Shown here: positions 1 to 64,000 of the stretch, piece after piece
Layout: each line of letters starts with the position of its first letter
How positions within the stretch are numbered: the stretch's first letter is position 1
Source of the DNA: Bacilli bacterium
GTDB taxonomy: Bacteria > Bacillota_I > Bacilli_A > RF39 > UBA660
DNA: 64,000 nucleotides
Reading direction: 5' to 3'
Assembly (NCBI GenBank): GCA_017964405.1
Contig: JAGCSA010000028.1
Location: forward strand, 2,282-66,281
Program-made: the position numbers and the translations under genes
The notes under the pieces: generated by a model
Seen by the model: the letters and a program-made list of their open reading frames with translations, nothing else
Told to the model about the DNA's origin: nothing
Databases searched by the model: none

Positions 1-542
1 CCCTAATTTGGTAACACTAGAAAATACTACTAAATCATCGCCAACAGCTAAATCCATTGCACGAAGAATATCTTTCAAATTCTTTTCTTTTTTACTTCCT
101 CCTACTTTATCTGCTTTGGTAGCAATCACCGTAACAGGAAGATTATAGTACTTTAGAAAATTATACATTAATAAATCATCTTCTGTTGGTAAATGACGGA
201 AATCAATCAACATAAAAACCCTTCTTAGTTCTTGTCTTTTTCTAAATACTCTTCAATCATTAAACCAAACTTGTTTTGTGTCTTTTTATCTGTACTGGCA
301 TATCCATATCCAGGAACATCAATTAAATAAAATTCATGATTCACAGAATAAAAATTAAGAGTCTGTGTCTTACCAGGTTTGGAAGACGTATAAGCTAAAT
401 TATTACGAGAAAGAATAGAATTAATAAAACTACTCTTTCCAACATTACTACGTCCAACCAATAAAAACTCAGGTTTCCCTTCATCTGGATATTGGCTTCT
501 TCTCGTTGCAATCACATCCAAATTTGCATCTTTAATAATCAT
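1..542 (-). CDS. engB: Ribosome-biogenesis GTPase EngB/YsxC (3' end runs past window start; interrupted by -1 frameshift at T5 run 237-241)
   Basis: G1 motif GRSNVGKSS and G4 TKADK; EEYLEK|RQELRRVFMLIDFRH continues in another frame after a 5-nt homopolymer; reverse complement of 1-224 reads LIDFRHLPTEDD...VTVIATKADK...VVFSSVTKLG. Confidence 0.7.
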
Positions 543-553
543 ATAATCACCTT

Positions 554-1492
554 CTAGGAACGATATTCCTGTAATAATTGATCCAGATCTTCCATCATAG
601 CCATAGCCTCTTCTAATGTTTTTGTCTTCACACCACATGCATATTTATGCCCTCCACCATGATGAAGTTCTGCTACTTTATTAATCTCAGGTCCACGAGA
701 ACGAACAGAAACACGATATTGATCATTTTTCCGATCTTCCGTAATCGTAGCCCATACAAGAACATCTCGAATATAATTGAAGTTATTAATCATATTTCCT
801 GCAGAAGCACTATCAACCCCTAACTGATTAATCACTTCATCCGTTATTATAACATATCCAAGTTGATTTACTGTAATTTTTAGATTGAGAGCAATATATC
901 CTTCTAGTCGTACCTCATTTAAAGGTCTCAGATATAATTTCTCATAAGTCTTCCCTAAATCAATAGGATAAGCATCTAATAACTTGGAAACAGCAAAAAA
1001 TGTATGAGAACCACAACTATTAAATAAGAATCGATTCGAATCCGATACAATTCCCATATAGAGTAGTTCTGCAATCGAATCATTACATTGTAATTCTGTT
1101 TGAAAAATCATATTTAAAATAATTTCACAAGCAGAAGACTTATCTTCCTCAATAATCTCTAAATCACAAAACTTCTCCATAAAAGGATGATGATCAATTT
1201 TAATCGAATAAGATCCTTGAGAAAAGTCTAAACTATCTACTCTCTTGAAATCAGGAGTGTCGCATACGATTAATAAAGCATTTTCTACTTTTTCTAATTT
1301 ATCTAACTTTCCATAGTTTAAGAACTTACTACTACCGGTTCCAATCGCTAAAACTTTCTTTTCAGGATAAGTTAATAGAATCGAATCTCTTAATGCTAAT
1401 TGAGAACATAAAGCATCCGGATCTACCCCAATATGTCTAGCGATAACAATCGTATCATACTCCTTAATTTTTTGAATAACCTCATTATACAT
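554..1492 (-). CDS. nrnA: DHH/DHHA1 phosphoesterase (NrnA-like oligoribonuclease/pAp phosphatase)
   Basis: IARHIGVDPDALCS DHH motif; DHHA1-like GGGH C-terminus; length ~312 aa. Confidence 0.75.
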   Translation of the reverse strand: MYNEVIQKIKEYDTIVIARHIGVDPDALCSQLALRDSILLTYPEKKVLAIGTGSSKFLNYGKLDKLEKVENALLIVCDTPDFKRVDSLDFSQGSYSIKIDHHPFMEKFCDLEIIEEDKSSACEIILNMIFQTELQCNDSIAELLYMGIVSDSNRFLFNSCGSHTFFAVSKLLDAYPIDLGKTYEKLYLRPLNEVRLEGYIALNLKITVNQLGYVIITDEVINQLGVDSASAGNMINNFNYIRDVLVWATITEDRKNDQYRVSVRSRGPEINKVAELHHGGGHKYACGVKTKTLEEAMAMMEDLDQLLQEYRS

Positions 1493-1502
1493 GAATCATT
1501 TC

Positions 1503-2687
1503 CTATCTATTCTTTATTAAATTTAATGTATCTCTCGCAATCATTAATTCTTCATTTGTTGGGATAACCCAAACAGCAATCTTAGAAGCCTCCGTACTAA
1601 TCTTACAAGTCTCTCCACGAACAAGATTCTTTTCAGGATCAATTTCTACTCCAAAGACAGCAAGCTTCTCACATACTTCTTTACGGATCGCAGAATTATT
1701 CTCTCCTACTCCTGCCGTAAAGACAATCATATCGCATCCTTCTAATAAAGCATAATACTGTGCAATATAGTCAACAATACGACGTACATATTTATCTTTT
1801 GCACGAATGGCTTTTTCATTACCTTCTTCACATTGACTAACAATGTCTCTCAAATCATGACTATACTCACTCATTCCAAAGACACCACTATTTTTATTTA
1901 AGTCTTCAATAACCTCACTAGCATTCTTTCCTTCTTTTTCCATTACATAAGGAATAATAGAAGGATCTACATCTCCAGAACGAGTACCCATCATGATACC
2001 AGCTAAAGGAGTAAATCCCATACTCGTATCGACACACTTCATATTTTGAATAGCCGTAATAGAACCACCATTTCCAATATGACAACTAATTAATTTAAAG
2101 TCCTCTCGTCCAAGCATATCTTTTACAGTTTCTGCTATATAACGATGACTCGTTCCATGAGCACCATATTTACGAACACCATAATCTCCACACCAATGAT
2201 AAGGAACGGGATATAAATAAGTAACCTCATCCATTGTTTGATGGAATGCTGTATCAAATACAACAACCATTGGTACATCCGGTAAAGCTTCCTTAAAAGC
2301 TTTAATTCCTAGTAAATGAGCTGGATTATGAAGAGGAGCAAACTCTTTAAAAGCATCAATATCATCAATTACTTGGTTGGTTACAAAAACAGATTCAGAA
2401 TATTTACTTCCTCCATGAACAATTCTATGCCCTACTCCTTTAATCTCATCCAAAGAATGAATAATTTCTAGAGCAATTAATTTATCCAATAGAATCGTAA
2501 CAGCATCTGTATGATCTTTTAAAGGAATCTCTTCTGTAATCTTTTGACCATTATACTTAAAGGTATAACCACTACCATCAGAACCAATTCTTTCAAATTG
2601 ACCAGATACTAATACACTCTCATCAGTCATTTCAAATAAACTAAATTTTAAAGAACTACTACCTGCATTGATTGATATTATTTTCAT
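1503..2687 (-). CDS. ackA: Acetate kinase
   Basis: MKIISINAGSSSLKF N-terminus; full-length (394 aa) acetate/propionate kinase family. Confidence 0.9.
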   Translation of the reverse strand: MKIISINAGSSSLKFSLFEMTDESVLVSGQFERIGSDGSGYTFKYNGQKITEEIPLKDHTDAVTILLDKLIALEIIHSLDEIKGVGHRIVHGGSKYSESVFVTNQVIDDIDAFKEFAPLHNPAHLLGIKAFKEALPDVPMVVVFDTAFHQTMDEVTYLYPVPYHWCGDYGVRKYGAHGTSHRYIAETVKDMLGREDFKLISCHIGNGGSITAIQNMKCVDTSMGFTPLAGIMMGTRSGDVDPSIIPYVMEKEGKNASEVIEDLNKNSGVFGMSEYSHDLRDIVSQCEEGNEKAIRAKDKYVRRIVDYIAQYYALLEGCDMIVFTAGVGENNSAIRKEVCEKLAVFGVEIDPEKNLVRGETCKISTEASKIAVWVIPTNEELMIARDTLNLIKNR

Positions 2688-2738
2688 AATGTGCCCTCTT
2701 TCCTTAAATATAACAATATTATACTATAAAAAGCCCAA

Positions 2739-2762
2739 TAAAAAAAGAGATTTATCTCTCTT
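2739..2762 (-). terminator. Rho-independent terminator after PrsW-like gene
   Basis: Hairpin agagat-tt-atctct followed on the minus strand by a U7 run. Confidence 0.5.
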
Positions 2763-3671
2763 TCATCTTAAACGTAATCCACAATTTGGACAAAAATTAG
2801 CTCCTGCAACCTGTCTACCACAAATCGGACAGAATTGAGGCCCTGTTGTAGGAGGTAAAGGTGTCTCTACTGCAGGGGTTGCAACTGGAGGTGTAGGAGG
2901 AACAGTAGGATATTGATAATAAATATATCCTTGATCATTCTTCACAATACTACCCTCTTGAATATTAAGGGATAGATTATTCTGTACTTTTGCAACTTTA
3001 TCCACGGTAAGAAAGCATACGACAACCATAAAGACATAAAATAGGATAAAAGGAATTAATCCAATAATAGAATCTTCTGCTCCACTAGCAGCTAAAATAA
3101 ACGTATCATAGAAAGTATGTAATATAATAGGTGCTATAATACTAAGAATCATATTTTTCGCATATACTTTATGATTTCCACTAATTTGACCAACTTTTGC
3201 TTTGGAAAAGAAATATCCCATAGAAATCGCAAAACAAGTATGTCCAGGAACAGCTAAAATCGCTCTTAAGATGGCATTTCCAAGTCCATTTTGAAAAACA
3301 TACATAATATTTTCTAAACAAGCAAATCCGAGTGATACAAAGACTGCATAGACAATAACATCAAATACTTCATCAAACTCTTTACTACGATAACCCATAT
3401 ATTTTGTAACTAACCATTTAAATGCCTCTTCATATAAAGCTACCCCAAAAAGAATATTAAAGAAGATAGGAATAAAACCAGCCTTAGAATCTAATGGGAA
3501 GAAAGCCCCAAAAATAAGTTCACAAATAAGAACAGGAATAACCGATAAAAGTCCCAAACCAAACATAAGAGCCAACAACCAAGCTGGTTCTTTGTTTTTA
3601 TCTTTGGTATATATGAAAGTACATAAACCAAAAACTGGTAAAACAGCTGCACATAAGAGAATTGATGACAT
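2763..3671 (-). CDS. PrsW-family intramembrane metalloprotease with C-terminal zinc-ribbon
   Basis: Polytopic membrane protein with EExxK (YEEAFKW) and HxxxD (HTFYD) motifs; C-terminal CPICG...CPNCG. Confidence 0.55.
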   Translation of the reverse strand: MSSILLCAAVLPVFGLCTFIYTKDKNKEPAWLLALMFGLGLLSVIPVLICELIFGAFFPLDSKAGFIPIFFNILFGVALYEEAFKWLVTKYMGYRSKEFDEVFDVIVYAVFVSLGFACLENIMYVFQNGLGNAILRAILAVPGHTCFAISMGYFFSKAKVGQISGNHKVYAKNMILSIIAPIILHTFYDTFILAASGAEDSIIGLIPFILFYVFMVVVCFLTVDKVAKVQNNLSLNIQEGSIVKNDQGYIYYQYPTVPPTPPVATPAVETPLPPTTGPQFCPICGRQVAGANFCPNCGLRLR

Positions 3672-3758
3672 GAAAACCCACTTTCTTTCCTATTATCATT
3701 TAACAATCGATACAAGAGAAAGTCAAGAAAGGGAAAGAAAGAAGTTCGTCAATTGACA

Positions 3759-3783
3759 ATAAAAAAAGCTCTAAGAGCTTTTT
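3759..3783 (-). terminator. Rho-independent terminator after second acetate kinase
   Basis: aaagctct-aag-agagcttt hairpin plus T-run immediately 3' of the stop codon. Confidence 0.5.
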
Positions 3784-4981
3784 ATTTTTCACATACTAAT
3801 TGATAAGTATCACGAATAATCATAATTTCTTCATTCGTTGGAATAACATAAACAGGAATAGAAGATTTCTTTGTAGTAATCATTCCTTCATGAATCTCTT
3901 TAAATCCAGCAATCTTATCATTAATCTTCTTATCTACTTCAATACCAATTGGTTTTAATTTCGTAAGAATTGCTTCTCTTGTTTCACTACCATTTTCAAG
4001 GACACCAGCTGTCATAACCATAGCATCTACTTTACCGTCTAATTCAATATAGTATTCTGCAATAAAACGATTAATAATATCAACATACATATCCAAAGCA
4101 AGTTTTGCTCTTTCATCTCCAGCAGCAATTGCTTTTTCTACATCACGATTATCATTAAATCCACAGATACCTAATAAACCACTCTTCTTATTTAAATCAT
4201 TGGTAATTTCAGAAACATCTTTTCCTGTTTCTTTACAAACATATTCAATGATAGAAGGATCGATAGAACCACATCTAGTACCCATCATTAATCCATCTAA
4301 TGGGGTAAGACCCATCGTAGTATCATAACATTTACCATCTTTAATACAACTAATAGATGCTCCACTACCTACATGGCAAATAATTAAGTTTACTTTTTCT
4401 TTTCCAAGCATCTTCTTCATAGTCTCTGTAATATATTTATGACTCGTTCCATGGAATCCATATTTACGTACTCCGTACTTCTCATACCATTCATAAGGAA
4501 CTGGATACATATAATTAACAGGAGGCATTGTTTGATGGAATGCTGTATCAAATACTGCTACATTAGGAACTCCTGGTAAAGCTTTCTGCATTGCTTCAAT
4601 ACCAGCAAGATTTCCAGGATGATGAAGAGGTCCTAATTTAGTTAGATCTTTAATATCTTGTACAACTGTATCATCAATTAATACAGAATCACTATATTTT
4701 TCTCCTCCATGTAGAACTCTATGTCCTACTCCTTTAATTTCATCTAAACTCTTCACTGCTTTATGTTTTAAGATTTCCTCTAACATAACATCAACAGCTT
4801 CTGTATGATTCTTTAAATACTTTTCTCCTTTAATTTTTTCTCCATTGATTTTCGTATTCCAAAAAGAATCAGGAAAACCAATTTTTTCAATATAACCACT
4901 TATTAATACTTTCTCCTCAGGCATTTCAAATAATTGAAATTTTAAAGAACTACTACCTGCATTAACACATAAAAATTTCAT
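3782..4981 (-). CDS. Acetate/propionate kinase paralog
   Basis: MKFLCVNAGSSSLKFQLFEM; full-length ASKHA kinase clearly paralogous to 1503-2687. Confidence 0.85.
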   Translation of the reverse strand: MKFLCVNAGSSSLKFQLFEMPEEKVLISGYIEKIGFPDSFWNTKINGEKIKGEKYLKNHTEAVDVMLEEILKHKAVKSLDEIKGVGHRVLHGGEKYSDSVLIDDTVVQDIKDLTKLGPLHHPGNLAGIEAMQKALPGVPNVAVFDTAFHQTMPPVNYMYPVPYEWYEKYGVRKYGFHGTSHKYITETMKKMLGKEKVNLIICHVGSGASISCIKDGKCYDTTMGLTPLDGLMMGTRCGSIDPSIIEYVCKETGKDVSEITNDLNKKSGLLGICGFNDNRDVEKAIAAGDERAKLALDMYVDIINRFIAEYYIELDGKVDAMVMTAGVLENGSETREAILTKLKPIGIEVDKKINDKIAGFKEIHEGMITTKKSSIPVYVIPTNEEIMIIRDTYQLVCEK

Positions 4982-5070
4982 ACACACATCTCCTTTTCAT
5001 AACACACTTAAAGTACCAAAGAAACCTAAAAAAGTCAATAAAATCCAAGGATTTCTCTCATCAATTTTCT

Positions 5071-6255
5071 TTATAAAATATCGCCATATTCTTGATCGTC
5101 TTCTCGAACCACAATCGTGTTCATAGAAGAAACTGCTTCCTCGATCATAGGAAGATAATCAAACTTCAATTCTTCTTCTAAACAGGTATCCATTCTAGGA
5201 TTTATCACCGGATGTTTCGGAACAAATACCGTACAACAATCTTCATAGGGAAGAATACTCGTCTCAAATGTATCAATCTTTCGAGCAATCTCCATAATCT
5301 CTAATTTATCAAAACAAGCTACTGGTCGAATAACTGGTAAATTGGTAACAGAATTAATCACATTCATACTCGTTAATGTCTGAGAAGCAACTTGCCCAAT
5401 ACTTTCTCCATTGACAATGACATAAGCATTATGACTTCTACAAAGACGATCCATAATTCGATACATCATTCTTCTCATAATAGTAATACAATAATCATCC
5501 CTACAACACTCATAAATCTTTTCCTGAATTGGAGTAAAATTCACAATATGTAGATGAATCAAATCTGTATAGCTCGATAATTTTCTACAAAGAGTAATTA
5601 CCTTTTCTCTCGCTTCTGGGCTCGTATGAGGAATCGCTTCAAAATAAACGCAATCTAATTCCACTCCTCTTTTCATAGCCAAATAACCAGCTACAGGAGA
5701 ATCGATTCCTCCACTTAACATCAACATTCCTCTGGCTTGTGTCCCAACAGGATATCCACCACTTCCTTGATAAGAATGAAAATAAATATAGGTAGATTCT
5801 TCTCTAATTTCCACTTTAATCCATAAGTCTGGATGATGAACATCTACATGAATATTCGGAATATTCTTTAATAATAAACCACCAAGTACATGATTAAAAT
5901 CTTGGCTAGGGATTGGAAACTTCTTATCGCTTCTTTTAACATCTATTTTAAAAGTAGAAAATGCCTCTTGAGAAACTACCTCTAATAAAGTACTCTTAAT
6001 ACTCTCTTCTGTAGAATCACATACCACAGCAACTTGATAAGTATGAATTCCAAAAATCTTATTAATAATATTTTGAATATTTTCTAAATCTTTCTCTTCA
6101 AATAAAATCGTCATTCTGGCACGATCTTTCTCTATCGTAACAGGATAATTCTTTAACTTATTTTGAACAGAACGATACAAAGTATTAATAAAATAATTAC
6201 GGTTTCCCTTCTTCGTAGATAATTCCCCATATTTAATTAAAATAACACGTTTCAT
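5071..6255 (-). CDS. thiI: tRNA 4-thiouridine synthase ThiI
   Basis: THUMP-like N-terminus; PP-loop SGGIDSPVAGY. Confidence 0.85.
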   Translation of the reverse strand: MKRVILIKYGELSTKKGNRNYFINTLYRSVQNKLKNYPVTIEKDRARMTILFEEKDLENIQNIINKIFGIHTYQVAVVCDSTEESIKSTLLEVVSQEAFSTFKIDVKRSDKKFPIPSQDFNHVLGGLLLKNIPNIHVDVHHPDLWIKVEIREESTYIYFHSYQGSGGYPVGTQARGMLMLSGGIDSPVAGYLAMKRGVELDCVYFEAIPHTSPEAREKVITLCRKLSSYTDLIHLHIVNFTPIQEKIYECCRDDYCITIMRRMMYRIMDRLCRSHNAYVIVNGESIGQVASQTLTSMNVINSVTNLPVIRPVACFDKLEIMEIARKIDTFETSILPYEDCCTVFVPKHPVINPRMDTCLEEELKFDYLPMIEEAVSSMNTIVVREDDQEYGDIL

Positions 6256-6306
6256 AGGACACCTCCAACATGCATATTTTAACACAAAAAAAATAAGTCT
6301 TACAAC

Positions 6307-6933
6307 TTATTTTTTTACCTCTTCCTTTGTACGATAGAATATCTTAGTAACAATTTCACATTCACTACTCTCTTTAAAACTATCTACAAAATACTCATCT
6401 GTACCATATTTCTTATTATAATGATAAACAAAGTTTAATTCCTCTGTATATTGTTCAAAAACCTCTTTATCATCATCTAAACAGTTATACAATTCTTTTT
6501 CCTCTACATTGTCCCCTTCTAATTTCTTAGCACTCCATTCACTAACCTCATAGACAGGAACCTCTTCTGTATTCGCAAAATCAGCAGCATCTAATAGATA
6601 TTTACCACATCTTAAAGTAGCATAAGTTTTTCCTTCAACCGTATCTACTTTTGATTCATAAATATCACAAGTACCTCCTCCAAAAGGACTACGAATACTC
6701 TTTAAGAATCCTTCATCAATTGCCTCTTCTAAGTATACAGTATTTGTATAGTGAAAAGAAGCAATGTTTGTTGTAACAGCTTTTGAGAAAGATATCGCAT
6801 TATCTTTCATCGTTTCATATTTTTGATTTCCTGTACCCGTCAAGAATACGTAGAACAAGAATGCAAACACTACTAGTAATAATACAATCACAGTCATGAC
6901 TTCAATTTTTAAAAATCCTTTATTATTTTTCAT
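6307..6933 (-). CDS. Prepilin-type (class III signal) N-terminal domain protein, pseudopilin-like
   Basis: N-terminal KGFLKIEVMTVIVLL resembles the KGFTLIE prepilin peptidase site (G, E at +5) followed by a hydrophobic helix. Confidence 0.4.
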   Translation of the reverse strand: MKNNKGFLKIEVMTVIVLLLVVFAFLFYVFLTGTGNQKYETMKDNAISFSKAVTTNIASFHYTNTVYLEEAIDEGFLKSIRSPFGGGTCDIYESKVDTVEGKTYATLRCGKYLLDAADFANTEEVPVYEVSEWSAKKLEGDNVEEKELYNCLDDDKEVFEQYTEELNFVYHYNKKYGTDEYFVDSFKESSECEIVTKIFYRTKEEVKK

Positions 6934-8635
6934 AAATCTCCTTCAACTTTCCATATATATTTTCATCGATAAAAGACGTTGCCTTCATAGAATCTTCTAA
7001 AGATTCTCGATAATCTCCTCGATAAAATCTCTCCTCCGCATCCTTCAAGCATTCATCAACACCCTCATAAGAAGAACGAAATCGATTTAAATAAACAATA
7101 CATCTTTCTGCTAACTCAGCATGATGAATCATATCATTCGTTGTATTATAAAGTTTTAATACTAAATCTCTAGCAGTATCTACCCTTGTATTTAGGGTAC
7201 GAATCACAATTGGCTTTTGTTCTAATTCTCGAACGACTTCATTGATTGCATCATTTGCTTCCTCTAATTGAACAAAATAATTATTCGTAATGACAGGAAG
7301 CTTATAAGAACGAATCTCTTTCTTACAGTTCTTTAAGAATGTTTGAATCTCTTCTAACTGCTCTCTAGCTCTTACTTCATCATCATACATATTTCCAAGA
7401 GATTGTAAAGCCTCATCAAAATCCCCTTCCATACTCGTCAAACGATGAGTAAGTGTTTCCACTTCTTCATTTAACATTGAATATGGACAAGATTTTGCTT
7501 CCTCTTTTTGAACCATCTTCTTATAATCATCATTAATCATAACAAGAATCTTATTCACTTCATGAATAACACCAACATCTTCATCACTTAAATCATACAT
7601 CTTTTTAATATCATCTAACTGATCATAAACATCTTTTACTAACTTATTGGTTCTCTCTAATCTCTTAGAAAAATCTTTAGATACTTCTTCATATACTTTT
7701 CGAGATAATCTTTCTTTTTCAAAATCAATAAATAAGGAATCGTAATAAGAAAGCATTGTCTTTAAATCAAACATACAACCTTCCAAATTAATGACTTTTA
7801 CTTTATCTAAAATTCTCTCTAAGTTCTTTTTTGATTCTTCAATATTATAATCAATATTTAAGTAATCCAATACATATCCCTTTTCAACCATTTCCTGATA
7901 AGTAGCTTCTACTTCATTCATACGGTTTGGAATAACTGTTTGAATCATCAATAAGACATCTGGCATCTCTCGAATTAAGATTTCCATATGATCAATCATA
8001 TTATCAAGAGCTTTACAAATATGAACTACTTCATTATAATCATTTGCTTCCATAACTGTTTCAAAGTCTTGGAATCGTTTTTCAATATTTTCAAGTTGCA
8101 AATCCATAGCATCTTGCATCATACCATATAAATCTCTATGATCATTAAACTCTTTATTAAGAGCACGATATTTCGATTTTAATTTAATCACAATCGCCCG
8201 ATATTTAGCTTCACTCAAAGTAATATCACGAATCTCATCTAATAGATGTTCAGCAGCTTCTCTTACTTTATAAATCTCAATCTCTGTCTTAGCAATTCTA
8301 ACAATACAAGATTTATAATCTCTCTTCTCCACATAAACATCTAGATCAATTAACATATCGTCAATCACTGATAATCTTTTTTCTTTTATAAAAGTAAACT
8401 TATCTTGCCACTCTGTATATTTCTCTTCCATCTTATCATTCTTGATAATAGGTTCTACTTTCGATAGTTCAAGTAAAACCGGAGTAGAAGCAATTTGATT
8501 TCTTTCAATTTCCAGTTTTCTTAATTTATTTTTATAAAAATTAGTTTCAGCTTTTTTAACGAAATGAAGTATAACAATAACAATTACAAGACAAAGCACA
8601 ATAACAGAACCGATGATTAAAAATTGTCCTTGCAT
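6923..8635 (-). CDS. ezrA: Septation ring formation regulator EzrA
   Basis: Single N-terminal TM then ~540 aa coiled-coil-rich protein; conserved position next to rpsD as in Bacillus. Confidence 0.75.
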   Translation of the reverse strand: MQGQFLIIGSVIVLCLVIVIVILHFVKKAETNFYKNKLRKLEIERNQIASTPVLLELSKVEPIIKNDKMEEKYTEWQDKFTFIKEKRLSVIDDMLIDLDVYVEKRDYKSCIVRIAKTEIEIYKVREAAEHLLDEIRDITLSEAKYRAIVIKLKSKYRALNKEFNDHRDLYGMMQDAMDLQLENIEKRFQDFETVMEANDYNEVVHICKALDNMIDHMEILIREMPDVLLMIQTVIPNRMNEVEATYQEMVEKGYVLDYLNIDYNIEESKKNLERILDKVKVINLEGCMFDLKTMLSYYDSLFIDFEKERLSRKVYEEVSKDFSKRLERTNKLVKDVYDQLDDIKKMYDLSDEDVGVIHEVNKILVMINDDYKKMVQKEEAKSCPYSMLNEEVETLTHRLTSMEGDFDEALQSLGNMYDDEVRAREQLEEIQTFLKNCKKEIRSYKLPVITNNYFVQLEEANDAINEVVRELEQKPIVIRTLNTRVDTARDLVLKLYNTTNDMIHHAELAERCIVYLNRFRSSYEGVDECLKDAEERFYRGDYRESLEDSMKATSFIDENIYGKLKEIYEK

Positions 8636-8929
8636 ATACTCACCTCAATTCTAAGACTATTCTATCACAAATAATAGCAATATTTCTACATTTTTAGGAA
8701 AATAATCCCAAAGAATCCCATAAAATACAACAATTTCTTGACATATGAGAGGTTTTCAAATATAATTAAAAATGCAAATTCCTTGAAACAGCAGGAAATG
8801 GAATAAATTAATGTGTTTTTTAACCATAAATCAAGTAACAATTGCTGTTTATGTGAAAGAAGAAGAAAAACTCCCTAGTTTATGACCATTCCATTCAAGA
8901 TTTTGTAAGCAAAGAAAGGAGAGAGAACT

Positions 8930-9532
8930 ATGTCAAGATATACAGGACCAAGTTACAAGCAAGGTCGTCGTGTTGGTTTCTCTATTACAGAGACTGGAAG
9001 AGAATTATCTCGTCGTCCTTATGGACCAGGTCAACATGGAAATGAACGTAAAGGTAAATTATCAGATTATGGAACACAATTAAAAGAAAAACAAAAAGTT
9101 CGTTTCATGTATGGTATGAATGAAAGACAATTCAGAAAGACATTTGAAGAAGCTTGTAAAATGAAAGGTTCTAATGGTGAAAACTTCTTAAGATTACTAG
9201 AATCTAGATTAGATAACTTAGTATATCGTATTGGTTTTGCTACAACACGTCGTGGAGCTAGACAATTAGTTAATCACGGACATGTTACTGTTAATGGAAA
9301 GAAAGTAAATATTCCATCATACAGAGTAAAACCAGGAGATGTTATTTCTTTAAAAGAAGATCACAAGAACTTAAAAGTTGTAGTTGACTCTTTAGCTAAG
9401 ATTACAAAGAGAGTTGAATTCATTCATTATGATGAAGGAAAAATGGAAGCTACTTATGTAAGAATGCCTGAGAGAAATGAATTAAATGCAGATATTAATG
9501 AAGCATTAATCGTTGAATTCTACAATAAATAA
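8930..9532 (+). CDS. rpsD: 30S ribosomal protein S4
   Basis: [23 protein letters not shown]; 200 aa. Confidence 0.95.
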
Positions 9533-9537
9533 AAATA

Positions 9538-9562
9538 AAAGAACTCATAGAGTTCTTTTTTT
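9538..9562. terminator. Bidirectional rho-independent terminator between rpsD and the phosphatase gene
   Basis: aagaactc-ataga-gttctt hairpin flanked by A-run and T-run. Confidence 0.6.
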
Positions 9563-10094
9563 ATATTTCAAATTCCTCATAACTACCATTCGGAATCTTC
9601 CCATCTAATAAATTCCCCTTTAAAGGATCCTTTTTGATTAAATGACGAAGAGCACGATACGTTCCAGAATGAGTTACAATCAAAATACTCTTATCAGGGT
9701 ATTTTTCTTTAATCTCATTCAAAAAATCTTCACATCTCTCCAGAATATCCTGAACAGGTTCTACTCCATAATCAGAACGATTCTTATCATAATTCCAAAA
9801 TTGAAAAGCATTGTACTCTTCCACAGGTCTTCCTTCTAACTCTCCCATGTCTCTTTCTTGAATTCGATCGTCTCGAATAATCTCAACTCGGTCTCCTACA
9901 GCAACAAGAGCGGTCTCAAAACATCTAATAAATGGAGAAGTAAAACACAAATCGTAATGTAAGGCAGACAAATTATTTTTTAAACGAAGAGCCTGTCTTC
10001 TACCAGTCTCATTGAGTAGTACATTCTTTCTTCCTAATATTTTCCCTTCATAATTCTCTTCTGTCTCCCCATGACGTACAAGAGTAATTTTCAT
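9561..10094 (-). CDS. Histidine phosphatase family protein (phosphoglycerate mutase-like)
   Basis: LVRHGETEEN RHG catalytic motif. Confidence 0.8.
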   Translation of the reverse strand: MKITLVRHGETEENYEGKILGRKNVLLNETGRRQALRLKNNLSALHYDLCFTSPFIRCFETALVAVGDRVEIIRDDRIQERDMGELEGRPVEEYNAFQFWNYDKNRSDYGVEPVQDILERCEDFLNEIKEKYPDKSILIVTHSGTYRALRHLIKKDPLKGNLLDGKIPNGSYEEFEI

Positions 10095-11293
10095 GATTCT
10101 ACTCCTAAAACCTTTAAGGCTTTACTATAACGAATAAACTTACTCATATAACTTCCATCATCATAATAAGAGTATCCTACAATCATATATTCCCCTTTAT
10201 CATAAAGAATATCCGTAAAATAATCATCTCGATCTTCTCCATAAGAAATTGCATCAATATATTTTAAATTAAAATCATATTTCGCAATAATTCCATCATA
10301 AGAGTACTCGGTAATACCTCCCTCTTCTTGAGAAGTAGCCATCGTTCCAATCGCAACAACATGATCTTGATCATCAATAATAAGTTTATTGAATCTCTCA
10401 ATACCATCTCCTGTATAAACAGCTTGATCAATATAAACACAATGGAAATTATATCGTACAATCATCGCATCATTATTATCATTATCTCGTCTCAATGCCC
10501 CACAAATATAAATAAATTGATCAGAAGCAGCAATTCCACTAAATCCAAGAGAATCCGTCGTCTTATAATCATTATAGGTAATAAAATTACCCTCTAAATC
10601 ATACTGTACTAAAACTCCTAAATAATTATTGTCTGTACCAACGGTATAGATAGATCCATTATGAATTAATAAATCATTATAGATAGCACTCTTACTACTT
10701 CCATAAGTACGGTACCATAATAAATCTCCTTCTTTACTATACTTTACGAGAATCGCTCCACCCTCATGATCTCCTACTCTCGTATTACGATAAATACTTT
10801 GTCCCGTAACATAATATGCATCTTCTGTTACCACAATACTCGTAAATTTAGAATTATCTAGTAAAGAGAAATCCTTCTCAAATAAAACATTTCCTTCTTG
10901 ATCATATTTCACAATGAGAGCACGACGAATCGAATCTCGATGATCTTCTTCTGTCTTTTCATAACTACCAACGACAACAAAAGACTCTCCATCGACTACC
11001 ACTCCAAAGAAAGAACTATTATATCCAATATTATAAAGCTTTTCATAAGTCTTTTGTTTCTGAAGATCATATAAGGAAACCTTCGCTTTTTCATAAGCTA
11101 AATCATTGTCATTATTACTACCAACAGTGATATAGCCATCTCCTTTCGATACAATCGCATTAATACCTTCAAAATAAATAGAAGTCTCTTTTGGAAAGAA
11201 AACATGATAACCAACATAAAGGATTTCCAAAATCAAAATCGCAATACAGATAAATGAAATAGTTTGATAACGTCTTACTTTTCTACGATTCAT
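10091..11293 (-). CDS. Membrane-anchored beta-propeller-like repeat protein
   Basis: N-terminal TM; about six repeats of a-ILVKYd.eGnllW..yG type; 4-bp ATGA overlap with the downstream phosphatase. Confidence 0.4.
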   Translation of the reverse strand: MNRRKVRRYQTISFICIAILILEILYVGYHVFFPKETSIYFEGINAIVSKGDGYITVGSNNDNDLAYEKAKVSLYDLQKQKTYEKLYNIGYNSSFFGVVVDGESFVVVGSYEKTEEDHRDSIRRALIVKYDQEGNVLFEKDFSLLDNSKFTSIVVTEDAYYVTGQSIYRNTRVGDHEGGAILVKYSKEGDLLWYRTYGSSKSAIYNDLLIHNGSIYTVGTDNNYLGVLVQYDLEGNFITYNDYKTTDSLGFSGIAASDQFIYICGALRRDNDNNDAMIVRYNFHCVYIDQAVYTGDGIERFNKLIIDDQDHVVAIGTMATSQEEGGITEYSYDGIIAKYDFNLKYIDAISYGEDRDDYFTDILYDKGEYMIVGYSYYDDGSYMSKFIRYSKALKVLGVES

Positions 11294-11369
11294 AGATACC
11301 TCCTATTATCTTCATTTTATCATAGAATTCCCTTAATAAAAAAAGAAAATACAAAAATTGTATTTTCTT

Positions 11370-12602
11370 TTATTCATAGATTCCTAAATAATATTTTTTC
11401 TTACCACGACGAATCACAATATATTTTGATTCAATACAAGCGTCTCTGGTAAGAACAAACTCTAAATCCGTAATCTTATCTCCATTAACTGTTATAGAAG
11501 AATTGGATACAAATTCTCTTGCTTCTCTTTTACTAGAACAAACTCCACTATTCACAAGTAAATCTACAATATTCATATCTTCCGTTATGGTAAAAGAATC
11601 AATTCCTTTAAAAGCAACTTCTACATCTTTTGCCGTAAAGTTCTTAATATCTCCACTGAATAAACTCTCACTAATTTTTAAAGCTTCTTGGTAACTTTCT
11701 TCTCCATGAAGATCACGAATAATCTCATGAGCAAGTGCTTTATGAGCTTCTCTTAGTTCAGGTTGCTCCTTGTTTTTCTTTTCTAATTCTTGAATCTCTT
11801 CTACAGAAAGGAAAGTAAAGATCTTTAAATAATCAATGACTAAATCATCATCTACATTAATTAAATATTGATATAGTTCATAAGAAGAAGTCTTTTCCTC
11901 ATCTAACCATAAAGCATTTCCTTCGCTTTTACCAAACTTATTACCATACTTATCAAGTACAAGAGGCATCGTAAAAGCATAAGCATCTTTTCCAAGTTTC
12001 TTCTTAATTAAATCAATACCAGTCGTAATATTACCCCATTGATCAGAACCTTCTACCTGCATAATACAATTCTTATTTTCATATAACCATAAGAAATCAT
12101 ATCCTTGAATTAACATATAAGCAAATTCTGCAAACGTAATACCCGTCTCTAATCTACGTTTAATAATATCTTTATCTAACATATAATTAACCGTAATATA
12201 TTTACCAATATCTCTTAATACATCTGTAAATTCATATCCTTGGAACCAATCATAGTTATTGACCACTTCTGCTTCTCCATGGAAGATCTCCATAACTTGT
12301 TTCTTAATACCCTCTAAGTTATGATTCAATTGCTCCTTCGTAATAATTTCTCGCTCAGCCGTAGGTCTAGGATCTCCAATTAATCCAGTAGCACCTCCAC
12401 ATAATAAAATGGGATGATGTCCATATTTCGCCAATCTCTTCGCAGTGACTAAACTAGAATAATGTCCTAAATGTAATGAATCTGCTGTAGGATCTGTTCC
12501 CCAATAAAAAGTAACTCTCTCATTATTTAATTTATCGGCAATGTCATCCCCTGCAACATCTTTTATTAAACCTCTCCATTGTAATTCTTCAAAAAATGTC
12601 AT
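11370..12602 (-). CDS. tyrS: Tyrosyl-tRNA synthetase
   Basis: HLGHY and KFGKS class I motifs; C-terminal S4 domain. Confidence 0.95.
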   Translation of the reverse strand: MTFFEELQWRGLIKDVAGDDIADKLNNERVTFYWGTDPTADSLHLGHYSSLVTAKRLAKYGHHPILLCGGATGLIGDPRPTAEREIITKEQLNHNLEGIKKQVMEIFHGEAEVVNNYDWFQGYEFTDVLRDIGKYITVNYMLDKDIIKRRLETGITFAEFAYMLIQGYDFLWLYENKNCIMQVEGSDQWGNITTGIDLIKKKLGKDAYAFTMPLVLDKYGNKFGKSEGNALWLDEEKTSSYELYQYLINVDDDLVIDYLKIFTFLSVEEIQELEKKNKEQPELREAHKALAHEIIRDLHGEESYQEALKISESLFSGDIKNFTAKDVEVAFKGIDSFTITEDMNIVDLLVNSGVCSSKREAREFVSNSSITVNGDKITDLEFVLTRDACIESKYIVIRRGKKKYYLGIYE

Positions 12603-13144
12603 TTTCTCTCCTCCTCTAATTTCAAATCATATATTTCATCTAAATGATAACCATAATCTAAATAAATACCTTCTACATCTCGAGTCGTACAATCTTCTCT
12701 CGAAAAACCTAATACTTCTAATGCATGATAAACAGCATCTTCTGATGCCCCTTCAATTTCCAAATAAGTAGGAATCTTAGGCCAATAATCAATATCAATC
12801 TCTACTCCATTCAATTCATATTGAATTCTTCTGTTTTCTTGATATCCCTTTGCTTCATATCCTAACTCTTTTAATAAAAGATGGCATCTTTCAAAGTTAT
12901 CGACTTCTATTTCTAATTCTTGTGTTCCATCAATTTGAGACGTAACAAGATTCTTGATCGTTAAAGTCGTCTTCTCCCCATTCGTTCTAAGACGAATCCA
13001 TTTATTTTCTTGTTTGGGATGAAAATCATAAACATATCGTCTTTGTACATGATCCCAACAAAACTTCGCATGATACTCTTCTAGCTTTTTGATCACAGAT
13101 TCTGGATCAATCTCTAATACTCGTACTTCATATTCTGTATGCAT
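12599..13144 (-). CDS. CYTH domain protein (CyaB/YjbK-like triphosphatase)
   Basis: EVEVK-like N-terminus (EYEVRVLEID), ~180 aa CYTH architecture; translationally coupled to tyrS. Confidence 0.65.
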   Translation of the reverse strand: MHTEYEVRVLEIDPESVIKKLEEYHAKFCWDHVQRRYVYDFHPKQENKWIRLRTNGEKTTLTIKNLVTSQIDGTQELEIEVDNFERCHLLLKELGYEAKGYQENRRIQYELNGVEIDIDYWPKIPTYLEIEGASEDAVYHALEVLGFSREDCTTRDVEGIYLDYGYHLDEIYDLKLEEERK

Positions 13145-13360
13145 AAGCCCCTCCTAAAAACAAAAACGCGAAAACTCATCCTAAGGACGAATCTTCGCGG
13201 TACCACCTTAATTCATGTAAAACATGCACTCTACCCTTTAACGCAGGAAACGATTTTTCTCCCAGTCCGTATTTCATAAAAATGACTCTCTTAGTTTTCA
13301 CCAACCACTAAGTCTCTAAAAAGAAATCAGATTTATTACTAAAAACTCTTCCTTGAAAAC
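13145..13360 (-). promoter_or_regulatory. T-box riboswitch leader (Tyr specifier) with terminator, controlling the CYTH-tyrS operon
   Basis: Minus-strand RNA contains the T-box AAUUAAGGUGGUACCGCG (plus 13196-13213), a CGCGAA...UUCGCG + U-run terminator and AGGAGG-AUG; stem I AGAGA / GGUGAAAA elements and GAAAUACG specifier (UAC=Tyr); promoter TTGATT-17-TATAGT at 13395-13367. Confidence 0.75.
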
Positions 13361-13399
13361 ACAAATACTATATCATAATTCAAAGGATTAATCAATCCA

Positions 13400-14410
13400 T
13401 TAAGCAAAATATACCATCAATCGATAATCCCAACTTAATGTATCTTGATTAGCTGGATATTCATAATGATCTTCATTCGCTCCCTCAATTTCCTGGAATC
13501 CATTGCCATCTCCTTTGTCACACTCCCATTGATAATAAAGAGTATAACCATCAAATCCTTGAACATAAGAAGTTAAATGAATGATTCTTCCTTCCACCAT
13601 TACAGACTGACGATCTGAGAAGATTACAACCATTCTCTGACCCGTATTTTGAACACCAATGGTATCTGCAAGACCATCTGATAACCAAATAAATAACCAA
13701 CGATTCTGTCCATCTTCTGTCTCAATATTAACCCAATTATCCACAATCGATAGAATCGTAACTTCTGTACCAGCAGGTAAGACAACAGGATGATTCGTCT
13801 TTCCCTTCGCAGGATAACTATTTGTATCCTCTGGTAATACATAAGTCCATTGAGTCTCTAAGGTATCAGACTGAATATAAGTAACACTAAATTGTAGATT
13901 TAAAGTTAAATCAGAACTAGGTAAATCACTAGAAGTAATATCTTTTTTATATTCTACCCGTACAGTTAAATTCTTCTTACTTCCAGGATTTAAAAGATCT
14001 CCTGTCTGAACATCATAGGCATATGTATAACGAGTAGAATAATCCACTATATTTTCATAAGCACTATCAATTCCTGTTAAAGAAACAACCGATACTTTTC
14101 CAGGAATCGTACCAGCATTACTAACATCCACTGTAAATTCATAAAAATCTCCTGGTAGTTGAAGAGTAATCGTATAGGTAATCAACGTATTATTAGAAGC
14201 ATTAATTTCCGCAGGATAATCTCCCTCTGTAAGAGGAGCACTCTCTTCTTTCACAACTAAATTTTCAAAATGAATATCCCATCTAGTATCCTGAATCACA
14301 CTAGAACCATTAATCGTAAGTTGAGAAGTTAATAAAGCATAACCAATCGTGAGAAACAAAATAATTCCCACAAAGAGAAATATAAATATTTTCTTTTTAC
14401 AATTATGCAT
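13400..14410 (-). CDS. Exported/membrane-anchored protein, possible TasA/camelysin-like fold plus C-terminal extension
   Basis: N-terminal signal anchor; weak similarity to TasA (NLQFSVTYIQ vs KLQFSFEATQW). Confidence 0.3.
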   Translation of the reverse strand: MHNCKKKIFIFLFVGIILFLTIGYALLTSQLTINGSSVIQDTRWDIHFENLVVKEESAPLTEGDYPAEINASNNTLITYTITLQLPGDFYEFTVDVSNAGTIPGKVSVVSLTGIDSAYENIVDYSTRYTYAYDVQTGDLLNPGSKKNLTVRVEYKKDITSSDLPSSDLTLNLQFSVTYIQSDTLETQWTYVLPEDTNSYPAKGKTNHPVVLPAGTEVTILSIVDNWVNIETEDGQNRWLFIWLSDGLADTIGVQNTGQRMVVIFSDRQSVMVEGRIIHLTSYVQGFDGYTLYYQWECDKGDGNGFQEIEGANEDHYEYPANQDTLSWDYRLMVYFA

Positions 14411-14465
14411 CGTATAACCTCCTTCCTATGATCATCCTACTGTAATCATATCATATTCAAACAAA

Positions 14466-14492
14466 TAAAAAAAGATGGCAAAAACCATCTTT
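14466..14492 (-). terminator. Rho-independent terminator after ytxH
   Basis: agatgg-caaaaa-ccatct hairpin with U-run on the minus strand. Confidence 0.55.
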
Positions 14493-14889
14493 ATTTATTA
14501 GCTAATTTCTTTTGAGTATCTTTAGATACTTTAATAACACTATCTAATACATCATTAGCAGCTTTCTTAAGAGCTGGAGTTCCTTTATCTTTTGCTAAAT
14601 CAACTAATTCTTGAGCTTTTGCTTTTAAAGCATCTCCCTTTTCTTTAGCAATTTCTAAAGCTTTTTCTTTGTCTAGATCCACTAATTCCATTTTGATATC
14701 TTCTACTTTTCTCATGATGTCTTTTTTAACTTCAGCAACATCAATATTCTTAGCTTGATCCACTAATTCATCAAGTTTATTTTTTAATTCCTTTCTCGTT
14801 TCTTCACCAGACTTTGGAGCAAATAAAACTCCTAATCCAACTCCAATAGCAGCTCCTGCAAAAAATTTTCCAATTCCAGATTTACTCAT
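14491..14889 (-). CDS. ytxH: YtxH-like protein (DUF948/general stress family)
   Basis: FFAGAAIGVGLGVLFAPKSGEETRKEL then Lys/Glu-rich helix. Confidence 0.65.
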   Translation of the reverse strand: MSKSGIGKFFAGAAIGVGLGVLFAPKSGEETRKELKNKLDELVDQAKNIDVAEVKKDIMRKVEDIKMELVDLDKEKALEIAKEKGDALKAKAQELVDLAKDKGTPALKKAANDVLDSVIKVSKDTQKKLANK

Positions 14890-15181
14890 AATCTTCCTCC
14901 TCCTTATAATTTCCTCTAAATTTTCCAAATAGTTTTGAGATTAATGCAGATGCAGAAAATACAAAACTATCTGTAATACTTGAAATGCTATCAGATGCTC
15001 TTTTCATAACAGCAAATGCATCATTAAAAGTATTAACTTTATCATCTATATTATCAACTAGTCTATCAACTTTATCTAATATTTTTAATAGTCGTAATGC
15101 TACAACAATTAAAACGATTAATAAGATGATAGCAACGATATATAGAACAACCGGTAAAAATACATCAACAAATACTTCCAT
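14882..15181 (-). CDS. ytxG: DUF948 YtxG-like membrane protein
   Basis: N-terminal TM then helical domain; conserved pairing upstream of ytxH. Confidence 0.55.
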   Translation of the reverse strand: MEVFVDVFLPVVLYIVAIILLIVLIVVALRLLKILDKVDRLVDNIDDKVNTFNDAFAVMKRASDSISSITDSFVFSASALISKLFGKFRGNYKEEEDYE

Positions 15182-15195
15182 ATGAAATCTCCTTT

Positions 15196-16530
15196 CTAAT
15201 TATCTTCATCTCTGTACATAGAATCGATTAAATCAAACAAGTTATCGTCATCATCAATCGTAGCAGCAGGAACTTCATCAGAAGCCTTTTCTTCCTCAAC
15301 AGGTTTTTCTATTTCTTCTGGTTTCTCTTCTACTACTTTTTCTTCAACTGTCTCTTTTTTCTCTTCTACAACAGGAGTTTCCTCTTTCTTTGGTTGTTCT
15401 TCAACCAATTCTTCTGGTGGCTCCGTCTCAGGAGTAATTTCCATTGTTCTTTCAATAACAGGTTCATCCTCAACTGGTGGAATATTCATCGTATCTTTAA
15501 TATCTTCTTCTAAATCATCTGGTTTTTTCTTAGGAGCATTCTTATTACTAGCATCCACATAATCTACGTTATATTCAAGACCTAGATCATGATAATACTC
15601 CATGGCATCTCCCACTGTTATTTCTTTTACTTCTGGTTTCTTCTCATCACTTAAATCTACTAATAAGTTTTCATCCTCTTCTTTGTCTTCTACTTCAAAA
15701 GCAGGAGCAAGAGGTTTCGTATCTAAAGCAGGTGGAGAAGGTTCCGTCTCAGGAACAACCTCTTCTGTAGATCTTCTACCATAAGCCTTTGCACGAATAT
15801 CATCTAAATTCATATTAGATTTTGCATAACTAGAAGTAATATGAATTTCTCTCTTTGTAACAACATCTTCTTTTTTATAATTCTTATCTAAAATACCATA
15901 GATAGGAGAAATAATAGGACTAGGTTTAAAGTAAGATTTATCATCTTTACTCTCAGAGCCATACTCCTTGATAGATACTTGATAAGAAGGATCCATTCCA
16001 TAAGGTCTACTCTCACGAGCTTTAATTCGATAATCCTCATGAATCGTACTATATACTTTTTCTTTGACAGCATCATATTCACGAACATAATCTTTATCTG
16101 CATAATGATCCATTGCATTCACGGTTACCGGCTGTTGTGGCTGTTCTTGTGGTTGTGCCAAAATAGGTTCAATTGGTGTAGCATCCACAATTGGTTGTGG
16201 TGGTGCCTCTACAGGAGCAACAGGTGGCTCTGTCGTAGGAGCTATATAATCAATATCATCATCCATTACATTAAAATTATCACGGAATACTTCTTTTACT
16301 TTGTCATCAATAGGTCGAATTTCAAAATCTTCATCTTTTAATTCTTCTTCTTCAATTTCTTCAACTTTTTCTTCTCTTTTACCAGGAAGAACAATCTTCT
16401 TCGCAATTGGTTTTTCTTCAGTTGTTTCCGTATCTTTATTTTTGATCTTCTTCTCTTTTTTAGGTTTATCTTCTACTTCGACATATTCAACCTCAAAAAG
16501 AGCATTTTTAATCTTATCTAATACGCCCAT
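15196..16530 (-). CDS. Highly acidic, Pro/Glu/Lys-rich low-complexity protein
   Basis: 444-aa ORF with strong compositional bias (EEK/PE repeats), acidic C-terminus DDDDNLFDLIDSMYRDEDN. Confidence 0.4.
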   Translation of the reverse strand: MGVLDKIKNALFEVEYVEVEDKPKKEKKIKNKDTETTEEKPIAKKIVLPGKREEKVEEIEEEELKDEDFEIRPIDDKVKEVFRDNFNVMDDDIDYIAPTTEPPVAPVEAPPQPIVDATPIEPILAQPQEQPQQPVTVNAMDHYADKDYVREYDAVKEKVYSTIHEDYRIKARESRPYGMDPSYQVSIKEYGSESKDDKSYFKPSPIISPIYGILDKNYKKEDVVTKREIHITSSYAKSNMNLDDIRAKAYGRRSTEEVVPETEPSPPALDTKPLAPAFEVEDKEEDENLLVDLSDEKKPEVKEITVGDAMEYYHDLGLEYNVDYVDASNKNAPKKKPDDLEEDIKDTMNIPPVEDEPVIERTMEITPETEPPEELVEEQPKKEETPVVEEKKETVEEKVVEEKPEEIEKPVEEEKASDEVPAATIDDDDNLFDLIDSMYRDEDN

Positions 16531-16543
16531 GAGTTCACCTCTT

Positions 16544-17203
16544 TTAGTAATCTAAATCAATCTTTTCATCCTCTAAATATTTAGAATATTCTTCGTTCTC
16601 ATTTCTCTTCGCAACATCCATATAAGATTCCTTACTAGAATCAGCTTTAAACAAACTATAATCTTCTTCTTGATAGTCTAATACATTCTCACCAATTAAA
16701 CTTTCAAGAACCGTATTATTAAACGTTACAGAACGTAAGATATAGCACATATTATTAACAGAATCTACAAGATCTCTCTTAGAAACATAAGCTTCTATCT
16801 TTACATAATTATAAACAAATTGAATAAAGTACTTTCCTTCTACTTCATCAATCTGAATAAATCCTGTCTTATCTTTATAATTCAATAATTTAGAATAGTA
16901 AGAAGAAGGATTTTCTTCATACGTATTCTCAATATTATGAAAATAACTAATCGCATCCACATATAGATAATACTTATTATTATTTTGGTCTAATAACAAA
17001 GCATTATATTCATCTTTAGTAACAAAGGAAATTCCCTTTGGTAAATAATATTTATAACCATCATAATATACATTAAAGATCTTTGCTTTTTGAGATAACA
17101 AATAATCCATATTGGTATCAATTTGATCAGATTCAAGTCGATGAATACTACAACCAGTCACAAATAAAACAGTAATAGAGAGTAAAACAATTAACTTTTT
17201 CAT
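16544..17203 (-). CDS. Lipoprotein, unknown function
   Basis: Signal peptide with lipobox LFVTGC. Confidence 0.5.
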   Translation of the reverse strand: MKKLIVLLSITVLFVTGCSIHRLESDQIDTNMDYLLSQKAKIFNVYYDGYKYYLPKGISFVTKDEYNALLLDQNNNKYYLYVDAISYFHNIENTYEENPSSYYSKLLNYKDKTGFIQIDEVEGKYFIQFVYNYVKIEAYVSKRDLVDSVNNMCYILRSVTFNNTVLESLIGENVLDYQEEDYSLFKADSSKESYMDVAKRNENEEYSKYLEDEKIDLDY

Positions 17204-17278
17204 ATTTCACCTACTCTTCTTATATTATATCATTATTTTCCTAAATGTAAAAAGTTTTTATTTGATTTTACTTAGTTT

Positions 17279-17905
17279 TCACTCTTTCATACATCGTACA
17301 AAATAGATAGGCATCTCTTGATTAGAAAATTTATCTTCATATTCGGTTGTAACCTCAGGAATCCCTTCTGCATGAAGATCAAAAGATATTTCCTCTAATA
17401 CATATCCAAACGTACTAAAACTAACCAAAGAATATTGAAATAAAGAGGAATTATCCGTTCTCATTTCAATGACCTTTTTCCCACAAAAAACACTTTCATA
17501 CTTCTCTAAAAAGAAAGAACTAGATAGTCTTCTCAAATGATGTCTTTTTTTAGGCCAAGGATCAGAAAAATTCAAATAAATTTGGTCAATCTCATGATCA
17601 AAAAAAGTATCAATAAAAGAAGCATCTCCCCGAACCATGACTAAGTTTTTTAAACCATCTGGTATCTTTTGCAAAGCCTTCGCAATCACACTATCATATT
17701 TCTCAATTCCAATATAGTTAATATTGGGATGTAGTAAAGCATTTTGAATCACAAATTGACCCTTCCCCATCCCAATTTCTACAAAGATAGGATTGGAATT
17801 GGAAAAAACATCTTTCCATTTTCCTTTATAGTTTTCAGGATCACGAATCAAATAAGAAGATTGACTCATAATCTCTTCTTTATTTTTGACATTTCTAAGA
17901 CGCAT
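17279..17905 (-). CDS. trmB: tRNA (guanine-N7)-methyltransferase
   Basis: EIGMGKGQFVI SAM-binding motif; TrmB family. Confidence 0.85.
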   Translation of the reverse strand: MRLRNVKNKEEIMSQSSYLIRDPENYKGKWKDVFSNSNPIFVEIGMGKGQFVIQNALLHPNINYIGIEKYDSVIAKALQKIPDGLKNLVMVRGDASFIDTFFDHEIDQIYLNFSDPWPKKRHHLRRLSSSFFLEKYESVFCGKKVIEMRTDNSSLFQYSLVSFSTFGYVLEEISFDLHAEGIPEVTTEYEDKFSNQEMPIYFVRCMKE

Positions 17906-18082
17906 AATATCACCTAAAATTATTTTATCACAGAAAGGAAAATGCTTCAAAGAACAAATAATGAGAATTGAAAACAGAATCAAGAATTTAACATAGAAAC
18001 AATAAAAATCAAAAAGAAAAAAGATGGTTCTAAGAAATCATCTATGATATACTATTAGAAGAGAAAGAGAGGTCTCAAAAAG

Positions 18083-19411
18083 ATGCTAAAGTTAAAGAAC
18101 ATAGAAAAAGAAAAATTTGATGAATTTGTTCGTAACCATAAGACCAAATCTCATTTTCTACAATCTCTTTCTTGGGGAGAGTTTTCCAGAGTAAAAAAGA
18201 ATCTAACTCCCTATTACATGGGATTAGTAAATGACGAAGATGAAATCGTCGCAGCAACTCTACTCTTAGAAAAACATCTTCCAATGAATAAATGTTATTT
18301 CTATGCCCCTCGTGGATTTGTACTAGATTATAAAAAGAAAGAAATCGTACGAGAGATGACAAAGAGAGTAAAAGAATTTGCGAAAAGTAAAAAAGCAATC
18401 TTTGTAAAAATAGATCCGGATATTATCAGAAAATCAACCAATTATCAAAATGAAAAAACAGAAAATCCTGATTATAATGAGATCTTCCAAACTCTAAAAT
18501 CTTGTGGTTTTAAACATCAAGGATATACAAAAAACTTTGAGACAATGCAACCAAGATATACCTTCCGAGTAGATTTAACACAAAGTATGGAAGATATAGA
18601 AGAACACTTTTCGAAAACAACCAAACAAAGAATTGCAAAAGCACAAAAACTAGATACAGAAGTCATGATAGGAGACAAAAGTGACATCAAAGAGTTCTAT
18701 CATCTAATGACACTAACAGAATCTAGAAAAGATTTTATATCCTATAACGAAGATTATTATGAAACATTATATGAAATCTTTAATGGAAATGAATCTACAA
18801 AAGCTACTCTATTCTTAGGAAAAATCAATATCACAAAGACAATCAAAGCATTAGAAAACAATTTAAAAACAGTGAATAATCAAATCTCTATATTACCAAT
18901 TGATAATTTAAGTAAAAGTGCCAAAGCAAAATTAACAGAATTAACCAAGCAAAAAGAAAATATTCAAGCAGAAATTGATAAATATGGAGAAGCGAAAAAA
19001 GAATATGGAAATGAAATTACATTAAGTGCTCATATGATTATTGAATATGGAAACAAAGCATGGGTTTTATATGCAGGAAATCATAATATTTTAAGTGAAA
19101 CCTATGTAAACTATAGTACATATTATGAACACATGAAGTATTGTAAAGAAAAAGGAATTGAAATATATGATCAATTCGGTACCATTGGAGATCTATCCAA
19201 AAATAATCCACGTTTAGGATTACATGAATTTAAAAAGAAATTTGGAGGAGACTACATTGAATTCATGGGAGAATGGGATTTAATTACAGATCCTCTCTTC
19301 TACTTTGTATTTACTAAACTAGTCCCAATTTACCGAAAAATCATTAGAAAACAAAGTAAGAAAAAACTAGAAGAAGAACTAAATCAAGACAAAGAAAAAG
19401 AGATCGAATGA
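18083..19411 (+). CDS. FemAB-family peptidoglycan cross-bridge aminoacyltransferase
   Basis: FemAB/MurM fold with central coiled-coil insertion (NLKTVNNQ...QKENIQAEIDKYGEAKK). Confidence 0.75.
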   Translation: MLKLKNIEKEKFDEFVRNHKTKSHFLQSLSWGEFSRVKKNLTPYYMGLVNDEDEIVAATLLLEKHLPMNKCYFYAPRGFVLDYKKKEIVREMTKRVKEFAKSKKAIFVKIDPDIIRKSTNYQNEKTENPDYNEIFQTLKSCGFKHQGYTKNFETMQPRYTFRVDLTQSMEDIEEHFSKTTKQRIAKAQKLDTEVMIGDKSDIKEFYHLMTLTESRKDFISYNEDYYETLYEIFNGNESTKATLFLGKINITKTIKALENNLKTVNNQISILPIDNLSKSAKAKLTELTKQKENIQAEIDKYGEAKKEYGNEITLSAHMIIEYGNKAWVLYAGNHNILSETYVNYSTYYEHMKYCKEKGIEIYDQFGTIGDLSKNNPRLGLHEFKKKFGGDYIEFMGEWDLITDPLFYFVFTKLVPIYRKIIRKQSKKKLEEELNQDKEKEIE

Positions 19412-19425
19412 TCTCTTTTTTTCGA

Positions 19426-19716
19426 TTAAATATTTCCAGCAGCAGCAGCATCTGCTTGTTGGTTTCTACCAGTAACTTCATAGATATGATTTCTCATAGT
19501 AACAACATCTTGGTAGAAAGGCTCAAATTGACTTTTAACGTGAGCTAAATACTCAGCATTAACATCCTCTGATCCTCTACTTTCCCAGTGAGTACCATGT
19601 AACATTCTCATAAGTCCATCGATATCATCGAAAACATCATGAATACGGGTAGCACTATTATAAATATTATCGGCTAAGCTAATAGCACGATCATAATCAG
19701 CTTCTTGAAATTCCAT
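19426..19716 (-). CDS. Small helical WXG-like protein, last gene of the WXG cluster
   Basis: 96 aa, HWESRGSE turn; Ala-rich C-terminus. Confidence 0.4.
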   Translation of the reverse strand: MEFQEADYDRAISLADNIYNSATRIHDVFDDIDGLMRMLHGTHWESRGSEDVNAEYLAHVKSQFEPFYQDVVTMRNHIYEVTGRNQQADAAAAGNI

Positions 19717-19736
19717 TCAAATTCACCTCCAAATAA

Positions 19737-20036
19737 TTAGAATAGATGACTTCCAGCAGATGCTAGATCATCCTCATTATCACTCAATATTTTTGCAGAA
19801 GTAACAATATTTTCTCCTCTTTGAGTAAGTCTTTGCTTAAAGTCCATTAATTCAGCAGTTTTTCCTTCGAAAGAACCCTTGTATGCAGTAGCAGCAGGAC
19901 CATTCCAAATACTTAATAATTCATGAGTATTTGATTCTAATTTGTGAATTTCTCCTAAAAAATCTTCTGAACTATCAATGGTGCTTTTTCCATCTTGACT
20001 CATTCCACCAGCTTGTACAATTAAACCATCAGACAT
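19737..20036 (-). CDS. WXG100 (ESAT-6-like) family protein
   Basis: 99 aa; LSIWNGPAATAY W-x-G turn. Confidence 0.7.
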   Translation of the reverse strand: MSDGLIVQAGGMSQDGKSTIDSSEDFLGEIHKLESNTHELLSIWNGPAATAYKGSFEGKTAELMDFKQRLTQRGENIVTSAKILSDNEDDLASAGSHLF

Positions 20037-20122
20037 AATTTCTAACCTCCATTCTTAACTAAATTATATCATCAAAACCAAAAATGCAATATAAACTATT
20101 GTAAATATGACATTTTTTTACA

Positions 20123-20410
20123 CTATATTGAAATAGCAGCAAGTTGATCATCTAGTTCTTGAATCTGTTGAGCAGAGCTTTTAACAAACTCTCCAAAATC
20201 ATTCATTTCTTGTGCTTCTACAGTAGCAGCAGCTGTTTGTGTATTACAGGTTGTCATGAAAGAAGATTTGGCATCTCCATTCCATCCACTTAAATCAGAT
20301 TCAATATTAGATGCATACGTTGTAGTAGCAGTCTTTAAATCACTAGCAGCTGAAATCATCTTGTCTCCTGCCGCACTTACTTGACCAAAATCACAAACAA
20401 ATTTCGCCAT
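20123..20410 (-). CDS. WXG100 (ESAT-6-like) family protein
   Basis: 95 aa; LSGWNGDAKSSF W-x-G turn; ELDDQLAA C-terminus. Confidence 0.7.
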   Translation of the reverse strand: MAKFVCDFGQVSAAGDKMISAASDLKTATTTYASNIESDLSGWNGDAKSSFMTTCNTQTAAATVEAQEMNDFGEFVKSSAQQIQELDDQLAAISI

Positions 20411-20411
20411 A

Positions 20412-21851
20412 TTATACCTCCACAGCCGTAGTAGGCTTTGTTTCAGGTTGTCCCGTGGTTGGAGTTGTCTCAGGTGTTGTCTCCTCTGCTATCTTTACAT
20501 GAGGAGCCTCAGGTGCTTTTACCTTCTCAGAAGGTTTATCTTTTCCAACATAACGTAGAACACCATCCCAATTCTTATTGGAATAATTTGTAATACTAAT
20601 CTCATTACCACCAGAATCACCATCATGTCCATCTTGATTTCCGTGAGCTCCGATCATCTTACCATTTCCGTAATACATTTCTGTATGAGTACCTTCATGT
20701 AGTAAGACATCTCCTGGTTGTAACTTATTAACATCTGGAGTACCAGGAATCCATTCAAATCCTGCTTTTACAAATGCATTCTTCATATTACCGGTATAAC
20801 TAGCACCGGTTTCTTTTACCTTAATACCAGATGCTTCGTAAGCAGAGATAACAAAGGAAGAACAATCGTAATTTGGATTACCCCAACGAGTTTCTTGAGA
20901 ATATCCATGGGTATTATCATTGGCAGTTGCCGTTGCCCAATCAAGAGCAGAAGTAACATAAGCACCCACTGTATAAGTACGATCAGAACCTAAGTTCTGG
21001 ATCTTCGTAACATAATCTCCAATTTTTTCTTGGAAGTTACCTTCTCCATCTTTCTTCCAATCATCATTAACAAAGAATTTAACTTGATCCCCACATTTCT
21101 CATCAATTTGACCAATAATACACTTGAATTTTTGGCCATCTTTTAAGGTGAATTCAATCACATCTCCTACACTACCGTATACCTTAGCACAAGAGATAAT
21201 GAACATTCCACCAATTGTAGCATAACCAGCTTTATTATATTCTAAATCTTCATGTTCAAATAGCTTCTTACCAAGAGATGTGAGAGCATCTTTTGATACT
21301 TTATCATGAAGAATTCCCTTAACTTCTGTTTTAATATCAACTGGTTCCTTTGCAGGAGTTGTTTCAGGTGCAGTTGTCGTAGGAGCTTCCGTACTAGGAG
21401 TCGTAACAATTGGAGTATAGCCTCCACCTCCACCGGTAGAACCTCCGCCGCCACCACTATAAGTGCCGCCACTTCCACCAGTTGGATTACTGCCACCTTT
21501 ATTGTTATTATTACCGGTTGGATCACCAGGATTTTTTTGCTTTTCTTGCTCTTTTGCTTTCGCAGCATCCTCTGCTGCTTTTTCAGCAGAAGATTGGAAT
21601 TTTAAACTATTTTGTAAAGCTGTATGAGAAGATACAACCGTATTTAATACATTCGATGTATTTTTAATCTTTGTCACACAGGCTTCTATATTACTAGCAA
21701 TCACAGCTTTCGGAGAAGCAAAATCAAAATCTTCACAACTAGTATCATATCCACTAACAGAACTAGAAATACTAGAAACTTTCGATGCAAGTGCATCAAG
21801 AGAAGAAGCTCCTGCTGTAACAGCATCTGTTTCAATCATAAAAATTGACAT
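20412..21851 (-). CDS. LXG/WXG-like N-terminal domain fused via Gly-rich linker to NlpC/P60 peptidoglycan endopeptidase
   Basis: N-terminal ~100-aa helical domain; G/S/T-rich linker; NlpC/P60 core YDCSSFVISAY...HTEMYYGNG; Pro/Thr-rich tail. Confidence 0.7.
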   Translation of the reverse strand: MSIFMIETDAVTAGASSLDALASKVSSISSSVSGYDTSCEDFDFASPKAVIASNIEACVTKIKNTSNVLNTVVSSHTALQNSLKFQSSAEKAAEDAAKAKEQEKQKNPGDPTGNNNNKGGSNPTGGSGGTYSGGGGGSTGGGGGYTPIVTTPSTEAPTTTAPETTPAKEPVDIKTEVKGILHDKVSKDALTSLGKKLFEHEDLEYNKAGYATIGGMFIISCAKVYGSVGDVIEFTLKDGQKFKCIIGQIDEKCGDQVKFFVNDDWKKDGEGNFQEKIGDYVTKIQNLGSDRTYTVGAYVTSALDWATATANDNTHGYSQETRWGNPNYDCSSFVISAYEASGIKVKETGASYTGNMKNAFVKAGFEWIPGTPDVNKLQPGDVLLHEGTHTEMYYGNGKMIGAHGNQDGHDGDSGGNEISITNYSNKNWDGVLRYVGKDKPSEKVKAPEAPHVKIAEETTPETTPTTGQPETKPTTAVEV

Positions 21852-21869
21852 ATGATTCCTCCATTCTTA

Positions 21870-22775
21870 TTATGCTTTTTGAGCATCATAACCAACATAT
21901 CGTAATACCCCATCCCAAGGGAAATTAACATATTTAGATACATTGATTTCTTTTCCACTAGAGTCTCCATTTCGACCATCTTTGTCACCATGGGCTCCAA
22001 CATTCATACCATCTCCGATATACATCTCGGTATGATGATTCTCACTTAATAAAACATCTCCTGGCTGTAAATCATCCATTTTCGGATTACCAGGAATCCA
22101 TTCAAATCCAGCTTTCGTAAAAGCAGATCTCATATTTCCGGTATAACCGGCTCCTGCTTCTTTTACTTGAATACCTGCTGCCTCATAGGCAGAAATAACA
22201 AGAGAAGAACAGTCATAATTTGGATTTCCCCAACGAGTTTTTTGAGAATATCCATGGGAATTATCTGCTGCAACAGCAACAGCCCAATCAATCGCACCCT
22301 GTACAACAGACCCAACATTGGTTGCTGCTTTTGCAATCGTCTCTCCTGTTGCTAAATTCGTAGTAGCAATTGCAGTCGCTTCTAGCTTTGTTCCAGAAGC
22401 AGATGCTAAATTACTTTCAATTTGACTTTTTAAAGAAGCTAATTCATTTTGATAACGACTGACATCTGCAGAATACTTACTAGCAGCAGCAGTATCGTTA
22501 TTCGAAACAGCCTGATTATAATTCCCCTGAGAAATCGAAACATTTTGCTTACAAGTTTTATATTGTTCATACAAATCACAAGCAGTTGCAAAAGATTCCA
22601 TCTGTCCTTTAATCGCACTTAAGAATTCAGATGTAAACTGTTCGGCTTTTGAATGAAAACTATCATAACTACTTCCTTGCCAAGAACCACTTAATCCACT
22701 CACCGTAGAATCGTAATTGGAAGAGTAAGAAGCAAGATTCCCAGAATCAGATCTAACTTGTCCACCACTAACCAT
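21870..22775 (-). CDS. WXG-domain::NlpC/P60 peptidoglycan endopeptidase fusion
   Basis: N-terminal LSGSWQGSSYDSF W-x-G turn; C-terminal NlpC/P60 YDCSSLVISAY...HTEMYIGDG, ~70% identical to the domain of 20412-21851. Confidence 0.7.
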   Translation of the reverse strand: MVSGGQVRSDSGNLASYSSNYDSTVSGLSGSWQGSSYDSFHSKAEQFTSEFLSAIKGQMESFATACDLYEQYKTCKQNVSISQGNYNQAVSNNDTAAASKYSADVSRYQNELASLKSQIESNLASASGTKLEATAIATTNLATGETIAKAATNVGSVVQGAIDWAVAVAADNSHGYSQKTRWGNPNYDCSSLVISAYEAAGIQVKEAGAGYTGNMRSAFTKAGFEWIPGNPKMDDLQPGDVLLSENHHTEMYIGDGMNVGAHGDKDGRNGDSSGKEINVSKYVNFPWDGVLRYVGYDAQKA

Positions 22776-22865
22776 AAGTCCTCCTATGATATCCTATAAT
22801 ATAATTCTAGCATTTCTACCACATAATAACAAATTATTTTGTAGTTTTTTAAAGCAATTGACACT

Positions 22866-24518
22866 TTATTTTCTAAGGAGAATCCGAGAAATACTCTGAA
22901 AGAAATGATCTCCAAAAATAGACTTAGTAAGATGAGATTGCCATGCATAAAGAAAATACACAACAGAACCCATCAAAGCATAGAAGAGAATAATAAGGAA
23001 ATTCATCATTCTCACATTTGAATAAACCGGTACAAGGAATCGAATAAGTACTAATACAAAAATCATAAGGAGACTTCCACATAGTACATCAATAAAATTC
23101 TTTAATAGATTTTCAAAAGATACTTCATACTTTCGATTTAATAAAATCATACATAGTAAGAAAGAAACTCCATATCCTAGAATCGTCGCCGTAATAAATC
23201 CATAATAAGGAGGTAATCCAATCGAAGTAAAGGTTCTAAGTAAACTCATATTGAAAATGATTTTAATCAAGATTCCAACAAGTAAACAAATGAATACATC
23301 CTTATAATCTTTTAAAGTTTGTAAAGTCGTAATAACCGTTGTAAATAAAGAAACAACAAAACCTACAAAAATATAATAAGATAACACACTAGCTCCGTAA
23401 GTACTATCTCCATAGAATAATCCCCATACAGCCTTAGACAAGAAACAAATCCCAAATGTCATGGGAACAATAAAATACAAAAGCATACTAAGAGACAAAT
23501 TAATCTTTTGATTCAATTCACTCTTATCCTTCTTCACAAGACTCTCTGTTAAATTAGGAATTAAACTGACAATAATTCCGGTGGATACAGCTGCAATAAT
23601 CATATTAAATTTCTGGGCCCATGTAGAAAAAATACTATAGACCGTTTCTGCATCTACTGCAGAATAATTGGCATATGTAACTAGTCCTTTTACGACACTG
23701 ACCATATCAACATAATTGTACATAGATTTAAAGAAATCAATCATAATAAAAGGAATCGCATAAACAACAATCTTTTTTAAAATGACTTTATCGGAAACCA
23801 AAGGTTCATTCTTATCTCTAACTTTTTCTTGAAATTTACTTCTATTTTTTAAATATTTTTCTAATAAATAAAAGTAAGAAATAAAAGCACCTACGGTTGC
23901 TCCAAAAAGAGCAACTCCTACTACATTGGATAATGATAAATGAAAGACTTTTAGAGTAATCAAACTTCCGAAAATAATAATCAGAACTCGAAATAATTGT
24001 TCTAATACTTGAGAAATAGAGGGAGGGCTCATAATACGATGTCCTTCAAAATAACCACGATAAACACTTAATAAAGGCCCAATTAAAATAGCAGAAGCAA
24101 TGATACGTATAACGAGAGTAACATCTTCTACACTATTTCCTCCTACAACATCTCCTAATATACTTTTCGCAAGGATTGGTGCAAATAATACCACTAATAA
24201 GAAACAAATAAAGCCCATTAAAACAGAAAGCCATTTTCCTAAAACAAAAGCTCTCTTCTTTGCTTTAATATAACCAAGAGTTTGATATTCCGAAACAATT
24301 TTACTAATCGCTAAAGGAATACCTGCTGAAGATAAGGACAAGAAAAACAAATAGATCGTATAAGCATATCCATATAAAGCTCCTCCTTCATCTCCAATAA
24401 TAGAATGAAAAGGAATAACATATAAAATACCCATGATTTTCGTCAAAATAATGCCGACAGTTGTAATAACAGCACCTTTTACAAAGGTATTTTTTCGCAT
24501 AGTAATATCCTTCTTCAT
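22866..24518 (-). CDS. MOP-superfamily polysaccharide/lipid-II flippase (SpoVB/YtgP/MurJ-like)
   Basis: About 14 TM segments; KGAVITTVGIILTKIMGILYVIPF N-terminal signature. Confidence 0.7.
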   Translation of the reverse strand: MKKDITMRKNTFVKGAVITTVGIILTKIMGILYVIPFHSIIGDEGGALYGYAYTIYLFFLSLSSAGIPLAISKIVSEYQTLGYIKAKKRAFVLGKWLSVLMGFICFLLVVLFAPILAKSILGDVVGGNSVEDVTLVIRIIASAILIGPLLSVYRGYFEGHRIMSPPSISQVLEQLFRVLIIIFGSLITLKVFHLSLSNVVGVALFGATVGAFISYFYLLEKYLKNRSKFQEKVRDKNEPLVSDKVILKKIVVYAIPFIMIDFFKSMYNYVDMVSVVKGLVTYANYSAVDAETVYSIFSTWAQKFNMIIAAVSTGIIVSLIPNLTESLVKKDKSELNQKINLSLSMLLYFIVPMTFGICFLSKAVWGLFYGDSTYGASVLSYYIFVGFVVSLFTTVITTLQTLKDYKDVFICLLVGILIKIIFNMSLLRTFTSIGLPPYYGFITATILGYGVSFLLCMILLNRKYEVSFENLLKNFIDVLCGSLLMIFVLVLIRFLVPVYSNVRMMNFLIILFYALMGSVVYFLYAWQSHLTKSIFGDHFFQSISRILLRK

Positions 24519-24582
24519 AGTACCCTCCATTATAGTAATATCATAGCACAAAAAAACAAAAGGATAAACACTATCCTTTTGT

Positions 24583-25551
24583 TTAATAACCTCTTCCCCC
24601 TCTTGGATATTGAGCCATCTTATCTAAACAACTCATATTGTAAAAAATACTATCTTGAATTCTTCTCAAATTAAATAGAAGCCAATCATCCCAAGCATCT
24701 GAACGATTACGAATAACTAGATTCGTAACTTTTTGACGATAATCATCTCGATAAGCAGCATATTGTCTAGATCCATAGACAACTGGTAGTGGTAAATCTA
24801 AGAAGAGAGAATCATTGGCAAATTGATAAAGCATAGCACTCTGAAATAATCTTCCATATCGAGTATTTCCATCTTGAAATAATTGAAGAGCTGCTAACAA
24901 CCCATGACAAATCATAGGAAGAATCATGACATCATACCCGTCATTGGGTCTAACTCCACTATTGATAAAACCAAGGAATTTATCCATAGCCGTATCAATC
25001 TCCGTATGACGAAGAGGAAAATAACAAATCTCACGATTTTCAAAAAAATACTTTGTTCTAGGCTCTCCATAATAGTAAGATCCCACAAACTTCAAATCAT
25101 CTTCTCGAATTCCTTGTTTATTCTGAGAACTCGTACCCTGTAATAACACATCATGCATATAAATAAATTCCTCTTTCGTAATAGGATCTCCATTTTTAAT
25201 TTTCTCAAGTAATAAATCAATGGATACCTCATCTTCAAAATGACGACTTAAAGCAATTAAGAAAGAATCTTCTTTTTCAATCGATTGATTATCAATAATA
25301 TCCGAATCCTTTAATGTCTTCAAAAAAGTAGCTTGATCTTCCTCAGAGAATTCTCTTAATTTGTTCACATATTCTAGATACAAGTCTTTTGTATATTCTA
25401 TTTCTCCTTTGACTCTCTCACTAGGAGTATATTGATCTAAAACATCAAAAATCGATAACGTAGCAATAGGAGCCCCTGCATCAATTAACTTTTCAACTTG
25501 TGTTTGAGCAATTCTCTTTTCTTCTTCAAACGTCATAGCATCACCACCCAT
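24583..25551 (-). CDS. Fic/Fido-fold protein with degenerate active-site motif
   Basis: ALQLFQDGNTRYGR aligns to HPFx(D/E)GNGRxxR but His is replaced by Gln and the second Gly by Thr. Confidence 0.5.
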   Translation of the reverse strand: MGGDAMTFEEEKRIAQTQVEKLIDAGAPIATLSIFDVLDQYTPSERVKGEIEYTKDLYLEYVNKLREFSEEDQATFLKTLKDSDIIDNQSIEKEDSFLIALSRHFEDEVSIDLLLEKIKNGDPITKEEFIYMHDVLLQGTSSQNKQGIREDDLKFVGSYYYGEPRTKYFFENREICYFPLRHTEIDTAMDKFLGFINSGVRPNDGYDVMILPMICHGLLAALQLFQDGNTRYGRLFQSAMLYQFANDSLFLDLPLPVVYGSRQYAAYRDDYRQKVTNLVIRNRSDAWDDWLLFNLRRIQDSIFYNMSCLDKMAQYPRGGRGY

Positions 25552-25553
25552 GA

Positions 25554-27965
25554 TTATTTTACAACAATATTAACAATCTTTCCTTTGATAACAATTACCT
25601 TAACAACCTCATGTCCTTCCATATGTTTTTGAACATTTTCATTTTCAAGAGCTTTTTCTTGAATCGTAGCATCATCATCTTCCAAAGAAATGGTAATCGT
25701 ACCACGTACTTTTCCATTAACTTGAACAGCAATTTCTTTTGTAGATTCAACTGTCTTTTCCTCATCGTACGTTGGCCATTCTCCTTCACAAATAGGAGAA
25801 TATCCTAATTGTTCATTCATCTCTTCTGTTAAATGAGGAGCAATTGGATTTAATAATACTAATAGTAAATGATAATCTTCTTTTGTAATAGATTCATGAT
25901 CATCATAAGCATTCGCTAAAATCATCAAAGAAGAAATAACTGTATTATATCCCATATGAAGTAAATCATATTCTACTCTCTTAATCGTTTGATTTTGAAG
26001 AACTTCTAAGTCTTCACTAAATCCTTCTTGATCATTTACTTTATCTTTTAAACGTTCTACTTTATCAAGGAATCTTCTACATCCCTTTAAAGAATCCGTA
26101 CTCCAAGGAGCATCCATTTGATAATCTCCCATGAACATTTCATAGGTGCGAAGAGTATCAGCTCCATATTCTTTTACAATATCATCTGGATTCATGACAT
26201 TTCCTTTGGATTTACTCATCTTTTGACCATCAGAACCTAATACCATACCATGAGAAACTCTCGTCCAAATCATCTCTTTATGAGGAACTAATCCAATATT
26301 ATATAAGAATTGTACCCAGAATCTTGCATACAATAAGTGTCTAGCAGTATGCTCCATACCACCATTATACCAATCTACTCGATTCCAGTATTTCATAGCA
26401 TCCATACTAGCAAACTCTTTATCATTATGAGGATCCATAAAACGTAAGAAGTACCAAGAAGATCCAGCCCAGTTAGGCATCGTATCTGTCTCTCTTTTCG
26501 CATCTCCACCACACTCAGGACATTTGCAATTAACCCAATCCTTAATATTAGCAAGTGGACTTTCTCCATCCTCTGTAGGTTCATACTCTGCAACATCTGG
26601 TAGTAATAATGGTAAATCTTCTTCCTTCATAGGAACCCATCCACATTTAGGACAATTGATCATTGGAATTGGTTCTCCCCAGAATCTTTGTCTTGAGAAA
26701 ATCCAATCTCTCATTTTATAATTGTTAACTCTTCTACCAAATCCTTTTTTCTCAATCATATTGGCAATTTCAACACGAGCTTCATCGACAGTCATACCAT
26801 CAAATTCTTCTGAATTCATCATCTTGTATCCATGACCCATATACTCTGTCTTTTCAATCGCATGTTCCAAAATATCTCCACAATCAATCACTTGAATAAT
26901 TTCCAAATTGTGTTCTTTTGCATATTCAAAGTCTCTTTGATCATGACTAGGTACTGCCATAACAGCTCCTGTACCATAATCTCCTAATACAAAGTCTCCT
27001 AAGAAAATAGGAACTTCTTTTCCATTGACAGGGTTAATCGCTTTAATACCCTTAACCTCAACACCTGTTTTTCCTTTATTAAGTTCCGTTCTATCCATCG
27101 CACTCTTCTTAGCAGTCTCTTTGATATAAGCATTAACTTCGTCTTTATTTTCAACACGATCCATTAATTCTTTAATTAATTTTCCATCCGGTGCAATAAC
27201 AAAGAATGTAATACCATAAATCGTTTCAGGACAAGTCGTAAAGATAGAAAATTTACCTCCTCCTACGATATCGACATCAACTTCTACTCCTTCGCTCTTA
27301 CCAATCCAATTAATTTGACCCAATTTTACTCGATCCGCAAAATTCGTATCATCAAGTCCCTTTAATAAATCTTCTGCATAATCACTCATACGAAGCATCC
27401 ATTGACTCTTTTCTTTTTGTTCAACGACACTTCCACATCTTTCACAAACACCACCAGCAGCATCTTCATTCGAAAGAACACTCTTACAAGTAGGACACCA
27501 GTTAACAGGAACTGTATCCTTATAAGCCATTCCATGTTTATAGAATTGTAAGAATTGCCATTGGGTCCATTTATAATAATCTGGGTCGGTTGTAGAGAAT
27601 TCTCTACTCCAATCAAAAGAGAAACCAATAGACTTCATTTGAGCTTTAAATGTCTTAATATTTCTCTCCACTGCTTCCTTTGGATGAATGTGATTCTTAA
27701 TTGCATATTGCTCGGCAGGAGCTCCAAAAGCATCCCATCCCATTGGATATAAAACATTATATCCCTGCATTCTCATCATTCTTGCAATCGCATCTTGTGC
27801 CGTATAACTACGTACATGTCCTACATGTAATCCTGATCCACTTGGATAAGGAAATTCAACTAAAATATAATAAGGATCTTTCTTATCTCCATTTTTACAT
27901 TGAAATGACTTATGTTTATCCCAATAGGTTTGCCATTTCTTTTCCATTTGATTAATGTTTTCCAT
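25554..27965 (-). CDS. leuS: Leucyl-tRNA synthetase
   Basis: HVGHVRSY (HIGH) and KMSKSKGN motifs; 803 aa. Confidence 0.95.
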   Translation of the reverse strand: MENINQMEKKWQTYWDKHKSFQCKNGDKKDPYYILVEFPYPSGSGLHVGHVRSYTAQDAIARMMRMQGYNVLYPMGWDAFGAPAEQYAIKNHIHPKEAVERNIKTFKAQMKSIGFSFDWSREFSTTDPDYYKWTQWQFLQFYKHGMAYKDTVPVNWCPTCKSVLSNEDAAGGVCERCGSVVEQKEKSQWMLRMSDYAEDLLKGLDDTNFADRVKLGQINWIGKSEGVEVDVDIVGGGKFSIFTTCPETIYGITFFVIAPDGKLIKELMDRVENKDEVNAYIKETAKKSAMDRTELNKGKTGVEVKGIKAINPVNGKEVPIFLGDFVLGDYGTGAVMAVPSHDQRDFEYAKEHNLEIIQVIDCGDILEHAIEKTEYMGHGYKMMNSEEFDGMTVDEARVEIANMIEKKGFGRRVNNYKMRDWIFSRQRFWGEPIPMINCPKCGWVPMKEEDLPLLLPDVAEYEPTEDGESPLANIKDWVNCKCPECGGDAKRETDTMPNWAGSSWYFLRFMDPHNDKEFASMDAMKYWNRVDWYNGGMEHTARHLLYARFWVQFLYNIGLVPHKEMIWTRVSHGMVLGSDGQKMSKSKGNVMNPDDIVKEYGADTLRTYEMFMGDYQMDAPWSTDSLKGCRRFLDKVERLKDKVNDQEGFSEDLEVLQNQTIKRVEYDLLHMGYNTVISSLMILANAYDDHESITKEDYHLLLVLLNPIAPHLTEEMNEQLGYSPICEGEWPTYDEEKTVESTKEIAVQVNGKVRGTITISLEDDDATIQEKALENENVQKHMEGHEVVKVIVIKGKIVNIVVK

Positions 27966-28326
27966 TTTTAACCATTCCCTTCTTTTTATAAAATAAATAT
28001 ATTAAATGATAACTCATAAAAATTAAAAGTATAATCACAATAAATCCAATTGCTATCTCCCAGAGAAAAGAATCTACAAAAGATACAATGGTCACAGCAA
28101 TCGACATATCCAAACAAGAAGTAATACAACAGAGCTGCAGTAGTTGAGGATACGATATCTGATCAAAATCTAAATCATAACGAGATTTTAAATAACGAAT
28201 CTCCAGTAATTCCTTCTTCTGTTTTTTCTTTTTACCCTTATCCTTTTTCAGAGGCATAATAAAGAATAATTGATAAGTAACAAATAACAAAAGAAATGTT
28301 AAAACAAATAAAATCAATTCTTCCAT
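27952..28326 (-). CDS. Small membrane protein encoded between the leuS T-box and leuS
   Basis: GGAGGUG RBS then AUG at 28326; two hydrophobic helices flank a Lys-rich loop; overlaps leuS start by 14 nt. Confidence 0.45.
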   Translation of the reverse strand: MEELILFVLTFLLLFVTYQLFFIMPLKKDKGKKKKQKKELLEIRYLKSRYDLDFDQISYPQLLQLCCITSCLDMSIAVTIVSFVDSFLWEIAIGFIVIILLIFMSYHLIYLFYKKKGMVKNGKH

Positions 28327-28338
28327 AGACACCTCCAA

Positions 28339-28548
28339 AAAAAATAACTATAAATTTAAGGACGTATTAACGCGGTACCACCTTAATTCATAGTTATGAC
28401 TATACACTCTAGGATTGATAACGGAATCACCCAATTTACTCAAAAGACAAGTTCATAAACATTTCTTATCTATTTTCACCAACCATAGACTCTCTAAAAA
28501 GAAAATATTTACTACTACTTCTTTCTCATCGCAAAATATATGAATATT
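28339..28548 (-). promoter_or_regulatory. T-box riboswitch leader (Leu specifier) with terminator, upstream of small ORF-leuS
   Basis: T-box AAUUAAGGUGGUACCGCG (plus 28371-28388); stem I AGAGAGUC...GGUGAAAA; GAACUUG specifier (CUU=Leu); AACUAUGAAUUAAGG/CCUUAAAUUUAUAGUU + U8 terminator; promoter TTGGAT-16-TG-n-TATAAT (-10 at 28556-28561). Confidence 0.75.
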
Positions 28549-28604
28549 ATACCATAGAAAAGAAAGAATCCAAGTAAAAAACAGGATTTTTTCCTGTTTT
28601 TTTA

Positions 28605-31025
28605 TTAAATATCATTCATATAATCAAGTAGTTTTAAGAATAATCCAATATATTCTTTCGATAACCCACTCTTCTTTAATTTACGAATACCAATTCTCTT
28701 CTTATCAACAGTAGCATCACTGAAGATAATACGAGCAATATCCTCTTTTAAATACGTCTCAATCTTAAGATCCATCAAGACACTATCTAATTCATCATTA
28801 ACCAAACGAATGGTATCAATTTCAATATCTTTTCCCTTACAATTAATCGTTAACTGACCAATCGTAGGAGCTCCTTTAATCTCAACAATAAAGTCATTTC
28901 CATCAACATAGTTTTGACTCTCTAATTTTTCATTATTAAAGTAGACAATTACATCATCTGCATGTTTCGTATTCCGGAATACCATCTTATAATTACGTCT
29001 TTCAGGAGCAATACCACTCTTACCATCAATCGAACGAATAATAACCGTATAATTATCTCTCATGTAGTTATAATCGATAGATGTCTTTAAGAAATAACCT
29101 TCACGGTATAGAGCAGTCACACCATCATCTTCATACAAAGTATATGTATTACTGACTCCAGGGAAGATTTGAATCTCTAAATCCGTAGGAAGACCTATAT
29201 TATTGTAGTCACTTCTGTTGGAAATAGGAATAATACTTCCAGCATGTGCAAATACAGGATAATCATCCTCTTTAAAGAAAGATACATATTTCTTATTACC
29301 AGGGAACTTCTTACCAGTAACCCAGTCATACCAAACACCATCTGGTACAAAGAATTTATGAATGGAACGGTTCATGACAGGATCCTTTGGTTCCAAAATA
29401 GGACAAACCAATAATTGAGAACCAAAATAATACTGATTACGATAATTATCATCATCATAAACCCACATATAGTTATAATAGAAAGGCTGAATTAATGGTA
29501 CACCAGATTTGGTATAATTATAAGCCTCTGTATAAATATAAGGAATTAATCGGTGTCTTAATCGTAAATAGTTAGCTGCAATACTAAAGGTTTTAGCATC
29601 CCATACCCATGGTTCCTTCTTATAATATCTTCCACGAGCACCATGGAATCTTAAAATAGGACCAAATGTACTTAATTGAACATAACGCAGATATAATTCA
29701 CCATCTTCAATACCACCATGGTTACCACCGACATCATGACTCCACCAAGAAACACCAATGTTCGCAGCATTCAAATACATAAATGGTAAAGATTTTAAAG
29801 CCTTCCAACTAATTTCAGAAGATCCACCATATAAAACAGGATAACGGTGAGGAGCAAATACACCACCTCTACCTAAAATCATTGCTCTTTCATTACTATT
29901 TCTTCCAGAGTCTAGATACATATAGTGATTCAAAGCCCATAATTGAGTAACATCCATATTACCAGTAGAATCATTCCAGAAGAAGTCCACTCCTTGTGCT
30001 TCCAAAGGGTGCAAGAACATCTTAAATAAAACATCGATATGTTTTGGATTTAATGGATCAAAAGGAATCACACTATTATCCGTAACCCCTAAATATTGAC
30101 TAGCTTGTGGATAATACATTTCATGAGGATAAATCCCACCCGTAGGATTAACAACAACTCCTACACGAATACCACGTCTATGGAATTCTTGAATCATCGC
30201 TTTTGGATCTTGAATAAAGTCATGATTAAATGTATAACCAACTTTTAACTTCTTCTCTGTTTCCGTATTACGTATATGCCAATCATGATCAAATAACATA
30301 ACAGAAATAGGAATCGTTTCCCTTTCAAAATGACGAATTAAATTATGTAAACTCTCATCTGTATAAATCGTATTACGGCTCCACCAGTTACCAAGAGCAT
30401 ATCTTGGAATCATAGCAGGAGCACCTGTCATCTTAAAGTAATCGAATAAAGTCTGTCTAAAGTCACGATCATACATGAATACATACATATCAAAATGGTT
30501 AGGAAGAACATCTCCCATCGTACCATCTTCTTCAATGACTTTACTATAACTATCATCGATAGAAGCAAATCCATCGATCGAATATAATCCTTTTTGTAAA
30601 TTCTGTGGAATATTAACATCAACACTAACCATATTACCGAGTAAATTTCTAGCTTCTGGATGTCCTACATACCAATCTTTTCTACGATCACGATCACGAG
30701 ATAACAACGTAATCTTCAATGTTTTCATAGGATCAACCTTTGTTCCAACAAAAGGTTGTTCCTTAATATAACTTAAAGAAAAATATTTTGTAGTAACTTC
30801 CAATACATTGGCATCTTGACGTACAGAAAAATCTGGTAGTCCGATATTTCTTCTTCTTACCAGTTGTGTTGGTTTATCTAAAAATTGTCCATTGGGTGAA
30901 TATTCAAGTCTTACGATACGCTCGCTAATCACAGATATACGAAAGCGTGCCCCTTGGACAATGGCTTTCTTATCACTCTTTGCTTTTGAATAATCAACTT
31001 CAAATTGCCTTCCAAGTGGATACAT
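28605..31025 (-). CDS. Large glycoside hydrolase (GH31-like alpha-glycosidase)
   Basis: 806-aa cytoplasmic protein with TIM-barrel glycosidase-like central region; exact family uncertain. Confidence 0.4.
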   Translation of the reverse strand: MYPLGRQFEVDYSKAKSDKKAIVQGARFRISVISERIVRLEYSPNGQFLDKPTQLVRRRNIGLPDFSVRQDANVLEVTTKYFSLSYIKEQPFVGTKVDPMKTLKITLLSRDRDRRKDWYVGHPEARNLLGNMVSVDVNIPQNLQKGLYSIDGFASIDDSYSKVIEEDGTMGDVLPNHFDMYVFMYDRDFRQTLFDYFKMTGAPAMIPRYALGNWWSRNTIYTDESLHNLIRHFERETIPISVMLFDHDWHIRNTETEKKLKVGYTFNHDFIQDPKAMIQEFHRRGIRVGVVVNPTGGIYPHEMYYPQASQYLGVTDNSVIPFDPLNPKHIDVLFKMFLHPLEAQGVDFFWNDSTGNMDVTQLWALNHYMYLDSGRNSNERAMILGRGGVFAPHRYPVLYGGSSEISWKALKSLPFMYLNAANIGVSWWSHDVGGNHGGIEDGELYLRYVQLSTFGPILRFHGARGRYYKKEPWVWDAKTFSIAANYLRLRHRLIPYIYTEAYNYTKSGVPLIQPFYYNYMWVYDDDNYRNQYYFGSQLLVCPILEPKDPVMNRSIHKFFVPDGVWYDWVTGKKFPGNKKYVSFFKEDDYPVFAHAGSIIPISNRSDYNNIGLPTDLEIQIFPGVSNTYTLYEDDGVTALYREGYFLKTSIDYNYMRDNYTVIIRSIDGKSGIAPERRNYKMVFRNTKHADDVIVYFNNEKLESQNYVDGNDFIVEIKGAPTIGQLTINCKGKDIEIDTIRLVNDELDSVLMDLKIETYLKEDIARIIFSDATVDKKRIGIRKLKKSGLSKEYIGLFLKLLDYMNDI

Positions 31026-31111
31026 ATACCAAACACCTTCTTATTATTCTAATAACATAATATCATAATTAAAAAAAATAGCCAAGCAAAATGACTATTT
31101 TTTATAGGACT

Positions 31112-31837
31112 TTATTCTTTAAATTCCAGAGTACTATTAATCTTATCAATAACAGGAAGAGCCTCTTCCCAATTACCCTTTGTCATAATCTCAATAATAC
31201 CCATGGTAGTATATTTATCATTTCCTTTTGTTAAATATAAAATCTTCTTCGTATTATTGACTTTAATCTCATAAATTAAGAATAATCTCGAATTAACGGT
31301 CTTATCTCCAGAAGATAAAATCTCATACTTATTATTCGCAAGATCATTTTCTAGTAAAGTACGATCATCTACAAAAGCATCAAAATTATCAACGGTATTC
31401 TGATAAGAGAACGTATAGTTCACATTATCGGATACATATAAAGTTGTATCTTGTACCGTTGAAGTTAAATTACCCGGTACCGTAACTTTAAAGTTCTCAA
31501 TCGTTAATACTTTATCAGCTGCCTGTACATCTACTGGATTTGGATTCTTAGCTTGTTGGTTATTACGGACAACTGCTACGATAATAACAATAATCGAACC
31601 AATCATGACAATCAGTAATCCAGCATAGATCAAATAATCTGCTAACGTTAAATTTAATCTTCTCTTTTTTCTCCTAGAACTACCCTCTCTTAGAGTAATG
31701 GGTTTATAATCTGTGGACAATTCCCCAGATTCATCATCGAATTCTTCATCTTCGTCGTCATCCTCTAGATAACTTCCACACTCTAAACAATATTTAATTC
31801 CAGGTTTTAGATCAGCACCACAGTTTTTACAAACCAT
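31112..31837 (-). CDS. Zinc-ribbon domain membrane protein
   Basis: N-terminal CKNCG...CLECG ribbon, acidic linker, single TM, extracellular domain. Confidence 0.5.
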   Translation of the reverse strand: MVCKNCGADLKPGIKYCLECGSYLEDDDEDEEFDDESGELSTDYKPITLREGSSRRKKRRLNLTLADYLIYAGLLIVMIGSIIVIIVAVVRNNQQAKNPNPVDVQAADKVLTIENFKVTVPGNLTSTVQDTTLYVSDNVNYTFSYQNTVDNFDAFVDDRTLLENDLANNKYEILSSGDKTVNSRLFLIYEIKVNNTKKILYLTKGNDKYTTMGIIEIMTKGNWEEALPVIDKINSTLEFKE

Positions 31838-31848
31838 ACTATCACCCT

Positions 31849-32988
31849 CTATTTATTTAAAAATACAACACTATACTCCTCCAAAGACATATTATTATGT
31901 TCATATAAGTATTGTGCAATATCTTTCCCTACATAACGATAATGCCAAGGTTCCTTTCGAAATCCTGTCAAATCCTCATATCTCTCATCATATCTCATGA
32001 CAAATCCATAAAGATGAGCATTTTCAAGCATCCATCCATATTCTTTAGAACTAGCAAATGTACGAGAACTACGACTTCCAATATCAAAAGCAAGTCCCGT
32101 TTGATGTTCAGAATATCCTGGTCTTGCCACATACTTATCAACATATTCTTGTCCATAAGCATTTCGATAGAAATCAATTAATTCTACTTGATCTTGATAA
32201 CTACGATAAGCAGAATTAATCACTATTCCATATCCAGCAGCCTCTGCAGCACGACTCATCTCAATAAAAGCATTTAAAGCAAGTCTACTACATTCTAAAT
32301 CATCTTCTGATGCATATTCCGTACTAATAGATGTTAAATCATTGGGAACAAAATCTTCTGATAAATGATGATGTTTATTAACAAGCATATCCAAAGAAAA
32401 ATCAGGTACAGGAGTAGAATACTCATAATCTGGTTGATCCAAATCAAGATTAACCGCAATAACTGTCTCTATCTCATCTTCTCCTGTCTCATCAGAATAG
32501 GAAACATATCGATCATAATTTTCTAATTTCGCATAATCAATCGAAAAGAACTCTTCTAAATAATGAACCTTTTCTCTTTTAGAGAATTCTTTGACAGATT
32601 CTTCTGTTCCATGTTGAAAGATAATATTAATATCATTGTTACTATAACCTACTTTTAGTAAACGATTAATATTCTCAATAAAATGATTCTGCTCTACATA
32701 TTTTATTTTAGCATAATTATCCAAATATTGTTCCTTAAAATATTCACTTTCAAATGCTAAATTTAAGGTTTTATTCTCACCAATAGACATTACTTTCTCT
32801 TTATAACCAGAGAAAAGAATGGTATTACTAGCTTGTTCACTATAACCAAGCTTGGTAAGATCCGATATTTGAATACGATAAAAAATGAATATACCAAGAA
32901 CAAGACATAAGATGAATCCAACTATTTTTAAAACCGTCGCAAAAACAGGCTTCACATGAACACTCTTTATCTTTCTCAAGCATACCAC
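31849..32988 (-). CDS. M15B D-Ala-D-Ala carboxypeptidase (VanY-like), membrane-anchored
   Basis: SAYRSYQDQ and SEHQTGLAFD (SxHxxGxAxD) zinc-binding motifs. Confidence 0.7.
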   Translation of the reverse strand: MVCLRKIKSVHVKPVFATVLKIVGFILCLVLGIFIFYRIQISDLTKLGYSEQASNTILFSGYKEKVMSIGENKTLNLAFESEYFKEQYLDNYAKIKYVEQNHFIENINRLLKVGYSNNDINIIFQHGTEESVKEFSKREKVHYLEEFFSIDYAKLENYDRYVSYSDETGEDEIETVIAVNLDLDQPDYEYSTPVPDFSLDMLVNKHHHLSEDFVPNDLTSISTEYASEDDLECSRLALNAFIEMSRAAEAAGYGIVINSAYRSYQDQVELIDFYRNAYGQEYVDKYVARPGYSEHQTGLAFDIGSRSSRTFASSKEYGWMLENAHLYGFVMRYDERYEDLTGFRKEPWHYRYVGKDIAQYLYEHNNMSLEEYSVVFLNK

Positions 32989-33068
32989 CTAGTATAATAA
33001 TACCACAGTTCATTGTAAAAAACTACACTTTGTGATAGAATACAGTATGATTTGACAAGGAGATAACT

Positions 33069-33995
33069 ATGTTTCAATACTCAAATACAAATAAACGATA
33101 TCATACATTAGACTATTTCTATAAAGAAAAGTTCCATGAAAAAGTATTTAAAATTAGTTTAAATGCCGGTTTTACATGCCCTAATATAGATGGAACCGTA
33201 GGTCATGGAGGCTGTATCTACTGTTCGAATACAGGAAGTGGAGAATTTGGAGGAAAGAAAGAAGAACCTATTCTAAAACAATTTCAATCCATCAAAGAAA
33301 TGATGTTACAGAAATGGTCTAAAGGAAAATACATCGGTTATTTTCAAGCTCATACAAATACCTATGCTCCGGTAGAAGAATTAAAAAAAGTATATGAACC
33401 GATCCTACAACAAAAAGATGTAATAGGACTCAGTATCGCAACAAGACCAGACTCTATATCAGAAGAATGTTTAGACTATTTAGAAGAATTAAACAAAAGA
33501 ACTTATCTAACAGTAGAATTAGGTCTTCAAACAATCAATGAAAAAACATCAAAATTGATTAATCGTTGTCATACAGTAGAATGTTTAGAAAACATGGTAA
33601 AAAATTTGAGAAAAAGAAAGATCAATGTAGTCATTCATATTATCAATGGTCTTCCCTATGAAACAAAAGAAGATATGATTCGTACCGTTCAATTTATCAA
33701 TCAATTAGATATTCAAGGAATTAAAATACACATGTTAAGTATTCTAAAAAATACCCCTCTAGAAAAACTCTATCAAAAAGAACACTTCCATGTATTATCA
33801 AAAGAAGAATATATTGATATTGTTGTAACTCAATTAGAATATTTAAGACCGGAAATTGTCATTCATAGAATTACAGGAGATCCTGATCCCAAAGAATTAA
33901 TAGAACCAACTTGGTTAATCAAAAAATTTGGAGTCTTAAATGATATTGACAAAGAAATGGTAAAAAGAGATACCTATCAAGGAAAAAAAGTATAA
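33069..33995 (+). CDS. Radical SAM protein, TIGR01212/YtqA family
   Basis: CPNIDG...CIYC cysteine cluster. Confidence 0.8.
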   Translation: MFQYSNTNKRYHTLDYFYKEKFHEKVFKISLNAGFTCPNIDGTVGHGGCIYCSNTGSGEFGGKKEEPILKQFQSIKEMMLQKWSKGKYIGYFQAHTNTYAPVEELKKVYEPILQQKDVIGLSIATRPDSISEECLDYLEELNKRTYLTVELGLQTINEKTSKLINRCHTVECLENMVKNLRKRKINVVIHIINGLPYETKEDMIRTVQFINQLDIQGIKIHMLSILKNTPLEKLYQKEHFHVLSKEEYIDIVVTQLEYLRPEIVIHRITGDPDPKELIEPTWLIKKFGVLNDIDKEMVKRDTYQGKKV

Positions 33996-34069
33996 ATTAA
34001 TGAATCTATGATAAAATGTTAGTATAGGTGAGAGTTATGATATTAGAAATACAATGCAGTAGTGTAGAA

Positions 34070-35329
34070 ATGAACAGTATTATGTATATTGTAAAAAGTA
34101 TAATGACGACTTTAATGATAATTGCTCCTATATTAGCCATTATATCTCTTTCAATCCTACTAGTCAGAAAAGTAATGAAACCGGATGAAGAAAAATCAAC
34201 TAAGAAGATTAAAAATGTTTTTTTAGCACTCGCAATCTTATTCTTTATCCCAACAATCATGAATGTATTAATGTATGTATTAGGAGATTCTACCGATATT
34301 AGTAGTTGTTATACAACAGCTCAAAAAATAGATCCGAATAGTAATTATATTCCAATTGAAGACGAAAAAAATAATGCCATTGTTAATGCAGATGATTTCT
34401 ATGATGGATATCCACATCAATTAGATTTTTCTTGTAAAAGTAAAGAAATACAAGCAAACTTCTCTTGTGAAACCATCTACATTGTAGAAAGACATTATAA
34501 AGAATTTAATTATTACACCAAACAGCAAGTCATCGCAGGATATGGAGGATTTGATCATTGGATCAAGGCATTAAGAGGATACTTTGAAGAATACTATATG
34601 AAAGATCCAAAAGAAGTAACAAAAGCAAAAGACTTTCAAAAAATATCCGAATATGTATTTGGTTTAATGTATATTCATGGATTTGATTATTATAATGGAA
34701 CAACAATGGATAACTTTGATGATGGAACGAAATATTGTAAATGGGGCGGAAAATGTATCTATCTAAAAGATATTGCAGAAGCGAAAAGAATTGCCGCTGA
34801 AAAAGGAGAAGAACCAAAAATCGATTATCCTGTTGGTTCTGAAGATGCTTTCTATCCAGGAACCATGATCTATGGAGATAACGGTTCTATGAATGGAAAA
34901 AGATTTGATCAAGGAATCTCTGGAATGAACATGACGACCAACTGTAATAATTCAGTCGATATGGTCTACTATAAAGCAAAAATACTAGGAACAAAAGAAA
35001 GACCTTATTCTTCTGCAGACTATATGGCACAAGCAAGAGACTCTAAAAACAAAATTGTAACGAGTTTCAGTGATGCACAAATTGGAGATATCATTCATTT
35101 CTTTGAAGTACCAGTCGATCCCGGAAATCCATCTACATGGCAAGGATGGGGACATGTTGCCTATATCGGAGAAATAGATTACGAAAAAGGAATCATCACT
35201 GCTTATGATGGAGGAAGCTACTTCACCAGTAATCGAAATCATAAATGGACCTTCAGTAGAAATAATACGACATCTTCCCTATTTGGATTCGAAGGATGGG
35301 CTATTATTCATCTAGTAGATTTAAAATAA
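34070..35329 (+). CDS. Membrane-anchored protein with possible papain-fold (CHAP/NlpC-like) C-terminal domain
   Basis: Two N-terminal TM helices; C-terminal Cys (TTNCNNSVD) and His (GWGHVAYIGE) with hydrolase-like spacing; start codon uncertain. Confidence 0.35.
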   Translation: MNSIMYIVKSIMTTLMIIAPILAIISLSILLVRKVMKPDEEKSTKKIKNVFLALAILFFIPTIMNVLMYVLGDSTDISSCYTTAQKIDPNSNYIPIEDEKNNAIVNADDFYDGYPHQLDFSCKSKEIQANFSCETIYIVERHYKEFNYYTKQQVIAGYGGFDHWIKALRGYFEEYYMKDPKEVTKAKDFQKISEYVFGLMYIHGFDYYNGTTMDNFDDGTKYCKWGGKCIYLKDIAEAKRIAAEKGEEPKIDYPVGSEDAFYPGTMIYGDNGSMNGKRFDQGISGMNMTTNCNNSVDMVYYKAKILGTKERPYSSADYMAQARDSKNKIVTSFSDAQIGDIIHFFEVPVDPGNPSTWQGWGHVAYIGEIDYEKGIITAYDGGSYFTSNRNHKWTFSRNNTTSSLFGFEGWAIIHLVDLK

Positions 35330-35353
35330 AAAGAGGTTTAACCTCTTTTTTTA
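35329..35353 (+). terminator. Rho-independent terminator
   Basis: aaagaggtt-taa-cctcttt hairpin plus T7. Confidence 0.6.
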
Positions 35354-35430
35354 TGTTTAAAAAACAGAAAATCCCACTATATGTAAACAACGCGTCAATC
35401 AAGTGTCATTTTTTATGAAAAAATGTCAAT

Positions 35431-35464
35431 TTGACTAAAATATACACTGATCATGGTATATAAT
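35431..35464 (+). promoter_or_regulatory. Putative sigma-A promoter with extended -10 upstream of 35488 ORF
   Basis: TTGACT ... TGgTATATAAT; spacer longer than optimal if TTGACT is the -35. Confidence 0.35.
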
Positions 35465-35487
35465 AAAAGTAAGATAGGAGTGGGACT

Positions 35488-36231
35488 ATGAAATTGAATA
35501 GTAGAGAAACACAAATTCTTTCAATTGTTATAGCCGCATGGGGACTGTTTTTTGTAGGAAGTGGAACCTTCATGAGCCAAAGCAAAAAAACAATGACAAA
35601 AAACACCTACACAATTGATGTATCCGCAAAACAAATATCACAAGTACAAGCAAAGAAAAACGAAGTGATATTAAAGGATCTTACAGTTGAGGAAGGAAAA
35701 CCAATTAGTGCAAACGTTAAAGATTATTTAGAAAATCCTGATCAAATAACAGATACCATGTTAAATCTTTTATCCAAAGGATTAGATACATCTGCTGTTA
35801 ATGTGAATCAACCAGGAACATACACTTATTCTATTACATGCAAAAAGAAGATTTACCAAGCAAAAATCAATGTAGTCGCAAAAGTATTACCAAAAGTAAA
35901 TATTACATTAAAAGAAAAGAATATGCCTACAACAGGTACCATTTCAAGAAATATAAGAGACTATGTTTATGAAGAAATAACAGATGAAGTATATTACAAT
36001 ATGATTCTAGATTTAAAAGAAGTAATTGCTCATCAAAATATACCTGGAAGATATAAATATTCGATTACTTATAATGATGTTACCTATTATGGAGACTTCA
36101 TTATCCATGAACCAGTAGAAACAGCAAATACCAATATTGTATGTCCTACAGGAGCAACACAAGATCCTAATAATAATACTTGTATCTGCCAAGTAGGAAA
36201 CTACAATCCTGAAACAAAAGAATGTGAATAA
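35488..36231 (+). CDS. Exported/membrane-anchored protein with Cys-rich C-terminus
   Basis: N-terminal hydrophobic anchor; C-terminal CPTGATQDPNNNTCICQVGNYNPETKECE. Confidence 0.4.
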   Translation: MKLNSRETQILSIVIAAWGLFFVGSGTFMSQSKKTMTKNTYTIDVSAKQISQVQAKKNEVILKDLTVEEGKPISANVKDYLENPDQITDTMLNLLSKGLDTSAVNVNQPGTYTYSITCKKKIYQAKINVVAKVLPKVNITLKEKNMPTTGTISRNIRDYVYEEITDEVYYNMILDLKEVIAHQNIPGRYKYSITYNDVTYYGDFIIHEPVETANTNIVCPTGATQDPNNNTCICQVGNYNPETKECE

Positions 36232-36233
36232 TA

Positions 36234-36262
36234 AAAAGAATGCAAATGCATTCTTTTTTTTA
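36234..36262. terminator. Bidirectional terminator between convergent genes
   Basis: aagaatgca-aa-tgcattctt hairpin flanked by A-run and T-run. Confidence 0.6.
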
Positions 36263-37882
36263 ACTTAAATTAACAATATTACCATCAATAACATCAATAA
36301 GTTCCGCATTAGGCTTTCTAGATAATCCAGGCATGGTCATAATATCTCCCAATAGAACCGTAATGATACCAGCTCCATTATATAATTGAACATCTCGAAC
36401 CGTAACTTCAAAGTCTTTCGGAACACCTAATTTCTTAGGATCATCGGATAAAGAGTACTGAGTCTTTGCTATACAAATAGGAAGATCTGCTAAACCATTC
36501 TTCTTAATATCTTCAATCTTCTCTTTCGCTAATTTACTGAAATGAATTGTTTTCGCTCCATAGATTGTCTTACAGATCTTACGAACTTTACTTTCAATCG
36601 GACTATCTAATTTATATAATACCTTAAACTTACTCTTAGGAGCCTCTAAGATCTTATTTGCTAAATCAATAGCACCTTTTCCACCATCTGCATAAGCACT
36701 GGATACGGTGAAAGTATAACCCATCTTTTCTGCATGTTTCCGAACAAGTTCAATTTCCTCGTCTGTATCCGTATTAAACTTATTCAAACATACAACAACA
36801 TTCACACCATATCTCTTTAAGTTTTCATAATGCTTATCTAGATTGGCAAATCCTTTTTCTAATGCTTCATTATTCTTTTCAAATACTTGATCTTTTGGAA
36901 CACCACCATGATATTTCATCGCTTTAATCGTAGCAACCAAAACAACAGCATGAGGCTTTAATCCTCCTAGTCTACATTTAATATCCAAGAATTTTTCAGC
37001 CCCCAAATCGGCACCGAATCCAGCCTCTGTTACCACATAATCTGCATAACTCATAGCTGTCTTTGTCGCAATAATACTATTACATCCATGGGCAATATTC
37101 GCAAAAGGTCCTCCATGAATCAATGTAGGAGTATTTTCTAATGTTTGAACTAAGTTAGGCATCATCGCATCTTTTAATAAAGCAACTAAAGATCCTTCAA
37201 TATGTAAGTCTCTTACATAAACATATTCACCCTTACTATTCGTACCTACAATGATATTGCCAAGTTTTTCTCTTAAATCATCTAAAGAAGTTGCTAAACA
37301 GAATAATGCCATAACTTCACAAGCAGAAGTAATAGTAAAACTATCATGACGAGTACCAAGATCGACATCTCTTAAAGCACGATCATTTACATCTAAACAT
37401 CTTTTAAATAAAACATGTTGAATATCTAAACTATTTCCAAAATAAATATGATTATCAATAGCGGCACTAATTAAATTATTGGCAGAAGTAATCGCATGAA
37501 AGTCACCCGTAAAATGAAGATTAATATCTTCCATAGGAACCACTTGAGAATATCCTCCACCAGTAGCTCCACCCTTCATACCAAATACAGGTCCCATAGA
37601 AGGTTCACGTAAGGCAATAATAATCTTCTTTCCTAAAGCATTTAAAGCATCTCCTAATCCAATACTAACCGTTGTTTTACCCTCACCCATAGGAGTAGGA
37701 CTAATCGCAGTAACTAAGATTAATTTAGCCTGTTTTTTACGAGTTCCAATATGTTTAATTTTAGCTTTATAGTTTCCATATAACTCCAAATCATTCTTCT
37801 TTAATCCTATCTTTTTTCCAATATCAATAATAGATTTTTTATTACTATTTCTAGATATTTCTATATCTGTCATTTTTATCAC
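36260..37882 (-). CDS. fhs: Formate--tetrahydrofolate ligase
   Basis: PTPMGEGKTT P-loop; 540 aa. Confidence 0.9.
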   Translation of the reverse strand: MIKMTDIEISRNSNKKSIIDIGKKIGLKKNDLELYGNYKAKIKHIGTRKKQAKLILVTAISPTPMGEGKTTVSIGLGDALNALGKKIIIALREPSMGPVFGMKGGATGGGYSQVVPMEDINLHFTGDFHAITSANNLISAAIDNHIYFGNSLDIQHVLFKRCLDVNDRALRDVDLGTRHDSFTITSACEVMALFCLATSLDDLREKLGNIIVGTNSKGEYVYVRDLHIEGSLVALLKDAMMPNLVQTLENTPTLIHGGPFANIAHGCNSIIATKTAMSYADYVVTEAGFGADLGAEKFLDIKCRLGGLKPHAVVLVATIKAMKYHGGVPKDQVFEKNNEALEKGFANLDKHYENLKRYGVNVVVCLNKFNTDTDEEIELVRKHAEKMGYTFTVSSAYADGGKGAIDLANKILEAPKSKFKVLYKLDSPIESKVRKICKTIYGAKTIHFSKLAKEKIEDIKKNGLADLPICIAKTQYSLSDDPKKLGVPKDFEVTVRDVQLYNGAGIITVLLGDIMTMPGLSRKPNAELIDVIDGNIVNLS

Positions 37883-38067
37883 CTCAAAAAATATTATAAC
37901 ATAGTAATCTTTTTTTTCTAAGGAAAAAAAGCCCTAAAAATAGTTTTTTTCTATAAGGATTTTTAATAATTCAAATCCAATTCTTCCCACATATCATAAA
38001 ACCACGATTTGAAAGAAAAAAGTCTTTTCTATATAATCATTTCCGTTAAGAAAAAAGGAGGAATCAT

Positions 38068-39471
38068 ATGAAAAAAAAGATCATTTTCTTAATCACACTA
38101 TTGACAATTATCTTAGTAGGAAAGACAGTCCATGCAGAAGAATATACATTCTATGAAGCAGAATATCTAGATAAAATGTATATGAACAAGTATGAGTATG
38201 CAACAAACACTATCTATTATCAGAGAGCAAGACTCTTTCGAAATAGTCAAACGAAAGAAATTGCATATTGTATGGAACCATTACGGTTCTTCCAAGAAGG
38301 AAGTATCTATACGAGAACCAATGCTCCTAGTACTCTATCAGAAGAAAAGCTAAATCGAATCAAAAAGATTGCTTACTTCGGATGGAGATATAAAGATCAT
38401 TATGATGCATCCTGGTATGCTGTCGCACAAATGATGATTTGGAGAGAATCGAGTTCTGATATTGGAGACTACTACTTCACAGATACCTTAAATGGTCAAA
38501 GAACAAATGCTTTTGATTATCAAATGGATGAAATCAATCAATTAATCGAATCTTATGATCGAGAAATTCCAGTCGAGAATCAAACCATTACTCTAGTGGA
38601 AGGAATGACAAAAGAAATATCGATAGGAGATACTCTCGATTTTTATACAACTGATAATTCAGAAGTCACATTAGAAAATGGAGTAATCAAAATTCATCCA
38701 TTAGAAGAAGGAGAATACACGATTACCCTTCATAGAATCCAAGAAATCGTACATGGAATGCCTATGGAGATTTATGAATCAGAAACGAGTCAAAATATGA
38801 TTCAAAGAGGAGATTTAGATCCTAAAGAAGTCTCTTTTAAAATAAAAGTCATCCAAAACCATATAGAGATTCATAAAACAGATGAAGAAACAGATACTCC
38901 CCAGGGAGATGCTAGTCTAGATGGAGCTCTATTCGAATTATACGATGAAGAAGGAAATCTATATGATACGATTGAAATCATCCAGCAAACTGGAATTCTT
39001 ACTAGTATCCCATTCGGAACTTATACATTAAAAGAAGTGTCTCCAGGAATCGGATATGAATTAAACAAACAAGAATATACATTTACTCTTTCAGAAGAAA
39101 ATCCAAACTATGAAACAACCATCTCCAACAAGGTAATCAAAAAGAAAATCATCCTTGAAAAAACCTATGGAGAAGAAAACAAACCAGAAGAAAAAATAGA
39201 TTTTCAAATCTGGAAACAAGAAGAATTACTAGATACCATTACAACCGATGAAGAAGGAAAAGCAGAAATCATTCTACCCTATGGGATCTATATCATCAAA
39301 CAAGCCAATACAACAGAAGGATATGCTTTATTAGAACCATTCACCATCATCATAGAGAACTCTGAAGAAGAAATAATTTCCTTACATGACTTCAAAATAC
39401 CAGTACCAGATACATCATCTATCAGTATTCTTCAATATATTCTTCATACAATTGTGATGATTCTATGTTAA
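38068..39471 (+). CDS. Surface adhesin: thioester domain + two CnaB/prealbumin-fold domains + non-canonical sorting signal
   Basis: Signal peptide; AYCMEP thioester-type Cys motif; two FELYDEEGNL...GTYTLKEV / KAEIILPYGIYIIKQ CnaB-like units; C-terminal IPVPDTSS + hydrophobic tail. Confidence 0.55.
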   Translation: MKKKIIFLITLLTIILVGKTVHAEEYTFYEAEYLDKMYMNKYEYATNTIYYQRARLFRNSQTKEIAYCMEPLRFFQEGSIYTRTNAPSTLSEEKLNRIKKIAYFGWRYKDHYDASWYAVAQMMIWRESSSDIGDYYFTDTLNGQRTNAFDYQMDEINQLIESYDREIPVENQTITLVEGMTKEISIGDTLDFYTTDNSEVTLENGVIKIHPLEEGEYTITLHRIQEIVHGMPMEIYESETSQNMIQRGDLDPKEVSFKIKVIQNHIEIHKTDEETDTPQGDASLDGALFELYDEEGNLYDTIEIIQQTGILTSIPFGTYTLKEVSPGIGYELNKQEYTFTLSEENPNYETTISNKVIKKKIILEKTYGEENKPEEKIDFQIWKQEELLDTITTDEEGKAEIILPYGIYIIKQANTTEGYALLEPFTIIIENSEEEIISLHDFKIPVPDTSSISILQYILHTIVMILC

Positions 39472-40019
39472 AGAAAGTATTTTCCTTACTCTGTATCGGA
39501 ATGATGCTAGTAACAATCACAACCATCATGAAAATCAGTACAGAAGAAGCAATCATTCACACGATTCCCATACAATATCCAGAAAAAATAGCGAAAACAA
39601 AAACAATCCAAGTAGAACAACCAATCGGAAGAATTATCATTCCTAAGATTCAAATCAATCAATCGTTATATGATATCAATAGTCCCAAAAACAACATAGA
39701 AGAAAACATAACTATTCTAAAAGAATCTACTTTTCCAGATCAAGAAAACAGTCTCTTATTCATTGCAGCTCATTCTGGAAATACAAAAGTAGCTTTCTTT
39801 CAAAATCTTGATCAATTACAAATAGGAGATGAGATTCAGATACTCTATCAAAATCAAGAATACGAGTACAACATCATTGATATCTACGAACAAGAAAAAA
39901 ATGGCTATATCAGTGGAATGAGGCAAAAAACAAAAAGACAACTCATCTTAACAACGTGTTGTCCCAATAAAGATAATTGTCAATTAATCATTAATAGTAT
40001 AGAAAAAGAGTCTCATTAA
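39465..40019 (+). CDS. Sortase family transpeptidase
   Basis: N-terminal anchor; LFIAAHSG His region; LILTTCCP (TLxTC active site). Confidence 0.65.
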   Translation: MLKKVFSLLCIGMMLVTITTIMKISTEEAIIHTIPIQYPEKIAKTKTIQVEQPIGRIIIPKIQINQSLYDINSPKNNIEENITILKESTFPDQENSLLFIAAHSGNTKVAFFQNLDQLQIGDEIQILYQNQEYEYNIIDIYEQEKNGYISGMRQKTKRQLILTTCCPNKDNCQLIINSIEKESH

Positions 40020-41266
40020 GACTCTTTTATTAATATTCTCTTTGCTTCTTCAAACTGTGTATCAAAAGCATTGGGTTCTACATAAAATTCAGGGCTCTGT
40101 TCTACAACAACATCGGGAACAACCCCTATTCCTGTTACACTCTTTCCTTTCGGAGACAACCATTTCTCAATCGTAAATTTCATACTAGAACCATTACTGA
40201 AAGAAACAGTCTTTTGAACATTTCCTTTTCCATAACTATTGGTTCCCACAATCGTTGCCTTTTTATGGTCTTGAAAACAAGCAGCAACGACTTCTGCCGA
40301 AGATGCAGTTTCTCCATTGATTAAAACAACCATTGGATAATCCAAAGTCTGATTATTGAGAGAATAAACCTTCTTCCTAACTCCATTACTCTCGATTTGA
40401 TAAAGAACGGTTTTTTTAGGGAAAAAGCGACTCAAAATATTCTTAGCTTGTACTAAATGTCCTCCCGGATTATTTCGAATATCTAATATCAAAGAATCCA
40501 TTCCTTCCTTTTCTAATCTCTTCAATACTTTCTCAAATTGAGTATAAAAATGACTTGTAAAAATAGAAATACGAATATAACCAATCTTATGATCATCTTC
40601 TTCAATAATTTGTCCTAGTACGGTTTCAGCCTCTATTTTTTGTCGTTCAACAGAAAGTGTTAACTCTTCTTCTCCTCTTTGAACAACAAGCTCTAAAGAA
40701 GACCCAACATCTCCTTCTACTAATTTCTGTAATTCACCCGAATATATTCCCTTACAACTATGTCCATCTATACTGATAACTAGATCATTGATTTGAACAC
40801 CTGCCTTCTTCGCAGGACCATTCTCTAAAACCGATATCACACGATTATACTCTCCATCAAATTCAACAGTAATACCAATTCCTACATATTCTCCATCAAC
40901 AGATTCATTAAAACTACTAGTAGAATCAGGATCTAAGAAAGAAGAATAAGGATCTTCTAAAGAAGAAACCATTCCCTTAATCGCAGATTCAGCCAATTGA
41001 CTCTCGTCAACCTCTTCATAATAGTTATCCACAATATTATTATAGGCACTGACAATTTCTCCTAAATTAGTATTAGAACGTACTCTACTTAAATTACTAT
41101 TACCATACGTAATCATATAACCAATAATCACACCAAAAATAACAGAAATAAGAATCATCACAATAACTTCAAATAAAGAGAATTGTGAATCATTTTCCAT
41201 TCCACTTAAAAAGAACTGTTTCTTTTTCTTGTTATTTTTCTTTTTCTTCTTTTTATTCATAAACAC
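40016..41266 (-). CDS. S41 C-terminal processing peptidase with PDZ domain
   Basis: VLINGETASSAEVVA serine motif; SYGKG; N-terminal TM. Confidence 0.85.
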   Translation of the reverse strand: MFMNKKKKKKNNKKKKQFFLSGMENDSQFSLFEVIVMILISVIFGVIIGYMITYGNSNLSRVRSNTNLGEIVSAYNNIVDNYYEEVDESQLAESAIKGMVSSLEDPYSSFLDPDSTSSFNESVDGEYVGIGITVEFDGEYNRVISVLENGPAKKAGVQINDLVISIDGHSCKGIYSGELQKLVEGDVGSSLELVVQRGEEELTLSVERQKIEAETVLGQIIEEDDHKIGYIRISIFTSHFYTQFEKVLKRLEKEGMDSLILDIRNNPGGHLVQAKNILSRFFPKKTVLYQIESNGVRKKVYSLNNQTLDYPMVVLINGETASSAEVVAACFQDHKKATIVGTNSYGKGNVQKTVSFSNGSSMKFTIEKWLSPKGKSVTGIGVVPDVVVEQSPEFYVEPNAFDTQFEEAKRILIKES

Positions 41267-41295
41267 CTCATAGCAAAAAAGACAAAGAATGTCTT

Positions 41296-41862
41296 TTATC
41301 CTAAATAGTTCGTAATATTCTCTTCTCCTTCAAGATATTGAAGAACTACTCCATCTTTAAAATGAATTAAAGTAGGACCACTTACTTTTAAATCTGATAC
41401 ACTTTGAGGAGACGTATTAGATTCCTCTGATACATATCCTTTATTTAAAGCACCACTCATATCAACCGTATAAATTGTAAGGTTCTCTCCCTTGGCACGA
41501 TAAGAAGATACAGCTGTACTATAAGTAGTTAAATAATCAGAATTACTCTTATCATAATAAAGAACTAAATACTCATTCTCAGGCATAGAAAAACTTCTAC
41601 CAGCCATAATCTCTGTATAAGAAATACTACTATCTGTTACCACATTTTTCGAATTATCTTTCTCTTTTCCAGTAATCATTACTGTAATAAAGTAGAAAAG
41701 ACAGAAAACAAGAATAATAATGATACAAACCCAAAAGATTCTCTTAAAGTTCCCATCAAATTCTCCTACAGAATCAATCATACTAGAATGTTCTTTTTCA
41801 ACCTCTTGTTTCTTCTTTCTTTTAGAGTTACCCTTTGTATTCTTTATACTTCTTTTATTAGA
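41296..41862 (-). CDS. Membrane-anchored protein, thioredoxin-like fold without CxxC
   Basis: Basic N-terminus, one TM, YLVLYYDKSN...PTLIHFKDGVV fold-like elements. Confidence 0.35.
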   Translation of the reverse strand, partial: SNKRSIKNTKGNSKRKKKQEVEKEHSSMIDSVGEFDGNFKRIFWVCIIIILVFCLFYFITVMITGKEKDNSKNVVTDSSISYTEIMAGRSFSMPENEYLVLYYDKSNSDYLTTYSTAVSSYRAKGENLTIYTVDMSGALNKGYVSEESNTSPQSVSDLKVSGPTLIHFKDGVVLQYLEGEENITNYLG

Positions 41863-41930
41863 CATAAACCTCACCAAAAATTATTATAACATACAAGAAA
41901 TAAAGAAGCAAAAAAAGAGAGCTAAGCTCT

Positions 41931-43304
41931 CTATTTTTTCTCTGTAATCACAATCTTAACCTTCTTAGTCTTAGAAGAATAAGCAAGTTTCAAGTCAGAT
42001 CCTGTAACAGTAACTTCTACTTCGTGAACACCTACTTTGTAGTTCTTCAAATCTACATAAGCTGTAATATCAGTATCTTTGATATTTTCAAGTGCCTCTT
42101 CACTACCACTGACAACAACGGTTACTTTCCGATCTTCTTCACTGCTAGCTTGAACAACAAGTCCATCAGCAAGATTACGATAAGATACAGCAATATCTTT
42201 AAATTCCTTCGTTGTAGCATTATCGATTGTTACTTTAACGGTCATAGTCTTAGAACTAATCTCTGTAATACCCTTAGGTTTTTTCAAAGTAACACTATAA
42301 TCTTTATCTTTCTCAAGACCCGTAACATCAATTTCAACATCTAATTGTTGGATCTCATCAATAGCAGCTTGTTCTCCATAAACAGTAACTTTCGTAACAC
42401 TAGGAGAAATCGTTTTAATCGATTTACCGAATGCTAAGTCTCCAATTGGTACAACACGAATTGGAATCTCTTTACTTGGAGAAGTAATTGTTACATTAGC
42501 AGCCACACTCTTAGGAACAATCTCAACATCAATAATCTTACCATCACTATCATAAGCAACTAATGGAATATCTTTTACATTGATATCTCCTGCTTTTGGA
42601 TTTGGAATATTATTAACATCTAATAAAGCTCTAACCGTAGCTACCTGCTCTAATTTATATTTAGCACCTTTAATAATAACTTCTGCACGATCTAATTCTA
42701 CATTACTAATGTATAATTTCGTATCTAATTTATCTTGATTTAGAATATCATAAGTAAGAGTACGATTCTCACTTTCCTTCTCATAAATCGTAACATTAAC
42801 AGTAGAAGGATCTAATTTATAATCCAAAGATCTTAATCTTTGATTATATTTTAAAGTAACCTTATGAGTACCAGGTTTTAATCCTGTTAAATCAACAGTA
42901 ACACCTTTAGATGGAGATTGTTTTGCTAAGAAGATATGTCTTCTTTGTCCAATTAAAGTAATATCTACTTTATCAGGAAGACCTTCTACTACATAACTCT
43001 CTTCATTATAAACAGCTGTAACCGTTTGATCATATAAGATTTCTGCATATTGATCAATCATAACATTTGATTCATTATCGATATATAAGAATACAATAAA
43101 TGCCAGAATCAAACTAATAACTAATAAAGTGGACTTTTTACCGGCAAGACGATCAATCCCTTTAGCCCAACCTTTTGATAGATCAATAATTTTTAAAATA
43201 ATACGCGTAATCGGAGTAATTAAAATCTTATCAAAGAACATTCCAATACGACGAAATAGTTTTCCAAAAAATCTACTTATCTTCTTCATATATCTCTTCC
43301 TCAT
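41931..43304 (-). CDS. cdaR: CdaR/YbbR-domain regulator of diadenylate cyclase
   Basis: N-terminal TM then repeated YbbR-like beta domains; immediately downstream of cdaA. Confidence 0.75.
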   Translation of the reverse strand: MRKRYMKKISRFFGKLFRRIGMFFDKILITPITRIILKIIDLSKGWAKGIDRLAGKKSTLLVISLILAFIVFLYIDNESNVMIDQYAEILYDQTVTAVYNEESYVVEGLPDKVDITLIGQRRHIFLAKQSPSKGVTVDLTGLKPGTHKVTLKYNQRLRSLDYKLDPSTVNVTIYEKESENRTLTYDILNQDKLDTKLYISNVELDRAEVIIKGAKYKLEQVATVRALLDVNNIPNPKAGDINVKDIPLVAYDSDGKIIDVEIVPKSVAANVTITSPSKEIPIRVVPIGDLAFGKSIKTISPSVTKVTVYGEQAAIDEIQQLDVEIDVTGLEKDKDYSVTLKKPKGITEISSKTMTVKVTIDNATTKEFKDIAVSYRNLADGLVVQASSEEDRKVTVVVSGSEEALENIKDTDITAYVDLKNYKVGVHEVEVTVTGSDLKLAYSSKTKKVKIVITEKK

Positions 43305-44109
43305 TTACTTCTTCGTCTTCATCGTATTCAATATCTTGTTTAGGTTTTAATTCATCAATTAACATCATACGGACATCATCTAATGTTAAGTTGTATAACA
43401 TCTCTCCTTTTAAAGCAATCGATACTCTTCCAGTCTCTTCAGAAACAACAATACAAATAGCATCCGTTTCTTCTGCTAATCCAAGAGCAGCTCTATGTCT
43501 CGTTCCTAAACGTCTATTTAATTTAGGACTATTACTCGTTGGGAAAACAGCTCCCGCACAAGTAATACGATCACCTTGAATAATAACACCACCATCATGT
43601 AATGGATTTCCTTCATAGAAGATAGCAATCAATAAATCACTCGATAAATCAGCATATAACTTTTTCGCTTTATCAATATAATTTCCTAAACTGACATCTC
43701 TCTCAATAACAATTAAAGCACCAATTCTCTCTTTACGAAGATAATCAATCGCATTAATCATTTCATAAACTAAATGCTCTCTCTCATCTACTGTTAAAAC
43801 CTTATGTCTTCCTAGTAATTGATTTCTTCCTAATTGTTCCAAGATAGTACGAATCTCCGGTTGGAAGATAACAATCAAAGCAATAGGTCCCCATTGAATA
43901 ATATAATCTAGTAAATATCCAACGGTAATAAAATGAGCCCATCCACTAATAATCTTTAAAATAACAATAAATATTAATCCCTTAAAGATTAAAGATAATT
44001 TAACATTATTCTTAATATTCTTTAAGATAAAATAAAAGATTAACCATACTAACGTAATATCCGCAATCTTACGAAGTACAGTAAGTACATCTGTTAACGT
44101 AATAAACAT
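43273..44109 (-). CDS. cdaA: Diadenylate cyclase CdaA (DAC domain)
   Basis: Three N-terminal TMs; DAC motifs DGAVI-like (HDGGVIIQGDRI) and RHRAALGLAEETDA. Confidence 0.85.
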   Translation of the reverse strand: MFITLTDVLTVLRKIADITLVWLIFYFILKNIKNNVKLSLIFKGLIFIVILKIISGWAHFITVGYLLDYIIQWGPIALIVIFQPEIRTILEQLGRNQLLGRHKVLTVDEREHLVYEMINAIDYLRKERIGALIVIERDVSLGNYIDKAKKLYADLSSDLLIAIFYEGNPLHDGGVIIQGDRITCAGAVFPTSNSPKLNRRLGTRHRAALGLAEETDAICIVVSEETGRVSIALKGEMLYNLTLDDVRMMLIDELKPKQDIEYDEDEEVNEEEIYEEDK

Positions 44110-44233
44110 CGCGTCATCTCCTTATCCAGCACAAAGTCAAAAAAATAAGATTTCTTATTTTAAAACCCCATACCTATTAATATGATATCATTTTCTCCAT
44201 CATTTATCAACCAACAGAAAGAAAAAAGAGCAA

Positions 44234-46516
44234 TTAATTTTTCTTAAATGCTCTTCTAGTTCTCTCTTCTTTTGTTTTAATTTTAACAGCCTGATTAATC
44301 GCATCGGAATCTCGAAATTGAGTCTCATGGATTTTTTCAATAACCGTTAAATCCACTTTCTTTGTTTCCTTAGAGGCACTTTTTACACATAATCGCAAAC
44401 GATCTCCAAGATAATAGTTTTGTTCCCCATCTAAAGAAACCAAAGAATAACTTTCTTCACTATAAACATAATCTCCCTTTAAATCCCATACACGTACAGT
44501 AGCTTCTGCTAGGTTATCAAATTGTACAACCATACATTCATTGGAAAGACCGATAACCGTTGCTTCACACTCTTCTCCAATATGATGAGACATCATATCA
44601 GCAAACTGCATACGGAATACTTCTTGCTCTAAATCATCTGCCACTTTTTCCGTATGAGTCACTCTCTCTGCAATCTCAGGAAGTCTAGAAATCCATTTTT
44701 TTCTTTGAACCAATCCTGGATCTGGTCGAAAGACACAGTCCCAAGAAATATCCTGATTAATTTTATCACCATATCTTCTAGCTGGAGATGTTCCCTGCAT
44801 GTATTCATCTTCTGCCAATCCATTATGTCCCACATTCACTTCACTATATTTGGCACGTGATTGTGTCTTGATTAATTCTGTTAATAAGAAACTTGATAAT
44901 CTTCCACAATTAGAAACATGAGAAATAAGTTTTTGGAAAGCAGCATGATTGGATGCTAATTCTTCTGCATCATATCCATGAAAAGGAAGACCAATGGCAT
45001 CCAACATTTCTAAATACTTCTTTAATTTATCAACATTTGGTGCTTCATGAACACGATAAAGACATGGAATACCATGTTTCTGAAAGAATTTAGCTCTGGT
45101 AACATTAGCAATTAACATAAATTCTTCAATAATGTTTTCCGCAACATCTTGTGTACGAACACCAATATCTAACATATGACCATTCGGTCCATAAATACCA
45201 CTCGGTTCAGGTCGATTAAATTCATAAGCTCCGGCAGCCATTCTCTTATCATGCAGAATTTTAGCCAAATCTCTCATAACCTGTAGTGTTTGTTCATAAG
45301 ATTGATATTCTGTAGGAATATCTCCCCCTTTTAAGATTTGATTCACGGTATCATAATTCATTTTTAATTTAGAACGAGTAACAGTAGGAACATAACGGTA
45401 ATTTACTACTTTTCCTTCTGGAGTAATCTCTAAAATATCTGATATTGTCAAACGATCTTTATCTTGATTTAAAGAACCAATTTGATTGGCAATTTTACGA
45501 GGATAATTAGGAAGTACAATTCCACCAGGATAATAACTATTACCTTTACGGAATCCATCTCGATCAAGAGGAGATCCATAAGGAACTAAAGAACTAATAT
45601 CAATAATATCTACTTCTAAAACATAGTTTCCTCTTTCATTCTTATAACAACTAATGGCATCATCCATATCTTTTGTCGTAATACCATCTAAAGTAATCGT
45701 TTCATTTTGGGTACGATCTTCTCTTCCAATACGATCAACATCTCTTACTTCATCGATAATATGCTCTAGTTGTTCTAAAGATTCATTACTAAATTCATTA
45801 TCTACCCCTAATTTAAATGCTTCCCATAGAATATCTTCATTGGGATCATCTTTATGGTTAAATACTCTTACAATAGAAGCCGTATAAAAATTGGGAGCTG
45901 TTTGTTCCTCTAAAGAAACAGCAACTCTTTGTCCCTCAATCGCTTCCCCTTTTAAAGCAATGGTAATGGATTGTTTTTTCTTATCAATAGGACGTACAAA
46001 ATAACTAGAACCAATACAATAAACTTCTCCTGGAATATATTCTAGATTTCGATCTAAGACCTTAACAACCTTAATACCCTGAGTACCACCAATATCAATT
46101 AATACAAAATCTCCATCAATAGCACCATTCGTATTTTCTTTATGAACTTCATACTTTTCATTATTAACAACTAATTGACCATCCCGATCTACATAAGAGG
46201 TTGTAACAGATACTTTTCCACGACCATCTCGATTTCCATAAAATCTACCTTTTCGAAAAGAAGTTTTGGAAAAAGCAATATAATTCTCATTCGGAGTCAT
46301 ATAGATCTCATATTGAGTTACCCCTTCTCGAATCAGTTCCAATAATTCTTTCTTTTCTTCTGCCGTTAAAATAACATCGCTATGCAATTCTTCTGATTTC
46401 AACTTTTCAATTCTAGAAACAATTTTTTCAAAAGAAGCAGCCTTCTTTTCCTTTTTTAATGCTAGTTCTAGATAATGTTTCATTCCACTCATCCCCCAAT
46501 ACGTATACCTTAACAC
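44234..46516 (-). CDS. RNB-domain exoribonuclease (RNase II/R family paralog)
   Basis: ITLDGITTKDMDDAIS RNB motif; cold-shock/S1-like flanks. Confidence 0.75.
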   Translation of the reverse strand: MLRYTYWGMSGMKHYLELALKKEKKAASFEKIVSRIEKLKSEELHSDVILTAEEKKELLELIREGVTQYEIYMTPNENYIAFSKTSFRKGRFYGNRDGRGKVSVTTSYVDRDGQLVVNNEKYEVHKENTNGAIDGDFVLIDIGGTQGIKVVKVLDRNLEYIPGEVYCIGSSYFVRPIDKKKQSITIALKGEAIEGQRVAVSLEEQTAPNFYTASIVRVFNHKDDPNEDILWEAFKLGVDNEFSNESLEQLEHIIDEVRDVDRIGREDRTQNETITLDGITTKDMDDAISCYKNERGNYVLEVDIIDISSLVPYGSPLDRDGFRKGNSYYPGGIVLPNYPRKIANQIGSLNQDKDRLTISDILEITPEGKVVNYRYVPTVTRSKLKMNYDTVNQILKGGDIPTEYQSYEQTLQVMRDLAKILHDKRMAAGAYEFNRPEPSGIYGPNGHMLDIGVRTQDVAENIIEEFMLIANVTRAKFFQKHGIPCLYRVHEAPNVDKLKKYLEMLDAIGLPFHGYDAEELASNHAAFQKLISHVSNCGRLSSFLLTELIKTQSRAKYSEVNVGHNGLAEDEYMQGTSPARRYGDKINQDISWDCVFRPDPGLVQRKKWISRLPEIAERVTHTEKVADDLEQEVFRMQFADMMSHHIGEECEATVIGLSNECMVVQFDNLAEATVRVWDLKGDYVYSEESYSLVSLDGEQNYYLGDRLRLCVKSASKETKKVDLTVIEKIHETQFRDSDAINQAVKIKTKEERTRRAFKKN

Positions 46517-46551
46517 AAAATAGAATAAAAAAAAAGAGCAATTTGCTTGCT

Positions 46552-47571
46552 CTAAGAAATTCTTCTAACGGTAAGAATATGTGTACCAGATCCATTTAAC
46601 CAATAATTAACATCACTGACGATAACACCGGTACCATAATTAGCTGCATGAATCATCTGTCCATTACCAACATATAAAGCAGAATGGGTCGGATTTCCAT
46701 CCGAATAACCCCATATCAGAATATCTCCTGGTTGAGCCTCTGCATAGCTAACTCCATATCCTACATATTGTTGAGAATAAGAACTTCTACTAATAGAAAT
46801 GCCCATACAAGAATAGACATAAGATACAAATCCACTACAATCAAATCCATATGGACCTGCAGAATTCGCCATATATGGCATTCCAAGTAACGAATAAGCA
46901 ATGGAAACAACATCATTTCCTTGTGGATTCGCTGGGGCTCCATAATGAACAGGATAATAGACAGGAACTGGTTTTTCCTCTACTTCTAACTGATACGTTA
47001 AAGTAGCTTTATTACCAGAACCATCAACAGCTGTAATCGTAATTTGATGAGTTCCAACACTACTAATATCTCCATCAGAAGATAATGCATAGTATTTCAA
47101 ACTATCAGCAGGAGCATTTTCCAAAAACTCCAAATCCCCATCAATCGCATCATTAACAGATGCAATATTCTCTTTGAGATCATAGTCATCTCCCTCTGTA
47201 ATGGATACAGATTCATTCTTTAAAGAAATAATAGGAGATACCGTATCTACAACCGATATCACAACGGGTACATCTTTCACCATATTATCTTTTTTAACTT
47301 CTAGAATAACCTCTTGTGGTCCAAGAACACTGGTATCAAGATCCTGTTTTACAGAAACGATTTCACCATCAACCTCTTTTATCAATTTTTTGATATCATA
47401 ATTAGCAGTACCATATTCAACAGATGCAGTCTTTTTCACAACGACCTTAATACTTTGAAAAGTAGTGTAATTACGATATGCACAACAACTGATTATCATT
47501 ACGAATGATAACACCAACAATAAGAAGACGCGAATAACCTTCTTTATCGACGGTCTATCAAGACTTTTCAT
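46552..47571 (-). CDS. Membrane-anchored NlpC/P60 (C40) cell-wall endopeptidase with Ig-like domains
   Basis: YGFDCSGFVSYVY...HSALYVGNG...H catalytic triad region. Confidence 0.8.
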   Translation of the reverse strand: MKSLDRPSIKKVIRVFLLLVLSFVMIISCCAYRNYTTFQSIKVVVKKTASVEYGTANYDIKKLIKEVDGEIVSVKQDLDTSVLGPQEVILEVKKDNMVKDVPVVISVVDTVSPIISLKNESVSITEGDDYDLKENIASVNDAIDGDLEFLENAPADSLKYYALSSDGDISSVGTHQITITAVDGSGNKATLTYQLEVEEKPVPVYYPVHYGAPANPQGNDVVSIAYSLLGMPYMANSAGPYGFDCSGFVSYVYSCMGISISRSSYSQQYVGYGVSYAEAQPGDILIWGYSDGNPTHSALYVGNGQMIHAANYGTGVIVSDVNYWLNGSGTHILTVRRIS

Positions 47572-47744
47572 AAATAAAATCCTCCCTGATAAGTGATTAT
47601 TCTAACATAGGGAAAAATAGAAGTCAAAGAAGAAACCTATAAGAATATCTTATATTGTCTGGAAAGAAAGCAATAGCAACAAAAAAAGATGATTATAAAA
47701 ATCATCATTTTTTTAAATCTCATATACAAGTAATCTTATAAAAC

Positions 47745-48128
47745 TTAGCTGATATAATTGAAGTTTGTTCCAACACCAGTACCACCACTAGAAGGAGCAG
47801 CACTTGCAGTTGAACCAGATCCAAGACTTTCAGCAGCAGCTCTTAAAGCAGCTTCCTCTTCATCATATGCACTACAAATATTAGCAATACTACTAATAAA
47901 ATTTGCATGTGTTGAACCAAAATCAGTAAACATTTGATCTACTGTTTCGAAAGCAGCAAAATAAGTATCAGCTCCGGAACTAATCCAAGAACCTTTAAGA
48001 GTTGCAGCTTCATTACGAATCTGTGTAAATAGAGAATCTACTTCCGCATAAATATTGTTTATTTCTGTAGCTACTTGACCAACTGAATCTGTTTCTACAT
48101 CAATATTATTATCACCAATAAATGTCAT
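47745..48128 (-). CDS. ESAT-6/WXG100-like small protein
   Basis: 127 aa helical; LKGSWISSGADTYFAAFE turn; Ser/Gly-rich tail. Confidence 0.5.
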   Translation of the reverse strand: MTFIGDNNIDVETDSVGQVATEINNIYAEVDSLFTQIRNEAATLKGSWISSGADTYFAAFETVDQMFTDFGSTHANFISSIANICSAYDEEEAALRAAAESLGSGSTASAAPSSGGTGVGTNFNYIS

Positions 48129-48142
48129 CCGAAATCACTTCC

Positions 48143-48433
48143 CTATACCATTTTAGATAAAGCATCACTTAAAGCTTTATCAAATCCAGATGCTCTATCA
48201 CTTACAAATTTAGCATGTTTCTCTAATTCTGTATTGATTTTCTTTGCATCTGCACTAAAAGAATTATACTTTGTAACTAATGCTTGTCCAGCTTTATCTT
48301 TCCAAGAAGATGTTACTGAACTCATCTTAGTATCCATTTCAACAATTTTAGGTCCAAGTTCTCCAACTAAGCTCGTAATCTTAGCAGCATAACCAGCTGC
48401 CGCAGCAGTATCTACTTGTAAAGAAGAACCCAT
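48143..48433 (-). CDS. ESAT-6/WXG100-like small protein
   Basis: 96 aa; SSWKDKAGQA turn. Confidence 0.5.
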   Translation of the reverse strand: MGSSLQVDTAAAAGYAAKITSLVGELGPKIVEMDTKMSSVTSSWKDKAGQALVTKYNSFSADAKKINTELEKHAKFVSDRASGFDKALSDALSKMV

Positions 48434-48499
48434 ATAATCACTTCCTATACTTAGCTTAATTTAAAAAGAGCACATTGAATAATGTGCTGATTTTTTATA

Positions 48500-48892
48500 T
48501 TACATTACAGCTGCTGAGCTAACACCTGCACCAGTGCCACCGCCGCCACCAACTGATCCTACAGAAGATGGGCTGTGAGCTTGAATTACTCTTAGTAATT
48601 CTGCTTCCTCAGCATCGTATTCATTAGCAACTTTAGATAAAGCAGCAGCTAAATCTGTTAATGAAGCAGATACTGTATTGAATGCAGTCTTGTCAATTTC
48701 AACAAGATTAGTCTTTAAAGCACCACCAACAGCAGTACCTTCTCCACCACATGCAGCTACAGCATCATTACCAGCTTTGTTAACTGTATCAATTACTTGA
48801 CTAATTGTATTTAACTCAGTCGTTATAGTGGTAGCAGCGTCTACCAACGTACTGGTTTCTACATCAATTGCATTGTCTCCAACGAATGCCAT
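48500..48892 (-). CDS. ESAT-6-like small protein, paralog of 47745-48128
   Basis: Shares MxF(V/I)GDNxIDVET N-terminus and YDAEEAxLR motif with 47745-48128; Gly-rich tail. Confidence 0.5.
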   Translation of the reverse strand: MAFVGDNAIDVETSTLVDAATTITTELNTISQVIDTVNKAGNDAVAACGGEGTAVGGALKTNLVEIDKTAFNTVSASLTDLAAALSKVANEYDAEEAELLRVIQAHSPSSVGSVGGGGGTGAGVSSAAVM

Positions 48893-48930
48893 TAAAAATC
48901 ACTCCTTTATAATTATTATTTCTTTTTTTA

Positions 48931-49224
48931 TTAGTATAATTTTTGAACGTTCGTTCTTACTGTTTGTTGAGTAGCAGCAGCTTTAGATGCCATCTCATTT
49001 AATAGTTTTCTGTTAAGAGCTAAATTTGTTTCAATCTTCTCAAATTCAGTATTAGCAGCAGTAGCAACTTCCGTCCAATCAGAACCACCTTTATCGTTCC
49101 ATAGAGGGGAATCCATAGCAGTTTTAATTTTTGCTCTTGATGTAGCATAAGTAGTACATGCTGAATTGTATGTACCAGCTGCAGCAATCAATCCACTATT
49201 ATCAATTTGGAAAGCCATATCTAT
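48931..49224 (-). CDS. WXG100 (ESAT-6-like) family protein
   Basis: About 97 aa from MAFQIDNSGLIAAAG; PLWNDKGGSDW turn; resembles 20123-20410. Confidence 0.55.
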   Translation of the reverse strand: MDMAFQIDNSGLIAAAGTYNSACTTYATSRAKIKTAMDSPLWNDKGGSDWTEVATAANTEFEKIETNLALNRKLLNEMASKAAATQQTVRTNVQKLY

Positions 49225-49322
49225 CATACCTCCTATTCTCATTATAGCATAACAATCCATTTTGTCAAAAATAATCTACATTATTTTCAGCCTTACTTTA
49301 CACCGAACTGTCCCTTATTTTT

Positions 49323-51587
49323 TTATTGATCCATACCGATGCCTTGTAACCATTCTTTATCCATGAATGGTGCAGTAGCTTCTTCTAATTCACCCTCTTC
49401 ATGAGTTTCTTCAACAGTCTCAGTTTGTTCTAATGGGTTATTAGCAAATTGTACTTCATCAACATCGTTACTATCATCGAAGTAATCATCCATAGAGATT
49501 CCAGCATATACAAAGTCAGCATCATCAACATTTTCAAAACATTGATTAATAACATTATACATATTGTAATCATCAATAGCATTCTTACCATCAATAATCA
49601 TTGTAATGAACAATAAGTAGTCGATAATCTTATGTTTCTCATCAAACATAGAATATCCGTAAAGCTTAGCTAACTCTTCTTCGCAAGAAACACCTTCTTT
49701 AACAGCTTTATCAACTTTCTTAGAATGTTCTCTTAATTCACTAGCAAGAATCTTAAACTTAGAATTCTTGAATGTTTCAATTTCATCTTCAGAGAATCCA
49801 ACTTTCTTCATTAATTTAGAAACAATAGCTTGATAATCAGGCCCTAATGCTTCCCAATCTTCTGGAGTAAAGTGGATAACACTTAACTTCGTAGCAGCAA
49901 GGATTCCTCCACCAGCAGCAGCACTACCACCAGCAATACCAGCAGCAGCAATAATTCCTGCACTTGCTTTATTCGTATTGATTCCTTGAGTAGTTCCACC
50001 CATATGTGGTGCAACACCAGATGCTAATTTAGCAACCCCCTTACCGATGGCATCTGCAACTCCTGTAGCAGCACCAGCAGCTGTAGCTAAACCTTCTTTA
50101 GCAGCTCCAGCAACGGCAGCAGCAACGCCTCCACCTTCACCGGTCTTAACTCCTCCACCAGTAGTTCCACCACCAGGTTTCGTTGGATCTTCAGCTCCAG
50201 GAAGTCCTCCACCAATACTTGTACCAGGTGTCGTAGCAGGAGGATTGGTTGGATTGGTATCTCCACCAGGTTGTTCTCCAGTTGGTTCTCCACCTGTAGG
50301 TTCTTCTCCAGTAGGAACTTCACCAACAGGTTGAGGTGTTTCAGTAGAAGGTTGTTGTGGAAGTAAATCATGAATAATCTTTTGATATTCTTCCTCAGTA
50401 ATTTCACCCTTCTTCAATTTTTCATATGCATCACTAATTTGTTGCATTGCTTTTGCATAATCTTCTGGACTCATTTGACCAGTTCTAACACTTTCAAGCA
50501 TTGAATTAATATCAGCCAAAGCTTGAGCATATGTTTCTTGACTAACCTTACCAGAGGCAACTCCCTCAAGTAATTGATTAATATCACTCATTGTTTGATG
50601 ATATAGGTTATCATCAATCTTGCCATTCTTTAATAGATCCATTGCACCATTCATGGTGTCTAATGTAGCCTTATAAGTATCTTGATCGATTTGACCATTC
50701 TTTAATAAGGTTGCAGCATCTTCAATGTTATCCATTGTAGCAGCGAAAGATTCATCACTCATCTTATCAAGTGCTAAGCAATCCATAGCTTTATCCATCG
50801 TATCAAGAGTTTGTTTATAAGTATCCTCATCCATCTTACCATTTGCAACAGCGGCAGCTGCAGCATCCATAGCATCAAGGAACTTCGTATAAGCTTCTTC
50901 ACTCATCTTACCAGAGTCAACTAAACTCATAGCACGTTTCAACGCATCAACAGCCTTAGCATACGTTTCATCAGAAATCTTACCATCTTTTAAGATATCC
51001 ATTAAACTACTTAAAGTATCAATTGTATGAGCATACGTTTCATCTTTAATCTTCTTAGCTTTTAATAAAGCAATAGCAGCAGCAATGGCATTCAATGTCT
51101 TAGCATAAGATCCTTCACTCATCTTACCGTCATCACGAAGGCTCTTTGCCTTATCTTTGGCATCACATGTCTTAGCCCAAGACTCATCACTCATCTCATC
51201 AGGTTTTTCCTCATCACCCTTCTTACCAGGGCCATCAGGCGTAACCGGAGTAACACCTCCACCACCATTTGGTGTCTTGCTCTTACCAGCACCATCAATA
51301 TTTTCATTATCTTGTTCAATTAAAGCAGCAATATAAGCTCTAGCAGCTTCAATATTGGTTCTAGCGTCTGAAACAATTTTATCGGTAAAGGCAGCTAATG
51401 TTGAAAAGTATTGAATATCATATTCAGCACCTAAAGAACCGGTAGCTCCTTGGCTATTACCAGATCCATAATAATCTTCCAATGTGTTGCAAATTGTTTC
51501 TACATTACTTACTGCTTGTTCAGCATCAGCATAAATGATTTTAATATCAGCCATATTATTAGTCGAATAGACAAGTTCGACTAGCAC
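49323..51587 (-). CDS. Large secreted/effector-like protein: WXG/LXG-like N-domain + 24-aa tandem repeats + Gly/Ala-rich hydrophobic segments + acidic C-terminal domain
   Basis: 754-aa ORF (start GTG 51587 or ATG 51551); helical N-terminus; ~10.5 repeats GKMSxExYxKxLDxMxxAxxLLKx; PT/G-rich linker; GGGVAAAVAGAA and IIAAAGIAGGSAAAGGGILAA segments. Confidence 0.6.
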   Translation of the reverse strand: MLVELVYSTNNMADIKIIYADAEQAVSNVETICNTLEDYYGSGNSQGATGSLGAEYDIQYFSTLAAFTDKIVSDARTNIEAARAYIAALIEQDNENIDGAGKSKTPNGGGGVTPVTPDGPGKKGDEEKPDEMSDESWAKTCDAKDKAKSLRDDGKMSEGSYAKTLNAIAAAIALLKAKKIKDETYAHTIDTLSSLMDILKDGKISDETYAKAVDALKRAMSLVDSGKMSEEAYTKFLDAMDAAAAAVANGKMDEDTYKQTLDTMDKAMDCLALDKMSDESFAATMDNIEDAATLLKNGQIDQDTYKATLDTMNGAMDLLKNGKIDDNLYHQTMSDINQLLEGVASGKVSQETYAQALADINSMLESVRTGQMSPEDYAKAMQQISDAYEKLKKGEITEEEYQKIIHDLLPQQPSTETPQPVGEVPTGEEPTGGEPTGEQPGGDTNPTNPPATTPGTSIGGGLPGAEDPTKPGGGTTGGGVKTGEGGGVAAAVAGAAKEGLATAAGAATGVADAIGKGVAKLASGVAPHMGGTTQGINTNKASAGIIAAAGIAGGSAAAGGGILAATKLSVIHFTPEDWEALGPDYQAIVSKLMKKVGFSEDEIETFKNSKFKILASELREHSKKVDKAVKEGVSCEEELAKLYGYSMFDEKHKIIDYLLFITMIIDGKNAIDDYNMYNVINQCFENVDDADFVYAGISMDDYFDDSNDVDEVQFANNPLEQTETVEETHEEGELEEATAPFMDKEWLQGIGMDQ

Positions 51588-51824
51588 CTCTTTTCATTAT
51601 TTAGTAAGAAGTTGTCCATCTCTTCCCACAAATGATCGTCAACAAAGAGTGTTTATAAAGATTTCTCTTTATTTTCTACTATCAAGCACATAAAAACTTG
51701 CTAGCAGACACCTACTCTATAATATATTTTAATATAACCTGTTGTCTCATTTCAACAACAAATTTTGATTTTATTGAATAATTGACATTTTATGAAAAAA
51801 TAACTGTAAAAAAGAGTCAATTAA

Positions 51825-52406
51825 TTATTTTGTTTTCTCCGTTCTAGAAATATACCAAAAGAACAAAGAACCAAAGTAATTTCCAAGAATAGCAAAAACC
51901 AAAGACCAATCAAAAGTTCTCGCAACTCCTAACGTAATAACATTCGCAATACAGTGTTGAAATCCACAGAATATAAATAAAGGAATACCAAAGATAATAC
52001 CAAGAGGTGTTTTTTCTCGATACATCTTAACGGCAATATACATAATCGTTCCGCATAAGAATGCTTTAATAAAGAATGGAATAGAACACTCCCAAGTATC
52101 CACTTTCGCTACAGCAGTCTTAATAAGTTCAGGATCTGCATAACTATATAGTAATCCAAATAAGTATCCAGCAATCAAATTGACAACTAAAATAATCATT
52201 AAATCAAGAAAAGGAATCTTATCCTCAATAAAGAATCCACATTTCCCTGTAAATAGATTTTGTCCTAAATAACAGACCCCTAGTAATCCAAATGCAAAAA
52301 TAACGGGTCCAATGGGAGTCCCCAATTTCAACAATGCATAATTTCCTAAAGAAATTAAAAAAGCAGCCCCTATACTCTTTAATATTAATTCTTTCTTACC
52401 TTTCAT
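51825..52406 (-). CDS. Polytopic membrane protein with formate/nitrite-transporter-like motifs
   Basis: LGQNLFTGK and FQHCIANVITLGVA resemble FNT signatures, but the protein is short (193 aa). Confidence 0.3.
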   Translation of the reverse strand: MKGKKELILKSIGAAFLISLGNYALLKLGTPIGPVIFAFGLLGVCYLGQNLFTGKCGFFIEDKIPFLDLMIILVVNLIAGYLFGLLYSYADPELIKTAVAKVDTWECSIPFFIKAFLCGTIMYIAVKMYREKTPLGIIFGIPLFIFCGFQHCIANVITLGVARTFDWSLVFAILGNYFGSLFFWYISRTEKTK

Positions 52407-52462
52407 ATAATCACCTTAAAAAAAGTATATCACAAATAAAAAAAGATTGTGAAAAACAATCT

Positions 52463-53029
52463 TTATTTCTTCTCTACTTTTGGTATAACTTTATCCATAA
52501 ATCTCTTTTCCTTTTGAACAGGAACTTCTTTCTCTGTATAACGAGATGCTAAAAGAGATAATTCATGATAAAATTTCTCAAATTCTTGATAATAATATCC
52601 ATATTGAGAACCACTCGTACGAATCCTTACCTTGATTCTCTCTTTTAAAACAGCATTTAAAACTTCTTGATATAACATCACATAAATAGAATGATCACTT
52701 AATTGTAACTTTAAAGTATTATCTGGATCCGTATCAGAATGCCAAGTAATTGATTGATTCTCAATATTAATAAAATCTTCAGGAAGACCCGTATCATTAT
52801 ATAAATAATATCTACCAATAATGGATTTCATCAATCCCTCAAAAACTCGATATGTCTCATCTTCCTCCGGTTCTCTTCTAGAGTGATAATCAATCGGAAC
52901 TGAAAGAGATGGATTTGCCGTACAAAACCAAATATCCCCATCAGGATATTTCTCAACACTAAAACGTTTCCCATCTTTTCCAATAATAATATCTCCATGG
53001 TCTTCTTTAATCTCAAAATGCTTCTCCAT
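52463..53029 (-). CDS. Hypothetical cytoplasmic protein
   Basis: 188-aa ORF with coding-like composition; no recognisable motif. Confidence 0.4.
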   Translation of the reverse strand: MEKHFEIKEDHGDIIIGKDGKRFSVEKYPDGDIWFCTANPSLSVPIDYHSRREPEEDETYRVFEGLMKSIIGRYYLYNDTGLPEDFINIENQSITWHSDTDPDNTLKLQLSDHSIYVMLYQEVLNAVLKERIKVRIRTSGSQYGYYYQEFEKFYHELSLLASRYTEKEVPVQKEKRFMDKVIPKVEKK

Positions 53030-53095
53030 AGAATCCCCTCATCTCGATTGTTATTATAACATTCCTATCCTAAAAAAACAATTTAATATAAATAA

Positions 53096-53124
53096 TTGGT
53101 AAAAATATAAAATAATGTTATAAT
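53096..53124 (+). promoter_or_regulatory. Sigma-A type promoter with extended -10
   Basis: TTGGTA-17 nt-TGtTATAAT, then AAGAGGA RBS and ATG at 53144. Confidence 0.5.
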
Positions 53125-53143
53125 GAAATAAGAGGATGGTATT

Positions 53144-53740
53144 ATGCTAGAAATAAAAGAAATACCAGAAATGGGTGGAAGTGAAGAGCTTGAAAAAGTA
53201 TGTTATACCCTTTATGGTTATCGCGAAAAAGGAATCGATGCTTTTTATGATTTTAATGGAGTTAAAATCTATTCAAAAAATATAACAGGTCCTGATTCCA
53301 TCGAAAAAATGTATCAAAAAGTATATGGATGCAGTTATGCAGAACATGTCAAAGAAAAAGCAAAGAAACAAAGACCAATATGGTTAGAAAGTGGTTATCA
53401 AATACTTCCTACAGAAAAACACGAAAGATGGGAACAATTTGTAGATAGTGTGATTGAAGCAATGGATTCTTATGCTCATGGACCTAATCCCATAACGGAT
53501 ACATTGGTAAATATTGCAAGAATCAATTCAATTGCTAGTGAGCAAGAATTACGGGAATTCATTTGGACTTTGGATGGTTCCAATAAAGTATTAATCAAGG
53601 CAGCCATCGAGTTTTCTAATAAAGGAGACCTCATTCGAAAAATAGTTTGGGGAGATAAATCTGGAGAGGATATAACGGCAAAAGATCTAGTAGAAGAAGA
53701 ACAACCAGCAGAAGAAACAAAACAATCCCCAATAAAATAA
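53144..53740 (+). CDS. Hypothetical protein
   Basis: 198-aa ORF with promoter and RBS; no recognisable motif. Confidence 0.4.
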   Translation: MLEIKEIPEMGGSEELEKVCYTLYGYREKGIDAFYDFNGVKIYSKNITGPDSIEKMYQKVYGCSYAEHVKEKAKKQRPIWLESGYQILPTEKHERWEQFVDSVIEAMDSYAHGPNPITDTLVNIARINSIASEQELREFIWTLDGSNKVLIKAAIEFSNKGDLIRKIVWGDKSGEDITAKDLVEEEQPAEETKQSPIK

Positions 53741-53808
53741 TAATAGACGAGCATTGCTCGTCTTTTTTCATGAAAAAAACTAACATTTCTGTTAGTTATA
53801 AATCAATA

Positions 53809-54191
53809 TGGTGGAGATGAGGAGAATCGAACTCCTGTCCGAAAATAGAGCTACATAAACCTCTACAAGCTTAGTTAACTAATTAATTTCGCATAATAAC
53901 CAAGTAGTTAACGACCAAGTTACTATACTAGTCTTAAAATTCTTTCTATCCTATAGACGTAGGATAGCTATAACCTATCAAAATGATCCTCGAAAGGGCT
54001 CCTAGGTGAGAACCCTTAAGAAGAGCTAGCCTTATTTATTCTATTAGGCAAAAGCAACAGCTTGGTTTGCGCCAAACAATGTTACTATAGCATTTTTAAT
54101 TTTATTTGCATTTATTTTTTTTCGCCCGTGACGTGGACATTCCGACTTGCCATCTATGCTCTCTTATTCCCGTCGAAACCAAGTCATCCCC
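53809..54191 (-). ncRNA. ssrA: tmRNA (SsrA)
   Basis: 5' GGGGAUGACUUGGUUUCGACGGG and 3' GGACAGGAGUUCGAUUCUCCUCAUCUCCACCA; internal tag ORF ANKIKNAIVTLFGANQAVAFA-stop; directly downstream of smpB. Confidence 0.85.
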
Positions 54192-54255
54192 ATGTGTATA
54201 GATTATACCATAAAAATAGGATTTTGAAAAGAGAAAAAAAGACACCAAGTGTCTT

Positions 54256-54693
54256 TTAATGATTCTTAATATTTTTCTGAACATCTCTTTGAATATCTCG
54301 TTCTTTCATAGTCTCTCTCTTATCATAAGTCTTTTTACCACGACAAACTCCTAATAATACCTTTAAAAGATTATCTTTGAAATAAATCTTTAAAGGAACA
54401 AGAGTTAATCCTTGTTGTTCAATTGCCTGTGTCATTTTTTTGATCTCTTTCTTATGAAGTAATAACTTACGACTTCTTGTTTCATTATGATTAAAGATGT
54501 TTCCTTCTTTATAAGCACCAATGTACATATTTAATAGAAAAACTTCTCCATTACGAACAATCCCATAGGAATCCTTAATATTACAATGTCCATTACGAAC
54601 AGATTTAATTTCTGTTCCTGTTAAAACAATTCCCGCTTCATATTCTTCTTCTACAAAATAATCAAATTTCGCTCTTCTATTCAATATCTCCAT
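54256..54693 (-). CDS. smpB: SsrA-binding protein
   Basis: 145 aa; conserved SmpB sequence and position between rnr and ssrA. Confidence 0.9.
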   Translation of the reverse strand: MEILNRRAKFDYFVEEEYEAGIVLTGTEIKSVRNGHCNIKDSYGIVRNGEVFLLNMYIGAYKEGNIFNHNETRSRKLLLHKKEIKKMTQAIEQQGLTLVPLKIYFKDNLLKVLLGVCRGKKTYDKRETMKERDIQRDVQKNIKNH

Positions 54694-54697
54694 ATTC

Positions 54698-55912
54698 TCA
54701 CTCCCAAGTAAGACCCCATGTTAAATCAGGATATCTCTTATTGACAATTGCCTTATACTTTTCATAATAACTATCATGATTTCTTAATTCACTATCTGTT
54801 AAAGTAGGATACATTTTGACTCTAAAATCAGAACTCCATCCTCTTCTTTGAGTAACTGTTGTATAAATAAGCTCTGCTTTTGGATCCACTACCGTATTGG
54901 TTTTTGTACCATCGACTCCTACATGTTTTCTTAAAGTAACTTCCATCGCAAGGCCTGTATAATTATCAACATCTAATTGATCACTGATGAAATTACCTAA
55001 GGAGTAAACAACAAACGTTTTTCCGCCATTAATATATTCAACAGTTTGTACTACATGAGGATGAGCCCCAATAATCAAATCGACTCCCAAATTGGATAAG
55101 TGATTAGCAATCTCATCTTGTTTCCAATCTACATTCCAAGCATATTCAGTACCCCAATGCATCGCAACAATAACGAAATCAACCTTATCACGAACACTAG
55201 CAATATCAGCTTCTGCCTTTTCTGGACTATAGACACTATTTAAATAATCTTTTCCATAAGGGGTCTCTAATCCATTGGTCCAAATCGTATAAGAGATAAA
55301 AGCATATTTAATATGATTGACTTCATATACTTTCGCAACACTTTCTGCTCTCTCTTCATAACTAGCCCATTGTCCAGAAGCAGCTACATCCGGATGTCCC
55401 TTCCAGTATTCTACTGAATGAAGAACACCGGTCTCTCCCTTATCCATCGTATGATTTGTTGCTAAAGAAACCATATTGAAACCTGCATCGATAAAAGCAT
55501 CTCCACAAGCATCAGGAGTATTAAATCTAGGATAATTAGAATATCCTAAATCCGCTCCACCTAAAATAGTCTCTTGATTATAATAAGCAATATCATAATG
55601 AGAAGCAATTGGTTTAATATACTCTAACATTGGTTTAAAATCATAAGATCCATCATTCTGTTTTGCATCTAAATAAATACTAGAGTGAATTAAAGCATCT
55701 CCTACCATAAAAACCTTTGCTTCATAATCAACATCTTCTTTTTGTACCTCTATTTTTCGAGAAACCTTTGTTTCCTTCTTCTCTGTTTGAAAGAAATTTG
55801 TCTTAACAAAAAGAAAATATCCTCCTACTCCTAAACAACAAACTACAAGGAAAAGCAAAAGAACAATCAAAGGTCCTTTTTTTAATTTTGTTCTTTTCTT
55901 TGTATGTTCCAT
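54698..55912 (-). CDS. CapA/PgsA-family metallophosphatase (poly-gamma-glutamate capsule synthesis-like)
   Basis: N-terminal TM; AMHWGTEY and GAHPHVVQ motifs. Confidence 0.7.
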   Translation of the reverse strand: MEHTKKRTKLKKGPLIVLLLFLVVCCLGVGGYFLFVKTNFFQTEKKETKVSRKIEVQKEDVDYEAKVFMVGDALIHSSIYLDAKQNDGSYDFKPMLEYIKPIASHYDIAYYNQETILGGADLGYSNYPRFNTPDACGDAFIDAGFNMVSLATNHTMDKGETGVLHSVEYWKGHPDVAASGQWASYEERAESVAKVYEVNHIKYAFISYTIWTNGLETPYGKDYLNSVYSPEKAEADIASVRDKVDFVIVAMHWGTEYAWNVDWKQDEIANHLSNLGVDLIIGAHPHVVQTVEYINGGKTFVVYSLGNFISDQLDVDNYTGLAMEVTLRKHVGVDGTKTNTVVDPKAELIYTTVTQRRGWSSDFRVKMYPTLTDSELRNHDSYYEKYKAIVNKRYPDLTWGLTWE

Positions 55913-55914
55913 AA

Positions 55915-58026
55915 TTAACTTACCTTTCTAACAATTTCAAAATCAACTGTTTTTTCTTCTTTATTAGCTCTAACTACTTTGACAACAACTCTTTCTCCAA
56001 TCGAATACTTCATATGACTCTTTTCTCCTGTAAGAGTTAAGTGTTCTTCATCAAAATGATAGAAATCATCCAACTCTCTTAAAGGAACTAACCCTTCAAT
56101 TAAGTTATCTAATTCTACAAACATACCAAAACTAGTAATAGAAGAAATCATACCTTCAAAAGTCTCCCCAATATGTTTTTCCATATATTCAGCCATCTTC
56201 ATATCATCGACTTCTCTCTCACAATCAACAGATGCTCTCTCTCTTTCAGAAGAATGTTCTGCAATACCAGGAAGTTTTTCTTCCCATTTATGAACCGTCT
56301 CCATATCAGCATGACCATCAAATAAATACGTATGAAGTAAACGATGAACCGTCGTATCTGGGAATCGACGTATCGGAGAAGTAAAATGCGTATAACAATC
56401 ACTTGCTAAACCATAATGTCCTAAGTTATCAGGACTATAAATAGCCTTCTTCATACTTCTTAATAACAAATTAGAAAGAATCTTATATTCTGGTTTATCC
56501 TCTAATTGAAAAACAATATCTTGAACAAACTTAGGACTTAAGTCCTTCAAATCTCCATTGACATGATATCCAAGTCCACTGACAAATCCTAAGAAACTAC
56601 GAATCTTATCTTCCTCTGGAGTTTCATGAATACGATAAATAAAAGGAAGATTCATAAAATAAATATGAGTTGCCACACACTCATTAGCAGCAATCATAAA
56701 GTCTTCTATTAACTTTTCTCCTGTACCACGGTCTCTTAATACAACATCCGTAGGAACACAGTTCTCATCTACTAAGATTTTAGCCTCATCAACAGCAAAA
56801 TCAATATAACCTCTCTTAATCTTTGCCTTTCTTAAAATATCCGCTAACTCTGCCATTGTTTTTAAGTCATATACATAAGGCTCATATTCATCAGGAACCT
56901 GATCTTTTTCTAAGATACTATTAACTTTCTTATAAGTCATTTGAATTCGAGAACGAATGACACTTGGGAAAATCTCATAATCCAATTGTTTTCCTGCTCC
57001 ATCGAACTCCATCACACATGAGATTGCTAAACGATCTACATTTGGATTTAAAGAACAAATTCCATTGGATAATTCATGAGGAATCATAGGAATAACACGG
57101 TCTACTAAATAAACACTCGTTCCCCTCTCTTCAGCTGCTTCATTTAAAGCAGTGCCCTCTCTTACATAATAACTGACATCTGCAATATGAACTCCTAATT
57201 GATAATGACCATTCGATAAAATTTTAATACTAATGGCATCATCAATATCTTTTGTATCATCTCCATCAATCGTAAAAATAGTCTCTTCTCTTAAATCTCT
57301 ACGATCTTTCATCTCTTCTTCTGAGACTTCCATCGGAATATGTTTTACTTCATTCTTTACTTCATCAGAAAATTCTACAGGAATATTATATTTATAAATA
57401 ATAGAAAGAATATCCACTCCTGGATCATTTTGATGTCCCAAGATTTCCATAACTCTTCCTTCATATCTTCCAGAACTATTCAATTTCTTCTCTAAACGAA
57501 CAACTACTTTATGCCCGTCTACAGCATTTAAACTCTTTCCTTTTGGAATCTCAATCATTAACTTAATCTTATTATCATCTAATTGAATATGACCAATTCC
57601 CTTATCATCAAATGTAATAACACCAACAAAATTGGTCATCTTACGAGCAAGAATCTTTAAAACTCTACCCTCTAAACGATCCAAATTCATTTTACTCGTT
57701 ATTTCAACTAAAACAACATCATCATGAATAGCCCCATTCATATTCTCTTGCGATACATAAATATCATCATCTAAATTTTCTACTTCTACAAATCCAAAAC
57801 CCTTTTTATTAACACGCATGATACCTTTTCGAAGATGACTATTCTCTAGTAACATATACTTATTCTTATTAGAGTGATAAATCAAAACCTCTTCTTCTAA
57901 TTGTTTCAAATCCTTTAATAAAATTTCTAATTCTTCTGCTGTCGATATTTCTAAGGATTCTTGCAATTCATCAATATCTAAAGCACGATCTGTATTTCTA
58001 AGTACATTGAGAATACTCTCTCTCAT
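55915..58026 (-). CDS. rnr: Ribonuclease R
   Basis: FTIDGDDTKDIDDAIS RNB motif; C-terminal S1 domain; rnr-smpB-ssrA synteny. Confidence 0.9.
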   Translation of the reverse strand: MRESILNVLRNTDRALDIDELQESLEISTAEELEILLKDLKQLEEEVLIYHSNKNKYMLLENSHLRKGIMRVNKKGFGFVEVENLDDDIYVSQENMNGAIHDDVVLVEITSKMNLDRLEGRVLKILARKMTNFVGVITFDDKGIGHIQLDDNKIKLMIEIPKGKSLNAVDGHKVVVRLEKKLNSSGRYEGRVMEILGHQNDPGVDILSIIYKYNIPVEFSDEVKNEVKHIPMEVSEEEMKDRRDLREETIFTIDGDDTKDIDDAISIKILSNGHYQLGVHIADVSYYVREGTALNEAAEERGTSVYLVDRVIPMIPHELSNGICSLNPNVDRLAISCVMEFDGAGKQLDYEIFPSVIRSRIQMTYKKVNSILEKDQVPDEYEPYVYDLKTMAELADILRKAKIKRGYIDFAVDEAKILVDENCVPTDVVLRDRGTGEKLIEDFMIAANECVATHIYFMNLPFIYRIHETPEEDKIRSFLGFVSGLGYHVNGDLKDLSPKFVQDIVFQLEDKPEYKILSNLLLRSMKKAIYSPDNLGHYGLASDCYTHFTSPIRRFPDTTVHRLLHTYLFDGHADMETVHKWEEKLPGIAEHSSERERASVDCEREVDDMKMAEYMEKHIGETFEGMISSITSFGMFVELDNLIEGLVPLRELDDFYHFDEEHLTLTGEKSHMKYSIGERVVVKVVRANKEEKTVDFEIVRKVS

Positions 58027-58104
58027 AGTATCACCTTCTATTATATTATAAAGTATTTTCCCCTAGATAACTAGTCTTTTTCAAAAGAAAAAGGACCGAA
58101 GTCC

Positions 58105-58320
58105 TTAAATAAACATAGATACTAAACAAAGGATAAAGAAAGCAAATCCTAATAACATCGTAATTCTTGTAATAACAAGTTCTGATCCTCTTTCCTTACG
58201 ATTCATAAACAATTCGCTTTGTCCACCAGAAATAATTTGAGGACCTGCATCAGACTTAGCTCCTTGTAGTAATACAATAATAATTAATAAAATTGATACA
58301 ATTAATAATGCAATTTGCAT
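58105..58320 (-). CDS. secG: Preprotein translocase subunit SecG
   Basis: 71 aa, two TM helices, LLQGAKSDAG motif. Confidence 0.8.
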   Translation of the reverse strand: MQIALLIVSILLIIIVLLQGAKSDAGPQIISGGQSELFMNRKERGSELVITRITMLLGFAFFILCLVSMFI

Positions 58321-58525
58321 AATATCCCTCCGTTACAACATCAATATAATACCATAAAACCATTGGGATTGCAACTAAAATCAATGGAGAACAAATCCCT
58401 ATAACAAATCCCATTTTTAATAACATAATCATAATAATAGCAAGTATATAGTACTATACAAATGAACATAAATACATTTATCTTTTAATTAGTGTAATAA
58501 CACTACACTTTTTTATAACTAAAAA

Positions 58526-59296
58526 TTAATGAAAGAATCCTCCAGCAAAATTTCTACCTTTCTTGCTTGGATCGACTCTAGCAGCACTATTGGAATAAAA
58601 ATTAGGATCCGTTATGGTATCAAATGGACTCATCATAATGCCTCCCACTCTTCTCTCTCTCAATTGTTTTAAGACAACTTTTCTTAAATCAATATGATAA
58701 AGACCATCTTCTCCTAATGTAATAGCATCCTTCCATGCCTCCTCATCCGTTGCCCACTTTGGATAACTATCATAAGTCCAAGTTCTTCCTGCACAAGCAG
58801 AAACATAGGTAAGAATTTCTTCATCACGAGAAGCATGTGCTTCTTCCAAGGCATCAATCACTAACATTGGCATCTTTTTATCAATCAAATCCGCACTACA
58901 GTGACCAACGGCCAAAGCTTGATGACGAGGATCATATGCCATAATAACAGGGCAATCTGCAACAGGATGTCCAATGACAACTCCAGGAGTTCGATCTGTA
59001 ACAATTAAGATATCCTCTGGAATATCGGTCCATCCCTCTGGATTGGCTTCTACATAGTCTTGTGTAATTTCAAACCATGTACCTCTCTTATGTTCTTGGT
59101 CAGCCATAAACATCTTATGACCATCAAATCCCGCAACACGTCCTACCATAAGACGTCTCTTTAAAAAGGCACTCCATCTCATCTCAGGAGTATAACTTTC
59201 TGGATAAAAAGACTGCGAAGCATTCATATTACCATAATGATTCCCTGTTTCTAATATTGTTAAAGCTTGATTTCCTAAGATAATATTTCTAACCAT
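58526..59296 (-). CDS. pgeF: YfiH/PgeF family (laccase-domain purine nucleoside phosphorylase / peptidoglycan editing factor)
   Basis: GHPVADCPVIM and GHCSA motifs. Confidence 0.7.
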   Translation of the reverse strand: MVRNIILGNQALTILETGNHYGNMNASQSFYPESYTPEMRWSAFLKRRLMVGRVAGFDGHKMFMADQEHKRGTWFEITQDYVEANPEGWTDIPEDILIVTDRTPGVVIGHPVADCPVIMAYDPRHQALAVGHCSADLIDKKMPMLVIDALEEAHASRDEEILTYVSACAGRTWTYDSYPKWATDEEAWKDAITLGEDGLYHIDLRKVVLKQLRERRVGGIMMSPFDTITDPNFYSNSAARVDPSKKGRNFAGGFFH

Positions 59297-59348
59297 AGAC
59301 TCATCTCCAAACATGCTATATTATAACATATTCATACATACAAAACAA

Positions 59349-60098
59349 TTAAATCTCTTCAAGGATTTCATAACTTCTTGTAATTAAATCATCACTCTTA
59401 TCATTCACAATCTCTAAAGATCCAGAAGAAGATTCTTTTAATAAATGGTGAGATTCCAATTGACGTTTTACCTCTTGAGATACTCCTACGCATCCATCCA
59501 ATAATAAAGCATTTGGTAATACTTCTTGAATCTCTTTCTTAATCAAAGAATAATGCGTACAACCAAGTACAATCGAATCAGCATTATCTTGATAAGGAAG
59601 CAGTAAATCCTGAAGAAGGGCTTTTACTTTCTCCATTTCTCCCAACTCAATCAAATGGGCAAGATCTCCTCCTGATATATTAAATAATTCTTGATCTTTA
59701 TCCGTATAATCATGAATTAATTCCTGCACTCTTTTAGATTTTGTAGTATAAGGAGTGGAAAGAATAATCGTATGCTTACAATGAGAATCATAAGCAACTT
59801 TAATAGCAGGAACTGTCCCAACAAAAATCATTTGAGGATATAGTTCCCGTAACTTCTTCATACAAGAAGTAGTCGCTGTATTACAAGCAATCACAATAAT
59901 CTTACAATCTCTCTCTAATAGATAATCCACAATATGAGAAGTGATTTCAATTAATTCCTCTTCACTCTTTACTCCATAAGGATTATGAATACTATCTTCA
60001 TAAAATAAATAATCTTCATTCGGTAATAACTTCATCAATTCTTTTAAAACAGATAATCCACCTAATCCTGAATCAAATACACCTATTTTTCCATTCAT
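59349..60098 (-). CDS. murI: Glutamate racemase
   Basis: GVFDSGLGGLSVL and CNTATT motifs. Confidence 0.9.
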   Translation of the reverse strand: MNGKIGVFDSGLGGLSVLKELMKLLPNEDYLFYEDSIHNPYGVKSEEELIEITSHIVDYLLERDCKIIVIACNTATTSCMKKLRELYPQMIFVGTVPAIKVAYDSHCKHTIILSTPYTTKSKRVQELIHDYTDKDQELFNISGGDLAHLIELGEMEKVKALLQDLLLPYQDNADSIVLGCTHYSLIKKEIQEVLPNALLLDGCVGVSQEVKRQLESHHLLKESSSGSLEIVNDKSDDLITRSYEILEEI

Positions 60099-60101
60099 AT
60101 T

Positions 60102-61451
60102 CTACCTCTTCAATTGAGAGACTTTCTCTTTAAACTCTGCTCCACGAACTTCACATTCTTTATATTGATCCCAACTAGCAGAAGCAGGAGAAAGTAACAC
60201 AACATCTCCCTCTTTGGCAATCAAAGCAGCTTGATCAAATCCATTTGACAAATGTTCATAAACATAAACCTCTTTGGAAAGAGATTCTGCATACTCGCGA
60301 ACTCTTTCTCGACATTGACCAATCGCAATAATCGCTTTCACATGCTTCATATAAGGAGTTAAATCCTCAAAATTTTGTCCTCTTTCTAATCCCCCTAAGA
60401 ATAAGATAATGGGTCTTTCAAAAGAAGATAAGGCAATCTGTGTACATTTAATATTCGTAGCTTCTGTATCATTATAATATTCTACTCCACAAACAGTATC
60501 TACGTATTCCAAACGATGTTCTACCCCCTTAAATTCCGAAATTGTATCAACAATATCTTCATTAGAGACATCAAATTCTTTCGCAACCATAATCGCAGCC
60601 ATACAATTTTCTACATTATGCATTCCTTTAATCTTAATAGAATCAATACTCATAATCTTCTCATCATAATAATAGATATCTCTTCCCTCTAAATGACATC
60701 CCTCAATTTTCTCTTTAGAAGAAAAATACTTTTTCTCGGAAGATACATTCTTTAATTCTTCCATAACATCCCTATTATCATGATTTAAAATCGCAATATC
60801 ATGAGAATCTTGTTGATAAAACATTTTGGCTTTGACTTCTTTATAATGCTCATAAGTCTTCATAAAATCAATATGGGCTTCACTGAAATTCGTAACAACC
60901 CCTACATGAGGATGAAATTCTTTCAAATTCTCTCCCTGTTGACAAGATACTTCCATCACAAGAATCGTATCCGAATGAATTTGATTTAAAACTCCACTTA
61001 AAGGAAATCCAATATTACCCGCTAAAACAACGCGGTCCCCATAAGCATGATGAAGAATTTCATATGAAAGAGTCGTTGTCGTTGTCTTACCATTCGTACC
61101 AGTAATTCCTACAATTTGGACTCCTTCTGGTAAGAGACGATAAGCCATCTCAACTTCATTAATCACTTCAACACCCAATTCTCTTGCTTTTAATACATAG
61201 GGATGGTCAATCGGAACCCCCGGATTCTTAATCAAATAATCAAAAGAAGAATCTAAAAGATCTTCTGGATGAGAACCTAAAACTAGTTCTACTCCTAATT
61301 CTCTCAATTCTAAAATCTTATCTGCTTCAAGCTTTTCCTCTTCTTTCGCATCATTTAATAGTACTTGATTTCCTCTTTGAATTAATAACTTCGCAGCTTC
61401 ATAACCACTTCTCGCAAATCCTAAGATTAATATTTTTTTATGTTCAAACAT
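60102..61451 (-). CDS. murD: UDP-N-acetylmuramoyl-L-alanine--D-glutamate ligase
   Basis: GITGTNGKTTTTTL P-loop; 449 aa Mur ligase. Confidence 0.9.
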   Translation of the reverse strand: MFEHKKILILGFARSGYEAAKLLIQRGNQVLLNDAKEEEKLEADKILELRELGVELVLGSHPEDLLDSSFDYLIKNPGVPIDHPYVLKARELGVEVINEVEMAYRLLPEGVQIVGITGTNGKTTTTTLSYEILHHAYGDRVVLAGNIGFPLSGVLNQIHSDTILVMEVSCQQGENLKEFHPHVGVVTNFSEAHIDFMKTYEHYKEVKAKMFYQQDSHDIAILNHDNRDVMEELKNVSSEKKYFSSKEKIEGCHLEGRDIYYYDEKIMSIDSIKIKGMHNVENCMAAIMVAKEFDVSNEDIVDTISEFKGVEHRLEYVDTVCGVEYYNDTEATNIKCTQIALSSFERPIILFLGGLERGQNFEDLTPYMKHVKAIIAIGQCRERVREYAESLSKEVYVYEHLSNGFDQAALIAKEGDVVLLSPASASWDQYKECEVRGAEFKEKVSQLKR

Positions 61452-61565
61452 AGAATCACCACTTTTATTATACTACAATCTGTAAAGAAAAATCATTTAT
61501 TATTCTTTATTGAAAGATGAGAAGAATTTATGATATAATGAACTAGAATAAGGAAGTGGCTAGAG

Positions 61566-62816
61566 ATGAAAATAGTGAAATTAAATCCAGCACAATTTGA
61601 TCGTTTTGCTTCAAACCATCGCTATCGTAACTATTACCAAACCTCTATGTATGGTTCAGTGATGTCAAAATTTGGTTATCGATGCCAATACCTTGGAGTA
61701 GTCAATGAATACAATAAACTAATTGGTGCTTCTCTTGTCATTTATAAAGAAGTATGGAGAAAAAATAAAATTGCCTATGCTCCAAGAGGATTCTTATTCA
61801 ATTATGAAGACAAAGAACAAACAGAAGAACTTGCCAGTCTATTAAAAAGAACACTAGGAAAACAAAACTTTATGTTAATGAGAATGGATCCCTTCATTCC
61901 TCTATCCGTAAGAGATACAGAAGGAAATATTATGAATACCAATGATGCAGGAAATGATATTATTCATAATCTAGAAGATGCAGGATTCGATTATCTAGGA
62001 AAAAACTTATATTTTGAAACAGAAAAACCTAGATGGGAAGCTCTTGTTATGTTACAAAGAGATGTAAGAGACATCTTCGCAAGACTAGATAAAAGAACAA
62101 GAAATAAGATCAGAAAAGCAAAAGGAAATGGTCTAGTCGTTGTAAAAGATGAATCACAAAACATCAACCGTTTATACCAATATGTAGGAAAGAAAGATCA
62201 TAAACCATTATCTTTTTATCGAGAAATGGTTAATAACTTTGGAAAAGATATCGATATCTTCTACGCAAAATTACGAACAGAATCTTATATCGTAAATAGT
62301 AGAAGAAATTATGAAAAAGAACAAGAATATAATGATAATCTAGCAGAAAGAATTCAAGATATCAGCCTAGATCCAAAAGAAAGAGAAGCATTCTTAAATA
62401 AAAAGATGGAATCTGATAAATTAATTACTGCTTATAAAAACAGTCTATTAAAGGCAACAGATCTATTAAAACAAAGACCAGAAGGAATCATTGTCGCAGG
62501 AGCTATGGTGATTAAATATGATAATGCTGCATATATATTTACAGAAGGAGTAGATAGTTCCTATAGTGCGATTAGTGCAAGTACTTTAATGAAATGGCAA
62601 TTGATTGAAACCTATAATGAACAAGGATTTAAATATATCAATTTAAATGCAATCGTAGGAGACTTTGAAAATAAAAATCCAAAGAAAAATCCATATATTG
62701 GATTAAATGAATCAAAATTAGGTTTTAATGCAACAGTAACAGAATATATTGGAGAATTTGATATTGTATTAAATAGTTTCTCTTATAATCTATATAAAAA
62801 AGTAAATAAAGAATAA
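61566..62816 (+). CDS. FemAB-family peptidoglycan cross-bridge aminoacyltransferase, second paralog
   Basis: YAPRGFLFNYEDKEQ conserved block shared with 18083-19411; central coiled-coil. Confidence 0.75.
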   Translation: MKIVKLNPAQFDRFASNHRYRNYYQTSMYGSVMSKFGYRCQYLGVVNEYNKLIGASLVIYKEVWRKNKIAYAPRGFLFNYEDKEQTEELASLLKRTLGKQNFMLMRMDPFIPLSVRDTEGNIMNTNDAGNDIIHNLEDAGFDYLGKNLYFETEKPRWEALVMLQRDVRDIFARLDKRTRNKIRKAKGNGLVVVKDESQNINRLYQYVGKKDHKPLSFYREMVNNFGKDIDIFYAKLRTESYIVNSRRNYEKEQEYNDNLAERIQDISLDPKEREAFLNKKMESDKLITAYKNSLLKATDLLKQRPEGIIVAGAMVIKYDNAAYIFTEGVDSSYSAISASTLMKWQLIETYNEQGFKYINLNAIVGDFENKNPKKNPYIGLNESKLGFNATVTEYIGEFDIVLNSFSYNLYKKVNKE

Positions 62817-62836
62817 GAAAACGTATAAAGAAAACT

Positions 62837-63904
62837 TTATACGTTTTTTTCATCATCATATACAACTTCTACAACATTCGTAAAATATGGTTGTCCAATC
62901 CGATCTGGCTTAGAAGAATCATCTACAATTAAACCCGTTTTCGTATCAATCTTGGTTAAACACATTCCGACATTGCAATCCGAATCACAAACATGTGCAA
63001 CCGTAATACAATCATTATCTTTATAGACGATCATTCCCACATGACCCTTCATATAAGCAATATCTCCTGCTTTCACACGGCCATATACACCTTCTGCTGT
63101 AATAGACTCACAATTTCCTAGATTATAATAAGACTTTTCGCCTTTCCCAGAATTGGTCGTCGTAAAACAATCAATCGAATCCGTAGAGACTCCTCCATTA
63201 TAGAGAGCCCAATTCACAAACCCAGAACAATCCATTCCATAAACTCGTTGCTCATTAAAATGATTATCATATTGAATGGTACCCCAATCAGGATTAACAC
63301 CATCCTGATTTTTTTGATGTCCTGCTGCCCAGAAATAAGAAATATGAGGGAACTCGGTTGCTAAAAACATAGCATCCGCCACTACCTTTAAACGAATTTT
63401 AGATAATTTATCATTCATTTCATGGAAAGCATCATTATAATAAGTAGTCTCATATCCTGGAAGCAATATATCTTTGGAGATTACTTCATTTAAAGGAGTA
63501 GTTCCATTCCCAAATTTCCGATGAAGATAATCAGAAAACAACTGAATACTCATCGATTCAAATCCTTTTTCTTCATGTTCATCAATCATATAAATCCCAT
63601 CAAATAATTTTAATTCTCTTTTATCCCCAAGTCCTAAGGAATACTCAATACTAGCATCCAAAGACTGCTCCATATCAGAAACTAATGAATCAATTCCAAG
63701 AGAAACAGCATCTGTATCCTGATACAAAGAATCAGCTGAAATACCATCAAAACAACCATCATGCATAGAACTGACATTCAAAATTTGAGAAACAGCACTA
63801 TCCAAAGTATTGAACACATTCTCTTGTCCTTTTAAACGACTAAAATCAGAAAGAGAAGTAATGGATTGTGTTAATAGATTATAATCTACGTAAAGGCTAG
63901 ACAT
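62837..63904 (-). CDS. LXG/WXG-like N-terminal helical domain fused to NlpC/P60 endopeptidase, third family member
   Basis: N-terminus MSSLYVDYNLLTQSITSLSDF...; C-terminal GMDCSGFVNWALYNGG...GHVGMIV...H. Confidence 0.6.
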   Translation of the reverse strand: MSSLYVDYNLLTQSITSLSDFSRLKGQENVFNTLDSAVSQILNVSSMHDGCFDGISADSLYQDTDAVSLGIDSLVSDMEQSLDASIEYSLGLGDKRELKLFDGIYMIDEHEEKGFESMSIQLFSDYLHRKFGNGTTPLNEVISKDILLPGYETTYYNDAFHEMNDKLSKIRLKVVADAMFLATEFPHISYFWAAGHQKNQDGVNPDWGTIQYDNHFNEQRVYGMDCSGFVNWALYNGGVSTDSIDCFTTTNSGKGEKSYYNLGNCESITAEGVYGRVKAGDIAYMKGHVGMIVYKDNDCITVAHVCDSDCNVGMCLTKIDTKTGLIVDDSSKPDRIGQPYFTNVVEVVYDDEKNV

Positions 63905-63907
63905 CTA

Positions 63908-64000
63908 TATCATCCCCTTTACTTGATTATATTTATTTTGATAATAAGTAATAGACTCCTTACAAGCACTCATATCATGACTCAAAGAAGAGCGATAACT
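63908..64000 (-). CDS. 3' end of an upstream ORF continuing beyond the window (stop abuts ATG of 62837-63904)
   Basis: In-frame ...SYRSSLSHDMSACKESITYYQNKYNQVKGMI-stop; TAG immediately precedes the next ATG. Confidence 0.3.

Follow-up and report, generated by a model that had tools for sequence, protein, structure and literature searches.

How does a bacterium export peptidoglycan hydrolases that have no Sec signal peptide, and whose wall do they cut? These questions are raised by an operon of an uncultured rumen/gut Bacilli bacterium, in which five consecutive minus-strand ORFs (19426-22775) encode products of 301, 479, 95, 99 and 96 aa, here called hyd1, hyd2, w95, w99 and w96. A sequence-only reading of the window (the whole 64-kb stretch of DNA analyzed) had presented them as type VII-style substrates with cell-wall hydrolases as cargo. 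The T7SSb cargoes described in reviews are nucleases, NADases, membrane-depolarizing toxins and a lipid II phosphatase (PMC10765036, PMC13492133), and the literature we searched contained no description of peptidoglycan-hydrolase cargo for T7SSb. How T7SSb effectors pass through the thick Gram-positive wall is an open question (2026 Lactobacillales review, PMC13492133), and EssH, the one dedicated hydrolase known so far, is exported by Sec (PMC13059805).

Organization of the operon

The five genes are present as claimed, and no further credible ORF was found inside the operon. An in-frame stop codon lies just upstream of every one of the five starts, so that no N-terminal extension is possible. 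From hyd1 to w96 the intergenic gaps are 18, 1, 86 and 20 bp; the spacing of 1-21 bp given previously therefore holds for three of them and fails for the gap between w95 and w99, which is kept at 70-87 bp in relatives and includes a candidate internal promoter. Coordinates of these and all other features are collected in Table 1.

Table 1. Genes, domains and putative control signals of the operon and its flanks (positions in the window).
Feature	Position	Strand	Basis
hyd1: WXG-type three-helix head (aa 1-128), flexible linker (aa 129-153), NlpC/P60-ELLD endopeptidase (aa 154-295)	21870..22775	-	profile searches, AF2 model
hyd1 head domain, aa 1-128	22392..22775	-	helices 4-30, 35-91, 95-128; SWQG at first turn
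hyd1 catalytic NlpC/P60-ELLD domain	21891..22316	-	Pfam; aligns to NlpC/P60 structure 2hbw
hyd2: helical head (aa 1-104), linker (aa 107-166), beta domain (aa 170-295), NlpC/P60-ELLD (aa 297-435), Pro/Thr-rich tail	20412..21851	-	profiles, AF2 model
hyd2 middle beta domain, aa 170-295	20967..21344	-	AF2 pLDDT >90; Foldseek
w95: 95-aa WXG100-like protein (SGWNG), begins 1 bp past hyd2 stop	20123..20410	-	PF06013 25.1 bits, E 2e-5
w99: 99-aa WXG100 protein (SIWNG), GGAGGT ribosome-binding site in front	19737..20036	-	PF06013 28.4 bits, above cut-off
w96: 96-aa WXG100-like protein (HWESRG)	19426..19716	-	PF06013 18.9 bits, E 1.9e-3; TIGR03930 E 1.2e-6
Two overlapping sigma-70-like promoter matches, upstream of hyd1	22804..22852	-	TTAAAA-18-TATTAT and TTGTTA-17-TAGAAT, TG before each -10; consensus matches only
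Candidate internal promoter, 86-bp w95-w99 gap	20063..20089	-	TTGCAT, 15 nt, TGaTATAAT (extended -10); putative function, from sequence
Intrinsic-terminator-like hairpin 3' of w96, common to convergent femAB	19395..19420	-	11-bp stem, then T run
MurJ-type lipid II flippase (murJ), upstream flank, outside operon	22866..24551	-	PF03023, PF01943; syntenic in relatives
FemAB-family peptidyltransferase, downstream convergent flank, outside operon	18083..19411	+	PF02388

Domain architecture of the five proteins

Both large proteins carry NlpC/P60 domains, as the sequence-only reading had proposed: NLPC_P60 (PF00877) scored 27.8 bits on hyd1 and 30.6 bits on hyd2 against a Pfam cut-off of 23 bits, and ELLD (PF25309) scored 57.1 and 55.6 bits against a cut-off of 27 bits. 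Among 65 homologues of hyd1, C189 and H262 are invariant, H248 is present in at least 90%, and the N-terminal residues M1-V2-S3 and the W32-x-G34 motif are likewise invariant. Judged by its profile matches and conserved catalytic Cys and His residues, hyd1 is assigned to the NlpC/P60 (C40) endopeptidases. In an AF2 model of hyd1 (mean pLDDT 89), the head folds into a bundle of three helices, and the W-x-G motif lies at the first turn. Scanned alone, this head reached 27.7 bits with the WXG100 family (PF06013; cut-off 27.3 bits) and matched T7SS_signal (PF21725) at E 1.9e-4; its best PDB sequence matches are ESAT-6-like and EsxA proteins, and Foldseek aligned it to PPE41, PPE15 and PPE4 at probability 0.9-0.99.

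The head of hyd2 has neither a W-x-G motif nor a Trp at the turn, which reads SGYDTSCED. No Pfam WXG100 match was obtained for it, hhalign gave a probability of 0.1% against the WXG100 partner family, and at the level of sequence it is not demonstrably WXG-type. It is followed by a Gly/Pro/Thr-rich, disordered linker and by the beta domain, whose weak Foldseek matches (E about 0.1-0.3) include the p97 N-domain, kiwellin and expansin, all of which we take to be double-psi beta-barrel folds. The top Foldseek match overall was a Diffocin baseplate protein (8v3w_H, E 1.2e-5).

The last three genes had been read as WXG100 proteins. This stood for w99, which like the isolated hyd1 head passes the PF06013 cut-off, whereas w95 and w96 fall below it with supporting E-values. 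TIGR03930 matched w95, w99 and w96 at E 3.6e-5, 6.7e-7 and 1.2e-6, with E ranging from 1e-4 to 7e-7 over the matches and all scores below the cut-off of 44.85. The WXG100 matches are well beyond chance: four proteins gave independent E-values between 1e-5 and 1e-7, and orthologues from about 16 species repeated the result. The W-x-G turn claimed for the N-termini of all five was located in hyd1 (WQG at residue 32), w95 (WNG at 43) and w99 (WNG at 44); in w96 it takes the form W-x-x-x-G, so that four of the five proteins carry a motif and hyd2 has neither a motif nor a WXG100 signal. Profiles of the other families named beforehand, LXG (PF04740), DUF3130 and DUF3958, gave no match at E up to 1 in any of the five proteins, in contrast to WXG100 and NLPC_P60.

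Export route

Cleavable Sec signal peptides on the NlpC/P60 proteins had been named in advance as refuting type VII export. By the hydropathy of the first 45 aa and the upstream in-frame stops, no Sec or Tat signal peptide was found in hyd1 or hyd2: the maximal 15-residue Kyte-Doolittle values were -0.07 and 1.04, compared with 3.0 and 2.6 for two controls, the window's own Sec-type NlpC/P60 protein and lipoprotein. No canonical YxxxD/E or FxxxD export motif was seen when the sequences were read by eye.

In agreement with the earlier reading, the EssC, EsaA, EssB and YukD families were absent from the window proteins that were scanned or have recorded Pfam matches; small ORFs were only partly covered, and a YukD-size gene could be missed. 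The largest ORF of the window is at most 806 aa, and neither essC nor another recognizable type VII core gene was found in the window or in the 7 kb that the contig's longest assembly adds to it. Two contigs of related MAGs (L015 and L091) carry the orthologous operon directly upstream of essC, where it ends 95-135 bp before a 1542-aa ORF that has an FHA domain and two FtsK_SpoIIIE stretches and reaches 955 bits with TIGR03928 (equivalog cut-off 778). There, a series of small helical proteins comes after essC, with no recognizable EsaA, EssA or EssB nearby. Within the window, a second WXG100 cluster (46552-51587) indicates that the genome carries more type VII-style substrates.

The absence of Sec signals, the WXG100/PPE likeness of hyd1 and the essC adjacency in relatives together support the view of the locus as type VII-style substrates with cell-wall hydrolase cargo, and a type VII secretion system is the probable export route of the hydrolases. 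Between the two explanations offered initially, a remote substrate island with its machinery outside the window is favored, though unproven, over a different role for WXG-type domains.

Conservation of the locus and distribution of the head domain

Most of about 16 related species-level MAGs keep the order murJ, hyd1, variable hydrolases, w95, w99, w96, femAB; the operon is a syntenic core locus of the lineage and not an accessory island. The three WXG100 genes always stand beside hydrolases in the orthologous loci (w95 orthologues occur at about 14), and hyd1 is identical in six assemblies of the source species. The middle genes are exchanged between species and encode NlpC/P60, glucosaminidase or Phage_lysozyme2 enzymes. 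Identity to the closest relative (L007) is 38% in the hyd1 head and 29-40% in the small proteins, but reaches 83% in the catalytic domain, 91% in LeuRS and 88% in FemAB. Catalytic domains are therefore conserved, whereas heads and small partners are hypervariable; their joint divergence would fit a shared interface without proving one. The adjacent FemAB (76-89% identity in relatives) does not co-vary with the hydrolases. None of the loci examined has a candidate immunity gene inside or next to the operon.

The hyd1-type head is rare (161 of 1.84 billion representative clusters), starts almost always at residue 1, and matched none of the 50,697 phage and 72,556 plasmid records searched. Cargo in 94 full-length matches comprised NlpC/P60 (17), C39-like (12), CHAP (11), M23 (9), ELLD (9), C70 (8), M15_4 (6), S9/esterase (5-6), Phage_lysozyme2 (3) and Glucosaminidase (2), in overlapping counts, as one protein may carry several domains. 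Nearly all identifiable cargo is of wall-hydrolase type (NlpC/P60, CHAP, M23, M15, lysozyme, glucosaminidase) or a papain-like peptidase.

Discussion

These data provide the basis for a model that we consider likely, in which two Sec-signal-free peptidoglycan hydrolases and three WXG100 partners are exported by an EssC-type ATPase encoded elsewhere in the genome, with a leaning towards the producer's own wall as target. In the cytoplasm, the small proteins would dock onto the hydrolase heads, the N-terminal helical "shaft" domains, and so build a helical bundle. The ATPase would then recognize and export this bundle in the way that it handles LXG/ESAT-6-like toxins and their Esx/Lap partners. 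On the outer side of the membrane, peptidoglycan stem peptides would be cleaved by the NlpC/P60 domains (Cys189, His248 and His262 in hyd1), and glycan strands may be bound or cut by the putative double-psi beta-barrel of hyd2.

The closest precedents are the LXG/ESAT-6-like toxins of T7SSb, such as Staphylococcus aureus EsaD with EsxB/C/D and Streptococcus intermedius TelC/TelD with Lap1/Lap2, which likewise combine a long helical N-terminus and C-terminal enzymatic cargo with the lack of a Sec signal, two to three co-encoded helix-turn-helix proteins of about 100 aa and an association with essC (PMC10765036, PMC9600955). The operon differs from them in having no LXG, DUF3130 or DUF3958 match, in having its partners downstream rather than upstream, in the lack of an immunity gene and in combining a variable head with conserved cargo, the reverse of LXG toxins. 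Assignment as an LXG polymorphic toxin system was rejected, there being no LXG/Lap-family match and no cognate immunity gene. EssH of S. aureus, the T7SSb-dedicated CHAP hydrolase, resembles the operon enzymes as a wall hydrolase tied to a type VII locus that possibly helps in crossing thick peptidoglycan, but it carries a Sec signal peptide and is expressly described as not being a substrate of the type VII system (PMC13059805). With no signal peptide and no CHAP match, and with WXG-type heads and NlpC/P60 and beta-barrel domains instead, hyd1 and hyd2 are not Sec-secreted accessory hydrolases of the EssH type encoded beside an ess locus. The Mycobacterium abscessus ESX-4 toxin EatA is similarly described as a type VII-secreted enzyme acting on an envelope polymer with small WXG100 partners (TapA1); it belongs to T7SSa, targets arabinogalactan and is a demonstrated antibacterial toxin.

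Whether the hydrolases act on the producer or on its neighbors is finely balanced. We slightly favor the producer's own wall, with a role in autolysis or in making an opening for type VII traffic, over rival cells as the target, because this is a core syntenic locus by murJ and femAB, no immunity gene accompanies it, and its catalytic domains are conserved like its neighbors. The alternative, which we regard as possible but distinctly less probable than the model above, is that type VII secretion delivers antibacterial bacteriolysins against neighboring Gram-positives, with the producer guarded by wall chemistry (for example cross-bridges built by FemAB) and not by a dedicated immunity protein. 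One head on about ten types of cargo domain, mostly wall hydrolases, does resemble polymorphic effectors and runs counter to an own-wall target, and the middle hydrolase genes are swapped between species. Antagonism between bacteria is, moreover, the main established role of T7SSb toxins (PMC10765036). A femAB gene adjoins the operon, and the nearest annotated relatives of the hyd1 catalytic domain are phage tail lysins (38-45% identity by tblastn), which, like the Diffocin baseplate protein, breach walls from outside; this too counts against an own-wall target. FemAB-family genes act as immunity factors beside lysostaphin and zoocin A; NlpC/P60 enzymes, however, usually cleave within the stem peptide rather than in the cross-bridge, and the conservation of FemAB independently of the hydrolases does not favor such a role here. 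Neither do the fixed locus with its identical hyd1 sequences, the missing immunity gene or the reversal of the LXG pattern of conservation.

Two further explanations dispense with type VII export. Heads that are regulatory coiled coils, restraining the endopeptidase until it meets a division-site partner, are known from the NlpC/P60 enzymes RipA/Cg1735, RipC and CwlO and from the CHAP enzyme PcsB, which share the helical N-terminus and linker; export would then follow another route or lysis. The best Foldseek match to full-length hyd1 is indeed the Corynebacterium glutamicum hydrolase Cg1735 (E 8.6e-5), with a helical N-terminal part and NlpC/P60, a weak RipC NCBIfam match was obtained (E 4e-6, far below its cut-off), and the neighboring genes serve cell-wall synthesis. 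Those enzymes, however, have Sec or Tat signals and are controlled by FtsEX or SteAB, whereas hyd1 and hyd2 lack such signals and no ftsEX-type gene occurs among the annotated window genes. The WXG100 score of the hyd1 head with its invariant W-x-G, the constant company of three WXG100 genes and the neighboring essC in L015 and L091 also make this explanation unlikely. A remnant of a prophage, phage-tail-like bacteriocin or conjugative element, with lysins that came to lie near WXG100 genes by chance, is very improbable. The Pfam labels Amidase_5, ELLD and Phage_lysozyme2 and the tblastn matches to phage tail lysins would suit it, as would the slightly raised G+C of the operon (0.37 against about 0.32), for which the Gly/Ala/Pro/Thr-rich linkers alone may account. 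Phage tail lysins, the Diffocin baseplate hydrolase and CwlT of ICEBs1, a muramidase joined to NlpC/P60, share ELLD/NlpC-P60, Phage_lysozyme2 and beta-barrel modules with the operon and pair glycan-cutting with peptide-cutting activity. These belong to virions, tailocins or conjugation machines, however, whereas the operon is chromosomal, fuses its enzymes to secretion-type heads and contains no integrase, capsid, tail or transfer genes; synteny between housekeeping genes in most of the species and a head unmatched in phage and plasmid records argue in the same direction.

Returning to export of wall hydrolases by an EssC-type ATPase, we tentatively speculate that type VII secretion might, in this lineage, be the dedicated route for a whole set of peptidoglycan hydrolases, with the WXG-type head in the role of a "signal peptide for folded autolysins", and that the system's own secreted enzymes might open the path through the wall, replacing both the EsaA conduit and Sec-delivered EssH. 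A head that mostly carries wall hydrolases and that adjoins essC in some genomes is a concrete, testable candidate. The N-terminal MVSSG...SW(K/Q)G head suggests a practical search handle for type VII cargo in uncultured gut Bacilli. Such a family of heads would represent either a Sec-independent route of autolysin export or bacteriolytic effectors of a new type VII class.

Organization of the operon

The hydrolase operon consists of five consecutive ORFs, each of which starts at the earliest possible codon past an in-frame stop. Two NlpC/P60 hydrolases, hyd1 and hyd2, are followed by three small WXG100-type proteins, w95, w99 and w96. The spacers are, in order, 18, 1, 86 and 20 bp; the uniform 1-21 bp spacing described in the sequence-only reading is therefore broken at the w95-w99 junction. 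The 86-bp gap contains TTGCAT, 15 nt, TGaTATAAT and then a GGAGGT ribosome-binding site, and a gap of 70-87 bp is retained at this position among relatives. Promoter-like hexamers were also found upstream of hyd1, and a terminator-like hairpin is common to the operon and the convergent femAB gene. The operon is bordered by housekeeping and cell-wall genes, those for a MurJ-type flippase, a Fic protein and LeuRS to one side and those for FemAB and TrmB to the other.

Several other features of the window were recorded. The Fic-domain gene lies between LeuRS and murJ, as it does in several relatives (L007, the closest relative, and L180, for example), whose copies are either unalignable with it or less than 35% identical, making it a second fast-evolving gene adjoining the operon. 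Two FemAB-family paralogues, one convergent with the operon and one adjoining murD and murI, share 24% identity, and in some relatives (L018, L020, L021, L023 and L180) a tandem FemAB pair occupies the operon-side site. A sortase gene follows that for a thioester-domain/SpaA-fold surface protein, so the organism's wall is of the conventional Gram-positive kind and bears proteins anchored by sortase. Next to smpB lies a tmRNA gene (tag ANKIKNAIVTLFGANQAVAFA), and both RNase R-like (RNB) and acetate kinase genes occur as two paralogues.

Coordinates of the operon, of other features in the window and of related loci
Feature	Locus	Position	Strand	Remarks
Operon (hypervariable patch)	window	19426-22775	-	compared with L007 10001-13365
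hyd1	window	21870-22775	-	301 aa ORF
hyd2	window	20412-21851	-	479 aa ORF
w95	window	20123-20410	-	ORF
w99	window	19737-20036	-	ORF
w96	window	19426-19716	-	ORF
Terminator-like hairpin	window	19395-19420		3' of w96
FemAB paralogues	window	18083-19411; 61566-62816
Fic-domain gene	window	24583-25551
Surface protein and sortase	window	38068-40019
Second WXG100 cluster	window	46552-51587	-
754-aa protein	window	49323-51587	-	heads second cluster
tmRNA gene (next to smpB)	window	53809-54191
RNase R-like paralogues	window	44234-46516; 55915-58026
Acetate kinase paralogues	window	1503-2687; 3782-4987
Candidate substrate cluster	L027	280-11505
essC locus	L015	13882-20831
essC locus	L091	4523-11530
essC locus	L093	9998-17000
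essC locus	L178
essC locus	L184

Domain architecture of the encoded proteins

NlpC/P60 and ELLD domains exceed the Pfam cut-offs in both hyd1 and hyd2. Across 65 homologues of hyd1, the catalytic residues Cys189 and His262 never vary and His248 is kept in at least 90%, and the catalytic domain shares 38-45% identity with phage tail lysins. The N-terminal helical domain of hyd1 (residues 1-128, the head) scores 27.7 bits against WXG100 when searched alone (cut-off 27.3; most WXG100 scores of the operon proteins lie close to the cut-offs), and WXG100 is matched in 9 of 16 orthologous heads. The head also matches PF21725 'T7SS_signal' (E 1.9e-4), and the top PDB sequence matches of a profile of hyd1-type heads are ESAT-6-like and EsxA chains, at a weak E of about 0.03. 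An AlphaFold2 model of hyd1 (mean pLDDT 89) has helices at 4-30, 35-91 and 95-128, the first turn carrying SWQG; a low-confidence linker and the NlpC/P60 domain follow. Searched with Foldseek, the head retrieved the type VII substrates PPE41, PPE15 and PPE4 (probability 0.9-0.99), and whole hyd1 retrieved the C. glutamicum hydrolase Cg1735, in which a helical N-terminal part is likewise paired with NlpC/P60.

The sequence-only reading had assigned WXG-type N-termini to all five proteins and had called the last three WXG100 proteins. The latter holds, as w95, w99 and w96 all match WXG100, w99 alone above the gathering score and w95 and w96 under it (E 2e-5 to 1e-6 in Pfam or TIGR03930). The former fails for hyd2, whose 95-aa head has a turn that reads SGYDTSCED, without Trp, has no WXG100 match in Pfam and gave only 0.1% probability with hhalign against the w99 family. 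AlphaFold2 still predicts helices here, at 8-33, 45-83 and 88-104, with moderate confidence (pLDDT about 75), and C-terminal to them a disordered linker rich in Gly, Pro and Thr, a beta domain modelled with confidence (aa 170-295), the NlpC/P60 domain and a tail rich in Pro and Thr. The top Foldseek match of the beta domain is a Diffocin baseplate protein (E 1.2e-5); among the weak matches (E about 0.1-0.3) are folds that we take to be double-psi beta-barrels, those of the p97 N-domain, kiwellin and expansin. LXG, DUF3130 and DUF3958, families which that reading had listed for checking, were not found in the operon proteins by profile search, even at E up to 1. Cleavable Sec signals on the hydrolases, which it had named as evidence against the type VII interpretation, were sought by 15-residue hydropathy over the first 45 residues, and none is present on either protein: the maxima are -0.07 for hyd1 and 1.04 for hyd2, compared with 3.0 for a Sec-type NlpC/P60 protein and 2.6 for a lipoprotein in the same window.

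Cargo, distribution and divergence of the head

A phmmer search of 1.84 billion representative proteins with the hyd1 head (130 aa) gave only 161 matches, nearly all starting at residue 1. The Pfam domains carried by the 94 full-length matches, counted with overlap as related families match the same protein, were NlpC/P60 (17 proteins), Peptidase_C39_2 (12), CHAP (11), Peptidase_C39 (10), M23 (9), ELLD (9), C70 (8), M15_4 (6), S9/esterase (5-6), Phage_lysozyme2 (3), Glucosaminidase (2) and NAGPA (1). Nuclease, NADase and deaminase cargo is absent among the 25 most frequent families listed. By this census, the domains that the head carries are mainly of wall-hydrolase type or papain-like.

Full-length relatives of hyd1 were found, in a scan of GTDB species genomes, only in uncultured MAGs, mostly labelled Bacilli, Bacillales or Mollicutes; in the same scan the catalytic domain by itself is widespread in Clostridia and Erysipelotrichales. 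The relatives compared all come from MAGs or metagenome contigs. A shared gene order, namely murJ, hyd1, one to three variable hydrolases, w95, w99, w96, femAB, is kept in most of about 16 species, the variable genes encoding helical heads fused to Glucosaminidase, to Phage_lysozyme2 or to a beta-barrel domain with or without NlpC/P60. Within this species, hyd1 is identical in six assemblies from different samples.

Compared with L007, the heads and small partners have diverged far more than the enzyme domain, which is conserved like its neighbours. Amino-acid identity is 38% for the hyd1 head, 40% for w95, 34% for w96 and 29% for w99, as against 83% for the hyd1 catalytic domain, 95% for GH31, 91% for LeuRS, 88% for FemAB and 75% for MurJ. 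The resulting hypervariable patch is local and restricted to the presumed targeting module. LXG toxins show the opposite, a conserved head joined to a variable toxin. The divergence of heads and partners would be in keeping with co-evolution at an interface between them, but helical bundles under low constraint could give the same pattern.

Search for type VII machinery in the window and the lineage

The window comes from a MAG of rumen or gut origin that bears the label 'Bacilli bacterium' (proteins MBP5678782-819, locus tag J6X28), and its genes encode, by Pfam, tRNA synthetases, a Mur ligase, RNase R, a sortase and pilin, CdaA and similar functions. As the sequence-only reading had stated, the EssC, EsaA, EssB and YukD families are absent among the window proteins scanned or with Pfam matches on record; no ORF exceeds 806 aa, and the scan of small ORFs was non-exhaustive, leaving room for a YukD-size gene. 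In the longest assembly of the contig (75.7 kb), the 7.3 kb past window position 1 hold housekeeping genes only.

An essC gene was found beside the orthologous operon in two relatives, the species-representative MAG L015 and the metagenome contig L091 (EssC 90% identical to that of L015). In both, the operon (hyd1 55-58% identical) is followed 95-135 bp further on by a 1542-aa ORF with an FHA domain and two FtsK_SpoIIIE stretches, which matches TIGR03928 'type VII secretion protein EssC' at 955 bits (cut-off 778); downstream lie an ORF of about 92 aa and six more of about 100 aa, some of which contain W-x-G. The essC block recurs in L093, L178 and L184, there among unrelated housekeeping genes and with no hydrolase operon alongside, so both arrangements exist in the lineage. 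The locus order is essC, an overlapping 84-93-aa ORF that is YukD-sized and without Pfam match, five or six helical ORFs of about 100 aa and an ORF of about 153 aa. EsaA, EssA and EssB were not recognisable within 6-10 kb of these loci, which could be a reduced T7SSb variant; on the published descriptions of types T7SSc-j (Garrett et al.), they could not be assigned to any of these.

When metagenomes were scanned with the L015 EssC, none of the 80 loci found lay on the closest relative's 695-kb contig Ga0139310_1000001; the scan relies on exact peptide patterns, so this cannot be taken as evidence that essC is absent. The four EssC matches carrying GenBank accessions are, by accession ranges, all in MAGs other than that of the window, and EssC proteins P0206, P0162 and P0159 are located on other contigs and samples. 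EssC P0159 and hyd1 P0065 come from neighbouring accessions (ERZ27286995, ERZ27286996, ERZ27287001) within a single study, which is suggestive only. We infer that this organism's genome has an essC, which is supported by a second WXG100 cluster in the same window.

The second cluster is headed by a 754-aa protein with a helical N-terminus, tandem repeats of roughly 30 aa ('GKMS-E-Y-K-LD-M', by eye), a linker rich in Gly, Pro and Thr, a hydrophobic stretch rich in Gly and Ala, and an acidic tail; it has no homologue in any related locus examined. Four small proteins follow (109, 130, 96 and 127 aa), the 96-aa (32.6 bits) and 127-aa (28.2 bits) proteins scoring above the WXG100 cut-off, and then a 339-aa NlpC/P60 protein (78.8 bits) with an N-terminal membrane anchor or signal. 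In a more distant relative, L027, a 2545-aa ORF is followed by 100-, 434- and 134-aa ORFs with W-x-G-like turns, then by a 270-aa helical-head NlpC/P60 hydrolase and two more ORFs of about 100 aa; these genes may form a substrate cluster like the operon but larger.

Proposed mechanism and alternatives

We consider it likely that hyd1 and hyd2 are type VII substrates. In the fuller model, which we hold to be probable with less assurance, the hydrolases would be synthesised in the cytoplasm, their heads would bundle with the small WXG100 proteins, and an EssC-type system would export the bundle, after which the enzymes would cleave peptidoglycan. We lean slightly towards the producer's own wall as the target, based on the core syntenic locus, the wall-synthesis neighbours, the lack of an immunity gene and the conserved catalytic domains. 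FemAB was considered as a cognate immunity factor and rejected, being highly conserved without co-variation with the hydrolases.

Enzymes aimed at rival cells would match the established role of T7SSb toxins (PMC10765036), and a common head with swapped cargo and the similarity of the catalytic modules to phage tail lysins also speak for antagonism, which we regard as a serious reading of lower probability. It is improbable that the heads are regulatory coiled coils of the RipA or CwlO kind, unconnected with type VII secretion, and the WXG100 partners make it unlikely that these are lytic enzymes of the mother cell or spore, for which export would be unnecessary. That the operon is a mobile-element remnant is very improbable; a prophage or ICE origin was rejected on the absence of mobile-element genes, the cross-species synteny and the lack of any match to the hyd1 head in phage and plasmid collections.

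The type VII substrate architecture is the known part of this arrangement; we class as new the coherent cargo class and the lineage-specific head family. This classification draws on the literature: EssH, so far the one T7SSb-linked hydrolase to be characterised, carries a Sec signal and is described as not being a type VII substrate (PMC13059805); a 2012 polymorphic-toxin census links Tox-NlpC/P60 to T6SS, PVC and TcdB/TcaC delivery, not to T7SS (PMC3482391); and no description of a WXG-headed hydrolase was found in full-text searches of the open-access literature on WXG100/LXG/T7SS plus wall hydrolases. A 2026 Lactobacillales review (PMC13492133) records CHAP proteins in some T7SS loci, where a functional link is not established, and treats how T7SSb effectors cross peptidoglycan as an open question. 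For the own-wall reading, a self-secreted wall-opening activity would make sense in a lineage whose essC loci lack recognisable EsaA, EssA and EssB nearby.

Follow-up and report, generated by a model that had tools for sequence, protein, structure and literature searches.

Five genes lie head to tail on the minus strand of the window (the 64,000-nucleotide stretch of DNA from a Bacilli bacterium that we analysed); all features of this operon described below are on that strand. Gene A (22775..21870) encodes a 301-aa protein in which a WXG-type helical domain is fused to an NlpC/P60 domain of the ELLD subtype, and its product is identical to MBP5678783.1, titled 'C40 family peptidase [Bacilli bacterium]' at NCBI. 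Gene B (21851..20412) encodes a 479-aa multidomain predicted hydrolase identical to NCBI MBP5678782.1. Downstream are three small genes: W1 (20123..20410), encoding a 95-aa WXG100-like protein with W-N-G at residues 43-45; W2 (19737..20036), encoding a 99-aa WXG100 protein with W-N-G at residues 44-46; and W3 (19426..19716), encoding a 96-aa WXG100-like protein. The intergenic gaps measure 18 bp (A-B), 1 bp (B-W1), 86 bp (W1-W2) and 20 bp (W2-W3). Two overlapping sigma-70-like promoter-like sequences (22804..22852; 9 of 12 consensus positions, with a TG extension) lie upstream of A in the 90-bp gap that follows a MurJ-like gene, and a terminator-like hairpin (19395..19420; an 11-bp stem and then a T-run) closes the operon and is shared with a directly adjoining, convergent FemAB gene (18083-19411). 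(Note that sigma-70-like sites are no more frequent in this region than in shuffled sequence, such that the promoters are consensus matches only.) With its small gaps, 5' promoter-like site and 3' terminator-like hairpin, A-B-W1-W2-W3 is one tight operon, and the cassette is flanked by genes for LeuRS, Fic, the MurJ-like protein, FemAB and TrmB. An earlier note on this DNA had given the correct coordinates for A and B, but had left out W1-W3 (20410..19426), which belong to the same operon. No immunity gene follows either hydrolase in the operon, where only the 18 bp between A and B and the 1 bp between B and W1 intervene; the neighbouring immunity factor that the earlier note had suggested looking for is therefore not found behind A or B.

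The C-terminal parts of A and B are related to one another. Residues 154-297 of A align with residues 295-438 of B over 144 residues at 69% identity (BLASTP, E = 4e-73), with no alignment outside the C-terminal part, and the motifs HGYSQ.TRWGNPNYDCSS, PGDVLL and HTEMY are present in this shared NlpC/P60 core. The DNA of the shared domain is 72% identical (58% at third codon positions, with a longest identical run of 22 nt). Because the catalytic domain has diverged to 69% identity in protein and 72% in DNA, the duplication must be old; A and B represent an old paralogy under purifying selection rather than a recent tandem duplicate, with only the catalytic module duplicated and the N-termini apparently unrelated. 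The pair had been described as tandem duplicates with a 'nearly identical' core and diverged N-termini, and the shared core and the differing N-terminal parts are confirmed.

The catalytic domain occupies residues 156-301 of A (21873..22310) and residues 296-437 of B (20541..20966). Both proteins exceed the gathering cut-offs of Pfam ELLD (PF25309; 57.1 bits for A and 55.6 bits for B, cut-off 27) and NLPC_P60 (PF00877; 27.8 bits and 30.6 bits, cut-off 23). C189, H248 and H262 of A, the proposed triad, are invariant in the orthologue alignment and provide the conserved Cys, His and third polar residue characteristic of NlpC/P60 enzymes; the proposed triad of B is C330, H389 and H403, and the Cys-His-His positions are conserved here too. 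Profile searches of the PDB match the catalytic domain of A with RipC, CwlO and other NlpC/P60 enzymes. Both proteins belong to the ELLD subtype of papain-like NlpC/P60 enzymes and are predicted to cut peptidoglycan.

This catalytic domain is also ~40% identical to the tail lysins of Eggerthella and Bifidobacterium phages, which fall in the same ELLD/NlpC-P60 subgroup; PHROG matches include 'tail protein with lysin activity', and the Pfam labels are 'endolysin-like' for ELLD and 'bacteriophage peptidoglycan hydrolase' for Amidase_5. Moreover, the GC content of A and B is 38%, compared to 32.5% for the window. We entertained the idea that A and B are remnants of endolysins or tail lysins left by a prophage or ICE. 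However, the likeness to phage proteins is limited to the catalytic domain, 50,697 phage records yielded no DNA match, no phage structural, integrase or conjugation genes lie beside the cassette, and its position is syntenic across species. Unlike the phage tail lysins, A and B lack a virion or tail context and have T7SS-like carriers in place of tail hub domains, and the higher GC content would fit proteins this rich in Gly, Ala and Ser. We consider derivation from such a mobile element hardly credible.

Upstream of its catalytic domain, B is built from three parts, and the W-less helical domain, Gly/Ser linker, extra middle domain and Pro/Thr tail that the earlier note had discerned are all borne out by the structure model and alignment. 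The N-terminal helical domain (residues 1-105; 21537..21851), which we propose is a second type of T7SS targeting module, is modelled with helices at 8-33, 45-83 and 88-103. Its G-Y-D-T-S-C turn region is conserved and has no tryptophan, and Y35, D36 and H76 are conserved in the homologue alignment. With a turn that lacks W-x-G, no WXG100 profile match and an hhalign probability of <=38%, a relation of this domain to WXG100 proteins could not be shown by sequence. It is followed by a disordered Gly/Ser/Thr/Pro-rich linker (residues 106-167; 21351..21536; pLDDT 27-47) that fails to align among homologues (two overlapping ORFs, 21242..21568 and 21306..21605, lie in this low-complexity stretch of B and are regarded as spurious). 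The middle domain (residues 168-295, ~128 aa; 20967..21350) is beta-rich, with a pLDDT of ~90; it has no Pfam or PDB sequence match and only weak Foldseek matches to the p97 N-domain, kiwellin and DPBB (E = 0.08-0.2). The model is weakly double-psi-beta-barrel-like; possible readings are a wall-binding domain and a degenerate 3D/RlpA-like module. The best Foldseek match is the diffocin hub-hydrolase CD1368, which aligns over 307 columns across the middle and catalytic domains; as with the phage tail lysins, CD1368 is an enzyme built for attack from outside, and here too the tail context is missing from A and B. A Pro/Thr/Glu-rich tail (residues 438-479; 20415..20540) ends in a conserved hydrophobic C-terminus (TAVEV). 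The N-domain of B is retained in homologues that have a different C-terminal enzyme; its N-terminus and middle domain occur with ELLD, C39_2-like or CHAP domains, or with no C-domain at all.

The N-terminal domain of A (residues 1-128; 22392..22775), the other proposed T7SS targeting module, is modelled as helices at 4-30, 35-91 and 95-128 with a W32-Q-G34 turn (pLDDT 75-97), and thus contains the helix-turn-helix hairpin with W-x-G at the turn that is found in WXG100 proteins. The SWQG turn that had been read as a WXG motif holds up, with W32 and G34 unchanged in all 20 aligned orthologues. The domain matches Pfam WXG100 (PF06013) with 22.7 bits (E = 1.2e-4, cut-off 27.3) and NCBIfam TIGR03930 with 22.3 bits (E = 1.1e-4, cut-off 44.85), and its model resembles the PPE-type T7SS substrates PPE41, PPE15 and PPE4 (Foldseek probability 0.97-0.99). 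Taken with the invariant WxG and the three-helix model, these matches, which are significant though below the curated cut-offs, uphold the earlier assignment of A as a fusion of a WXG-type domain to NlpC/P60. Note that, at 301 and 479 aa and with the helical domain fused to an enzyme, A and B are unlike stand-alone WXG100 proteins of ~100 residues. In A the two domains are joined by a disordered Ala/Ser/Thr-rich linker (residues 129-155; 22311..22391), of which residues 133-154 have a pLDDT of <50 and which differs in length and sequence among orthologues; full-length orthologues of A extend down to 48% identity.

A and B both lack a membrane anchor and a Sec signal peptide. Over windows of 19 residues their hydropathy peaks at 1.09 (A) and 1.24 (B), compared to 2.73 for a Sec-type NlpC/P60 protein elsewhere in the window, and over the first 30 residues the hydropathy maximum is -0.31 for A and 3.27 for that Sec-type protein. 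No membrane or secretion signal was found in any product of the operon, and profile searches detected no classical wall-binding domain (such as LysM, SH3b or CWB) in any of the proteins.

The absence of a signal peptide bears on a second explanation for the architecture of A. The best full-length structural match of A is Cg1735 (Foldseek, E ~1e-3, with Cg1735 chains as the top matches), a RipC-type autolysin that combines a coiled coil with NlpC/P60; the best PDB profile match is RipC in the FtsEX-RipC complex 8idc, with CwlO also found; and NCBIfam RipC (NF038345) matches A with 26.4 bits (E = 4e-6). Because of the Cg1735 match and the weak RipC profile match, the helical domain of A could be regulatory rather than a secretion signal. 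A would then be a divisome hydrolase resembling CwlO, PcsB or RipC, whose coiled coil autoinhibits the enzyme and docks FtsX, and the WxG motif and WXG100 neighbours would be coincidental. Like A, these FtsEX-controlled NlpC/P60 or CHAP autolysins place their catalytic domain at the C-terminus, behind a long helical N-domain, and ftsEX is present in one related genome. However, the scores fall far below the family cut-offs (425 for RipC), CwlO, PcsB and RipC are exported by Sec or Tat, and these autolysins, Cg1735 included, have no WxG turn, no WXG100 partners and an N-domain that is not shuffled. The N-domain of A, in contrast, has an invariant WxG at the helix turn and occurs on at least 10 other enzyme families (see below). 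The three WXG100 genes are always part of the operon, the cassette adjoins essC in one relative, and the window has no ftsEX close to the cassette. Control of A by FtsEX thus seems to us very improbable.

The three downstream genes and the adjacency to essC in a relative, both of which the earlier note had missed, provide the strongest evidence for a link to type VII secretion. W2 scores above the Pfam WXG100 cut-off of 27.3 (28.4 bits; TIGR03930, E = 6.7e-7), whereas W1 (25.1 bits, E = 2.1e-5; TIGR03930, E = 3.6e-5) and W3 (18.9 bits, E = 1.9e-3; TIGR03930, E = 1.2e-6) fall below it, and the N-domain of A, W1, W2 and W3 are all below the TIGR03930 cut-off. The sizes of W1-W3 (95-99 aa) fit those of stand-alone WXG100 proteins. 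With hhalign, W1 matches W2 at 96% probability, and the N-domain of A matches the W1 family at 73%. W1-W3 are kept in every complete related locus, and W3 follows W2 in all related loci. In relative L019, A and W1 are both missing and W2-W3 are still paired, and in L017 W1 adjoins a fragment of the A N-domain.

The operon is syntenic in ~15 species of uncultured gut Bacilli, and its core-genome position (LeuRS and MurJ-like, cassette, FemAB, TrmB) is conserved in about a dozen; the genes do not look like a mobile or strain-variable island. Copy number and cargo nevertheless differ between related species, and modules appear to have been exchanged between carriers. Extra cargo in the operon of relatives includes a glucosaminidase, a phage-tail-type lysozyme and an esterase, borne on the same helical carrier or on a third one, the latter having a weak T7SS_ESX_EspC match and being fused to lysozyme or glucosaminidase; related loci encode up to seven hydrolases of several predicted bond specificities, plus esterases. 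Because the operon of relatives carries this additional cargo on helical carriers, the unit could be viewed as a battery of wall-degrading enzymes on one export route.

A similar picture emerged from the N-domain of A. Among 1.84 billion proteins searched, its family has 161 representatives, in all of which the domain begins at residue 1. In a set of 99 representatives, 23 match WXG100 at E <1e-3, and the fusion partners include NLPC_P60 (20), Peptidase_C39_2 (14), ELLD (13), CHAP (11), M23 (9), C70 (8), M15_4 (6), esterase/S9 (5-6), Phage_lysozyme2 (3), Amidase_5 (3), Glucosaminidase (2) and NAGPA (1). By profile assignment, the predicted cargo is mainly wall hydrolases, together with C39/C70-type papain-like peptidases and esterases; no nuclease, NADase or deaminase is found among the 25 commonest Pfam families of these 99 proteins. 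The modular architecture claimed for A and B is therefore true at the family level, the N-domains of A and B each occurring with many C-terminal enzymes. The accompanying argument, that a fixed hydrolase with a variable N-domain is the polymorphic-toxin pattern, inverts the logic: polymorphic toxins keep a conserved trafficking domain at the N-terminus and differ in the toxin at the C-terminus (Zhang et al. 2012, PMC3482391). A constant N-terminus with a changing C-terminus is indeed what the A N-domain family displays, but only across genomes and not between A and B. Neither the immunity pairing nor the intraspecific variability of such toxins is apparent: the operon lacks an immunity gene, and synteny and vertical conservation of the locus hold across species.

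In relative L009 the order is A-glucosaminidase-B'-W1-W2-W3, followed after 95 bp by a gene for a 1542-aa FHA+FtsK protein that passes the NCBIfam EssC equivalog TIGR03928 (955.5 bits, cut-off 778.4). L009 is the one related genome in which essC adjoins the cassette; other essC loci of the lineage contain no cassette, and neither essC nor another T7SS core gene was found in the window or on the 75.7-kb contig around it. Among 'Bacilli bacterium' MAGs, EssC homologues are common. This adjacency could also mean that A and B cut a local hole for the T7SS or its substrates, as EssH does and as the lytic transglycosylases of type III/IV systems do. EssH of Staphylococcus aureus, a papain-like (CHAP) peptidoglycan hydrolase tied functionally to T7SSb, provides a precedent for a dedicated hydrolase (PMC13059805), and CHAP proteins of unknown role occur in streptococcal and enterococcal T7SS loci (PMC13492133, a 2026 review). 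However, EssH carries a Sec signal peptide, its N-domain is unstructured and it is not itself exported by the T7SS (PMC13059805), whereas A and B have no signal peptides and have T7-substrate-like helical domains; a T7SS substrate that opens the wall for the T7SS would create a circular requirement. Furthermore, up to seven hydrolases plus esterases per locus far exceeds what a local gap would need, and in most genomes the cassette is not beside essC. As an account of the locus we find this improbable, and local wall opening for the T7SS itself is likewise an unlikely role for A and B.

Our favoured explanation, which we regard as probable, is that the T7SS exports A and B as peptidoglycan hydrolases, with WXG100 proteins as co-secretion partners. 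In the cytoplasm, the WxG three-helix module of A and the W-less hairpin of B would bundle with the small WXG100 proteins to form a composite, elongated secretion signal, comparable to those of LXG toxins with Lap and of mycobacterial EatA with TapA1/TapA2. An EssC-type type VII ATPase would recognize the bundle and export the complex across the membrane. Outside, the flexible linkers would let the catalytic domains reach and cut peptidoglycan stem peptides, and the beta-rich domain of B might aid the binding or opening of glycan.

The closest parallels are with LXG polymorphic toxins of T7SSb, such as S. intermedius TelA-C, which have Lap/WXG100-like helical partners (PMC5555719, PMC9600955). 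Shared with these are an elongated helical N-domain with an x-G turn motif, no Sec signal, a linker-joined and modularly exchanged C-terminal enzyme and small helical partners encoded in the same operon, and with TelC the targeting of the wall pathway outside the membrane. The LXG Pfam PF04740, however, has no match at E up to 1 in A or B and none in the 99 family members. In addition, the partners are three downstream WXG100-type genes instead of upstream Lap1/Lap2 (DUF3130/DUF3958), the cargo is dominated by wall hydrolases, papain-like peptidases and esterases, without nucleases or NADases among the 25 commonest families, and the locus is in the conserved core genome with no immunity gene behind A or B. 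EatA, which has TapA1/TapA2 as partners in Mycobacterium abscessus ESX-4, also couples an envelope glycan or peptide hydrolase to a WXG-like N-domain and forms a pre-secretion complex with a WXG100 pair, analogous to what we propose here; NlpC/P60 proteins are listed as candidate T7 toxins in Mycobacteriales and are among the commonest predicted T7 cargo families there (PMC13444075; bioRxiv 10.64898/2026.08.24.746431). That system belongs to the actinobacterial T7SSa and its locus includes an inhibitor (immunity) protein, whereas ours is from Bacillota, has a T7SSb-type EssC (in a relative), three partners and no inhibitor gene, and its carrier is unrelated in sequence.

We reasoned that such enzymes could act on other cells or on the producer. 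Lysis of neighbouring Gram-positive cells has, in our view, close to an even chance of being their role, and remodelling or separation of the producer's own wall is quite possible, if a little less so. A housekeeping function, in which A and B are autolysins that use the T7SS instead of Sec and serve growth rather than competition, invokes the same export mechanism and differs only in role. Consistent with this idea are the conserved core-genome position, the range of full-length A orthologues, the operon without an immunity gene, the autolysin-like shape of A and the predicted bond specificities, which complement each other as in an autolysin set (endopeptidase, glucosaminidase, lysozyme). 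In addition, the catalytic domains (83% identity for A and 86% for B, compared to L001) are nearly as conserved as LeuRS (91%). However, copy number and cargo differ among relatives and modules are swapped between carriers, no protein has a LysM, SH3b or CWB domain, the nearest counterparts of the catalytic domain are phage tail lysins and the diffocin hub hydrolase, which attack from outside, and a Sec-type NlpC/P60 protein is present in the same window. The first gene of the cassette is missing in L019, and the cassette has moved in L008, L009 and L020. On balance we think that housekeeping autolysins are a somewhat doubtful explanation of the locus. (The earlier note had held that universally housekeeping, single-copy homologues would speak against its reading; housekeeping-like conservation is partly what we see, but copy number varies.) The adjoining FemAB gene deserves mention here. 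Lysostaphin/Lif and zoocin A/Zif are secreted bacteriolysins with FemABX-like immunity; lysostaphin and zoocin A are Sec-dependent M23 endopeptidases that cut cross-bridges, whereas NlpC/P60 enzymes normally cut the stem peptide. Bacteriolysins with FemABX-like immunity have been remarked upon before (PMC12116727). In our operon, too, a wall hydrolase gene lies near a FemAB-family gene, but this adjacency is lost in L008, L009 and L020, and FemAB shows conservation like that of housekeeping genes (88%); four related loci have it in duplicate.

To our knowledge, the substrates that have been characterised for T7SSb comprise small WXG100 proteins and LXG-type toxins. Among the toxins, most are nucleases, NADases, membrane-active proteins, lipases and the lipid II phosphatase TelC, and each has its own immunity protein. 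What the comparisons described here indicate is a small, lineage-restricted carrier domain joined mainly to predicted wall-degrading enzymes, within a conserved operon that also encodes three WXG100 partners and lacks an immunity gene. How the thick Gram-positive wall is crossed after T7SS export is still called an open question (PMC13492133). Two testable questions arise: whether a T7SS can serve cell-wall housekeeping, and how a Gram-positive producer tolerates its own exported lysins without immunity proteins. As these are MAGs of uncultured organisms, such tests would call for heterologous systems. If export is by the T7SS, the enzymes would also provide a set of natural lysins without signal peptides, akin to those of phage tails, with specificities that could be mined. 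It is conceivable, though we think it rather unlikely, that the T7SS is a routine route for the producer's own autolysins, with carrier domains and three chaperone-like WXG100 partners replacing Sec signals and wall-binding modules. Were this true, the set would comprise endopeptidase, glucosaminidase, lysozyme, M23 and CHAP enzymes, and the T7SS would be part of wall growth and cell separation, instead of or besides interbacterial warfare. Our findings suggest that an uncultured lineage of gut Bacilli uses a type VII system to export several wall-degrading enzymes and, if export is T7SS-dependent, peptidoglycan hydrolases would constitute an added class of cargo in Bacillota.

The two NlpC/P60 hydrolase genes, A (22775..21870, minus strand, 301 aa) and B (21851..20412, minus strand, 479 aa), are separated by an 18-bp gap and are followed on the same strand by three small WXG100-type genes: W1 (20410..20123, 95 aa), which starts 1 bp past B, W2 (20036..19737, 99 aa), and W3 (19716..19426, 96 aa). 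Because the genes are closely spaced, a putative promoter-like site is located in the 90-bp gap upstream of A, and a hairpin terminator common to these genes and the convergent FemAB gene lies past W3 (19420..19395), A-B-W1-W2-W3 is most simply read as one operon. The unit of two genes described in the earlier note therefore keeps its two hydrolases but not its extent, since three WXG100 genes past the hydrolases make it a five-gene operon. A and B are identical to NCBI entries MBP5678783.1 and MBP5678782.1, respectively, which both bear the name "MAG: C40 family peptidase [Bacilli bacterium]". As a whole the window is a piece of core chromosome from a Gram-positive organism of low GC content (32.5%), and Pfam scans identify in it LeuRS, a Fic protein, a MurJ/SpoVB-like flippase, two FemAB paralogues, MurD, EzrA, RNase R, formate-tetrahydrofolate ligase, a SpaA/TED pilin and a CtpB-like protease. 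A phage or mobile-element origin of the operon was rejected: megablast of 19400-22900 against 50,697 phage records gave no match, and the flanks are housekeeping genes. (Note that the GC content of A and B, 38.3%, is above that of the window; we infer that this stems from their Gly/Ala/Ser-rich composition and not from a foreign origin. Two ORFs, 21242..21568 on the minus strand and 21306..21605 on the plus strand, overlap the low-complexity Gly/Ser linker of B and are almost certainly artefacts of repetitive composition.)

The NlpC/P60 core that the earlier note took A and B to share is real. In BLASTP the two proteins align over their C-terminal 144 residues only (69% identity, E = 4e-73), and both catalytic domains exceed the Pfam cut-offs for ELLD (PF25309) and NLPC_P60. 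At the DNA level the shared module is 72% identical (58% at third codon positions), with a longest identical run of 22 nt. The paralogy of A and B is confined to the catalytic module, and the duplication is an old one under purifying selection. In a neighbour-joining tree of the catalytic domains, which carries no bootstrap support, those of A and B group with their respective counterparts at the related locus L001, and so the A/B split predates those species. In the same tree, again without bootstrap, the A and B catalytic domains of the L011/L013 lineage cluster together, which suggests an exchange of modules, or gene conversion, between the two carriers, as we term the N-terminal helical domains proposed to target these enzymes for type VII secretion. 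Phage tail lysins resemble A and B at the protein level in the catalytic domain only.

An AlphaFold2 model of A, built from an alignment of 20 orthologues (mean pLDDT 80.5), comprises a helix (aa 4-30), a W32-Q-G34 turn, a long helix (aa 35-91), a third helix (aa 95-128), a disordered Ala/Ser/Thr linker (aa 133-154) and then the NlpC/P60 domain; W32, G34, C189, H248, H262 and an "MVS" start are invariant in orthologues. The N-terminal domain matches the WXG100 families of Pfam (E = 1.2e-4, 22.7 bits against a curated cut-off of 27.3) and NCBIfam (E = 1.1e-4), in both cases below the curated cut-off, and in a profile-profile comparison the region around the WxG turn matches the W1 family with 73% probability. 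Foldseek matches this domain to PPE proteins of the mycobacterial type VII secretion system (T7SS) with probability 0.97-0.99. With a WxG helical N-terminal domain and above-cut-off NLPC_P60 and ELLD matches, the proposed fusion of a WXG-type domain to NlpC/P60 holds for A. The best full-length Foldseek matches of A are to Cg1735, a RipC-like coiled-coil NlpC/P60 autolysin (E about 1e-3). A coiled-coil, PcsB-like housekeeping protein was the scenario set against the fusion at the outset; A was rejected as an FtsEX-type hydrolase of this kind because it has no signal peptide, scores 26 bits for RipC against a 425-bit cut-off, and carries an N-terminal domain that is reused on many other enzymes. 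No hydrophobic segment was found in A, whose 19-residue hydropathy maximum is 1.09, compared with 2.73 for a Sec-anchored NlpC/P60 protein encoded at 47571..46552.

The model of B (pLDDT 71) contains helices at aa 8-33, 45-83 and 88-103, a disordered Gly/Ser-rich linker (aa 106-167), a confidently modelled beta-rich domain (aa 168-295, pLDDT about 90), the NlpC/P60 domain (aa 296-437) and a disordered Pro/Thr tail C-terminal to it. At the turn of the N-terminal domain there is a conserved G-Y-D-T-S-C region without tryptophan, and profile-profile comparison reveals no significant match to WXG100 (probabilities of at most 38%). The middle domain has no Pfam match in any of 15 members and no PDB sequence match; Foldseek returns only weak DPBB-like matches. 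(B-type proteins end in a conserved hydrophobic C-terminus, such as TAVEV, TAVMV, GVAV or TVSV, located at 20415-20429 for B itself, and about 19 kb from B, at 40016-41266, there is a gene for a CtpB-like S41 tail-specific protease that has PDZ domains. Proteases of this kind recognise non-polar C-termini, and one from E. coli degrades an NlpC/P60 hydrolase.)

Among the three small proteins, W2 is above the Pfam WXG100 cut-off and W1 and W3 are significant but below it; all three match TIGR03930 (E = 1e-5 to 1e-7), W1 and W2 are clearly related (hhalign 96%), and none contains a hydrophobic segment. One related locus (L019) lacks both A and W1 and retains B-W2-W3, and in another (L017) W2 and W3 stay together and an A-type N-terminal fragment lies beside two copies of W1. 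These two loci hint that W1 partners A-type carriers and that W2 and W3 form a pair.

A second T7-substrate-like cluster is located at 47745-51587 on the minus strand. Its first gene encodes a 754-aa protein whose N-terminal region is helical and which also contains about ten SHOCT-like helical repeats ("GKMS.E.Y.K..D") and a linker rich in Gly/Pro/Thr. Next come two genes, of 109 and 130 aa, and two WXG100 genes (48433..48143 and 48128..47745), each above the Pfam cut-off. The proteins of this cluster do not significantly resemble the small proteins whose genes neighbour essC in relatives. Directly downstream (46552-47571, minus strand) is a conventional 339-aa NlpC/P60 gene (78.8 bits) whose N-terminal membrane anchor or signal sequence shows that this organism uses the ordinary export route as well for a wall hydrolase. 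(Two further features concern the wider window. A SpaA-type pilin that bears a thioester (TED) domain lies at 38068-40019, with a 184-aa ORF after it as its possible sortase; this fits a Gram-positive envelope with a thick wall, even though some related MAGs are labelled "Mollicutes". Two RNB-family exoribonuclease genes lie at 44234-46516 and 55915-58026; one encodes a complete RNase R with OB, CSD, RNB and S1 domains and the other a 760-aa paralogue that matches CSD2 and RNB only.)

When A(1-135) was searched in full with HMMER against 1.84 billion representatives, only 161 proteins were retrieved at E <= 1e-3, nearly all of them with a match that starts at residue 1. Pfam scans of 99 representatives of at least 240 aa identified NLPC_P60 in 20, Peptidase_C39_2 in 14, ELLD in 13, CHAP and Peptidase_C39 in 11 each, Peptidase_M23 in 9, Peptidase_C70 in 8, Peptidase_M15_4 and Peptidase_S9 in 6 each, Esterase in 5, Phage_lysozyme2 and Amidase_5 in 3 each, Glucosaminidase and VanY in 2 each, and NAGPA in 1 (WXG100, found in 23, is the N-terminal domain itself). 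Of the 55 families matched, the 25 most frequent include no nuclease, deaminase, ADP-ribosyltransferase or NADase. Since the papain-like C39_2 and C70 domains are not established wall hydrolases, we describe the cargo as mainly cell-wall enzymes. The modular architecture put forward in the earlier note thus extends to the family, in which one N-terminal domain is fused to many C-terminal enzymes; its "polymorphic toxin" label is not established, given the absence of an immunity gene, the mainly cell-wall cargo and the conserved core position.

More than 1,200 homologues of A are known, with full-length orthologues (about 300 aa) down to 48% identity. Among the related loci examined, taken from metagenome contigs and GTDB species-representative genomes, about a dozen show this conserved position and share the order LeuRS .. 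MurJ-like - [A-type x1-3] - [extra hydrolases] - [B-type x1-2] - W1 - W2 - W3, followed by FemAB (convergent) - TrmB - p219 - p444; their genomes are MAGs that bear the labels uncultured Bacilli, Bacillales, "Mollicutes" or Firmicutes, UBA3789 and UMGS532 among them. A housekeeping role for these enzymes is favoured by the conserved synteny in the core genome, the 1:1 orthology of A and the strong conservation of the catalytic domains, and also by the lack of an immunity gene, complementary bond specificities and the overall resemblance of A to CwlO/RipC/Cg1735 autolysins. Divergence is much faster in the helical parts than in the enzymes: identity to L001 is 91% for LeuRS, 83% and 86% for the catalytic domains of A and B, and 38%, 40%, 29% and 34% for the N-terminal domain of A, W1, W2 and W3, respectively. 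The A-type carrier is also joined to a glucosaminidase (L010, L012) or an alpha/beta-hydrolase esterase (L014, L015). The N-terminal and middle domains of B occur with ELLD, a Peptidase_C39_2-like domain or no further recognised domain, and in a few homologues CHAP replaces the middle domain. A third carrier ("MNE.Y.VSDYGIFSDAI...VFMGP"), which matches T7SS_ESX_EspC weakly and shows no significant profile-profile match to WXG100 (probabilities of at most 38%), bears Phage_lysozyme2 or glucosaminidase domains (L003, L007-L009, L011, L013, L020). Such swapping of modules and variation in copy number point to antagonism as an alternative role, as do the T7SSb precedent, the absence of classical wall-binding domains, and catalytic domains whose closest counterparts, in phage tail lysins and a diffocin hydrolase, act on the wall from outside. 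A and B may also open the wall for the secretion machine in the manner of EssH, a role for which up to seven enzymes per locus are a poor fit.

(The convergent FemAB gene, at 18083-19411 on the plus strand, has a second tandem copy of about 30% identity in four related loci, L012, L014, L015 and L017, a duplication reminiscent of the FemABX-like factors that give immunity to lysostaphin and zoocin A; FemAB is not adjacent to the cassette, the operon's equivalent in relatives, in L008, L009 and L020. The conserved lipoprotein p219, 17203..16544, was rejected as an immunity candidate because it is not linked to the relocated cassette in those same three loci.)

A link to type VII secretion comes from L009, an uncultured relative (A 58% identical) with the cassette A - glucosaminidase - B' - W1 - W2 - W3. 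Only 95 bp past this cassette is a gene for a 1542-aa protein with FHA and FtsK_SpoIIIE domains that passes the NCBIfam firmicute EssC equivalog TIGR03928 (955.5 bits against a cut-off of 778.4). Metagenomes contain many close homologues of it (40-83% identity), several of which, from MAGs other than that of the window (MBR6948690, MDO4996335, MBQ7104361, MBR4262369), NCBI names "type VII secretion protein EssC [Bacilli bacterium]". At other essC loci of the lineage, essC is accompanied by an 84-aa gene and by five to eight genes for proteins of about 100 aa, WXG100 or DUF4176 in some cases; the hydrolase cassette is absent from those examined (P0251, P0204, P0188, P0215), and the adjacency is seen in L009 only. 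In L009 (13882-18510) and L105 (10001-14638), murD/enolase on one side and secG on the other flank a module made up of essC, the 84-aa gene and several genes for proteins of about 100 aa. The same site in the window (about 58500-61500) reads murD-murI-Cu_oxidase_4-secG, without essC, and thus the T7SS core locus is either mobile in the lineage or lost there. The window has no ORF longer than 806 aa, its large ORFs are housekeeping genes in Pfam scans, and tblastn with the L009 and L105 EssC proteins detected no essC remnant. The main weakness of assigning A and B to type VII secretion is that the entire 75.7-kb contig, including both ends beyond the window, carries neither essC nor any other T7SS core gene. 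Precomputed Pfam annotations around essC in L085, L095, L105 and L107 include no EssB/YukC, EsaA/YueB or YukD family, only unannotated proteins of 84, 339-450 and 558 aa. Garrett et al. reportedly described divergent T7SS subtypes in 2024; the system of this lineage may belong to one of them or form another.

The lack of a Sec signal, the WxG helical N-terminal domain, the three co-operonic WXG100 genes, the presence of the carrier family on extracytoplasmic enzymes and the essC adjacency in a relative together fit a reading of A and B as putative T7SS substrates whose small helical partners would build a composite signal. Small helical partners are used in the same way by LXG toxins with Lap proteins (PMC9600955) and by M. 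abscessus EatA with TapA1/TapA2 (bioRxiv 10.64898/2026.08.24.746431). In Mycobacteriales, NlpC/P60 is among the commonest predicted T7 cargo families (PMC13444075). The 2012 survey of polymorphic toxins linked Tox-NlpC/P60 to T6SS, PVC and TcdB-type delivery only (PMC3482391), and EssH of S. aureus, the known T7SSb-linked hydrolase, is Sec-exported (PMC13059805). In a literature search of incomplete coverage, work on T7SS or LXG proteins and peptidoglycan hydrolases comprised EssH, TelC and mycobacterial EatA, "endolysin-like domain" led to unrelated podophage work only, and none of the work found describes a peptidoglycan hydrolase of Bacillota that carries a WXG or LXG tag. We classify the operon as one encoding probable T7SS helical-carrier substrates with WXG100 partners, here with mainly cell-wall hydrolases as cargo.

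What the first reader, a model, noticed from the sequence alone, without database searches (positions are those of the whole stretch)
38068..40019. Thioester-domain adhesin with non-canonical VPDTS sorting signal and dedicated sortase
The 467-aa secreted protein carries an AYCMEP motif typical of internal Cys-Gln thioester adhesin domains (TQXA/TED), followed by two CnaB/prealbumin-fold stalk domains. It ends in ...KIPVPDTSSISILQYILHTIVMILC: a hydrophobic helix but no canonical LPxTG and no basic tail. The next gene overlaps by 7 nt and encodes a small sortase (TLxTC as LILTTCC). That sortase probably recognises this unusual (I/V)PDTS pentapeptide.
Basis: partly seen in the sequence, partly recalled or inferred. 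Interest (0 to 1): 0.6.

Follow-up and report, generated by a model that had tools for sequence, protein, structure and literature searches.

The report
Thioester adhesin with arginine-less dedicated sortase
A gut bacterium encodes a self-crosslinking "covalent glue" surface protein next to its own anchoring enzyme; the pair is conserved in over 200 uncultured species, and the enzyme lacks an arginine considered part of every sortase active site.

Summary
Window 38068-39471 encodes a secreted class II thioester-domain (TED) adhesin with two CnaB/SpaA stalk domains. It ends in VPDTS plus an 18-residue hydrophobic tail with no basic residues. A 184-aa sortase gene (39465-40019) overlaps it by 7 nt.

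Comparative data support a dedicated enzyme-substrate pair:
- 79 of 80 species-level loci carry exactly one [VI]P[NDE]T-tailed TED adhesin directly upstream of this sortase type.
- The chromosomal position is fixed (fhs | adhesin-sortase | ctpA).
- Three in-frame adhesin-sortase fusions exist.

The real motif is VP(N/D)T. Position 5 is variable and almost never Gly. The motif resembles known pilin-type signals (VPDTG of RrgC, IPNTG of BcpB).

In the whole sortase clade (at least 314 clusters at 50% identity), an invariant Gln replaces the catalytic Arg (His103-Cys165-Gln173). The enzyme is closest to class C sortases but has no lid and no C-terminal anchor.

The host is walled (FemAB, MurD, VanY), probably of order RF39. 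The most likely mechanism is cleavage after Thr449 and attachment to a peptidoglycan cross-bridge. This is inferred, not shown. I classify it as a new variant of a known kind.

The parts
38009..38037 (+). Promoter-like site TTGAAA-17 nt-TATAAT (11 of 12 matches) upstream of the adhesin gene
   Evidence: This is a consensus match only. The number of such sites in the region is not above the shuffled expectation, so it is suggestive, not proof.
38057..38061 (+). Ribosome-binding site GGAGG, 6 nt before the adhesin ATG
   Evidence: Read directly from the sequence.
38068..39471 (+). Adhesin gene (467 aa): a class II TED 'TIE' protein
   Evidence: NCBI names the identical protein 'Cys-Gln thioester bond-forming surface protein'.
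38068..38136 (+). Sec signal peptide, residues 1-23 (MKKKIIFLITLLTIILVGKTVHA | EE)
   Evidence: AF2 predicts a helix at 2-17. A23 is 91% conserved. The cleavage site follows the A-x-A rule; this is inferred.
38137..38853 (+). Class II thioester domain (about residues 24-262), with Y67-C68-M-E, the helper motif A-Q121-MMI-W125, and the bond-forming Q242 (SQNMI)
   Evidence: Pfam TED. Alignment to SaTIE-TED 6fx6 places C68 on Cys296 and Q242 on Gln467. The fold matches 6fx6 (TM 0.66 on the target) and 6fwv. C68, Q121, W125 and Q242 are all 100% conserved.
38269..38271 (+). Codon of Cys68, the predicted thioester Cys
38791..38793 (+). Codon of Gln242, the predicted thioester Gln
38854..39135 (+). 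CnaB/SpaA stalk domain 1 (about residues 263-356). Predicted isopeptide K270-N354 with E323
   Evidence: PF17802 covers residues 265-355. K270 and E323 are 100% conserved and N354 is 94%. It parallels BaTIE Lys297/Asn373.
39136..39402 (+). CnaB/SpaA stalk domain 2 (about residues 357-445). Conserved K365 and D441; Q412 sits where domain 1 has E323
   Evidence: Second PF17802 stretch. Aligned to BaTIE. Conservation. It parallels BaTIE Lys384/Asp464.
39403..39417 (+). Sorting motif V446-P-D-T449-S450. Family consensus is K-I-(P/K/E)-V-P-(N/D)-T-x
39415..39468 (+). C-terminal hydrophobic segment SSISILQYILHTIVMILC (18 aa, no K/R)
   Evidence: AF2 predicts a helix at 454-466. In the family, the tail after Thr is 16-27 aa (median 19), and K/R occurs in the last 6 residues in only 38 of 119 sequences.
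39465..40019 (+). Sortase gene (184 aa), overlapping the adhesin stop by 7 nt
39468..39533 (+). N-terminal membrane anchor of the sortase (residues 2-23)
   Evidence: AF2 helix at 2-23, pLDDT about 92.
39624..40007 (+). Sortase catalytic β-barrel (residues 54-181)
   Evidence: PF04203 covers residues 57-170. Foldseek's best matches are class C sortases, E 1e-10, TM about 0.63.
39771..39773 (+). Codon of His103 (AAHSG), the predicted catalytic His in the loop after β4
   Evidence: Invariant. Topology.
39957..39959 (+). Codon of Cys165 (LTTC), the predicted catalytic Cys at the end of β7
   Evidence: Invariant. Aligned to the catalytic Cys of solved sortases.
39981..39983 (+). Codon of Gln173, the second residue of β8, occupying the position of the canonical catalytic Arg
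   Evidence: Invariant in 120 of 120 homologues and in nearly all of the top 150 representatives. Aligned to the Arg of CpSrtD 4d70 and to SpySrtA R216. Topology.
40004..40028 (.). 10-bp palindromic hairpin spanning the convergent stop codons of the sortase and ctpA; possible bidirectional terminator
   Evidence: Consensus scan only.

Best explanation
This is a translationally coupled two-gene operon for a covalently anchored, covalently binding adhesin.

1. The 467-aa precursor is exported by its Sec signal peptide.
2. Outside the cell it folds into a class II thioester domain (Cys68-Gln242 thioester) held on two CnaB stalk domains. These are probably locked by Lys-Asn and Lys-Asp isopeptide bonds.
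3. A short C-terminal hydrophobic helix holds the precursor in the membrane.
4. The co-translated, membrane-anchored minimal sortase recognises V446-P-D-T449, which directly follows the last stalk strand.
5. Cys165 attacks the Thr449 carbonyl and the 18-residue tail is released.
6. The acyl-enzyme is resolved by the amino group of a peptidoglycan/lipid II cross-bridge, built by the FemAB enzymes encoded in the same window. The adhesin is thereby fixed on the thin wall.
7. The exposed thioester can then form a covalent bond with an amine on a host, mucus or partner-cell ligand.

The sortase works with His103, Cys165 and Gln173 instead of the usual His-Cys-Arg.

Shown here: gene structure, domain identity, conservation of all the named residues, pairing of the two genes, and a walled host.
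Inferred: the cleavage site, the acceptor, the formation of the cross-links, and the catalytic competence of the Gln enzyme.
For: Adhesin identity:
- Pfam TED plus two SpaA domains.
- Family profile against BaTIE (E 5e-32) and SaTIE-TED (E 6e-14).
- AF2 model with pLDDT 91.8; the best fold match is full-length BaTIE (E 8e-25).
- C68 and Q242 align with the confirmed SaTIE Cys296/Gln467 pair and are invariant.

Sorting signal:
- V446 98%, P447 100% and T449 100% conserved, followed by a non-conserved hydrophobic tail.

Pairing with the sortase:
- In 79 of 80 species-representative loci, exactly one [VI]P[NDE]T protein lies immediately upstream of the sortase, and no LPxTG-type protein lies within ±6 kb.
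- Synteny orf247/fhs/adhesin/sortase/ctpA/ybbR/cdaA is conserved across most of the 80 loci: 40 carry the full eight-gene order and 77 have fhs and/or ctpA directly flanking the pair.
- The genes overlap by 7 nt.
- Three in-frame adhesin-sortase fusions have a coherent membrane topology.
- Distant mobile-element relatives keep the same pairing, with EVPDTS or EVPNTS signals.

Sortase:
- PF04203 and TIGR01076 score above their cut-offs.
- Confident β-barrel model that matches solved sortases.
- His103 and Cys165 are invariant.

Walled host with cross-bridges:
- Two FemAB genes, MurD, a MurJ-like flippase, Glu racemase, VanY and NlpC/P60 hydrolases are in the window.
- RF39 is predicted to be thin-walled (PMC10868615).
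Against: - No biochemical evidence exists for any step.
- The catalytic Arg, described as required for transpeptidation in SaSrtA (PMC5148588), is absent. No Arg is conserved anywhere in the family, so activity cannot be assumed.
- The tail lacks the positively charged stop-transfer residues of a canonical sorting signal and is short.
- The motif type and the closest structural relatives point to pilin-specific (class C) enzymes, whose normal acceptor is a pilin Lys and not lipid II.
- Whether the genome has another sortase could not be checked from one 64-kb window.
Confidence: 0.6

Rival explanations
1. Pilus-like or protein-protein ligation. The sortase behaves like the class C enzymes it most resembles. 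It joins Thr449 to a Lys side chain of another adhesin copy or of another surface protein, forming a short fibre or heterodimer. It does not attach the adhesin to peptidoglycan.
For: - The closest sequence and fold relatives are pilin-polymerising class C sortases.
- The family has the class C-like TC(S/T)P signature.
- The motif resembles pilin signals VPDTG and IPNTG.
- The motif abuts the last CnaB strand with no wall-spanning linker, as in pilins.
- Conserved lysines exist: K41, K359 and K443.
Against: - There is no second pilin-like gene and no other sorting-signal protein in the window or within ±6 kb in 80 loci.
- No YPKN-type pilin motif is conserved.
- An N-terminal TED is typical of tip adhesins, not of shaft subunits (established knowledge of Cpa-type pilins).
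- The sortase has no lid, which is the regulatory element of pilin sortases.
Confidence: 0.13
2. Inactive or non-transpeptidase sortase. Without the Arg the enzyme cannot catalyse transpeptidation. The adhesin simply stays membrane-anchored by its C-terminal helix, and the sortase-like protein serves as a chaperone or docking partner.
For: - The Arg is considered part of a required triad.
- HMM alignments to all solved sortases break off just after the Cys.
- No conserved Arg exists in the family.
Against: - His103, Cys165 and Gln173 are invariant across a clade of at least 314 clusters at 50% identity. The substrate's VPxT is also invariant while the tail behind it drifts. This pattern is expected for an active enzyme and its cleavage site, not for a decayed one.
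- The pair is retained in reduced genomes over more than 200 species.
Confidence: 0.1
3. Release protease or other acceptor. The enzyme cleaves after Thr449 but resolves the acyl-enzyme with water, shedding a soluble covalent adhesin, or with a non-peptidoglycan nucleophile such as a lipid or teichoic-acid amine.
For: - The short tail without a charge cluster and the altered active site could favour a different second half-reaction.
- RF39-type lineages are predicted to have thin or incomplete walls.
Against: - The window encodes FemAB cross-bridge enzymes and other wall genes.
- A thioester adhesin is only useful for adhesion if it stays fixed to the cell. This is inference.
Confidence: 0.08
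4. The anchoring chemistry is the same but the biological role differs. The adhesin mediates bacterium-bacterium contact (mating-pair formation or aggregation), as the class II TED adhesin of plasmid pLS20 does, and not host adhesion.
For: - Class II TED adhesins are needed for efficient conjugation in B. subtilis (PMC8092201).
- Distant Gln-type sortase/TED modules sit next to ParA/ParB, TraC-like and VirB4-like genes.
- The window-specific ORF 34028-35329 has weak similarity to conjugation membrane proteins.
Against: In this lineage the cassette lies between housekeeping genes with fixed synteny across most of 80 species loci, and no conjugation genes are adjacent.
Confidence: 0.09

Closest known systems
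BaTIE (B. anthracis BA5258, PDB 6fwv) and SaTIE (PDB 6fx6): class II TED 'TIE' proteins
   Same: Same architecture: signal peptide, class II TED with β-sandwich insert, then CnaB isopeptide stalk domains. The thioester Cys/Gln and the isopeptide Lys/Asn and Lys/Asp positions align. These are the best sequence and fold matches.
   Different: Here the protein has only two stalk domains. There is no unstructured wall-spanning linker, whereas BaTIE has about 38 residues before LPATG. The signal is VPDTS instead of LPxTG, there is no basic tail, and the gene is paired with its own sortase instead of relying on a housekeeping SrtA.
Pneumococcal RrgC (VPDTG) with SrtC-3, and B. cereus BcpB (IPNTG) with its pilin sortase SrtD
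   Same: Sorting signals with V/I at position 1 and D/N at position 3 are read by a dedicated, co-encoded, class C-type sortase and not by SrtA (PMC11231552). The sortase here is closest to class C enzymes in sequence and fold.
   Different: Those signals end in Gly, belong to multi-pilin clusters, and their sortases have a lid, a C-terminal anchor and the catalytic Arg. Here position 5 is almost never Gly. There is a single substrate, no lid, no C-terminal anchor, and Gln replaces Arg.
S. pyogenes Cpa, a TED-bearing pilus tip adhesin with a VPPTG-type signal (recalled from memory; not tested here)
   Same: A thioester adhesin carrying a V-P-x-T signal that is handled by a dedicated sortase.
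   Different: Cpa has class I TEDs and is joined to a major pilin. No pilin partner is present here.
TIEpLS20, the class II TED conjugation adhesin of B. subtilis plasmid pLS20
   Same: A class II TED plus CnaB adhesin. Distant relatives of the present cassette lie in conjugative contexts.
   Different: TIEpLS20 has no sorting signal and is sortase-independent. The present protein has a conserved signal and an adjacent sortase, and it sits in a core chromosomal locus.

Membership tests
Class II thioester domain (TED) / TIE proteins | [YFL]-C-Φ-ζ motif carrying the bond-forming Cys | tested here: met
   Y67-C68-M69-E70. C68 is 100% conserved and aligns with SaTIE Cys296.
Class II thioester domain (TED) / TIE proteins | Bond-forming Gln in a Φ-Q-ζ-Φ-Φ motif on the strand after the β-sandwich insert | tested here: met
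   Q242 (SQNMI) is 100% conserved. It aligns with SaTIE Gln467 (6fx6 chain residue 218).
Class II thioester domain (TED) / TIE proteins | TQxxΦW helper motif | tested here: met
   A-Q121-M-M-I-W125. The family consensus is TQxMIW. Q121 and W125 are invariant.
Class II thioester domain (TED) / TIE proteins | Class II fold: TED head interrupted by a β-sandwich of about 75 residues | tested here: met
   The AF2 model (pLDDT 91.8) has β-strands at 173-262 between the helices and Q242. Foldseek hits 6fwv (E 8e-25) and 6fx6 (TM 0.66 on the target). The slipknot threading itself could not be inspected because no coordinates were available.
Class II thioester domain (TED) / TIE proteins | An actual Cys-Gln thioester, and Lys-Asn/Asp isopeptide bonds | not testable with these tools
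   This needs intact-mass spectrometry (a 17-Da loss per bond) or a crystal structure.
Sortase superfamily (PF04203, MEROPS C60) | Eight-stranded sortase β-barrel | tested here: met
   PF04203 scores 54.5 bits against a cut-off of 26.6. The AF2 model matches 135 PDB sortase chains at E <= 1e-3.
Sortase superfamily (PF04203, MEROPS C60) | Catalytic His after β4 and Cys in TLxTC at the end of β7 | tested here: met
   H103 (AAHSG) and C165 (LTTC) are invariant. Topology.
Sortase superfamily (PF04203, MEROPS C60) | Catalytic Arg at the start of β8 | tested here: not met
   Gln173 occupies this position. There is no Arg in the 19 residues after Cys165 and no conserved Arg anywhere in the family. 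The same holds in the top 150 of 1.84 billion representatives.
Class C (pilin-specific) sortase | Score above the NCBIfam class C model cut-off | tested here: not met
   NF033745 scores 58.1 bits against a cut-off of 160. All other class models (D, E, F, GN) also fall far below their cut-offs.
Class C (pilin-specific) sortase | N-terminal lid with a DP(F/W/Y) anchor motif | tested here: not met
   Residues 24-53 have no DP[FWY], no conservation and low pLDDT.
Class C (pilin-specific) sortase | C-terminal membrane anchor | tested here: not met
   The protein ends 4 residues after β8, which spans 172-180 of 184.
Class C (pilin-specific) sortase | Encoded in a cluster with a major pilin carrying a YPKN-type Lys | tested here: not met
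   There is a single substrate gene in the window and in 79 of 80 loci. No conserved pilin motif is present.
Canonical cell-wall sorting signal | LPXTG pentapeptide | tested here: not met
   The motif is VPDTS here. In the family it is VP(N/D)T-x, with Gly at position 5 in only 5 of 119 sequences.
Canonical cell-wall sorting signal | Hydrophobic segment after the motif | tested here: met
   The tail is 18 residues. The best 15-residue Kyte-Doolittle mean is about 2.0 here (my hand calculation) and the family median is 2.05. AF2 predicts a helix at 454-466.
Canonical cell-wall sorting signal | Positively charged C-terminal tail | tested here: not met
   There is no K/R after the motif in the window protein. 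Only 38 of 119 homologues have K/R in the last 6 residues. Mobile-element relatives do have KRKK or KKRKK tails.

The most novel reading that the evidence does not exclude
The sortase represents a large, undescribed class of sortases, found in RF39-type gut Bacilli and on some conjugative elements. The class is catalytically active with a His-Cys-Gln site instead of His-Cys-Arg. It has no lid and is specific for a VP(N/D)T-x signal on class II thioester adhesins. This would show that the 'universal' sortase Arg is dispensable, and it would provide an orthogonal ligation motif.
Probability: 0.45. Interest if true: 0.75.

Novelty: new variant of a known kind. Interest (0 to 1): 0.62.

Why it matters
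1. Sortase mechanism. The active-site Arg is treated as invariant and required. A clade of hundreds of sequence clusters, under clear purifying selection, has Gln there. This is a natural experiment on what that residue does, whether oxyanion or substrate positioning through hydrogen bonding or through charge. It is directly testable with Q173R and Q173A variants.

2. Tools. A small (about 135-residue), lid-less sortase with a non-LPXTG, non-Gly motif could be an orthogonal enzyme for protein ligation.

3. Biology of uncultured gut Bacilli. In RF39-type organisms with reduced genomes, this single adhesin-sortase pair is a core locus with a fixed chromosomal position. That makes it a prime candidate for how these abundant but uncultured symbionts attach covalently to host or partner surfaces. 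It also cautions that KEGG-based surveys may miss this divergent enzyme; one such survey scored related orders as lacking sortases (PMC10868615).

4. Evolution. The same module occurs on conjugative elements. This links chromosomal adhesion to the class II TED conjugation adhesins.

Tried and rejected
- I first took Q121 (AQMMIW) as the thioester partner. [quoted passage not shown]
- I considered that the host might be wall-less, because many relatives are labelled Tenericutes or Mollicutes. This was rejected: the window has FemAB x2, MurD, MurJ-like, MurI-like, VanY and NlpC/P60 genes.
- I considered a mobile-element origin for this copy. This was rejected for this lineage, given the fixed synteny across most of the 80 species loci, although distant relatives are on mobile elements.
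- An apparently truncated adhesin in L004 is only a scaffold gap, a run of N.
- Co-variation between motif position 3 (N or D) and sortase residues gave no clean signal. The maximum mutual information was about 0.3 bits, in variable columns.
- Rfam search of the operon and its 5' region found nothing relevant.
- PLSDB plasmids and INPHARED phages hold no Gln-type sortase. The only hit was a 32%-identical class D sortase on a C. baratii plasmid.
- Literature searches for VPNT or VPDTS sortase motifs and for Arg-less sortases found nothing. Only open-access text was searched.
- The afdb50 fold library was unavailable.
- Exact look-up of the adhesin in the contig index failed. The sortase look-up worked.
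- No model coordinates were available, so active-site distances (Q173 and K145 to C165) and Cys68-Gln242 proximity could not be measured.
Full report
**1. Checking the observation**

The adhesin is at 38068..39471 (+, 467 aa) and the sortase is at 39465..40019 (+, 184 aa). They overlap by 7 nt, ATGTTAA.

Pfam finds a thioester domain in the first protein (PF08341, residues 65-150, E 1.2e-7, 32.6 bits against a cut-off of 22). It also finds two SpaA/CnaB prealbumin-fold stretches (PF17802, E 1e-23). The second protein has a sortase domain (PF04203, E 1.3e-14).

The C-terminus reads KIPVPDTSSISILQYILHTIVMILC, with no LPxTG and no basic residue. The sortase carries LILTTCC. NCBI already names the identical proteins 'Cys-Gln thioester bond-forming surface protein' and 'sortase', from a 'Bacilli bacterium' MAG.

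The operon has these signals:
- a near-consensus promoter-like site, TTGAAA-17-TATAAT, at 38009-38037;
- a GGAGG ribosome-binding site at 38057-38061;
- a 10-bp hairpin across the convergent stop codons of the sortase and ctpA, at 40004-40028.

It is the only ORF in the 64-kb window with a sortase-type C-terminal signal.

**2. The adhesin**

The family profile (60 sequences) hits B. anthracis BaTIE (6fwv, E 5e-32) and the S. aureus SaTIE thioester domain (6fx6, E 6e-14). These are the founding class II TED structures (PMC6194298).

An AlphaFold2 model built on the family alignment is confident (mean pLDDT 91.8). Its best PDB match is full-length BaTIE (E 8e-25), and it matches SaTIE-TED with TM 0.66 on the target.

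The paper corrects a tempting mistake. The Gln in the TQxxΦW-like motif (Q121 in AQMMIW here) is a helper, not the bonding partner. In SaTIE the experimentally confirmed thioester is Cys296-Gln467. In the residue-by-residue alignment, these two positions (6fx6 chain residues 47 and 218) fall exactly on C68 and Q242. Both are 100% conserved in 119 homologues.

The two stalk domains carry the residues expected for isopeptide bonds:
- Domain 1 has K270, E323 and N354.
- Domain 2 has K365 and D441.
- These parallel BaTIE Lys297/Asn373 and Lys384/Asp464.

One oddity: domain 2 has an invariant Gln412 where domain 1 has the catalytic Glu323.

Residues 1-23 look like a Sec signal peptide ending in VHA (the cleavage site is inferred).

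**3. The sorting signal**

Across 119 non-identical homologues the C-terminus reads D-(Y/F/L)-K-I-(P/K/E)-V-P-(N/D)-T-x, followed by 16-27 residues (median 19) of poorly conserved hydrophobic sequence.

| Position | Residues (of 119) |
|---|---|
| 1 | Val 117 |
| 3 | Asn 104, Asp 15 |
| 5 | H, R, S, Y, K or N; Gly only 5 |

Only 38 have K/R in the last six residues. P447 and T449 are invariant and V446 is 98% conserved, in a family whose mean column identity is 53%.

The signal is therefore VP(N/D)T. The window's VPDTS is the minority Asp form, and its Ser is not part of the motif.

The motif follows the last CnaB strand (D441-F-K-I) with no linker, as in pilins. BaTIE, by contrast, has about 38 disordered residues before LPATG.

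The frequent '...LC' ending (43 of 119) is most simply explained by the conserved overlap of the adhesin stop with the sortase ATG (A-TGY-TAA). This is inference.

Related signals are known. VPDTG (RrgC) and IPNTG (BcpB) are read by dedicated pilin sortases (PMC11231552). I found no paper mentioning VPNT or VPDTS as a sortase motif.

**4. The sortase**

It has an N-terminal membrane helix (residues 2-23), about 30 unconserved residues, and a catalytic barrel of about 130 residues. The AF2 mean pLDDT is 89.6.

Class assignment:
- It passes the generic sortase models (PF04203 and TIGR01076).
- It fails every class-specific NCBIfam model. The best is class C at 58 bits against a cut-off of 160.
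- By fold it is closest to class C pilin sortases: A. oris SrtC1, C. diphtheriae SrtA and S. pneumoniae SrtC, with E about 1e-10 and TM about 0.63.
- It shares the class C 'TC(S/T)P' signature.
- It has no DP(F/W/Y) lid and no C-terminal anchor.

The most striking feature was not in the finding: there is no catalytic Arg. All 120 close homologues end with QL(I/V)LTTC(S/C)P-x5-Q-L-(I/V)-(I/V)-N. The invariant residues are H103, C165, Q173, K145, N76, S88 and D122, and no Arg is conserved anywhere.

Three lines of evidence place Q173 at the Arg position:
- Alignment. Q173 aligns with the Arg of C. perfringens SrtD (4d70). It also aligns with R216 of S. pyogenes SrtA (CTDIEATERIIV against CCPNKDNCQLII).
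- Truncated matches. Pfam, TIGRFAM and PDB local alignments all stop just after the Cys.
- Topology. In solved sortases the His follows β4, the Cys ends β7 and the Arg is the second residue of β8 (PMC5148588). In the model, β4 is 97-101 (then H103), β7 is 159-165 (C165 last), and β8 is 172-180 (Q173 second).

An exhaustive profile search of 1.84 billion cluster representatives found 314 clusters at E <= 1e-30 and 1116 at E <= 1e-10. None of the best 150 has Arg at this position. Nearly all have Gln, three have Tyr and one has Asn.

I could not measure active-site geometry because no coordinates were available. I found no publication describing an Arg-less sortase, but only open-access text was searched.

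**5. Evidence that the two genes work together**

A scan of one genome per GTDB species found relatives of the sortase in 212 genomes. All are uncultured gut MAGs labelled Bacilli, Tenericutes, Mollicutes or Erysipelotrichaceae, plus Ca. Faecimonas.

Of the 80 best loci:
- 79 have exactly one [VI]P[NDE]T-tailed protein of about 475-520 aa ending just upstream of the sortase. The motifs are VPNT 55, VPDT 19, IPNT 3, IPDT 1 and VPET 1.
- None has an LPxTG-type protein within ±6 kb.

The chromosomal context is orf247(+) fhs(-) adhesin(+) sortase(+) ctpA(-) orf193(-) ybbR(-) cdaA(-). It recurs in most of the 80 loci (the full eight-gene order in 40; fhs and/or ctpA directly flanking the pair in 77), so this is a vertically inherited core locus.

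Three independent in-frame fusions exist (P0024, P0254 and P0351). Each reads adhesin, VPNT, helix, sortase helix, sortase domain. This order is topologically coherent: out-to-in, then in-to-out.

Distant Gln-type sortases are again preceded by class II TED adhesins, with EVPDTS...KRKK or EVPNTS...KKRKK tails. These sit beside ParA/ParB, a giant SNF2 helicase, NikA-like, TraC-like and VirB4-like genes, meaning on mobile or conjugative elements. This recalls the class II TED conjugation adhesin of pLS20, which has no sortase signal (PMC8092201).

No member was found in PLSDB plasmids or INPHARED phages. A search for co-variation between N/D at motif position 3 and sortase residues was uninformative.

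**6. Host and acceptor**

The window encodes two FemAB-family enzymes, MurD, a MurJ-like flippase, a Glu racemase-like protein, EzrA, VanY and several NlpC/P60 hydrolases. The organism therefore makes peptidoglycan with interpeptide bridges.

Ca. Faecimonas, which carries the cassette, is GTDB order RF39, family CAG-611 (PMC8035907). RF39 is predicted to be thin-walled (PMC10868615). The samples are ruminant gut metagenomes. Assigning the window itself to RF39 is inference.

**7. Most likely mechanism**

The steps are: Sec export; folding and autocatalytic cross-linking of the TED and stalk; retention by the short C-terminal helix; recognition of VPDT by the co-translated sortase; attack by Cys165 on Thr449; and resolution by a lipid II or peptidoglycan cross-bridge amine. 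The result is a short, wall-fixed adhesin whose thioester can capture a ligand amine.

My confidence differs by step:
- adhesin identity, about 0.95;
- the sortase processes VP(N/D)T, about 0.75;
- peptidoglycan is the acceptor, about 0.5.

The rivals are pilus-like Lys ligation, an inactive sortase with a merely membrane-anchored adhesin, shedding or another acceptor, and a role in cell-cell contact instead of host adhesion.

**8. Comparison and novelty**

The adhesin is a new member of the class II TIE family, and NCBI annotation already recognises it. The signal is a variant of the pilin-type V/I-P-(D/N)-T-G signals, without the Gly and, in this lineage, without the basic tail.

The sortase meets the fold, His and Cys criteria of the superfamily. 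It fails the Arg criterion and all tested class C criteria except the TC(S/T)P signature. I therefore describe it as working like a sortase and being closest to class C, but I do not file it as a class C member.

Overall this is a new variant of a known kind. Its interest lies mainly in the Arg-to-Gln active site across a large clade, and in its status as a core locus of abundant uncultured gut Bacilli.

Noticed in passing
window 39981-39983 (sortase Gln173); P0121-P0386: The canonical sortase catalytic Arg is replaced by an invariant Gln throughout the clade, and no Arg is conserved anywhere in the family. Lys145 is invariant and might compensate.
   Followed up: yes
window 34028-35329 (+): This 433-aa ORF has an N-terminal membrane region weakly similar to conjugation pilin-like or pLS20_p028-type proteins (E about 1e-3). 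Its C-terminal part looks like a cell-wall hydrolase to my eye. It is absent from all 80 related loci, so it is a strain-specific insertion and possibly a remnant of a conjugative element.
   Followed up: partly
window 35488-36231 (+): A 247-aa membrane-anchored protein with a Cys-rich C-terminus and no family match. It is syntenic with the cassette, on the other side of fhs, in 63 of 80 loci. Function unknown.
   Followed up: partly
window 39301-39303 (adhesin Gln412): Stalk domain 2 has an invariant Gln where domain 1 and other CnaB domains have the catalytic Glu (E323), yet the Lys365/Asp441 pair is conserved. It is unclear whether and how an isopeptide forms there.
   Followed up: no
P0024, P0254, P0351; L092:7324-10896: These are in-frame adhesin-sortase fusion proteins. 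P0351 (1190 aa, about 7 CnaB domains, VPNTG plus a KKNK tail) lies directly upstream of TraC-like and VirB4/TraG-like conjugation genes.
   Followed up: partly
L089:3539-5660; L088:1-1042: Mobile-element copies of the module carry canonical basic tails (EVPDTS...KRKK and EVPNTS...KKRKK). They sit next to ParA/ParB, a 2517-aa SNF2-type helicase, and NikA-like and phage replication genes.
   Followed up: partly
L091:2-582 (NCBI GCA_016648395.1): A rare clade member has Tyr instead of Gln at the Arg position. It follows an ORF ending EVPNAG... without a hydrophobic tail, on a 1.8-kb contig. It is possibly degenerate or a contaminant in another organism's assembly.
   Followed up: no
window 47745-48433 and 49323-51587 (-): Two small WXG100-family genes lie near a 754-aa protein with no Pfam match, which suggests a type VII secretion-related locus.
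   Followed up: no
window 1503-2687 and 3782-4987 (-); 44234-46516 and 55915-58026 (-): There are two full-length acetate kinase paralogues, separated by a PrsW-type protease gene, and two RNB-family (RNase R/II-like) genes within 12 kb. This is notable for a presumably reduced genome.
   Followed up: no
window 1-64000: GC skew is negative across the whole window (-0.03 to -0.38) and most genes are on the minus strand. The adhesin-sortase operon is one of the few plus-strand units, so it probably runs against the direction of replication.
   Followed up: no
literature (PMC10868615) compared with loci L008-L087: A KEGG-orthology survey scored the related orders RFN20 and ML615J-28 as lacking srtA/B. 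This divergent Gln-type sortase fails all class-specific models, so it could be missed by such surveys. I did not determine which GTDB orders the 212 positive genomes belong to.
   Followed up: no
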